Source: Sphingomonadales bacterium (GTDB lineage: Bacteria; Pseudomonadota; Alphaproteobacteria; SMXS01). Taken from it: a DNA stretch of 24,000 nt. A model generated the notes under the pieces. The model was not told the origin of the DNA. It ran no database searches and saw only the letters and a program-made list of their open reading frames with translations. A program made the position numbers and the translations under genes. Below, piece by piece: positions 1 to 24,000 of the stretch (positions are counted from its first letter, which is position 1; each line of letters begins with the position of its first letter). The DNA lies in contig JALHLV010000003.1 in NCBI GenBank assembly GCA_022844405.1, forward strand, positions 74,846 through 98,845, in the 5' to 3' direction.

Positions 1-1182
1 GGTGCCGGCGATCACGTCTTCCTGGGTGAACACCGCATGCTCGGGCCGCTCCGCCGCCTCGCCCGGCGCCGCCTTGGGGTCGCCCACCAGGCTCAGCCCG
101 CGCGCCTTGTCGGCCGGCACGTCGATCCGCAGCGTCCACTTGTCGAACAGGCACTTGTCCGGATCGGTCGGATGCGGCCGCGGCCGCATCACCCACAGCT
201 CCTCCGGCTTGATGGTCATGATGACGTTGGGGAACAGGTCGTATTGCAGCACGTCCGACACCTGGTCGTCAGTGAAGCCCGAATAGTCGAAGCCCAGCGC
301 CTCGCCCACCTCGCGCTTGCGCCGCTGCACTGCCTTGCGGATGTCGGGCACCCGCCCCTTGAAGTCGGCCGGATCGAGGCCCAGCGGCCGGATCGCGGCC
401 TGCAGGATCGGCGGCACCTCGTCCGGCGTGCCGTAGCGCGGATTGGTCACATAGCCTTCGACCAGCACCCGCCGGTGTCCGAACGGCCACAGTTCGTTGC
501 CCGCGTTGCAGCAGTCGACGAAGCTGGCGTGCTGCGGGTGGATGAAGTCTACGTGGTACTGCTCGTTGAAATTGTCGATGCACGTCTTCCAGTTGGCGTC
601 GAGGGCCACGGTCTGGTCGCTCACCAGCACCATGTCATCGAACCGGTAGGGCGCCAGTTGTTCCTCGACCACGCCGAGGAATTCGGACAGCGGCCCGGCC
701 TCCAGATCCATGTTGATCCACACCAGCCCGCCCCAGGTTTCCACGAGTACCGGCTTCAGCGACAGCTCCTCGCACGGCAGCCCTTGCGCGAACCGTTCGG
801 AGTCCGGCACCGACTTCAGCGCGCCGTCCAGCTCGTAGGTCCAGCCGTGATACGGGCAGGCGATGGCCGGCACCGAGCCGCGCTCGTTGGTCATGATCCG
901 GTTGCCGCGGTGCTGGCAGGCGTTGTAGACCGCCGACAGCGCGCCCGCGTCGGTCCGCGTCACGATGATCGACTCCCGGCCGATGTCGAACACGAAATAG
1001 TCGCCGGCCTCTCCCACGTCGCACTCGAGGCCGGCCAGCAGCCAGCTCCGCGTCCACATGCCGTCCCACTCGCGCGCCATGAAGGCCCGCGACGTATAGC
1101 GGTCAGCGTCCAGCGTCGCCCTGGCGCGCGGCGTCGCCGGCGGCCCGTCGGCGAAATCGATATAGGTATTGGTCTGCGGCAT
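1..1182 (-). CDS. Rieske [2Fe-2S] ring-hydroxylating oxygenase, alpha (large) subunit; C-terminus lies beyond the window edge
   Basis: Not in the ORF track because no stop falls inside the window. My minus-strand translation from ATG 1182..1180 gives MPQTNTYIDFADGPP...AVYNACQHRGNRIMTNERGSVPAIACPYHGWTYELDG (CxH-17-CxxH Rieske motif). It continues NWKTCIDNFNEQYHVDFIHPQH (non-heme Fe ligand motif) and stays open to base 1. SD-like GGGGAGAAAG lies 5 nt upstream of the ATG. Confidence 0.85.
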   Translation of the reverse strand, partial: MPQTNTYIDFADGPPATPRARATLDADRYTSRAFMAREWDGMWTRSWLLAGLECDVGEAGDYFVFDIGRESIIVTRTDAGALSAVYNACQHRGNRIMTNERGSVPAIACPYHGWTYELDGALKSVPDSERFAQGLPCEELSLKPVLVETWGGLVWINMDLEAGPLSEFLGVVEEQLAPYRFDDMVLVSDQTVALDANWKTCIDNFNEQYHVDFIHPQHASFVDCCNAGNELWPFGHRRVLVEGYVTNPRYGTPDEVPPILQAAIRPLGLDPADFKGRVPDIRKAVQRRKREVGEALGFDYSGFTDDQVSDVLQYDLFPNVIMTIKPEELWVMRPRPHPTDPDKCLFDKWTLRIDVPADKARGLSLVGDPKAAPGEAAERPEHAVFTQEDVIAGT

Positions 1183-1296
1183 CGACGCTTTCTCCCCGAC
1201 CCGTCCGCGCGCTCTCCCAAAGTCTAGCACGGAGGCGGCCCTTGTTGTGACATCCGTTTTGCGTGCACAGTGCTGCCGTCGAAGGGGAGACACCGC

Positions 1297-2271
1297 ATGG
1301 CCAGCAAGAAACCGTTCCGCTTTTCCTGGCAGGCGTTCAACGCCACCTCCGCGTCGCAGTGGCGCGAGAAGGCCCGCCGCGCCGAGGCGCTGGGCTATTC
1401 GACCTTCCATGTCGCCGACCATTATATCGGCCCCGGCCCGGCGCTCGCCGCCACCAACCATCCGGTCCAGGACATCGCCGCCGTGCCGGCGCTGGCCATG
1501 GCCGCCGAGGCGACCAGCACCATCAATGTCGGCGCCCGCGTGTTCTGCACCGGCTACCGCCCCGCGCCGATCCTGATCAAGGAGGCCATGACCCTGGACT
1601 TCCTGTCCGACGGCCGCTTTGAGCTGGGCCTGGGCGCCGGCTGGATCAGGAACGAGTACGAGGCCATGGGCATCCCCTTCCCCAGCGCCGGCACCCGCAT
1701 CAAGCGGCTCGAGGAAACCATCCGCCTCGCCAAGGCCTCCATGCGCGGCGAGATGCTGAACCTCGACAGCGAACACGTCCACGCCGTCGGCTACGAAGCC
1801 GTCCCCGTCCCGCCGCGCGGCCGCGTGCCGCTGATCGTCGGCGGCGGTGCACCCAGGGTGCTGGGCGTCGCCGGGCGCGAGGCCGACATCGTCAGCATCA
1901 ACTTCAACAACCACACCGGCCGCATCGGCCCGGAATCCCTCGCCAACTCCACCGCCGCCGAGACCCGCAAGAAGATCGGCTGGATCCGCGATGGCGCCGG
2001 CGACCGCTTCGACGACATCGAACTGGAGATCGGCATGATCTTCGTCGCGCTCGACGACAGCCAGCGCGCCGCCGCCGAAATCTGGGCGAAAATGTTCGAC
2101 ATCACCCTCGACGACCTGAAGGACTGCCCCCACGCGCTGATCGGCTCGGTCGACAGCGTCTGCGACGACCTGCAGCGCCTGCGCGAGGAATTCGGCATCA
2201 GCTACATCAACGTCCAGGACCAGTACGGCGAAGCGTTCGCACCCGTCGTGGCGCGGCTGACGGGCAAGTAG
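1297..2271 (+). CDS. Luciferase-like (LLM class) flavin/F420-dependent oxidoreductase
   Basis: ORF 1270..2271. MASKKPFRFSWQAFNATS...ALGYSTFHVADHY...GRFELGLGAGW...PLIVGGGAPRVLGVAGREADIVSIN is typical of the LLM TIM-barrel family. I prefer ATG 1297 because AGGGGAGA lies 6 nt upstream. Divergent from the Rieske gene. Confidence 0.75.
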   Translation: MASKKPFRFSWQAFNATSASQWREKARRAEALGYSTFHVADHYIGPGPALAATNHPVQDIAAVPALAMAAEATSTINVGARVFCTGYRPAPILIKEAMTLDFLSDGRFELGLGAGWIRNEYEAMGIPFPSAGTRIKRLEETIRLAKASMRGEMLNLDSEHVHAVGYEAVPVPPRGRVPLIVGGGAPRVLGVAGREADIVSINFNNHTGRIGPESLANSTAAETRKKIGWIRDGAGDRFDDIELEIGMIFVALDDSQRAAAEIWAKMFDITLDDLKDCPHALIGSVDSVCDDLQRLREEFGISYINVQDQYGEAFAPVVARLTGK

Positions 2272-2318
2272 CGGCGCCTCGCCACGCCCCGGTCTTCAAG
2301 CTCTCGAAGTGGCGCCGA

Positions 2319-4868
2319 TCAGAACTCCGCGGTCAACTCGATGCCCCACGCCCGACCCGGTCCCACCGTGCCAGCCGCGAACAGCGGCGCGATGATCGCC
2401 GGGAACTCGTTGCGCTCGTTCGTCAGGTTGGTGCCGAACACCGCCACCTTGAAACCGTCCCAGCTGTAGCTGATCGAGGCGTTCAGATCTTCACGAGACG
2501 GCACCAGTCCGGTCGCCAGGTTGAGCAGGTCGCCCTGCACCTTGCTGATGACGCTGTACTTCACGCCGAGCTGCAGGTCGCCGGGGCCGATGGCGATGGT
2601 GTAGGTACCGCCGATGCCCCAGGTCCATTTCGGCGCGTTCCGGGGGGTCAGGAAGTTGGCGTCGACGATGCACTCGATGCTGCCCGAGCAACTGTCGTTC
2701 GGGTTCACGTCAGTCCGGAAATCCTTGTACGTGGCGTCCAGATAGCCGACCGAGGCGAACAGGCTCAGATTGTCGGTCACCACCGCCTGGAGTTCCGCCT
2801 CGGCGCCCTGATAGATAACCGAGGCCACGTTGCTGAACACCGTCACCACCGTGTTGGTGGTCGGGTCGAACTGAACCGATTGTTCCTGCTTGTTGTGGAA
2901 GTTGTTGCGGAACAGGGCCACGTTGGTCTGCAGCCGGTTGTCGAACCACTGGGCTTTCACGCCAACCTCGAAGGACTGCGAGGTCTCGGGATCGTATTGG
3001 TCGCGCACGAAGTCGGAGACGTTCTGGTTGACGCCGAAGAAGCCGCCCGAATGCCAGCCCTTGGCGTAGGAGCCGTAAACCAGGATGTCGTCCGTGGCCT
3101 TCCAGGACAGGCCGGCCTTCGGCGAAACGTCGGTCCAGCTGTTCCTGAGGTCGGCGAACTCGGGGAAGTTGTCGATGCCGACACGATCCAGCGGCGTGAT
3201 GTAGGCCTGGGCGCCGATGAAGTGCTTCTTCTCCCGGGTCCAGCGGACACCGGCCGACAGGGTCAGGTTGGGGATGAACTCCCAGTCCACATGCGCGAAG
3301 GCCGCCTGCGACGAGGTCGTCTGGCTCTCGAAGAGTTTGTTCGGGCTGTTGGGCCCGTAGGCCACGTCGCCCGCACCGGAGTCACATCTTACCTGACCGA
3401 ACACAGCCTTCAGCCCAGGCGTGGTTCGCGGCGCGAGACAGGCGGCGGCCGGCGTGGCGAAACCGGTCAGCGTCGCCAGCGACGGGTCGATCCAGGTATT
3501 GGTCGCCAGCGAATAGCCGCTGAGCGACGACACGAACTGCCAGAACGAGCCGCCAGTCACCCACTTCTGGTCGAACTTGCTGTGGAAGAGATACCCGCCA
3601 ACGACCGCGTCGATCTTGCCGAGCGAGGTATCCCAGTTGCCCTCGAGGCGGAATTCCTCGCTCCACTGCTTGTAGGTGTTGTCACGCTCGATGGTGATGA
3701 AGTCAGCCGTCGAGCCGTCGAAGTCGTATTTGCGGTACTCGCGCATGTCGCGGATGCCGGTCACCGACACCAGCTTCACCTCGTCGCTCAGCGTAGCCGA
3801 CATGCTCAGCGTATAAGCCGTTGTGTTGACGCGCCCGGGATTGGGCAGATCGGTGGCGATCTCCTTTCGCGGAAACGCCAAGGTGGTGCGGCAAGGCACG
3901 TTTTGGATGCCGAAGACGCCCGGCAGGAAGCAGCCGAGGAACCCGCCGCTAAAATCCGGTTCGCGGGGATCGGTGGGTTTGGAACGCACACCGGCGGCGA
4001 AGTTCCAGTTGGTCAGGTAGGCGCCGCCCTGGCCATGGTCCTCGAACCGCTCCACCGTGAACTGGGCTTCGAACCAGTCGTTGGGCGTCGCCAGCAGGGT
4101 CAGGCCGTAGTTCTTGTAGTCCTTTTGTGGCTGTGTGGTGTTCAGAAAGGTGTTCCTGAACCAGCCATTGCGGGCCTGGACGGTGAAGAACGCCTTCGCC
4201 GCCAGCTTGTCCTGCACCACCGGCGCGTTGATCACGGCGCGGAATTCCTGCTGATTCCACCGACCGAACGTGTACTGCGCCTTGGCGCCGAATTCCCCGG
4301 TTGGCCGGCTGCGGATCACGTTGAGCACGCCGCCTACCGTATTGCGGCCGTAAAGCGTTCCCTGCGGGCCGCGCAGGATTTCAATACGCTCGAGGTCGAA
4401 ATTGTCGATCACCTGCCCAGACAGCGAGCCCAGATAGATGCCGTCAATCATGACCGCGATCGGCGAGTCCAGCGAGTTGTCGTCCGTTCGGGTCGGGCTG
4501 ATGCCTCGGATGGTAATCGACGAGCCGCCCGCGCGCTCTGGATTTGCGTCGATGCGCACATTGGCCGAATAGCCGTTCAGGTCGCGGATATCGCGGACGG
4601 TCGCCAGCTTCAACTCGCTGGTCAGCGCGGTCATGGCGACCGGCACTTCCTGCGCCGTTTCCTCGGTCTTGCGAGCGGTGACCAGCACCTGCTCCACTCT
4701 GGGCGAGGATTTAGGCGGCGGATTGTCTGCGACCTTCTGGGGTGGCGCGGCGGCCGCGTCCGGCGCCGGCTGCGCCGCGGCGATGGTCGGAACGGTCACG
4801 ACGAGCAGGGTGGCTAGTGACGTTGCGGCACAGGATGCAATGCGTCCAACCGCGACAAATCGCTTCAT
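2319..4868 (-). CDS. TonB-dependent outer-membrane receptor (paralog 1)
   Basis: ORF 2319..4988. Start trimmed to ATG 4868, which has GGGGAGGG upstream and gives signal peptide MKRFVAVGRIASCAATSLATLLVVTVPTIAAAQPA. Plug-domain motifs VLVTARKTEETAQEVPVAMTAL and RIEILRGPQGTLYGRNTVGGVLNV are present. Long beta-barrel ends in the aromatic terminal residue ...WGIELTAEF. Confidence 0.9.
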   Translation of the reverse strand: MKRFVAVGRIASCAATSLATLLVVTVPTIAAAQPAPDAAAAPPQKVADNPPPKSSPRVEQVLVTARKTEETAQEVPVAMTALTSELKLATVRDIRDLNGYSANVRIDANPERAGGSSITIRGISPTRTDDNSLDSPIAVMIDGIYLGSLSGQVIDNFDLERIEILRGPQGTLYGRNTVGGVLNVIRSRPTGEFGAKAQYTFGRWNQQEFRAVINAPVVQDKLAAKAFFTVQARNGWFRNTFLNTTQPQKDYKNYGLTLLATPNDWFEAQFTVERFEDHGQGGAYLTNWNFAAGVRSKPTDPREPDFSGGFLGCFLPGVFGIQNVPCRTTLAFPRKEIATDLPNPGRVNTTAYTLSMSATLSDEVKLVSVTGIRDMREYRKYDFDGSTADFITIERDNTYKQWSEEFRLEGNWDTSLGKIDAVVGGYLFHSKFDQKWVTGGSFWQFVSSLSGYSLATNTWIDPSLATLTGFATPAAACLAPRTTPGLKAVFGQVRCDSGAGDVAYGPNSPNKLFESQTTSSQAAFAHVDWEFIPNLTLSAGVRWTREKKHFIGAQAYITPLDRVGIDNFPEFADLRNSWTDVSPKAGLSWKATDDILVYGSYAKGWHSGGFFGVNQNVSDFVRDQYDPETSQSFEVGVKAQWFDNRLQTNVALFRNNFHNKQEQSVQFDPTTNTVVTVFSNVASVIYQGAEAELQAVVTDNLSLFASVGYLDATYKDFRTDVNPNDSCSGSIECIVDANFLTPRNAPKWTWGIGGTYTIAIGPGDLQLGVKYSVISKVQGDLLNLATGLVPSREDLNASISYSWDGFKVAVFGTNLTNERNEFPAIIAPLFAAGTVGPGRAWGIELTAEF

Positions 4869-5017
4869 GGCAGGTCCCTCCCCAAAAAAACGACCGCCCT
4901 TGACGGCCGCTATTGCATCGGTTCCCACATTCCATGGTGGAAATCTCGTGCCGTCGCGGACCCGGCGATCGATGAGAAAAGCGTGCACCCGCCAATGGCG
5001 TTAATCAACGACTATTT
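4869..5017 (-). promoter_or_regulatory. Structured 5' leader plus promoter-proximal conserved box of TBDR paralog 1
   Basis: Minus-strand elements: box AAATAGTCGTTGATTAAC (5017..5000); conserved core GGCACGAGATTTCCACCATGGAATGTGGGAACCGATGC (4952..4915) containing hairpin UUUCCAC-CAUGGAAU-GUGGGAA; then CGGCCG-UCAAGGG-CGGUCG followed by U7 (4909..4884) directly before the SD. The same layout lies upstream of paralog 2. Confidence 0.35.
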
Positions 5018-5071
5018 GTTCCGGCCGTATTGTTAACATCTCCTCAGTCGTTTGAAACAGAACGCCTCTGC

Positions 5072-5105
5072 AACGAAAAGAGGTGCGCCGTCGCCGGCGC
5101 ACCTC
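5072..5105 (-). terminator. Rho-independent terminator downstream of TBDR paralog 2
   Basis: The minus strand reads GAGGTGCGCCG-GCGA-CGGCGCACCTC-TTTTCGTT. That is a perfect 11-bp GC-rich stem, a 4-nt loop and a U-tract, 30 nt after the stop at 5136. Confidence 0.7.
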
Positions 5106-5135
5106 CCGTTCTTCAAGCTCTCGAAGTGGCGCGGA

Positions 5136-7676
5136 TCAGAACTCCGCGGCCAGCTCGACGCCCCAGCTCCAGCCCGGCCCGATAGTGCTGGACGCGAACA
5201 GCGGCGCGATGATTGTGGGAACCTCGTTCCGCTCGTTGGTGAGGTTGCGGCCGAACATCGTCACCCGGTACTTGTCCCAGATGTAGCTGACCGACGCGCT
5301 CAGGTCGTCGCGGGGCCGAACAGCGCCCAGCGTCTGGTTGAGCAGATTGCCCTGGACCTTGCCGACATAGGCGTACTTGACGTTGAGCTGCAGGTCGCCC
5401 GGTCCGACCGTCACCGTGTAGACGCCGCCGATGCCCGCCGTCAGCTTCGGTGCGTTCCGGACCTCAAGATAGGAAGCGTCGACGACGCACTCTGGCTTGC
5501 CGGTGCAGGTGTCGTTCGGGTTGACGTCGGTGAAGAAGTCCTTGTACTGGGCGTCCAGCAGGCCGATCGATCCGAAGAGGTTGAGCTGATCGGTCACGGC
5601 GGCCTGGACCTCGGCCTCGATACCCTTGTAGATCACGTTCGCCACGTTGGAGAACACCGTCGCGACCGTATTCGTCGACTCGTCGAACTGCACCGCCTGT
5701 TCCTGCTTGTTCTTGAAGGTGTTGTGGAACAGCGCGATGTTGGTCTGCAGCCGGTTGTCGAACCACTGGGCCTTCACGCCGATTTCGAACGACCGCGAGG
5801 TCTCGGGATCGTACTGGTCGCGCTCGAAGTCGGCGACGTTCTGGTTCACGCCGAAGAAGCCGCCCGAGTGCCAGCCTTTCGAGAAATTGCCATAGAGCAG
5901 GATATCGTCGGTCGGCTTCCACGACAGGCCCACCTTGGGCGAGATGTCGTTCCAGCTATTCTCGAGGTCGGCGAACTCAGGGTAGTTGAACTCGTAGGCT
6001 CGCGAAACCGGCGCCAGATAGGCCTGGGCCGCGACGAAGTGCTTCTTCTCATGGCTATAGCGGACGCCGGCTTCCAGCGTCAGTCCGGGCAGGAACTCCC
6101 AGTCCGCGTGCGCGAACAGCGCTTGCGCGGTCGTCTTCTGGTCCTCGAACAGCTTCTGCACCAGCTTGGGGCCATAGGCTGTGTCGCCCGCCGCGGTGTC
6201 GCAGCGTACGTTGCCGAACCGCAGAGCAAGACAGGCGCCGACCGGCGTGAAGCCCGGGTGCGCCGCCTGGGCCAGGGGGCTGAGCCAGGTGTTGGACGCC
6301 AGCGAATAGCCGCTGAGCGCGCCGATGAACGTCCAGAAGTCGCCGCCGGTCACCCAGTTCTGGTTGAAGTCGCTGTACCAGTAGTACCCACCGATCAAGG
6401 CGTTGATCTTGCCCATCGATGTATCCCAGTTGCCTTCCAGCCGGACTTCGCCGCTGAACTGCTCGAACTGGTTGTCGCGCTCGATGGTGATGTGGTCCAC
6501 CTCGGTGCCGTCGAAGTCGTACTTGCGGTACTCCTTCATGTCGCGGTAGCCGAGCAGCGTGACCAGCTTCAACTCGTCGCTGAACTCGTAGGACGCGTCC
6601 AGGGTGAACGCCGTCGTGCGCACCCGGCCCGGATTGGGCAGGTCGGTCGAGATGTTCTTCGGGTCGTACGGAATCGTCGTCCGGCACGGCACGCTGGGCA
6701 CCGCGCTGATCAGGCCCGGCAAGAAGCAGGACAGGAAACCGCCGGCGTAATTGGGATCCTCGGGCCGGTCGGTCGGTGGCAGCACGCCCGGCGCGAAGTT
6801 CCAGCTGGTCAGGCCGGCGCCGCCCTGGCTGTCGTCCTCGAACCGCTCGATGGTCAGCTTGGCCTCGAACCGGTCGTTCGGCGTCGCCAGCAGGGTGATG
6901 CCATAGTTCATGTAGTCGCGCTGCGGCTGCCGCTCGTCACGGAACTCGTTGTAGAACCAGCCTTTGCTGTTCAGCGAGGTGAAAAACGCCTTGGCCGCCA
7001 GCTTGTCCTCGACGATCGGGATGTTGAACACGCCGCGGAACTCGTGCGTGTCCCACCGGCCGTAGGTGTATTGCAGCTTGGCGCCCCACTCGCCGGTCGG
7101 CCGGCTGCGGATCGCGTTCAGCACACCGCCGACCGTGTTGCGGCCGTACAGCGTGCCCTGCGGGCCGCGCAGGATTTCGATGCGCTCGATGTCGAAATTC
7201 TCCAGCACCTGACCCGACAGCGAGCCCAGATAGATGCCGTCGATCATGACGGCGATCGGCGAATCGAACGAGTTGTCGTCCGTGCGGGTCGGGCTGATGC
7301 CGCGGATGGTGATCGAGGCGGCGCTGGCGCGCGACGGATCGTTGTCGATGCGCACGTTCGCCGAATATCCATTCAGATCCTTCAGGTCGCGCACCGTGGC
7401 CAGCTTCAGTTCCGCGTTGATCGCGGTCATCGCGACCGGCACGTCCTGGGCCGATTCCTCGGTCTTTCGTGCCGTCACCAGCACGGAGTCGACGCGCGGG
7501 GCCGTCCGCGTCGCCTGGGCGAGTTGCTCGCCGCTGACCGCGGTTACCGGCGCCGGTGTTTCGCGCATGGTCTCCGCCGCGGACGCCCCGAAAGGCAGCA
7601 ACAGAACAGGTAGTGCGAACGCGGCCGTTCTGGCGGCGCGCGAGAACTCGCGAGGCGAGCGTGGCCTGTAAGTCAT
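5136..7676 (-). CDS. TonB-dependent outer-membrane receptor (paralog 2)
   Basis: ORF 5136..7766. Start trimmed to ATG 7676 (GGGGAGGAAAAC upstream), giving MTYRPRSPREFSRAARTAAFALPVLLLPFGASAAE. Collinear and highly similar to paralog 1 throughout: VLVTARKTEESAQDVPVAMTAI, RIEILRGPQGTLYGRNTVGGVLNA, ...WGVELAAEF. Confidence 0.9.
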   Translation of the reverse strand: MTYRPRSPREFSRAARTAAFALPVLLLPFGASAAETMRETPAPVTAVSGEQLAQATRTAPRVDSVLVTARKTEESAQDVPVAMTAINAELKLATVRDLKDLNGYSANVRIDNDPSRASAASITIRGISPTRTDDNSFDSPIAVMIDGIYLGSLSGQVLENFDIERIEILRGPQGTLYGRNTVGGVLNAIRSRPTGEWGAKLQYTYGRWDTHEFRGVFNIPIVEDKLAAKAFFTSLNSKGWFYNEFRDERQPQRDYMNYGITLLATPNDRFEAKLTIERFEDDSQGGAGLTSWNFAPGVLPPTDRPEDPNYAGGFLSCFLPGLISAVPSVPCRTTIPYDPKNISTDLPNPGRVRTTAFTLDASYEFSDELKLVTLLGYRDMKEYRKYDFDGTEVDHITIERDNQFEQFSGEVRLEGNWDTSMGKINALIGGYYWYSDFNQNWVTGGDFWTFIGALSGYSLASNTWLSPLAQAAHPGFTPVGACLALRFGNVRCDTAAGDTAYGPKLVQKLFEDQKTTAQALFAHADWEFLPGLTLEAGVRYSHEKKHFVAAQAYLAPVSRAYEFNYPEFADLENSWNDISPKVGLSWKPTDDILLYGNFSKGWHSGGFFGVNQNVADFERDQYDPETSRSFEIGVKAQWFDNRLQTNIALFHNTFKNKQEQAVQFDESTNTVATVFSNVANVIYKGIEAEVQAAVTDQLNLFGSIGLLDAQYKDFFTDVNPNDTCTGKPECVVDASYLEVRNAPKLTAGIGGVYTVTVGPGDLQLNVKYAYVGKVQGNLLNQTLGAVRPRDDLSASVSYIWDKYRVTMFGRNLTNERNEVPTIIAPLFASSTIGPGWSWGVELAAEF

Positions 7677-7825
7677 CGTGGTTTTCCTCCCCAAAAGCGA
7701 CCGCCGGGACGGCAACCTTGGGCATCGGACTTCGCATTCGATGGCGAAACCTCGTGCCCGCAGCATGCCAGACGGTCAATGCGACCAAGCCTGCCCTTGG
7801 CCCGAGAGTTAATCAACGATTATTT
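7677..7825 (-). promoter_or_regulatory. Structured 5' leader plus promoter-proximal conserved box of TBDR paralog 2
   Basis: Minus-strand elements: box AAATAATCGTTGATTAAC (7825..7808); conserved core GGCACGAGGTTTCGCCATCGAATGCGAAGTCCGATGCC (7758..7722) with hairpin UUUCGC-CAUCGAAU-GCGAAG. The stem sequence differs from paralog 1 but pairing is kept. A weaker hairpin plus U4 lies before the SD. Confidence 0.35.
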
Positions 7826-7990
7826 TTTTTGACGGTGCGTGCTTAATTTTTCAACACCGTGGTCCACAACGCTTTTTATAGACGGATACAATTTTGGCAG
7901 ACCCTCTGCCTATTCGCTATGACCGCTCGCCACCACACGCCTGCGGCTCCTGACGGGTAGGCACCTCTTCGAGGGGAATGACAGCCTGCG

Positions 7991-9007
7991 TTAGCCGACC
8001 GTCACCTCCCATGCCTTCTCTGTCGCCGGGGCGATGGCGATGTCCACATCCAGGAAACGCCTGATGATGTCGGCGTTGGTCCGGGTGTGCAGGCTCGGAC
8101 GCAGGGTGGTGAAGTGCCCGCCGCCCGCCAGCGCCATCGGGATCAGCAACTGGTCCGCCAGGTGCGGGCCGGCCGCCGCATCCACCGCCAGGTAGCGCAG
8201 CGCATTGGCCGCCGTCCGTTCGGCCACGTGCTCGGCGCGCACGCCAACCTTGCCGTAGCCGGCGAACACTTCGGTCACCTGCTCGAACGCCAGGGTCACC
8301 AGCAGCACGTTGCCAGGACCCGGGCTCCGTTCGGCGCCCTGGAGGTGCAACGCATCCGTGCTCAGCCCCAGCCGTATGCCGACTTCCTTCAGTTCGCGGT
8401 CGGCGATGTCGCGGGGCAGGTTGGCGATCAGGGCGTGCGCCATCCGCGACGTCTCCGCGCCGCGCGACGGCAGGTCGAGGCGGGCAAGCGACTTCACCGG
8501 CGACAACGTCACCGTGAACCGCCCTCCGCCGACCGGATAGAAGCCGTGCCGCTCCAGCGACGCCTCGGCCGTCACCCCCATGCGCCGCAGCAGCGGCAGG
8601 AACGCACGGTCGATAAACTCGAAGGGCGGCCCGCCGAAATTGTGGGTGCCGCCCTCGAATGCCAGCGTCGATGGCCGGTCGGCCTGCAGCAGCGCGGGCA
8701 GCACGGTCTGAAACACCAGCGTCGTGCTTCCGGCCGAGCCGACCGAGAACGTGTAGTCGCCGCCGCGCACCTTGCCGGGCACGAACGTCAGCGCGCGCGA
8801 GCCGATGCCCGCGCCGGTGACCTCGGCGTCCGAAATCGCCGCCGCCGCGTTGACCGCGGTCAGGTGCTGGCGCATCAGGCCACCCCGCTCCCGCTTGGCG
8901 CGAATGTTGACGATCCGAAAGGCCTGGCCGGTAACGATGGACAACGCCAGGGCAGTCCGCAGGATCTGCCCGCCGCCTTCGCCCTCCGACCCGTCGATGG
9001 TAATCAC
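7991..9007 (-). CDS. rtcA: RNA 3'-terminal phosphate cyclase RtcA
   Basis: ORF 7991..9031. ITIDGSEGEGGGQILRTALALSIVTGQAFRIVNIRAKRERGGLMRQHLTAV..., FSVGSAGSTTLVFQTVLPAL and ADQLLIPMALAGGG align by eye with E. coli RtcA. GTG 9007 (AGGAAC 6 nt upstream) gives 338 aa starting MITIDGSEGEGGGQ, the same length and N-terminus as E. coli. The track start at 9031 is a TTG. Confidence 0.9.
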   Translation of the reverse strand: MITIDGSEGEGGGQILRTALALSIVTGQAFRIVNIRAKRERGGLMRQHLTAVNAAAAISDAEVTGAGIGSRALTFVPGKVRGGDYTFSVGSAGSTTLVFQTVLPALLQADRPSTLAFEGGTHNFGGPPFEFIDRAFLPLLRRMGVTAEASLERHGFYPVGGGRFTVTLSPVKSLARLDLPSRGAETSRMAHALIANLPRDIADRELKEVGIRLGLSTDALHLQGAERSPGPGNVLLVTLAFEQVTEVFAGYGKVGVRAEHVAERTAANALRYLAVDAAAGPHLADQLLIPMALAGGGHFTTLRPSLHTRTNADIIRRFLDVDIAIAPATEKAWEVTVG

Positions 9008-9036
9008 TATATTGTTCCTACTCCCAAACAATGGAC

Positions 9037-9069
9037 GGCGGCGCGCGCGGGATCTCCGCGCGCGCCGCC
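9037..9069 (-). other. Very stable GC stem-loop in the rtcB-rtcA intercistronic spacer
   Basis: GGCGGCGCGCGCGG-AGATC-CCGCGCGCGCCGCC: a perfect 14-bp all-G/C stem with a 5-nt loop. It lies 20 nt after the rtcB stop and about 30 nt before the rtcA start. It is followed by GTCCATTGTTTGGG, only a weak U-tract. Confidence 0.45.
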
Positions 9070-9089
9070 TGGACCATGCGTGAAAAAGG

Positions 9090-10316
9090 TTATCCCTTCA
9101 CGCATACCACCTGGCGAAGCGTGTGGACGATCTCGACCAGATCCTTCTGCGCCTCCATCACCGCATCGATCGGCTTGTAGGCGGCAGGAGTCTCGTCGAT
9201 GACGCCCGCGTCCTTGCGGCACTCCACACCCTGTGTCGCCTCGATATGCTCTTCGAGGCTCACCAGCTTCTTCGCCTTCGTCCGCGACATCACCCGCCCC
9301 GCGCCATGCGAGCAGCTATGGAAACTCTCGTCGTTCCCCAGCCCGCGCACGATGTAGGACCGTGCCCCCATGCTTCCCGGGATGATCCCCAGGTCGCCCT
9401 TGCGGGCGCGCACCGCACCCTTGCGGGTCACGAACACCTCTTCACCGAAATGATGCTCGCGCGTCACGTAGTTGTGGTGGCAGTTCACCGCCTCCACTTC
9501 CGCGTCGAACGGCTTGGCGATCACCGACCGCATGGCGTCGACGATGTTGGCCATCATCAGCTGCCGGTTGGCCATGGCGAACGCCTGCGCCCATTCCACG
9601 GCGAAGACGTAGTCGTCGAAGTGCCGGGCGCCTTCGGGGAAGTACGCCAGGTCCTCGTCCGGCAGGTTCGCCTCGATCCGGCGCATGTCCTGCTTGGCCA
9701 GTTCGATGAAAGCGCGGCCGATGGCGTTGCCCACGCCGCGCGAGCCTGAATGCAGCATGAACCAGACCCGGTCCTCCTCGTCGAGGCAGACCTCGACGAA
9801 ATGGTTGCCGGTTCCCAGCGTTCCCAGATGGGTCACGGTGTTCGCGCCCTTCAGGTTGCGCTGGCCGTCGACGATCCGCTGGAAACCGGGCTCAAGCACG
9901 GCCCAGGCCTTCAGCGTCCGCTCCGGCGGCTCGCCCCACGACCCGGTGTCGCGCTTGCCGCGTCCCACCGAACGCCCATGCGGCACCGCCCGTTCAATCG
10001 CGAAACGCATCTCACGCAGGCTGTCGGGCAGGTCCGACGCCGTCAGCGTCGTCCGCGCCGCCATCATGCCGCAGCCGATGTCGACGCCGACCGCCGCGGG
10101 GATGATCGCCCCCTTGGTCGGAATCACGCTGCCCACCGTGGAGCCGATGCCCTGATGCACGTCCGGCATCACCGCCAGCCACTTGTGGATGAACGGCATC
10201 CGCGCGGTCTTCACCAGCTGCTCGCGCGCGCCGTCCTCAACGGGCACGCCGTGCGTCCACATCTTGATGGGCACGCCACCGGTTTCGGTCATGGTCTCAT
10301 ATGTATGCTCAGCCAT
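9090..10316 (-). CDS. rtcB: RNA-splicing ligase RtcB (3'-phosphate/5'-hydroxyl RNA ligase)
   Basis: ORF 9090..10595. The true start is ATG 10316 (GACGGAGGAAAGAAA upstream), giving 408 aa: MAEHTYETMTETGGVPIKMWTHGVPVEDGAREQL..., MPDVHQGIGSTVGSVIPT, GTLGTGNHFVEVC, SCSHGAGR. The 93 upstream codons of the track ORF overlap the non-coding Y-RNA modules. Confidence 0.92.
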   Translation of the reverse strand: MAEHTYETMTETGGVPIKMWTHGVPVEDGAREQLVKTARMPFIHKWLAVMPDVHQGIGSTVGSVIPTKGAIIPAAVGVDIGCGMMAARTTLTASDLPDSLREMRFAIERAVPHGRSVGRGKRDTGSWGEPPERTLKAWAVLEPGFQRIVDGQRNLKGANTVTHLGTLGTGNHFVEVCLDEEDRVWFMLHSGSRGVGNAIGRAFIELAKQDMRRIEANLPDEDLAYFPEGARHFDDYVFAVEWAQAFAMANRQLMMANIVDAMRSVIAKPFDAEVEAVNCHHNYVTREHHFGEEVFVTRKGAVRARKGDLGIIPGSMGARSYIVRGLGNDESFHSCSHGAGRVMSRTKAKKLVSLEEHIEATQGVECRKDAGVIDETPAAYKPIDAVMEAQKDLVEIVHTLRQVVCVKG

Positions 10317-10354
10317 TTTCTTTCCTCCGTCTCGTTCATTCCGCCCGACAGGAC

Positions 10355-10482
10355 GCGGCGACAAGGGACCGGTGAAACCTCGCTTTCTGCTCTGCCGCTG
10401 AACTACGGTCTCCCTGGGGAAAACCGGCGGGACTCGAACCCGCGCCACGAAAGTCCAATGTAGTTCCACCTGCATTCGCCGC
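10355..10482 (-). ncRNA. yrlA: Y-RNA-like module 4 with permuted tRNA-like domain (YrlA-like)
   Basis: The minus strand reads GCGGCGA-AUGCA-GGUGGAAC-UACAUUGG...GCGGG-UUCGAGU-CCCGC (T-arm), then a closed 9-bp acceptor-like hairpin CGGUUUUCC-CCA-GGGAGACCG. Next come UA, GUUC-AGCGGCA-GAGC (D-arm), then ...GUUUCACC-GGUCCCUUG-UCGCCGC. The terminal stems pair 7 bp and 8 bp. Confidence 0.7.
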
Positions 10483-10490
10483 TGACCGTA

Positions 10491-10602
10491 GGCGCGACAA
10501 GCTGGTGCGAGACATTTCCGCCCCTCGTGAGAGCGGCGGACGAAGGCTTCGAACCTTCTCTCACCGAAGTGATTACCATGTAGTCCCGCGGGCATTCGCG
10601 CC
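10491..10602 (-). ncRNA. Y-RNA-like module 3 (T-arm-like hairpin only, no D-arm)
   Basis: GGCGCGA-AUGCCC-GCGGGAC-UACAUGG...UCAC-UUCG-GUGA...GAAGG-UUCGAAG-CCUUC...GUCUCGC-ACCAGCUUG-UCGCGCC. It has the same two-stem, asymmetric-loop architecture as the other modules, built from different stem sequences that still pair. Confidence 0.55.
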
Positions 10603-10675
10603 GCCGATGTCGTGAGCCGTCAAACGATCGTCCTTTCCTCTGTTCGTTCTTCCATTCGATCCGCCAGACAAGGGC

Positions 10676-10800
10676 GCGGCGACAAGGTTTCGGTGAAACA
10701 CTCCTGCTCTACCGTTGAGCTACGGACCCGAAGGCCCGGCGGGACTCGAACCCGCAACCCGGCGATGTACAATCCATGTAGTTCCACCTGCATTCGCCGC
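10676..10800 (-). ncRNA. yrlA: Y-RNA-like module 2 with permuted tRNA-like domain (YrlA-like)
   Basis: GCGGCGA-AUGCA-GGUGGAAC-UACAUGG...GCGGG-UUCGAGU-CCCGC (T-arm), then CGGGCC-UUCG-GGUCCG (closed acceptor-like hairpin). Next come UA, GCUC-AACGGUA-GAGC (D-arm), then ...GUUUCACC-GAAACCUUG-UCGCCGC. Confidence 0.7.
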
Positions 10801-10806
10801 TGAGCG

Positions 10807-10897
10807 CCGAGCAGCAAGATTGTGCATGACCTAAGTTTAGGACCATTATAAGTGGCCCGGGGACTACCCCTATGTAGTCATGCACGCATCCGCCCGG
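10807..10897 (-). ncRNA. Y-RNA-like module 1 (no tRNA-like domain)
   Basis: Begins 7 nt after the rsr stop. CCGGGCGG-AUGC-GUGCAUGAC-UACAUAGGGGUAGUCCCC...GUCAUGCAC-AAUCUUG-CUGCUCGG. Lower stem 8 bp (two G-U pairs), upper stem 9 bp perfect. It has the same AUGC / ..CUUG internal loop and UACAU motif as modules 2-4. Confidence 0.5.
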
Positions 10898-10904
10898 CGC
10901 AGTG

Positions 10905-12461
10905 CTAGTCTGTCAGATCGATCTCCTCGATGCGGTCCACCAGATAGGTGGGACCGGTTTCACCCGTCGCGAAGGCGGCCATCGCCTCGAACACCGCGTC
11001 GGAAAACCCGCCGATATTCAGGATGTCAGCCGACCCCTGCGCCTGTGTCGTGCCGTAAGGCTGGATATCGACGCAGATCAACCGGGCTTCCGGATTGGCG
11101 TTCTTCAGCATGCGCCACTGGCGCATGGTCTCGGTGTTCTGCGGCCTAGCCGCATCCACCCAGGACTGGTTGTCCGACACGAAGATCACCGTATCCACCG
11201 TCGCGTTCTCGTCGTTCAGGCGCCGCAGCGGCGCGGAACAGTTGGTTCCGCCACCACCGATCCCCGCCAGCGCGGCGGCGTTCGCCGTCACGCTCGCCTC
11301 CGGATCGAGGCGCACCTTCACCACGTCGTTCTCGAACGGCAGCACCCTAGCGGAAGGGTTCTTGCGCACCACCGCCGCGGCCACCAGTGCCGCCACATCG
11401 ATGCACCGCACCGCCGTGGCCGCGCCGCGCCGGTGACCGGTCACGGGCGACGCCATGGAGCCGGACACATCGGGGCAAACCGCCACCCGGCCCGCGAAGG
11501 CCGGCACGTTCCGCACCGCCGTCTCCATCGCCGCATCGAGCGCCTCCAGCACCGCTGCTGGCACGGAACCTGTCGCCATCCGTGCCGCCATCAGCTGGTA
11601 CGGGAACACCCGCGCCCGCTTGATCTCGTGCGGATCCCGTAGGCGCTCCGCCAACAGCGCGGTCATGCCCTCTACCTCGAACACGCCGTGGCGCGCGAAG
11701 GTGTTCAGGTTCATGCGCAGCGTCTGCCAGCGTGCGTTGCGGGCGATCGCCGCCCAGGCCTCGCGGCCCAGCGGCAGCGCGGTTAGCATCTGGAACGGGA
11801 CGTCCGGCACCTCGGCCGTTTCGCCCGTCTTGAACGCCTCGAACCGGCGGATCGCCTCCGGCAGCAGCGCTGCGTCGTGCGGCTTGCCGATCAGGTATCC
11901 GAACAGCGCCTCCCGTCCCGGATCGACTGGAGTCGGATGCACCATCCGGATCACGTCGGCTAGCGACGGATCTTGGCCCACGGCGGCCGCGATCAGGCGG
12001 TCGTCGGAAGCCTGGATCAGCCAGTCGGCGACCAGCCGCTTCGGCCGCGAACCCAGCGACTTCCGGCCCATCGCGCCTGAGCGCATGATCTGCACGAAGG
12101 TGCGCAGCATGCGTCCGTTGTCGATGACCCGGTCGAACACGGGGGCCGCGAATTCGGGTCCGTTCACCGTCAGGTAGGCCAGCAGCAGCGCGGGGGCATC
12201 CTTCATGAAGCCGTGCCGGCGGGCATAGACCGCCGTCCTGGCGACGAATGCCGGATCGACCGCCTGGGCCGCGTCCAGCACCCCCGCCAGCTGCTCCCGC
12301 GCTTCCGCATAGAAGGTTCCGTTCAGGCACCCGGTCACCGCCAGCTGCGCCAGTCTATGGCGCGGCGTATAGACGAAGGCCGGAGCGCCTTCCCGGTTCC
12401 GGCCATCCGGCCGCGGGAGCAGCTTTCCTCTGATTGACGCAAACACGGATTTGTTTGCCAT
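10905..12461 (-). CDS. rsr: Ro60-related protein Rsr (TROVE domain plus C-terminal vWA domain)
   Basis: ORF 10905..12470. MANKSVFASIRGKLLP...LAQLAVTGCLNGTFYAEAREQ...ARRHGFMKDAPALLLAYL is TROVE-type. CPDVSGSMASPVTG carries the DxSGS MIDAS motif of the vWA domain. I prefer ATG 12461, which has AGAGGA 8 nt upstream. ATG 12470 has no spacer to its SD. Confidence 0.9.
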   Translation of the reverse strand: MANKSVFASIRGKLLPRPDGRNREGAPAFVYTPRHRLAQLAVTGCLNGTFYAEAREQLAGVLDAAQAVDPAFVARTAVYARRHGFMKDAPALLLAYLTVNGPEFAAPVFDRVIDNGRMLRTFVQIMRSGAMGRKSLGSRPKRLVADWLIQASDDRLIAAAVGQDPSLADVIRMVHPTPVDPGREALFGYLIGKPHDAALLPEAIRRFEAFKTGETAEVPDVPFQMLTALPLGREAWAAIARNARWQTLRMNLNTFARHGVFEVEGMTALLAERLRDPHEIKRARVFPYQLMAARMATGSVPAAVLEALDAAMETAVRNVPAFAGRVAVCPDVSGSMASPVTGHRRGAATAVRCIDVAALVAAAVVRKNPSARVLPFENDVVKVRLDPEASVTANAAALAGIGGGGTNCSAPLRRLNDENATVDTVIFVSDNQSWVDAARPQNTETMRQWRMLKNANPEARLICVDIQPYGTTQAQGSADILNIGGFSDAVFEAMAAFATGETGPTYLVDRIEEIDLTD

Positions 12462-12493
12462 TGCTCTCATCCTCTATTTCACACCTTCCCAGT

Positions 12494-12509
12494 AGCAACG
12501 GGCGTGCCA
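12494..12509 (-). promoter_or_regulatory. Sigma-54 (-24/-12) promoter of the rsr-Y RNA-rtcBA operon
   Basis: The minus strand reads CTGGCACGCCCGTTGCTA, i.e. TGGCAC-N5-TTGCT. This matches the TGGCAC-N5-TTGCW consensus with correct spacing, about 33 nt upstream of the rsr ATG and facing it. A sigma-54 activator (rtcR) is encoded divergently. Confidence 0.75.
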
Positions 12510-12665
12510 GATCAGCGCAAGAGTCGGCATATTTTCTATAAACCATTGGTATTACATTAATAAAAACTTTAATCAGATTCTCGAGTCAGTATTCCGTGGA
12601 TGGTGAACTCCACATCTTTATAGAATATAATATACACAAATATCTGTTTGGATCACATTGCGGAC

Positions 12666-14261
12666 ATGAAGCGACAGGTCGTCATCAGCTTTCTCGGCAG
12701 CGTCCTCGATTCCGGCACCCACGCCCGCCGGTGGGAGAAGTGGCGTCCCAATATTGGCATGTGCCAGCAGGACGACCTGGTCATCGATCGCCTTGAACTG
12801 ATTTACGACAAGCGCATCACCACGCTCTTGACCACCGTCCGGCGTGACATCGCCATGGTGTCGCCCGAAACCGAGGTGCGCCCCCAGCTCATGGACCTAA
12901 GGGATCCCTGGGATTTCGAAGAGGTTTACGCGGCGCTGCACGACTTCGCCCGCGCCTATCCGTTCGACCCGGAAACCGAGGATTACCTGATCCAGATCAC
13001 CACCGGCACCCACGTGGCGCAGATCTGCATGTATCTGCTAACCGAGGCCCACTACTTCCCCGGCCGGCTGCTGCAGCTGTCGCCGCCGCGCGGCCGGAGC
13101 GGCTTGATCGCCGGCACCTACTCGATCATCGATCTCGACCTGTCCCGCTACGACCGCATCGCCACCCGCTTCGAAGCCGAGCGCGACGAGGCCGCTTCAT
13201 TCCTGAAGTCCGGCATCGCCACGCGCAATGCGGCCTTCAACCACATGATCGACCAGATCGAGCATGTCGCCATCCGCTCCTCGGCGCCGGTCCTGCTGAT
13301 GGGGCCGACGGGCGCGGGTAAATCCCATCTCGCGCGCCGCATCCACGAGCTCAAACAGGCACGGCGCCAGCTCGCCGGCCCGTTCGTCGAGATCAACTGT
13401 GCCACTCTGCGTGGCGACGGCGCTATGTCGACCCTGTTCGGCCACACCAAAGGCGCATTCACCGGCGCCGTCGGCGCGCGGCCAGGCCTGCTGCGCGCCG
13501 CTGACAGCGGCATGCTGTTCCTCGACGAGATCGGCGAACTGGGCCTCGATGAGCAGGCCATGATCCTGCGCGCCATCGAGGACCGCACCTTTCTGCCCGT
13601 CGGGTCCGACAAGCCGGTTCAGAGCGACTTCCAGCTCATCGCCGGCACCAATCGCAATCTCGGGCAGGCGGTTCGCGAAGGCCGCTTTCGCGAGGATCTC
13701 TACGCGCGGCTCAACCTGTGGACCTTCCACCTGCCCGGACTACGCGACCGGCGCGAGGACATCGAGCCCAACATCGCCTTCGAGCTGGCACGCCATCGCG
13801 GCGAAACCGGCCGCAACGTTACCATGAACCGAGAGGCTGAACGCCGCTTCCTCGCCTTCGCCCTTGATCCTGCGTCGCTGTGGTCGGCCAATTTCCGCGA
13901 CTTGGCCGCGTCGATCACCCGTATGGCGACCCTCGCGCCGTCCGGGCGGATCACCGAGGACGTGGTTGCCGAGGAGATCGCACGCCTGCGGCTGCTGTGG
14001 CGCGGCGCCGAAACTTCCGGCGGGGAAGCCGTGCTCGCCGATGTCCTGCCCCCCGAGCGGCTTGACGCCGTCGATCCGTTCGACCGGCCCCAGCTCGCCC
14101 GCGTGATCGAGACCTGCCGGCGCCATCGTTCCCTGAGCGCTGCGGGGCGTGAGCTGTTCGCTGCTTCCCGCCGGGAGAAGTCGACGCATAACGACGCCGA
14201 CCGCCTGCGCAAATATCTTGCCCGCTTCGGATTGGCGTGGGGCGACGTCACCGCGCCCTAA
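12666..14261 (+). CDS. rtcR: Sigma-54-dependent transcriptional activator RtcR (N-terminal CARF-type sensor, AAA+ core, C-terminal HTH)
   Basis: ORF 12648..14261. ATG 12666 gives MKRQVVISFLGSVLDSGTHARRWEKWRPNIGMCQQDDLVIDRLELIYD..., collinear by eye with E. coli RtcR. Shared features include ITTGTHVAQIC, Walker A GPTGAGKS, GAFTGA, DEIGEL and the C-terminal DADRLRKYLARFGL. Predicted length is 531 aa. Confidence 0.92.
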   Translation: MKRQVVISFLGSVLDSGTHARRWEKWRPNIGMCQQDDLVIDRLELIYDKRITTLLTTVRRDIAMVSPETEVRPQLMDLRDPWDFEEVYAALHDFARAYPFDPETEDYLIQITTGTHVAQICMYLLTEAHYFPGRLLQLSPPRGRSGLIAGTYSIIDLDLSRYDRIATRFEAERDEAASFLKSGIATRNAAFNHMIDQIEHVAIRSSAPVLLMGPTGAGKSHLARRIHELKQARRQLAGPFVEINCATLRGDGAMSTLFGHTKGAFTGAVGARPGLLRAADSGMLFLDEIGELGLDEQAMILRAIEDRTFLPVGSDKPVQSDFQLIAGTNRNLGQAVREGRFREDLYARLNLWTFHLPGLRDRREDIEPNIAFELARHRGETGRNVTMNREAERRFLAFALDPASLWSANFRDLAASITRMATLAPSGRITEDVVAEEIARLRLLWRGAETSGGEAVLADVLPPERLDAVDPFDRPQLARVIETCRRHRSLSAAGRELFAASRREKSTHNDADRLRKYLARFGLAWGDVTAP

Positions 14262-14285
14262 GGACCGGGACCGGAGCGCCGGCAA

Positions 14286-14318
14286 GCGGCTGATCGGTCA
14301 CACGCCGCATTTTTTTTT
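14286..14318 (+). terminator. Probable intrinsic terminator of rtcR
   Basis: GCGGC-TGATCGGTCACAC-GCCGC, followed by A and a run of nine T (14310..14318), 25 nt after the rtcR stop. The stem is short (5 bp plus an inner TGA/TCA), so strength is uncertain. Confidence 0.5.
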
Positions 14319-14533
14319 GGCCCGGCCGCTGTCGAGCTCCTAGGGTCCCAGGCGATGGTCGGAATACCTTTCGGCCATGTGTCAGGCAGAGCGAGAGAAG
14401 CCTGCCGCTCGATCAGGTCCACGAGGCGACGGTCAAGAACCCCACTCAACCTCGGGTTGATCAAGCATGGTTTAGTTCAGCCTCGGGCGGCGCGTCTCCA
14501 TCAGGCTGCCCAATCCGAGCCATCCCTTATGAG

Positions 14534-15088
14534 TTATTCGACCTCGACCAGCTTGGCTTCGAGGCACGCTTCGAACACGGCCATCATCGCCTTGAAGCTG
14601 GCATAGAAGGCCGCATGGAACTCGTCGGTCTGGACGGCGCCCGGCTTGAGCCGGTAGCCGCCGCGCTCGTCGGCCATCACAATGCCGGCCGCGACCAGTT
14701 CCTTCAGCTTGCGGCGCACCGTCTCGCGCGGCAGCCCCGTCGAATCCGCGATCGACAGCGCATTCGAGGGCGTCTGCAATTCCGGCGGAATACGGACATC
14801 CATGGATTCGTAGGGCGCGCGCTGCGGCCTCGCCATCAGCCGCTGGATGTTCGAGGCACCGAGGGCATGGAGGATCAGCAGCTTGGCGAGGTCGTTCTGC
14901 ATCTGCTGGCTATAGGTCGGCAGTATCTTGCAGAAACACTCGGACATCTCGTAGACGAAGATACGCGACTTGTCGCGGAACTCGGCTTGGGTCGCGACCT
15001 TCAGCCGGCGGTTCCCGCGCCGTGACGGCGACGGGGCTTCGCTCGTCGCGCGGGGTTGCGTCGGCTTGCCGTCCCACAAGCGATCCAT
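14534..15088 (-). CDS. Winged-helix transcriptional regulator, family unassigned
   Basis: ORF 14534..15097. ATG 15088 has GGGAAGG 9 nt upstream. The central segment NALSIADSTGLPRETVRRKLKELVAAGIVMADERGGYRLKPG is a clear wHTH whose wing resembles the Rrf2/IscR RGxxGGYxL wing. The low-complexity N-terminus and the position of the HTH are atypical. Confidence 0.6.
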   Translation of the reverse strand: MDRLWDGKPTQPRATSEAPSPSRRGNRRLKVATQAEFRDKSRIFVYEMSECFCKILPTYSQQMQNDLAKLLILHALGASNIQRLMARPQRAPYESMDVRIPPELQTPSNALSIADSTGLPRETVRRKLKELVAAGIVMADERGGYRLKPGAVQTDEFHAAFYASFKAMMAVFEACLEAKLVEVE

Positions 15089-15241
15089 GTCGTACAACCT
15101 TCCCTAGCGCCCCCGCCGTAACAATGCATGAACTGACAGGCCTCCGTCATGTCAAATACAACCCGGTCACCTGCAAATTTTAGTGGCTTTCGGCACTTAC
15201 CGGTGTCCGCTGCATCTTTGGTCTCGAAACGTCTCCGATAT

Positions 15242-15262
15242 AGATGTATATTATATACATCT
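15242..15262. promoter_or_regulatory. Perfect 21-bp palindromic operator candidate (NsrR-box-like)
   Basis: AGATGTATAT-T-ATATACATCT: 10-bp arms that are exact reverse complements. It ends 17 bp upstream of the truncated-hemoglobin ATG (15280), in the divergent intergenic region shared with the wHTH regulator. Confidence 0.5.
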
Positions 15263-15279
15263 TAATTCCGGGTAAGAGC

Positions 15280-15738
15280 ATGACGATTCCAGTCCGTTCC
15301 CTTCGCGGCGCGACCACCCACGAGACGGTCCGGCAGACCGGCATCGACGAACCGATGATCCGCCGGCTGGTGGACGCGTTCTATCACCGCGTCCGCGCCG
15401 ATCCGGTTCTCGGCCCGATCTTCGACGAACGCGTCGCCGACTGGGACGAGCACCTCGCCACCATGCGGCGCTTCTGGTCGTCGGTGGTGCTGATGACCGG
15501 GGCGTATCACGGCGAGCCCATGAAACACCATGCGCCGCTGCCGGTAAGCGGCGCCCATTTCGACCGATGGCTGGCACTGTTCCGGCAAACCGCGGCCGAT
15601 GTCTGCCCGCCGACCGCCGCCGCCCTGTTCATCGACCGGGCCGAACGCATCGCCCGGAGCCTGGAGATGGGCATCGCCGTCTCGCGCGGCCAGCTATTGC
15701 GCCGCGACGAGCGTCTTGACAGCGCGCCCGTCCGGTAG
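15280..15738 (+). CDS. Group III truncated hemoglobin (trHbP/Ctb-like globin)
   Basis: ORF 15244..15738, start taken at ATG 15280 (MTIPVRSL...). LVDAFYHRVRADPVLGPIFDERVADWDEHLATMRRFWSSVVLMTGAYHGEPMKHHAPLP...FDRWLALF follows the Campylobacter Ctb-type pattern FY..V..D..LGPIF...W.EH......FW....L..G.Y.G.P...H..LP. Confidence 0.8.
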   Translation: MTIPVRSLRGATTHETVRQTGIDEPMIRRLVDAFYHRVRADPVLGPIFDERVADWDEHLATMRRFWSSVVLMTGAYHGEPMKHHAPLPVSGAHFDRWLALFRQTAADVCPPTAAALFIDRAERIARSLEMGIAVSRGQLLRRDERLDSAPVR

Positions 15739-15906
15739 CAAATACCGGCGCCTCACCCGATCGAGGGATTTATGTCAGAGTCCGCAGCCATCCGCTGACC
15801 GCTTCGCCTGATGCGAGGCATGTCCACGCTCCCGCAGTCCGGGCCGGCGCGCGTTGCCGCCTGTCCGCCGCGGAGCGTCCGGCGACGATGTCTGCGAGAC
15901 TCTTCC

Positions 15907-16164
15907 ATGAACATTTCCAGGACCGAACAGCGCGTGCTGCACGTGCTGGCGCAAGGCGGCATCATCCGCCACGCGCGCGACGGCAAGGGCCATGTGACCG
16001 CCGTCGAATGCTTTACCAGGGACGGTTACCTGCTCACCGACTGCACTCTTCCGGTATTCCGGCGGCTCAAGGGCCGGCGGCTGATCGAATCCCGCGGCGG
16101 CGCGCCCTATCGCATCTCGCTGCAGGGCCGGCTTGCGGTGCGGTCGCAGCCGGACAACAGGTGA
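15907..16164 (+). CDS. yjhX: YjhX/TopAI family protein (UPF0386; topoisomerase I inhibitor toxin homolog)
   Basis: ORF 15811..16164. From ATG 15907 the 85-aa product [85 protein letters not shown] aligns end to end, by eye, with E. coli YjhX (MNLSRQEQRTLHVLAKGG...AQPDNR). Confidence 0.85.
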
Positions 16165-16170
16165 CCCACC

Positions 16171-16689
16171 CTAGCGCAGGCTCTCGATCCGCGAACGATG
16201 CAGCGCGACGAACGACAGCGCCTCCGACGCATAGGATTTCAGCATCTTGTCGCCGCCGCCCTGCGCGTAATCCGCCAATAGCTTCACGCTGTAGTCATGC
16301 GACGCCTGCTGGATGGCCAGGAAGGCCGCGTCGAACTCTTCGGCCTTCACGGCCTTGAGCTGGTCGACCCGGGCGGTGTATTCGGCGTTCAGCTTGGTCT
16401 GCGCGTATTTCGGGGCGAACGCCGCCAGCCGGGAATTGGCCAGCGACTGGTCCTCGACGATCTCGCGGGCCAGCTTGCGCACGTCCGCGTCCATCGCCCG
16501 GTCGAGCGCCAGCTGCGCCACCTCGACATCGAACAGCCCGGCCAGGCTGGCGTCCCGCGCGAACGCGGCGGCGGCCTGCTCCTCGCCGGGCGTAACCGCC
16601 TGTGACACCGTCGCGACCTTCTCTCCGGCGCTGGCCCCGCCGTGTGCGAGAAGAACAGCGGCCATCGCCATGCATACGATGGAACGCAT
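16171..16689 (-). CDS. DUF4142-family secreted protein
   Basis: Signal peptide MRSIVCMAMAAVLLAHGGASA, AGGAGG SD upstream. Two helical repeats (FDVEVAQLALDR..., FDAAFLAIQQASHDYSVKLL) are typical of DUF4142. Confidence 0.7.
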   Translation of the reverse strand: MRSIVCMAMAAVLLAHGGASAGEKVATVSQAVTPGEEQAAAAFARDASLAGLFDVEVAQLALDRAMDADVRKLAREIVEDQSLANSRLAAFAPKYAQTKLNAEYTARVDQLKAVKAEEFDAAFLAIQQASHDYSVKLLADYAQGGGDKMLKSYASEALSFVALHRSRIESLR

Positions 16690-16773
16690 GAAATCCTCCT
16701 AATGTGATGCCGGCATGAACGCCGCGGCCCTGCCGCTTGTTCCCCGCCGTCTCGGCGCTTGCAATGGGTGCCG

Positions 16774-16797
16774 ATTTAATTAACAATTGGATTAAAT
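16774..16797. promoter_or_regulatory. Inverted repeat upstream of the VOC-ArsR-SRPBCC cassette (candidate ArsR operator)
   Basis: ATTTAAT-TAACAATTGG-ATTAAAT: 7-bp perfect arms around a CAATTG core. It sits in an AT-rich patch about 25 bp upstream of the VOC start codon. Confidence 0.3.
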
Positions 16798-16823
16798 ATT
16801 TCTCCATCCCGGAAGGAAATGCC

Positions 16824-17285
16824 ATGTCCAATCCGTTCAACCGGCCCGCCTTCGGCTCGGCCCTGTTCTACAAGGATCCTTTCGCCGCCCTCGACTTCCT
16901 GGAACAGGCGTTCGGGTTCGAGCGCACCATGGTGATCACCGATGCCGACGGCAATCTGGGCCATGCCGAGATGAAGTTCGGCGACGGCTACATCATGATC
17001 GGCGGCGAGTGGACGGACTACGTGGCCAGTCCCGCCTCGACCGGTGGCCGCAACACCCAGTCCATCCATGTCCACCTCGACGGCGGCGTCGACGCCCACT
17101 GCGACCGTGCCGTCGCCGCCGGCGCCGTCGTCGTCCGCCCGCTGGAGGACCAGTTCTACGGCGACCGCACCTATTCGGCGCGCGACCCCGAAGGCCATGT
17201 CTGGAGCTTCGCCCAGAGCTTGCGCTACGTGTCGCGCGAGGAAGCCGAGCAGGCGAGCGGCCTGAACATCGAGGGCTGGGTTTGA
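16824..17285 (+). CDS. VOC (glyoxalase/bleomycin-resistance/PhnB-like) family protein
   Basis: ORF 16737..17285, start ATG 16824 after GGAAGGAAA. FYKDPFAALDFLEQAFGFE...GHAEMKFGDGYIMIGGE...RPLEDQFYGDRTYSARDPEGHVWSF is the characteristic VOC fold signature. Confidence 0.8.
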   Translation: MSNPFNRPAFGSALFYKDPFAALDFLEQAFGFERTMVITDADGNLGHAEMKFGDGYIMIGGEWTDYVASPASTGGRNTQSIHVHLDGGVDAHCDRAVAAGAVVVRPLEDQFYGDRTYSARDPEGHVWSFAQSLRYVSREEAEQASGLNIEGWV

Positions 17286-17638
17286 GCGCCCAGGCTGCCC
17301 GGAACGCCTTGCCGCGAACCGCGCTCGACGACACGCTGGCCGCCCTCGCCGATCCGCACCGCCGCCGGGTCGTCGACCTGCTGCGTCATGGCCCGCGGCG
17401 CGCCGGCGAGCTGGCGGAAGCGGCCGGCCTCAGCGCCCCGGCCATGAGCCGCCACCTGCGCAGCTTGCGGGTCGCCGGCGTCATCGAGGAATCCCATCCG
17501 GCATTCGACGCGCGCGTGCGCATCTACCGGCTCAGGCCCGGCGCCATGGCCGGCATCAAGGAATGGCTGGACGAGACCGAGCGGTTCTGGACAGGCCAAC
17601 TCGCGGCGTTCAAGGCCCACCTGGAGGGCGGCGGGTGA
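17282..17638 (+). CDS. ArsR/SmtB-family transcriptional regulator
   Basis: Part of ORF 17009..17638. LAALADPHRRRVVDLLRHGPRRAGELAEAAGLSAPAMSRHLRSLRVAGVIEE is a classic ArsR HTH. The proposed TTG 17282 overlaps the VOC stop (TTGA) and has GAGGG 7 nt upstream. The start is uncertain. Confidence 0.75.
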   Translation: MSAQAARNALPRTALDDTLAALADPHRRRVVDLLRHGPRRAGELAEAAGLSAPAMSRHLRSLRVAGVIEESHPAFDARVRIYRLRPGAMAGIKEWLDETERFWTGQLAAFKAHLEGGG

Positions 17639-18105
17639 CGTCCAGGGTGATGGTCTCGCTCCGCGTCGCCGCCACGCCGGAACGGGCGTTCGCGGTATTC
17701 ACCCGGGACATTGGCCTGTGGTGGCGGCATGACGGCCTGTTCGCCTTCGACACGGGCCAGACGGGCGTCTTGCGCTTCGAGCCGGGTCCCGAAGGCCGGC
17801 TGATCGAGGTCTATGAGGACGGCGACGTCTTCGAGATCGGCCGCGTAACCGCCTGGGAGCCGGGCCGCCGCCTTGCCCTGTCCTGGCGCCAGGCCAGCTT
17901 CGCCCGTGGTCAGGAAACCCGCGTGGAAGTCCGTTTCGATCCGGTCGGCGCCGAAACCCGCGTCACCGTCGTGCACAGCGGCTGGGACGCCATTCCCCAG
18001 CCTCACGCCGCCCGCCACGGCTTTCCGCTCGGTCCGTTCCAGCAGCGCCAGGCCGAACATTGGCAGCGACTGCTGGCGTCCTTCCGGGAAGCGGCTACTC
18101 GGTGA
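17635..18105 (+). CDS. SRPBCC (Aha1/START-like) domain protein
   Basis: Part of ORF 17563..18105. SLRVAATPERAFAVFTRDIGLWW...GRVTAWEPGRRLALSWR...TRVEVRFDPVGAETRVTVVHSGWD is typical of the SRPBCC partners of ArsR regulators. GTG 17635 overlaps the ArsR stop (GTGA) with GGAGGG 8 nt upstream. The alternative start is ATG 17650. Confidence 0.75.
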   Translation: MTSRVMVSLRVAATPERAFAVFTRDIGLWWRHDGLFAFDTGQTGVLRFEPGPEGRLIEVYEDGDVFEIGRVTAWEPGRRLALSWRQASFARGQETRVEVRFDPVGAETRVTVVHSGWDAIPQPHAARHGFPLGPFQQRQAEHWQRLLASFREAATR

Positions 18106-19501
18106 GGCCGCCGCCCAGCGCCACATACAGCGTCACCAGGTTGTCGAGCTGGCTGCGGCGCGTCGCGACCAGCGACTGCTCGGCGTCGAACAGGTTGCGC
18201 TCTGCATCCAGCACCTCGAGGTAATTGGCAACGCCGTTGCGGTAGCGAAGCTGCGCCAGCTCGGCGCTGTTGCGCTGGGAAACCAGCGCCTGCTCCTGCG
18301 CCTCCACCTGGTCGGAGAAATACCGCCGCGCCGCCAGTGCGTCGGCCACTTCGCGGAACGCGGTCTGCACGGCCTTCTCATAGCTGGCGACGGCGATGTT
18401 CTTGCGCGCCCTGGCCACATCCAGATTGCCCTGGTTGCGGCCGAAATCGAAAATCGGCAAGGTCAACGACGCCGGGCCGAAGCCCCAGCTCAACCCATCC
18501 TGGCCGACGCCGTTCTTGAGCTCGATGGACTCGTAGCCGCCCGACCCGGTCAGCATGATCCTCGGGAAGAACGCCGCCCGCGCCGCGCCGATATTGGCAT
18601 TGGCGCCGCGAAGCTGCTGTTCGGCCTGGAGGATATCGGGCCGGTTGAGCAGCAGGTCCGACGGCAAGCCGGCGCCGAGCCGATCGCTCATGCCCTGCGC
18701 CACCAGCGGCATCGGGTCGGGCAGCGGCCCGTCGATGGGGCCGCCTACCAGCACCTCGAGCTGGTTGCGCGTCGTCGCCCGCGCCCGCCTCAGGCTCGCA
18801 AGCTCGGTCTGAGCCTGGGTCAGCAGCGTCTCGGACTGCCGGTAGTCGAGCGCCGAGGTCACGCCCGCGTCCAGCCGGAGCCGGGCGATCTCCAGCCCCC
18901 GGTTGCGGCTGTCCACCGTAGCCTCGGCCAGCGCGATCCGCTCCTCGGCCTCGCGCAGCGCCAGATAGGCGCCAGCCACGTCGGCGATCAGGCCGATGCG
19001 GAACGCGCGCTCGGCCTGGACAGTGCCCAGGTAGCTGGCGCGCGCCGCGTTGCTCAGGCTGCGGACCCGGCCCCAGAAATCGATCTCGAAGCTGCTGATG
19101 CCGCCGCCGGCGCTGTAGCGTTCGATCGTTGTCGCCGCGCCGGCGCCGGCGGACGAGATCGAACCGCCATGGCTCCGCTGGGCCGAGGCCGTGGCGTCCA
19201 CCGTCGGCAGCAGATCGGCGCGCCGGATCCGGAACTGGCCGCGGGCTTCTTCGACGCGGGCCACCGAAATCCGGAGGTCCCTGTTGTTGACCAGCGCGGC
19301 GTCGACCAGCCGCACCAGCCGCGGATCGGCGAAGAACTGCCGCCAGCCGATCGCCGTGGCCTCGAACTCGCCCGCTTCCGGCTCGCCTTCCGTCGGATAG
19401 GCCGGCGCGGTCGGCATCGGCGGCTGCTTGTAGGCGGGCGCCATGGTGCAGCCCGCCAGCAGCGCCGCGGACACCATCGCCACGGCGAGCCGGCTACTCA
19501 T
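18095..19501 (-). CDS. RND efflux outer-membrane factor lipoprotein (NodT/OprM family)
   Basis: Lipobox MSSRLAVAMVSAALLAGC. The duplicated helical repeat pattern of OMF proteins is present. The start overlaps the RND stop by 8 bp. Confidence 0.9.
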   Translation of the reverse strand: MSSRLAVAMVSAALLAGCTMAPAYKQPPMPTAPAYPTEGEPEAGEFEATAIGWRQFFADPRLVRLVDAALVNNRDLRISVARVEEARGQFRIRRADLLPTVDATASAQRSHGGSISSAGAGAATTIERYSAGGGISSFEIDFWGRVRSLSNAARASYLGTVQAERAFRIGLIADVAGAYLALREAEERIALAEATVDSRNRGLEIARLRLDAGVTSALDYRQSETLLTQAQTELASLRRARATTRNQLEVLVGGPIDGPLPDPMPLVAQGMSDRLGAGLPSDLLLNRPDILQAEQQLRGANANIGAARAAFFPRIMLTGSGGYESIELKNGVGQDGLSWGFGPASLTLPIFDFGRNQGNLDVARARKNIAVASYEKAVQTAFREVADALAARRYFSDQVEAQEQALVSQRNSAELAQLRYRNGVANYLEVLDAERNLFDAEQSLVATRRSQLDNLVTLYVALGGGLTE

Positions 19502-22500
19502 CGCCGGCCCCCCGCGGCGCGCCCGGCACGGACGGCCTCTTGCGCATCAGCCACTTCCTCGTCGCCAGGTAGAACAACGGCACGAAGAAGATGCCGAACA
19601 CCGTCGCGGCGATCATGCCGCCGACGACGCCGGTGCCCACCGCGATCCGGCTCGCCGAGCCCGCGCCCGACGACAGCGCCAGCGGCAGCACGCCCAGGAT
19701 GAACGCCATCGACGTCATGATGATCGGCCGCAGCCGCAGCCGCACGGCTTCCCGTATCGCCTCTATGGTGCCCTTGCCTTCGGCTTCCAGGTCCTTGGCG
19801 AATTCGACGATCAGGATGGCGTTCTTGGCTGCCAGGCCGATGATGGTGATCATGCCGACGTTGAAATAGATGTCGAGCGACAGGCCGCGCGCCCAGGTCA
19901 GCGCCAGCGCGCCCAACACGCCCAGCGGCACGATCAGCAGCACCGCCACCGGGATCGCCCAGCTCTCGTACAGCGCCGCAAGGACCATGAACACGATCAG
20001 CAGCGACAGCAGAAGGAGCGCGCCGACCTGCCCGCGCGATTGCTGCTCTTCATAGGACAGGCCCGTCCACTCGAAACCATAGCCGTCCGGCAGTCGATCG
20101 GTCAGCCGCGCCATCTCCTCCATGGCCTCGCCTGTCGAGTATCCGGGCGCCGGCGTGCCGGAGATGTTCATCGACGGATAGCCATTGTAGCGTTTGAGTT
20201 GCGGCGGGCCGGCCGTCCATTCGGCCGTCGTGAACGCCGAGAACGGCACCATCAGGTTCTGGTCGTTGCGCACCCTGAGCGAGAGGATGTCCTGGGGCGT
20301 CATCCGCGCGGCCGCGTCGGCCTGCAGCAGAACACGCAAGACCCTGCCCTGATAGTTGAAGTCGTTGGCATAGGCCGAGCCGAAGGCGATCGACAAGGTC
20401 TGATTGATGTCGTTGATCTGTAGCCCCAGCGCCCGCGCCTTCACCCGGTCGATCAGCACCTTCACCTGCGGTGCATCCTCCATGCCTTCAGGACGCACGC
20501 CGGCCAGCACCTTGCTTTGCATGGCCATGCCCAGCATCTGGTTGCGCGCCGCCAGCAACCCTTCATAGGAACCGCCGGCCTTGTCCTGCAGCCGATAGCT
20601 GAAGCCGCTGGCATTGCCCAGTTCCGGAATCGGTGGCGGGTTGAAGATGAAAACCTGGGCGCCCTTGACCTGCTGCAGCCCCATCATGAGGCGCATCGCC
20701 AGAACGCTTGCCTTGTTGTTTCCATCGGTGCGCTCGTCCCAGGGATGCAACGTGATGAACATCATTGCCGCGTTCTGGCCGTTGCCGAAGAAGCTGAAGC
20801 CCCGGATGGCGGCCACGGTCTTCACCTCGGGCTGCGCGAGGATAATCGCCTGCGCCGCGGTGACCGCCTCGTCGAGCCGCTCGAAGGTGGCGCCCGGCGG
20901 TGCCTGAACAACGCCGATCACGAAGCCCTGGTCTTCTTCGGGCAGGAAACTTGACGGCATGTTCACGAACGCCACGGCCATCAATGCGAACAGCAGGACG
21001 AATACACCCAACCATCGCAGCGGCCGGCCGAGCATCCCGCCGACCGCGCCCTCATAGCGTTCCGTGCCGCGCTCGAACACCCGGTTGAAGCGGCTGAAGA
21101 AGGGGCCCAGCATCCCCTTGCGGCGATCCCCCTCCTTGTGCGGCTTCAGCAGGGTCGCGCATAGCGCCGGCGTCAAGGTGAGCGCCATCAGCGCCGAGAA
21201 CGCCATGGAGACCGCGAGCGTCACCGAAAACTGCCGGTAGATACCGCCCGTGGATCCGGGGAAGAACGCCATGGGTATGAACACCGCCACCAGCACCAGC
21301 GTAATGCCGACCAGCGCGCCGGTGATCTGGCTCATGGCCTTGATGGTCGCATCCCTGGGCGACAGCTTTTCCTCGCGCATCAACCGCTCGACGTTCTCGA
21401 TCACCACGATGGCGTCGTCGACCAGGATGCCGATGGCCAGCACCATGGCGAACAGGGTCAGCACGTTGATCGAGAAGCCGAACGTCGCCAGGCCCAGGCA
21501 TGCACCCGCCAACGCCACCGGCACCACGATGGTCGGAATGAGCGTGGCGCGCAGGTTCTGCAGGAACAGGTACATCACCAGGAATACCAGGACGACGGCC
21601 TCGACCAGCGTCTTGGCGACCTCTTCGATCGATATCTGGATGAACGGCGAGGTGTCGTAGGGAACGCTCCAGGTCATGTCGCCCGGAAAGTCCTTGGCCA
21701 GCTCGGCCATGCGCGCCTTCACCGCGTTCGCGGTCGCCAGTGCATTGGCGCCGGTCTGCAGCTGCACCGCCATGCCGCCCATTTCCCGCCCGTTCAGCGT
21801 CGCGCGATTGCCGTAGGTCTGCGCTCCCAACTCCACCCGCGCCACGTCGCGCAGCTTGATGGTCGAGCCGTCCGGGTTGGCGCGCAGGATAATGGCGCCG
21901 AACTGCTCCGGGTTGGTGAACCGGTTCTGCGTGATCACGACGGCATTGAGCTGCGTTCCCGGTACGGTCGGCTGGTCGCCGATCTGGCCGCCCGCGGTCT
22001 GGCTGTTCTGCTCGCGCACGGCGGCCAGCGCCTCGGCGGCCGATATGCCGTAGCCGGTGAGCTTCTGGGTATCGAGCCAGATACGCATGGCATAGGGCGA
22101 ACCGAACAGCATGATGTCGCCCACGCCGGGCACCCGCTTCAACTCGTCGATGAGCCGGTTCGACGCATAGTTGCTGAGGGCCAGCTGGGTCATGCTGTTG
22201 CTGGGCGAGGTCAGCGCGATCATCATCAAGAAGCCGGAGTTGGCCTGGTTGACCTGCACACCCTGCTGGCGAACTTCCGCGGGCAGACGCGGCTCCACCC
22301 GGCTCAGGCGATTCTGCAGCTCCATCTGCGCCACATCGATGTCCGTGCCTGACCGGAACGTCACCGTGATCGAGGCCGAGCCATCCGACTGGCTGGTCGA
22401 GGACATGTAGAGGAATCCTCCGACACCGTTCAGTTCCTGCTCGATCACCGAGGTGACGTTCTTCTCCAGGGTCGAGGCGTCGGCGCCGGGGTAGAATGTC

Positions 22501-22637
22501 GAGATCGTCAGCGATGGCGGCGCGATCGAGGGGTACTGCTCGGTCGGCAGATCGCGCAGCGCCAGCGCGCCGCCCAGCATGATGGTGAAGGCGATGACCC
22601 AAGCGAAGATCGGCCGGTCGATGAAAAAGCGGGGCAT
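19494..22637 (-). CDS. RND multidrug efflux permease (HAE1, AcrB/MexB-like)
   Basis: 1047 aa. MPRFFIDRPIFAWVIAFTIMLGGALALRDLPTEQYPSIAPPSLTISTFYPGADA... is the canonical AcrB N-terminus. 12-TM architecture with two large periplasmic loops. Confidence 0.95.
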   Translation of the reverse strand: MPRFFIDRPIFAWVIAFTIMLGGALALRDLPTEQYPSIAPPSLTISTFYPGADASTLEKNVTSVIEQELNGVGGFLYMSSTSQSDGSASITVTFRSGTDIDVAQMELQNRLSRVEPRLPAEVRQQGVQVNQANSGFLMMIALTSPSNSMTQLALSNYASNRLIDELKRVPGVGDIMLFGSPYAMRIWLDTQKLTGYGISAAEALAAVREQNSQTAGGQIGDQPTVPGTQLNAVVITQNRFTNPEQFGAIILRANPDGSTIKLRDVARVELGAQTYGNRATLNGREMGGMAVQLQTGANALATANAVKARMAELAKDFPGDMTWSVPYDTSPFIQISIEEVAKTLVEAVVLVFLVMYLFLQNLRATLIPTIVVPVALAGACLGLATFGFSINVLTLFAMVLAIGILVDDAIVVIENVERLMREEKLSPRDATIKAMSQITGALVGITLVLVAVFIPMAFFPGSTGGIYRQFSVTLAVSMAFSALMALTLTPALCATLLKPHKEGDRRKGMLGPFFSRFNRVFERGTERYEGAVGGMLGRPLRWLGVFVLLFALMAVAFVNMPSSFLPEEDQGFVIGVVQAPPGATFERLDEAVTAAQAIILAQPEVKTVAAIRGFSFFGNGQNAAMMFITLHPWDERTDGNNKASVLAMRLMMGLQQVKGAQVFIFNPPPIPELGNASGFSYRLQDKAGGSYEGLLAARNQMLGMAMQSKVLAGVRPEGMEDAPQVKVLIDRVKARALGLQINDINQTLSIAFGSAYANDFNYQGRVLRVLLQADAAARMTPQDILSLRVRNDQNLMVPFSAFTTAEWTAGPPQLKRYNGYPSMNISGTPAPGYSTGEAMEEMARLTDRLPDGYGFEWTGLSYEEQQSRGQVGALLLLSLLIVFMVLAALYESWAIPVAVLLIVPLGVLGALALTWARGLSLDIYFNVGMITIIGLAAKNAILIVEFAKDLEAEGKGTIEAIREAVRLRLRPIIMTSMAFILGVLPLALSSGAGSASRIAVGTGVVGGMIAATVFGIFFVPLFYLATRKWLMRKRPSVPGAPRGAGDE

Positions 22638-22663
22638 GCCGGTTTCTGTTCCCTACCGCGCGG

Positions 22664-23830
22664 TCAGTTCGGCTTCTTGGCCGCGGGCACCGGGGGAATC
22701 CCCGCTTCGCCCTCGACCCGGACCGGCGCGCCAACGCGGGCATGCTGGAGTCCGTCGGTGACCACCCGGTCGCCCGGGTTCAGGCCGGACTGGATCACCC
22801 ACAGTGTCCCATGCAGTACGCCCAGTCTCACTGGCTTGCTCTCCAGCAGATTGTTCTTGCCGACCACGAGAACGGTCGCGCCTTCCGGCTTGAGCTGCAC
22901 CGCCCGTTGCGGCACCACGATGCCGTTGGAGATGGAGCTGCCCTCCACACGGGCGCGCACGAACTGGCCGGGCAGCAGCAGCCGGCCAGGATTGTCGAAC
23001 TGGGCGCGGACCGAGATGGAGCCCGTCGAGGAATCCACCGCCATGTCGAGAAAGTTGAGATGCCCTTCCTTCTCGTAGACGCTGCCGTCCTCCAGGGTGA
23101 GAATCACCCGCACCCGATCGAGCGGGACGGACTTGACCTTGCCCTCCTCGATGTCGCGGCGCAGCCGCAGCAGCTCGGCGCTTGACTGGGTGACGTTCAC
23201 ATAGATCGGATCGAGCTGCTCGATGGTGGTGAGCAGCGTTCCCTCCGCCCCCTTCACCAGCGCGCCCTCGGTCACCTGCGCCCGTCCGGCGCGGCCCGAT
23301 AGCGGCGCGGTCACGGTGGTGTAGTCCAGGTCTAGCGCCGCGCGCTCCACCTGCGCCTGCGCCGAGATCACATCCGCGTCCGCCTGCGCCGACGCGGCAA
23401 CGGCGGCGTCGAATTCCTGCTTGCTGATGGCTTCCCTGCTGACCAGCGGCTGATATCGGTCGACCACCTGTTTGGTGTTGCGGGCCGACGCCTGCGCGCG
23501 GCTGAGCGCGCCCACCGCCTGGTCGTAGGCCGCCTGCTTCTCACGCGGGTCGATGCGGAACAGCGGCGCATCCACCTTGACGTCAGTGCCTTCCTGATAC
23601 AGCCGGCGCTCGATGATGCCGTCGACGCGCGCCCGCACCTCGGCCGTGCGGACCGCCTGGACGCGGCCGGGCAACTCGACCACGCGGGGAATCTCCACCG
23701 GCTTGACCGTGTAGACCTTTACCTCGGGCGGCGGCGGCGCCTTGGGACCGCCGTCGCCGCAGGCGGCGAGCGCCAGGGCATAGAAGGCCATCATGGGCGC
23801 GACGCGGCATTTGACTGCCTGCTTGAACAC
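22664..23830 (-). CDS. RND efflux periplasmic adaptor (MFP, AcrA/MexA-like) lipoprotein
   Basis: ORF 22664..23872. Lipobox ALALAAC. AcrA-like core (VRTAEVRARVDGII, LDYTTVTAPLSGRAGRAQVTEGALV). I prefer GTG 23830 (GGGAGAG 4 nt upstream), which gives a K/R-containing signal peptide. Alternatives are ATG 23794 and GTG 23872. Confidence 0.88.
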   Translation of the reverse strand: MFKQAVKCRVAPMMAFYALALAACGDGGPKAPPPPEVKVYTVKPVEIPRVVELPGRVQAVRTAEVRARVDGIIERRLYQEGTDVKVDAPLFRIDPREKQAAYDQAVGALSRAQASARNTKQVVDRYQPLVSREAISKQEFDAAVAASAQADADVISAQAQVERAALDLDYTTVTAPLSGRAGRAQVTEGALVKGAEGTLLTTIEQLDPIYVNVTQSSAELLRLRRDIEEGKVKSVPLDRVRVILTLEDGSVYEKEGHLNFLDMAVDSSTGSISVRAQFDNPGRLLLPGQFVRARVEGSSISNGIVVPQRAVQLKPEGATVLVVGKNNLLESKPVRLGVLHGTLWVIQSGLNPGDRVVTDGLQHARVGAPVRVEGEAGIPPVPAAKKPN

Positions 23831-23951
23831 GCAACTCTCCCGCAACAATGAACGCCGAAGACGCCGGGCCACCCGTAAATTAGTCGGGCGGCGGCGTGCA
23901 TGTCTCCGATTTTTGTTTGAACGACGAAACGAACCAATTGTTTCCTCGCAT

Positions 23952-23969
23952 GTGTAATATGGGTTACAC
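23952..23969. promoter_or_regulatory. Inverted repeat in the efflux-operon upstream region (TetR-type operator candidate)
   Basis: GTGTAA-TATGGG-TTACAC, 6-bp perfect arms in an AT-rich stretch about 120 bp upstream of the MFP start. A divergent regulator gene, if any, lies beyond the window. Confidence 0.3.
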
Positions 23970-24000
23970 TTGGTGTCAATCCATCTCCGCCAGACCGTTT

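Follow-up and report, generated by a model that had tools for sequence, protein, structure and literature searches.

A probable RtcR-controlled RNA-repair and surveillance operon with four Y-RNA-like modules in a Sphingomonadales bacterium

A 6.3-kb stretch (7991-14261) of the window, the 24,000-nt stretch of DNA that we analysed, very probably forms a complete operon for RNA repair and surveillance that RtcR controls, of the same type as Salmonella rsr-yrlBA-rtcBA. The plus-strand gene rtcR is divergent from a minus-strand sigma-54 promoter, which is followed by rsr, four Y-RNA-like modules, rtcB and rtcA (Table 1). All parts are intact, and their order and strand are as described in a first-pass annotation of the same DNA, which had claimed a complete module here; each element that it listed was found in place. 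Profile, covariance-model and comparative tests upheld the gene identities and gene order, the divergent rtcR, the promoter and the four Y RNAs. The promoter and the Y-RNA array are kept in relatives, and the Y stem covaries. A scan inside the operon called neither a sigma-70-like promoter nor a terminator.

This kind of operon is not new: for Salmonella, the literature already covers the system, what regulates and induces it, and the decoy hypothesis. Because the stretch is a well-conserved copy of a known operon, it amounts to a good annotation rather than a novel system. What is modestly new is the four-module array with three structural classes, together with a tRNA-like variant in close relatives.

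Table 1. Features of the operon and its control region, numbered from the first letter of the window
Feature	Position	Strand	Description
rtcR	12666..14261	+	531 aa; N-terminal RtcR/CARF, AAA+ sigma-54 interaction domain, C-terminal HTH
Candidate RtcR upstream activating site	12642..12653		weak palindrome ATC-N6-GAT
AT-rich divergent control region	12530..12629		inverted pair TATTTTCTATAAA / TTTATAGAATATA
Sigma-54 (-24/-12) promoter of rsr operon	12494..12509	-	TGGCAC-GCCCG-TTGCT = TGGCACGCCCGTTGCT
rsr	10905..12461	-	Ro60 orthologue; TROVE ring + vWA/MIDAS domain; 518 aa from ATG 12461
Four tandem Y-RNA-like modules	10352-10900	-	between rsr and rtcB
Y module 1	10804..10900	-	short Y RNA without tRNA-like domain, YrlB-type position
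Y module 2	10673..10800	-	canonical YrlA: Ro-binding stem + tRNA-like domain
Spacer after module 2	10603..10672	-	70 nt; paralogue of rtcB leader including Shine-Dalgarno-like GAGGAAAG
Y module 3	10488..10602	-	variant Y RNA without D arm
Y module 4	10352..10482	-	second YrlA-type tRNA-like Y RNA, module 2 paralogue
rtcB	9090..10316	-	RNA 3'-phosphate/2',3'-cyclic-phosphate to 5'-OH ligase, 408 aa
rtcB-rtcA hairpin	9037..9069	-	perfect 14-bp GC hairpin without U tract
rtcA	7991..9007	-	RNA 3'-terminal phosphate cyclase, 338 aa from GTG 9007

RtcR and the divergent control region

RtcR matched the NCBIfam RNA_repair_RtcR equivalog over residues 1-529 with 821 bits against a cut-off of 650, Pfam RtcR (PF06956) over residues 2-183 (E=1.5e-82) and Sigma54_activat over residues 185-353 (E=1.4e-51). 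GAFTGA and the Walker A and B motifs were seen in its translation. The open reading frame begins with a TTG at 12648, and the ATG at 12666 (MKRQVV...) agrees with the family model.

The TGGCAC-N5-TTGCT promoter claimed by the first-pass annotation at 12494-12509 was found there as TGGCACGCCCGTTGCT, a perfect match that is the only one within the 24-kb window and that none of 100 shuffles reproduced. It is located ~33 nt before the rsr start at ATG 12461 (~24 nt before an alternative ATG at 12470). Of 18 related loci, 15 have a TGGCAC-N5-nnGC element 25-48 nt ahead of the rsr start, and in the other three no clean -12 GC was seen at the expected spacing. These three loci, and the fact that the upstream activating sites are only guessed, might suggest that the operon lacks RtcR/sigma-54 control here and that the promoter match is fortuitous. 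We regard this as extremely improbable given the perfection and uniqueness of the match and its conserved position before rsr; furthermore, the element is always accompanied by a divergent rtcR, and the intergenic region has no called sigma-70-like promoter.

The weak palindrome at 12642-12653 precedes the rtcR ATG by 13-25 nt and is placed ~135-145 nt upstream of the -24 element. Loci L001, L003, L012, L013, L014, L015, L019 and L021 have palindromes of the TTATC-N6-GATAA type, 110-157 nt upstream of their -24 elements. By position, the palindrome in the window would be the counterpart of these and is a candidate RtcR site. The two arms of the inverted pair in the AT-rich region, TATTTTCTATAAA (12530-12542) and TTTATAGAATATA (12617-12629), were 92% complementary in a repeat search. 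Both contain the 8-mer TTTATAGA, which has three copies in the window against 0.01 expected and also adjoins the rtcR start in L009, L011 and L019.

Gene products and conservation of the layout

The alternative start of rsr at ATG 12470 would give a protein of 521 aa. The start at 12461 is more likely, because it is preceded by a Shine-Dalgarno sequence, AGAGGA, at 12470-12475 and yields the MAN... N-terminus that is conserved in relatives. Rsr matched Pfam vWA_Ro60 with 74.5 bits (cut-off 27.7) and keeps the DVSGSM MIDAS motif. Its score of 19.4 bits missed the whole-protein gathering score of 23 for Pfam PF05731 TROVE, and the NCBIfam Rsr equivalog aligned over the full length, yet with 80 bits against a cut-off of 900. 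As both scores are under their cut-offs, we consider this Rsr to belong to a divergent Ro60 clade.

Comparison with solved structures places the protein in the Ro60 family. As a single sequence, Rsr aligned over its full length with PDB 2nvo, the Rsr of Deinococcus radiodurans (E=2e-22, residues 25-504), and full-length matches to 2nvo, 9nen and 1yvp were obtained with both the single sequence and a clade profile. The clade profile gave E-values of 3.6e-34 for 2nvo, 3.7e-24 for human Ro60 and 1.3e-22 for Xenopus Ro60, and it aligns across the TROVE region of the solved Ro60 structures. All 20 clade members matched TROVE at E<=0.01 (best 3.4e-10) as well as vWA_Ro60. The assignment of the Ro60 fold therefore stands despite the TROVE shortfall. 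The first-pass annotation had proposed profile searches as a check and had counted an unassigned TROVE domain against its own reading; the searches were positive for RtcR, RtcB, RtcA and vWA_Ro60, and the narrow miss, confined to Pfam TROVE, is overturned by the full-length structure matches and the clade profile.

RtcB covered the entire Pfam RtcB model with 432 bits and matched PDB 2epg (E=9e-37) and Pyrococcus horikoshii RtcB (E=1.6e-33). Its metal-binding and histidine motifs, DVHxG, GxDIxCG, GxGNHF, HxGSRG, HHN and SHGAGR, are intact, and a Shine-Dalgarno sequence, GGAGGAAAG, stands ahead of the ATG. The 91-nt spacer between rtcB and rtcA has a fold energy of -48.5 kcal/mol (z=-5.4); its hairpin, which was not called in the terminator scan, may be a processing or stability element. 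The rtcA reading frame opens with a TTG at 9031, which would give 346 aa. Residues 1-325 of the 338-aa protein from the GTG start aligned with E. coli RtcA (1qmh; E=7e-89); in this alignment, His307 is the counterpart of His309, which is adenylylated in the E. coli enzyme. RtcA also matched Pfam RTC (253 bits) and RTC_insert, and the NCBIfam equivalog with 430 bits against a cut-off of 352.

The layout of rtcR, divergent rsr, two to five Y modules, rtcB and rtcA is retained in most of 24 related loci. These loci come from several phyla, and 18 of them have rtcR divergent from rsr. Downstream there is a close RtcB in 10 loci, a distant RtcB-family gene in a further 6, and rtcA in 11, of which 8 have the close RtcB. 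The divergent Rsr clade is thereby shown to travel with rtcR and rtcBA across several phyla. In 17 related loci there were 43 copies of the Y-stem signature; each was on the same strand as rsr and, L007 excepted, directly downstream of it.

The four Y-RNA-like modules

The 5' signature CGRATGC-N7-ACTACAT has exactly four matches, all on the minus strand between rsr and rtcB, against 0.01 expected. These four copies bear out the four Y-like RNAs claimed from the first inspection, of which Rfam formally passes one only. Against the gathering score of 69 bits of the Rfam RF02553 YrlA covariance model, module 2 scored 77.3 bits (E=1.5e-16, full model 1-114), module 4 scored 56.0 bits (E=7e-12, full model) and module 3 scored 25.4 bits in a local search (E=0.005), while module 1 gave no YrlA match in the Rfam search. 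Modules 1, 3 and 4 are therefore not formal members of YrlA. The value of the annotation, which is solid, is that sequence amounting to five genes and four small RNAs are assigned, three of the latter being missed at standard Rfam thresholds.

The tRNA-like domain of module 2 consists of a V hairpin, a T arm, an acceptor-like hairpin and a D arm. Modules 4 and 2 share 81% identity, their Y stem and T arm being the same, and the similarity extends into the flanks. In module 3 (signature CGAATGC-N7-ACTACAT; fold energy -55.9 kcal/mol, z=-3.3), GGUAA and three hairpins lie within the Y stem, one capped by UUCG, one resembling a T arm (GAAGG-UUCGAAG-CCUUC) and one long; this module is syntenic with module 3 of L001, L003 and L023. 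Module 1 begins 4 nt past the rsr stop codon and has the signature CGGATGC-N7-ACTACAT, outer and inner Y stems and a fold energy of -47.7 kcal/mol (z=-5.5). A short first module has the same position in L001, L003 and L023, and was also seen in L004, L005, L008, L014 and L016.

For YrlA RNAs, Chen et al. 2014 (PMC4201824) describe a GNCGAAN0-1G motif in the Ro-binding stem, on its 5' strand. This motif is present as GGCGAAUG in modules 2 and 4 and as GCGCGAAUG in module 3. Its counterpart in module 1 is GGCGGAUG, where the closing pair of the motif is G-C instead of A-U, the U on the 3' strand having changed to C in compensation. Among 39 modules from 13 related loci, 92% of cells in the Y stem were paired, a value inflated by the 3' strands having been picked partly by complementarity, and 15 of 17 pairs had changed on both sides. 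Covariation in the stem was 0.63, compared to 0.21 in shuffles (none of 500 reached 0.63) and 0.09-0.15 when the partners were slid. Conservation and covariation across all modules were strongest in the Ro-binding stem, not in the tRNA-like domain. Rsr is predicted to bind and stabilise the four Y RNAs; what the modules themselves show is the conserved motif for binding and the covarying stem.

A different reading is that module 2 is the sole working Y RNA and that modules 1, 3 and 4 are decaying duplicates or structured spacers with no role in Rsr function. The Rfam results are in line with this, as the curated YrlA threshold is passed by module 2 alone and module 1 is unmatched; in addition, module 3 is short of a D arm, and module 4 looks as if module 2 and its flank had been duplicated in this lineage. 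We consider such a reading very unlikely, since all four modules keep the exact 5' signature and both stems, and all four positions are filled in L001, L003 and L023, whose Rsr proteins are 63-65% identical, with compensatory changes in the stem. Arrays of 3-5 modules recur in distant relatives, and no studied species is reported with fewer than two Y RNAs, some of which are not tRNA-like and escape homology searches (PMC4201824).

The tRNA-like modules may also be mainly processing punctuation or decoys rather than Ro60 tethers, acting either as cleavage signals of the RNase P/Z type, by which the rsr message is split from that of rtcBA, or as competitive inhibitors of anticodon nucleases. 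The Mycobacterium smegmatis YrlA is cut by RNase P and gains CCA (PMC4201824), and the modules lie exactly between coding genes, some of them spaced by only 3-5 nt. The decoy idea for tRNA-like Y modules, which the first-pass annotation had raised along with possible roles as substrates or ligands, is not new, YrlA having been proposed as a competitive inhibitor of anticodon nuclease (Hughes et al. 2020, PMC7790460). As a main role, punctuation or decoy activity appears unlikely to us, given that module 1 has the conserved Ro-binding stem even though it has no tRNA-like part, and that this stem is the element under the strongest conservation. Moreover, because the Y stem takes the place of the anticodon loop in modules 2 and 4, these would not be expected to yield, through the known route, a 5' half cut in the anticodon loop and bearing a cyclic phosphate. 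Tethering of Rsr by the Y modules is nonetheless compatible with these roles, which are not mutually exclusive with it.

Going beyond Rsr binding, the gap between rsr and rtcB may hold a conserved toolkit of structurally distinct Y RNAs that exceeds YrlA and a companion. This proposal is tentative and on balance doubtful. Its members would be a short non-tRNA module, canonical YrlA, where the anticodon loop gives way to the Y stem, and a third class, whose tRNA cloverleaf appears to be entered by the Y stem via the D loop. This class would be complete in module 3 of L001, L003 and L023, which has a D stem, an anticodon-like arm capped by a tetraloop, a T arm and a 7-bp acceptor-like stem that GCAA closes, and under the same tentative proposal module 3 of the window would derive from this class by loss of the D stem. 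No description of a D-loop-entry class was found in a search of two Y-RNA papers. If the proposal is true, one Ro60 ring could be re-targeted in tRNA damage, since the topologies would show different tRNA-mimic faces to partners. Arrays of 3-5 modules with heterogeneous inner domains could help to define the contribution of Rsr and Y RNA, a question left by Hughes et al. 2020 (PMC7790460).

Proposed mechanism and comparison with known systems

We infer all of the biochemical and regulatory steps at this locus by homology. RtcR activates the Salmonella rsr-yrlBA-rtcBA operon, and its CARF domain binds 5' tRNA halves with a 2',3'-cyclic phosphate end (Hughes et al. 2020, PMC7790460). According to PMC4201824, which cites Chen et al. 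2013, PNPase is tethered by Rsr and Y RNA. The background given in the first-pass annotation on the Salmonella operon and RtcR, on the CARF recognition of tRNA ends and on the link to PNPase agrees with these two sources.

By analogy, RtcR, a sigma-54 enhancer-binding protein, would be held inactive by its N-terminal CARF domain. When damaged tRNAs pile up as 5' halves with 2',3'-cyclic phosphate, the CARF domain would bind them, RtcR would oligomerise and its AAA+ domain would then open the sigma-54 promoter. A single transcript would carry rsr, modules 1 to 4, rtcB and rtcA, in that order. The four Y RNAs would be excised from it, and each would bind the Rsr ring via its GNCGAAN0-1G stem. 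Their differing inner domains, two being full tRNA mimics, one a T arm only and one absent, may adapt Rsr to different partners such as PNPase. RtcA would convert 3'-phosphate (or 2'-phosphate) ends to 2',3'-cyclic phosphate, and RtcB would join 2',3'-cyclic phosphate ends to 5'-OH ends.

The rsr-yrlBA-rtcBA operon found in Salmonella enterica of serovar Typhimurium (Chen et al. 2013; PMC7790460) agrees with the one here in its parts and their order: RtcR, with CARF and AAA+ domains, is divergent, a sigma-54 promoter precedes rsr as the leading gene, and Y RNAs separate rsr from the rtcB and rtcA that follow. Both systems have a non-tRNA-like Y RNA before the tRNA-like YrlA and share the GNCGAAN0-1G stem motif. 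In contrast to the two Y modules of Salmonella, there are four here, including two YrlA paralogues and the T-arm-only variant, and the Rsr comes from the divergent clade and scores below both the NCBIfam Rsr and the Pfam TROVE thresholds. With respect to RF02553, modules 2 and 4 share the full model, namely the T arm, acceptor-like hairpin, D arm and Ro-binding stem, and lie on the same strand as rsr and within 4 kb of it, as PMC4201824 requires. The differences are that module 4 misses the gathering score, module 3 has no D arm and module 1 is without the whole tRNA-like domain.

The Rsr/Yrn1-Yrn2/PNPase system of D. radiodurans likewise has a Ro60 orthologue, to which Rsr has its full-length match, and several adjoining Y RNAs on a polycistronic precursor, which is predicted here. 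There, however, the Y RNAs are upstream of rsr and the locus is without rtcBA and rtcR. The link to PNPase belongs to that machine and is putative here.

The rtcR/rtcBA locus of E. coli was reportedly described by Genschik et al. in 1998. It shares the divergent rtcR and the sigma-54-dependent rtcBA, whereas rsr and Y RNAs are absent between rtcR and rtcB, where the intergenic region is 188 nt. With the starts corrected, RtcR, RtcB and RtcA of the window are 531, 408 and 338 aa long compared to 532, 408 and 338 aa in the annotated E. coli locus, a near-identity of length that the first-pass annotation had already noted, and the rtcB DNA is 66% identical between the two.

Protein-coding genes of the locus

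The first-pass annotation had described a complete RtcR, sigma-54, Rsr, Y RNA, RtcB and RtcA module. An ORF map and profile searches confirmed its gene list and coordinates, and the features of the locus and its surroundings are collected in the table below. RtcR carries the Pfam RtcR (CARF) domain at residues 2-183 and Sigma54_activat at residues 185-353, and the metal-binding and GMP-histidine motifs of RtcB were seen in an alignment to solved RtcB structures. A 338-aa version of RtcA begins at a GTG start (9007) with AGGA just upstream, and aligned with E. coli RtcA (1qmh) from residue 1 (E=7e-89). In this alignment the adenylylated His309 of the E. coli protein corresponds to His307. The His of 'GPHLADQL' was rejected as the RtcA catalytic histidine, since E. 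coli His309 aligns to the His of 'PSLHTR'. The lengths had been said to match those of the E. coli proteins, and this was correct, the annotated E. coli locus encoding RtcR, RtcB and RtcA of 532, 408 and 338 aa. In contrast to the window, the E. coli locus has zero genes between rtcR and rtcB.

Features of the locus and its surroundings (positions in the window)
Feature	Position	Strand	Description
Two tandem TonB-dependent receptor genes	2319-7766	-	889 and 876 aa; directly downstream of rtcA
Third TTTATAGA	7875-7882		~110 nt downstream of rtcA
rtcA ORF	7991-9031	-	Pfam RTC 253 bits; NCBIfam cyclase equivalog 430 bits (cut-off 352)
rtcB-rtcA hairpin	9037-9069	-	Arms GGCGGCGCGCGCGG / CCGCGCGCGCCGCC; 5-nt loop
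rtcB	9090-10316	-	408 aa; Pfam RtcB 432 bits
Y module 4	10352-10482	-	
Y module 3	10488-10602	-	
Spacer after module 2	10603-10672	-	70 nt
Y module 2	10673-10800	-	
Y module 1	10804-10900	-	Begins 4 nt past the rsr stop codon
rsr	10905-12470	-	Pfam vWA_Ro60 74.5 bits (vs 27.7)
Sigma-54 promoter	12494-12509	-	TGGCACGCCCGTTGCT
Inverted pair of 13-mers	12530-12542, 12617-12629		Each contains TTTATAGA
ATC-N6-GAT palindrome	12642-12653		~140 nt upstream of the -24 element
rtcR	12666-14261	+	531 aa; NCBIfam RtcR equivalog 821 bits (cut-off 650)
RND efflux operon	18095-23872		OEP, AcrB-type and HlyD-type genes

The first-pass annotation had made the Rsr assignment depend on a TROVE domain. Pfam TROVE scored 19.4 bits in the window protein, under the 23-bit cut-off, and the NCBIfam Rsr equivalog, although aligning over its entire length, reached 80 bits where the cut-off is 900. 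The assignment itself nevertheless stood. As a single sequence, the protein matched D. radiodurans Rsr (2nvo) over residues 25-504 (E=2e-22), and a profile built from 20 members of the clade (alignment A4) gave full-length matches to 2nvo (3.6e-34), human Ro60 (3.7e-24) and Xenopus Ro60 (1.3e-22). TROVE was matched at E<=0.01 by all 20 clade members, the best at 3.4e-10, and the MIDAS motif DVSGSM was found in the window protein. Collectively, these results indicate that Rsr is a genuine Ro60 orthologue belonging to a divergent clade. For its start we favour the ATG at 12461, which gives the conserved N-terminus MAN... and is served by a putative Shine-Dalgarno sequence, AGAGGA.

Related loci and the sigma-54 promoter

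Scanning a single genome for each species yielded 24 loci with Rsr relatives (handles of the form L001), at 52-65% identity, from Alpha-, Beta- and Gammaproteobacteria, Verrucomicrobiota, Acidobacteriota and Planctomycetota. By tblastn, 18 of the 24 have rtcR divergent from rsr. A close RtcB lies downstream of rsr in ten and a distant RtcB-family gene in six more, typically after a gap of 700-900 bp between rsr and rtcB; rtcA was found downstream in 11, eight of these with a close RtcB. Four loci have 1-2 kb of extra sequence between rtcB and rtcA (L005:9480-10487, L006:9715-11106, L009:9636-10602 and L020:3413-5350), probably one or two genes, and L009 has a second rtcB copy past rtcA.

The proposed sigma-54 promoter, TGGCAC-N5-TTGCT, was borne out. 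Nothing else in the 24 kb window matches TGGCAC-N5-TTGCW, none of 100 shuffles contained a match, and the element lies ~33 nt upstream of the rsr start. A TGGCAC-N5-nnGC element is likewise present 25-48 nt upstream of rsr in 15 of 18 related loci. With the match unique and its position kept in relatives, a fortuitous resemblance is very unlikely. A scan for sigma-70-like promoters and terminators inside the operon called none, counts being at or below shuffle expectation; this is consistent with a single transcript and otherwise uninformative.

The control region between rtcR and rsr is AT-rich and holds the inverted pair of 13-mers and the ATC-N6-GAT palindrome. In relatives, palindromes of the TATC-N6-GATA type lie 110-157 nt ahead of the -24 element, and TTTATAGA is also found beside the start of rtcR in L009, L011 and L019. 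Judged by sequence, the TTTATAGA repeats and the palindrome are possible RtcR binding sites.

The Y-RNA array

Rfam at the gathering threshold reported one YrlA, module 2, at 77.3 bits. A permissive local search added module 4 over the full model (56.0 bits, E=7e-12) and module 3 (25.4 bits, E=0.005), and module 1 was undetected in both searches. Modules 1, 3 and 4 were rejected as Rfam YrlA members, falling below the gathering score. ARAGORN found zero tRNA and zero tmRNA genes in the whole window, and the Y modules are therefore not tRNA genes. All four modules share a 5' strand, ...G(N)CG(A/G)AUGC followed by a 7-8-nt helix and ACUACAU, and a 3' strand in which the complementary helix is followed by CUUG(U/C)(C/U)GC.... 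The window has exactly four copies of the pattern CGRATGC-N7-ACTACAT (0.01 expected), all on the minus strand between rsr and rtcB, in agreement with the four Y-like RNAs of the first-pass annotation. The GNCGAAN0-1G motif assigned to Rsr recognition (Chen et al. 2014, PMC4201824) falls within the shared 5' signature.

Among the related loci, one to four above-threshold Rfam YrlAs lie just past rsr in ten (L003, L004, L005, L008, L009, L011, L013, L017, L019 and L023). The 5' signature has 43 copies in 17 loci; every copy is on the rsr strand and, L007 excepted, immediately downstream of rsr. The closest loci, L001, L003 and L023, have the four modules of the window in identical order, and L003 adds a fifth. 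To examine the stem, 5' and 3' halves of 39 modules from 13 loci were joined as a two-helix Y stem (alignment A2), some 3' partners being set by hand from alignment A1. In this set 92% of cells are paired, a percentage inflated by locating 3' halves partly through complementarity, and in 15 of the 17 pairs both partners vary. The covariation score was 0.63 against 0.21 in shuffles, was reached by none of 500 shuffles, and fell to 0.09-0.15 when partners were slid by 1-3 columns. The many compensatory pair types seen are harder to obtain from a complementarity-based choice of 3' halves. That module 2 alone is functional is disfavoured, given conservation and compensatory changes at all four positions.

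In L007, a Pyrinomonadales metagenome-assembled contig (L007:1678-5791), 23 tRNA genes and then one Y-stem signature lie immediately upstream of rsr, and rtcR, rtcB and rtcA are absent nearby. The arrangement recalls D. radiodurans tRNA/Y RNA co-transcription, or a phage tRNA array.

The modules differ in what the Y stem carries. Module 1 (fold z=-5.5) has two small hairpins within the stem and neither T nor D arm. L001, L003 and L023 have a short first module there too, and such a module also occurs in L004, L005, L008, L014 and L016; its place ahead of YrlA agrees with the Salmonella order, YrlB then YrlA. Modules 2 and 4 both have the canonical YrlA form of a tRNA mimic; they share 81% identity, and their stems and T arms do not differ at all. 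As position 4 in close relatives is taken by another type, with a T arm only, module 4 probably arose by a lineage-specific duplication of module 2. Since the similarity reaches into the 3' flank, the spacer after module 2 is a paralogue of the rtcB leader, most likely a relic of this duplication. It contains a Shine-Dalgarno-like GAGGAAAG and then a 16-codon TTG-initiated ORF entering module 3.

Module 3 (fold z=-3.3) comprises GGUAA, a UUCG hairpin, a second hairpin resembling a T arm (UUCGAAG loop) and a third, long one, and has no D arm. Its approximate counterparts in the closest relatives (L001:7905-8045, L003:7965-8105 and L023:7905-8045) read as a tRNA cloverleaf, and RNAalifold independently predicts this fold: the D stem has 4 bp, the arm at the anticodon-arm position has 6 bp and a tetraloop cap, the T stem has 5 bp and a T loop of 7 nt, and GCAA closes an acceptor-like stem of 7 bp. 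The order is GGUA, D-stem 3' strand, anticodon-like arm, variable stretch, T arm, acceptor-like stem with GCAA, UA, D-stem 5' strand. In this predicted fold the Y stem of these relatives is inserted into the D loop, in contrast to canonical YrlA, where it takes the place of the anticodon loop. Compensatory changes occur in five pairs among only three sequences, two of them nearly identical. Window module 3 lacks the D stem.

Comparison with the Salmonella operon and genomic surroundings

Every defining feature of a Salmonella-type operon that can be tested from sequence was found at the locus, and its best explanation is the published Salmonella model; beyond the presence, integrity, arrangement and conservation of the parts, we infer its workings by homology. 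In that model (Hughes et al. 2020, PMC7790460), the RtcR CARF domain would bind 5' tRNA halves with 2',3'-cyclic phosphate, leading RtcR to oligomerise and activate sigma-54 transcription. RtcA would generate cyclic ends and RtcB seal them, and Rsr with Y RNA could tether PNPase (PMC4201824). The first-pass annotation had suggested that the tRNA-like modules could be ligands. Because the Y stem replaces the anticodon loop in modules 2 and 4, anticodon-loop cleavage of the known kind should be unable to release a 5' half from them. It is possible that the tRNA-like modules act mainly as processing signals or nuclease decoys, as already proposed (Hughes et al. 2020, PMC7790460), which is not exclusive of a Ro60 role; against this reading, what all modules share, and what covaries, is the Ro-binding stem. 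Compared with the Salmonella operon, the window has four Y modules rather than two, an Rsr from a divergent clade and a variant module 3. Rsr and Y RNAs adjoining RtcB in diverse bacteria have been noted before (Hughes et al. 2020, PMC7790460), and the operon type is therefore already known.

The 58-82-nt rtcB-rtcA spacer (fold z=-5.4) contains a perfect hairpin of 14 bp, all G-C, that is not followed by a U tract and may serve in processing, stability or attenuation. The corresponding gap in L001 is only ~37 nt, so the hairpin appears unconserved there. Megablast of the whole module against plasmids returned only partial matches, at 74-77% identity, to rtcB or rtcR; plasmid origin is therefore unsupported and a close relative absent among plasmids. 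An island-like GC anomaly was not found in the composition profile. The flanking genes encode TonB-dependent receptors, a luciferase-like monooxygenase, a globin and an RND efflux pump, an ordinary chromosomal context unrelated to the module.

Follow-up and report, generated by a model that had tools for sequence, protein, structure and literature searches.

What is encoded in the gap between the gene of the Ro60 ortholog Rsr and that of the RNA ligase RtcB in a Sphingomonadales bacterium, and how unusual is its content? Both questions were addressed in a window of 24,000 nt, the whole stretch of DNA that was analysed. It is already published that bacterial Y RNAs are found beside rsr, that the tRNA-like YrlA carries its T-arm before its D-arm, and that a species can have at least two Y RNAs. 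In Salmonella the operon is rsr-yrlBA-rtcBA (PMC7790460; PMC4201824), and the architecture of YrlA amounts to a permuted tRNA-like domain (PMC4201824; bioRxiv 10.1101/312249). Chen et al. (2014) recorded 355 YrlAs from 276 genomes, with every copy within 4 kb in their list, which puts multi-copy loci on record, while the searches made with YrlB in the same year returned only Salmonella orthologs (PMC4201824). A curated model and a systematic survey exist, as far as could be found, for YrlA alone. An incomplete search of the literature gave no description of arrays of four to seven modules or of short and T-arm-only classes across phyla, and novelty is not claimed.

The gap very probably encodes four tandem bacterial Y RNAs that share one putative Rsr-docking helix and differ in their effector interiors. 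The observations behind this reading are the sequence and structure classes of the modules, their covariation, the gene context, a promoter motif and the relic of a duplication.

The rsr locus

The gene order is rtcR (divergent), a sigma-54 promoter element, rsr, the four Y modules, rtcB and rtcA. The divergent gene (12648..14261, plus strand) encodes the sigma-54 activator RtcR (Pfam RtcR 1.6e-82, Sigma54_activat 1.4e-51). On the minus strand, about 25 nt upstream of rsr, a pattern search found a sigma-54 type promoter element, TGGCAC-N5-TTGC (12495..12509), which is the sole match to this pattern within the rtcR-rsr intergenic region. A loose sigma-54 pattern was found 6 times over the whole window against 6 expected and is thus not rarer than chance, so the promoter call relies on the position of the element and on its full TGGCAC/TTGC match.

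The rsr gene (10905..12470, minus strand; Pfam vWA_Ro60 1.2e-20) likely starts at 12461 (MANKS...) and has its stop codon at 10907-10905. At least 8000 homologs of its product were detected at E<=1e-30, several of which are named '60 kDa SS-A/Ro ribonucleoprotein'. The protein P0001, identical to the Rsr of the window, has 518 aa. Downstream of the array, on the same strand, lie the rtcB leader (10317..10354), in which a Shine-Dalgarno sequence, GGAGGA, was read from the sequence, rtcB itself (9090..10316; Pfam RtcB 3.2e-129; start ATG at 10316-10314) and the RNA 3'-phosphate cyclase gene rtcA (7991..9031; Pfam RTC 2.5e-75). A longer open reading frame of 501 aa (9090-10595), which runs over modules 3 and 4, was rejected as an artefact, since in the 408-aa form starting at 10316 the RtcB Pfam domain already sets in at residue 33.

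A consensus scan of the minus strand from rtcA to rsr, including the array, found no sigma-70 promoter-like or terminator-like sites. Together with the upstream sigma-54 element, this suggests that rsr, the Y modules, rtcB and rtcA probably form one transcription unit.

Four modules on one plan

The rsr-rtcB gap contains, on the minus strand from 10897 to 10355, exactly four modules with a common plan. From 5' to 3' it consists of a lower stem of 7-8 bp, AUGC, an upper stem of 7-9 bp, UACAU, a variable interior, the 3' strand of the upper stem, a loop ending in CUUG and the 3' strand of the lower stem. Module 1 (10897-10807) reads CCGGGCGG AUGC GUGCAUGAC UACAU ... GUCAUGCAC AAUCUUG CUGCUCGG. 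Module 2 (10800-10676) reads GCGGCGA AUGCA GGUGGAAC UACAU ... GUUUCACC GAAACCUUG UCGCCGC, and module 3 (10602-10491) reads GGCGCGA AUGCCC GCGGGAC UACAU ... GUCUCGC ACCAGCUUG UCGCGCC. Module 4 (10482-10355) has the stems of module 2. All four are on the strand of rsr, 8-550 nt 3' of its stop codon, and so lie within the published 4-kb criterion for a bacterial Y RNA.

A repeat finder located a 27-nt 5' motif four times. A strict descriptor that encodes the plan given in the preliminary description was also written (7-bp lower stem, ATGC, N0-2, 7-bp upper stem, 3' upper strand, 2-8 nt, TTG, 3' lower strand). On both strands of the 24-kb window it matched exactly the four modules and no other site, whereas shuffled comparable DNA (~780 kb) gave 1-4 matches per shuffle. 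The array is therefore real and far beyond chance.

The 5' motif can be compared with the published GNCGAAN0-1G. Modules 2 and 4, with GGCGAAUG, match it strictly. In module 3 (CGCGAAUG) the first G is replaced by C, and in module 1 (GGCGGAUG) the first A is replaced by G with compensation on the 3' strand. Module 1 thus has CGGAUGC where the others have CGAAUGC, an A-U to G-C change at the closing pair; this core variant is found in 3 of 175 strict-descriptor matches. Since the first G is a covarying stem position (column 3 of the YrlA-class alignment described below), GNCGAAN0-1G is a consensus and not a strict rule.

The minimum-energy structures computed with RNAfold equal the proposed folds for module 1 (z -4.59), module 3 (z -3.70) and module 4 (z -1.7). 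In module 2 the lower stem alone agrees; its upper stem and interior are re-paired, unlike in the YrlA fold, and its proposed structure for this reason rests on the YrlA model.

Identity of each module

Module 2 is the sole above-threshold Rfam match in the whole window (YrlA, RF02553; 77.3 bits, E 1.5e-16, gathering score 69). Its interior consists of a T-arm, a 6-bp acceptor-like hairpin with a UUCG loop and a D-arm. In a permissive scan module 4 scored 56 bits with the same model (E 7e-12), which is under the gathering score. Its interior also has a T-arm, followed by a 9-bp acceptor-like hairpin with a CCA loop and the D-arm GUUC/GAGC. The two modules share identical putative Rsr-binding stems and an identical T-arm but have diverged in the variable region, in the acceptor-like hairpin and in part of the D-arm. 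Module 4 is a second YrlA, a paralog of module 2.

Covariance-model alignments and an alignment with 47 modules of other species place T-arm, acceptor-like hairpin and D-arm, in this order, within the terminal helix of modules 2 and 4. Modules 1 and 3 have no D-arm. Module 3 scored 25.4 bits with RF02553 (E 0.005), far under the gathering score. Its interior has a small UUCG hairpin, the T-arm GAAGG-UUCGAAG-CCUUC and a third hairpin, an architecture shared by 19 or more modules from other species.

Module 1 (91 nt) has two small interior hairpins and no tRNA-like part, and it gave no Rfam match in the permissive scan. A covariance model, R1, was built from 34 short modules, all from other species and none from the window. 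It matched module 1 over the full length with 32 bits (E 1.2e-6), its best match in the window; the matches to modules 2-4 were weak, misaligned and partial (E 0.4-0.8) and were set aside. By its sequence, module 1 is best classified as a YrlB-like Y RNA, a predicted core helix without the tRNA-like domain.

Most of what the preliminary description had claimed on sequence grounds held. It had proposed four minus-strand modules on one plan, which the descriptor and the repeat finder bear out, and the stems that it quoted pair as stated. The T-arm, the D-arm and the acceptor-like hairpins of different size in modules 2 and 4 are as it described them. Its recognition of a permuted tRNA mimic of the YrlA kind agrees with the Rfam matches to modules 2 and 4 and, weakly, to module 3, and with the published order of the arms. 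Module 3 with only a T-arm and module 1 without tRNA-like part were likewise read correctly. The flanking rsr and rtcB were confirmed by Pfam, with rtcA and rtcR in addition, and the layout is that of Salmonella (PMC7790460). Of the checks that it had proposed, the Rfam covariance models gave the scores reported above for RF02553 (modules 2, 4 and 3), and by RNAfold modules 1, 3 and 4 fold as proposed but only the lower stem of module 2 does. Its statement that covariation is visible inside one locus stands in so far as the stems differ and yet pair; the stems of modules 2 and 4 are identical, however, and the locus therefore contains three independent stem sets, not four.

Duplication history of the array

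The preliminary description had given all spacers as 6-8 nt. They measure 6 nt (modules 1-2), 73 nt (modules 2-3) and 8 nt (modules 3-4). The 73-nt spacer (10603..10675, minus strand) has no structure (fold z 0.14), and local alignment identifies it as an rtcB leader copy that has decayed. Its alignment with 10354-10285 scored 34, against 19.2 +/- 3.7 for shuffled sequences, of which 2 in 1000 reached 34. The spacer carries a Shine-Dalgarno relic, AGAGGAAAG, where the rtcB leader has GGAGGAAAG, and ATC in place of ATG. As it is unstructured and homologous to the rtcB leader, the spacer was rejected as a fifth RNA. Because the spacer resembles the rtcB leader and modules 2 and 4 have identical stems and an identical T-arm, the array must have grown by duplication of a cassette composed of a YrlA and the rtcB leader.

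Modules at other rsr loci

For comparison, 80 rsr loci of other species and two metagenome loci were collected. Among the matches listed, an identical Rsr was found only on one metagenome contig (L001, JGI 3300002461); the next-best Rsr is 69% identical and the closest named one is that of Inquilinus (67-68%). The nearest Rsr proteins belong to Inquilinus and other Alphaproteobacteria. Because no further Rsr relative above 69% was found, class-level alignments were used in place of module-by-module orthology.

In the 80 loci of other species the strict descriptor found 175 sites, against 1-4 in shuffles. A relaxed descriptor, in which CUCG was allowed besides CUUG and the outermost pair was freed, found 281 sites on the rsr strand and 7 on the opposite strand, with 6-12 in shuffles. 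Nearly all modules are located directly 3' of rsr, whether rtcB follows or not.

The number of modules per locus in the relaxed scan of 83 rsr loci was 0 in 6 loci, 1 in 10, 2 in 13, 3 in 17, 4 in 14, 5 in 9, 6 in 8, 7 in 3 and 8 in 3; in a few loci with the highest counts, one of the matches is a stray one outside the array. The median is 3, and 37 of the 83 loci have at least four. Four Mesorhizobium loci (L011, L022, L023, L031) and the Inquilinus-type loci (L002-L005, L083) have about 6-7 modules each, and in L083 seven modules can be read by eye in a gap of 1 kb. The closest relative, L082, has one short module and two YrlAs. The array had been described as an unusually rich case, which these counts do not support: with four or more modules in 37 of 83 loci, and about 6-7 in some, four modules are typical of this neighbourhood and not exceptional.

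Three classes of interior recur. The first comprises short hairpin modules of 55-70 nt. In the second, of about 95-115 nt, a small hairpin is followed by a T-arm and a further hairpin, without D-arm, which is the architecture of module 3. The third consists of full YrlAs of about 120-135 nt. The modules were sorted by a crude regular expression for T- and D-arms, and several of those labelled 'B' have variant T-arms, so that the counts per class are approximate. In the arrays tested, the Rfam YrlA threshold catches 1-2 modules per locus.

Covariation of the stems

The reading was to be refuted, by a test named beforehand, if covariance models gave no match and the stems did not covary in orthologous loci. 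Matches were obtained with RF02553 and R1, and stem covariation in other rsr loci was strongly positive. In the YrlA-class alignment (49 modules, including modules 2 and 4 of the window) 99.0% of cells pair, against 84.6% in shuffled alignments. Compensatory changes are present in 19 of 30 pairs, and none of 500 shuffles reached any of the observed measures. When the partner strand was slid by 1-3 columns, pairing fell to 38-49%. The covariation counts of the lower and upper stems are partly circular, as the descriptor demanded their pairing, whereas the shuffle and opposite-strand counts are independent. The acceptor-like stem, which lies outside the descriptor, has compensatory changes in 7 of 7 pairs and 97.9% pairing. 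In the T-only class (20 modules, including module 3) the GGUUCGA loop is invariant, and the T-stem that encloses it covaries, with GC, CG, AU and UA at its two outer pairs.

Alternative explanations

The alternative that survives best, though we consider it unlikely, is that only the YrlA copies are functional (module 2 and perhaps module 4), modules 1 and 3 being decaying duplicates which lost their tRNA-like parts and are not bound by Rsr. The descending Rfam scores from 77 to 56 to 25 bits to no match are what such decay might leave, the leader relic shows that duplication and decay did happen at this locus, and module 1 departs from the core consensus with a CGGAUGC seen in only 3 of 175 descriptor matches. 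This departure is, however, compensated on the 3' strand. Modules 1 and 3 also keep perfect lower stems of 7-8 bp and upper stems of 7-9 bp together with the invariant AUGC, CUACAU and CUUG. The short, non-tRNA architecture and the three-hairpin, T-only architecture recur across phyla, with a covarying T-stem in the latter, and the YrlBs of Salmonella and M. smegmatis are bound by Rsr even though they have no full tRNA domain (PMC4201824).

It is considerably less probable that the array acts in cis as a leader of rtcBA (an mRNA stabiliser, a processing platform or an attenuator) and does not give rise to trans-acting RNAs. In favour of this, the array is part of the operon, with 38 nt between it and the rtcB start, no promoter-like or terminator-like site turned up within it in the scan, and the 5' end of the rtcBA message would inevitably arise from excision of the modules. 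Yet the same modules follow rsr at many loci where no rtcB was found within 4 kb, so they track rsr and not rtcB, and two of the four belong to a family whose members are experimentally stable and Rsr-bound (PMC4201824).

That the modules are remnants of tRNA genes, or a repeat element unrelated to Rsr, can practically be dismissed: the T-arm and D-arm are near the tRNA consensus and gave weak matches to the tRNA and tRNA-Sec models (E 5-9; 15 bits and E 4.9 with the Rfam tRNA model, gathering score 29), but ARAGORN finds 0 tRNA genes in the window, an anticodon arm is absent, the T-arm comes ahead of the D-arm, and nearly all modules adjoin rsr on its strand.

Proposed mechanism

Read as four Y RNAs, the modules would each contain the same putative docking helix for Rsr, in which an asymmetric internal loop, with AUGC on its 5' and N-CUUG on its 3' strand, separates the lower stem from the upper one, and CUACAU closes the upper stem. 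Their expression, processing, Rsr binding and partner specificity are proposed by analogy, the mechanism being based on studies of Deinococcus, Salmonella and Mycobacterium smegmatis. RtcR would activate the sigma-54 promoter upstream of rsr, and a single transcript, rsr-Y1-Y2-Y3-Y4-rtcB-rtcA, would be made. The Y RNAs would then be excised from this transcript and stabilised by Rsr bound to the shared helix. In M. smegmatis, YrlA and YrlB arise by processing of a common precursor (PMC4201824). For the contact itself there are two precedents: the GNCGAA-type 5' strand of D. radiodurans Yrn1 is protected by Rsr, and a contact of Ro60 with the 5' strand is known from Xenopus (PMC4201824). Finally, the interiors may each tether Rsr to a partner of their own. 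For Yrn1 and YrlA the known partner is PNPase (PMC4201824; bioRxiv 10.1101/312249), and proteins that bind tRNA would be candidates for the tRNA-like domains.

A wider reading is put forward only tentatively, and we lean slightly against it. A conserved set of three or more structurally distinct Y RNA classes, built on a common Rsr-docking helix, may be present at rsr loci in many phyla: short hairpins, modules in which a T-arm stands between a small hairpin and another one and the D-arm is absent, and full YrlAs. Cassette duplication would have expanded this panel to as many as about seven copies. Should every class have a partner of its own, PNPase would be one client among several of an Rsr that acts as a multi-adaptor hub, and the four modules of the window would in that case represent three functional classes and one paralog and would not be redundant copies.

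For the window itself, the array is a real but ordinary example of rsr-linked Y RNA genes, given that up to about seven modules occupy this position in related bacteria, and it leaves the current picture of the function of the bacterial Ro-Y RNA particle unchanged. The gain at the level of this locus is mostly one of annotation: four predicted non-coding RNA genes take the place of what gene callers see as an empty gap or a falsely extended rtcB open reading frame. Only one of these four passes the Rfam threshold, and the sequence comparisons suggest that the Rfam YrlA model misses a share of the Y RNAs at rsr loci. The core-helix descriptor recovers short and T-arm-only classes at most loci, which yields a list of candidate adaptor RNAs for work on Ro60 and Rsr.

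Comparison with known systems

One comparison is with metazoan Y RNAs, in which the paired 5' and 3' ends likewise form a Ro-binding helix with an internal loop and are joined to a variable effector loop. The 3' strand of human hY1 contains ...CACUUGACUAG..., and the preliminary description had seen a resemblance to human Y RNAs in the CUUG beside the lower stem. This was not confirmed: the metazoan Y_RNA model (Rfam RF00019) gave no match at E<=10 in 10200-11000, nor did any other family besides YrlA give one there that bears on the resemblance, and the likeness is architectural only.

Modules 2 and 4 are closest to YrlA (RF02553; Salmonella Typhimurium, M. smegmatis). Like it, they combine a helix that contains GNCGAAUG with a T-arm, an acceptor-like hairpin of variable form and a D-arm, T preceding D. 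Both also lie directly 3' of rsr and on its strand, within an rsr-Y-rtcBA operon under RtcR. The window differs in that it contains two paralogous copies, of which module 4 is under the Rfam threshold, and their hairpin loops differ (UUCG in module 2, CCA in module 4).

The counterparts of modules 1 and 3 are YrlB of Salmonella and M. smegmatis and Yrn2 of D. radiodurans, RNAs which are bound by Rsr, have no full tRNA-like domain, adjoin YrlA and are co-transcribed with it. They have the GNCGAA-type motif (PMC4201824), from which modules 1 and 3 of the window each depart at one position, and M. smegmatis YrlB has a possible T-arm (PMC4201824), as module 3 does. In contrast to them, the interior of module 1 contains two hairpins and that of module 3 three, in a comparison made with the published descriptions of YrlB.

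The nearest parallels to the array as a whole are the Mesorhizobium and Inquilinus-type arrays named above and that of Blastocatellia L075, which have the same core helix, the same three classes of interior, the same position 3' of rsr and the same tight packing. They differ from the array of the window in having 5-7 modules, and the Mesorhizobium arrays begin with a YrlA. In 45 of the 70 loci with at least one strict-descriptor module the first module after rsr is non-tRNA-like, as it is in the window, and this matches the yrlB-yrlA order of Salmonella.

Gene boundaries around the window Y RNA modules

The four tandem Y RNA modules lie on the minus strand between rsr and rtcB, and the longest rtcB open reading frame (window 9090-10595, minus strand, 501 aa) carries 93 extra codons upstream that run over modules 3 and 4. 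The true rtcB start is at 10316. Longest-ORF gene calling at rtcB would hide two RNA genes, modules 3 and 4. Modules 2 and 3 are separated by a long spacer (10603-10675, minus strand), a degenerated copy of the rtcB leader that retains a Shine-Dalgarno relic and has ATC where the leader has ATG. This spacer is the footprint left by duplication of a cassette comprising YrlA plus the leader.

On the other side of rsr, the rtcR-rsr intergenic region (12510-12647) is markedly AT-rich compared with surroundings of about 65% GC, and a sigma-54 -24/-12 element lies at the edge nearest rsr. RtcR enhancer sites or DNA-bending sites probably lie within the AT-rich part.

Variation of the core motifs

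In the Inquilinus-like locus L083 (ENA ERZ17861410) seven Y modules were read by eye in a 1-kb rsr-rtcB gap (4563-5567). Several of them have CUCG in place of CUUG and UCCAU in place of UACAU. The two core motifs, which look invariant among the window modules, are therefore clade-specific variants.

tRNA-like features of YrlA modules

In an alignment of 49 YrlA-class modules that includes window modules 2 and 4 (A3, columns 66-93), at least 16 have a 7-bp acceptor-like stem followed immediately by N-CCA, as at the tRNA 3' end; chance alone would give about 0.8, with the caveat that the 49 sequences are not independent. Module 4 has a hairpin with a 9-bp stem and CCA as its loop (10432-10412, minus strand), whereas the acceptor-like hairpin of module 2 is closed by a UUCG tetraloop. 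This difference may separate RNase P-cleavable copies from closed ones (compare M. smegmatis YrlA).

Y RNAs adjoining tRNAs were recorded in some bacteria by Chen et al. (PMC4201824). In locus L015 (Acidobacteria MAG45, JAIVJI010000095.1) rsr (4001-5554) is immediately preceded by 24 densely packed tRNA genes (6-3862; Rfam, all above the gathering score) and followed by 4-5 Y modules. A tRNA array of this size next to rsr is striking.

At two other rsr loci (L082, 3798-3925; L075, 6232-6350) the Rfam tRNA model produced matches above its gathering score, each spanning two YrlAs in tandem and joining the D-arm of one to the T-arm of the next. Such matches probably give rise to spurious tRNA genes in annotations of rsr loci. 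They are the mirror-image counterpart of the dimeric-tRNA false positives filtered out by Chen et al. (PMC4201824).
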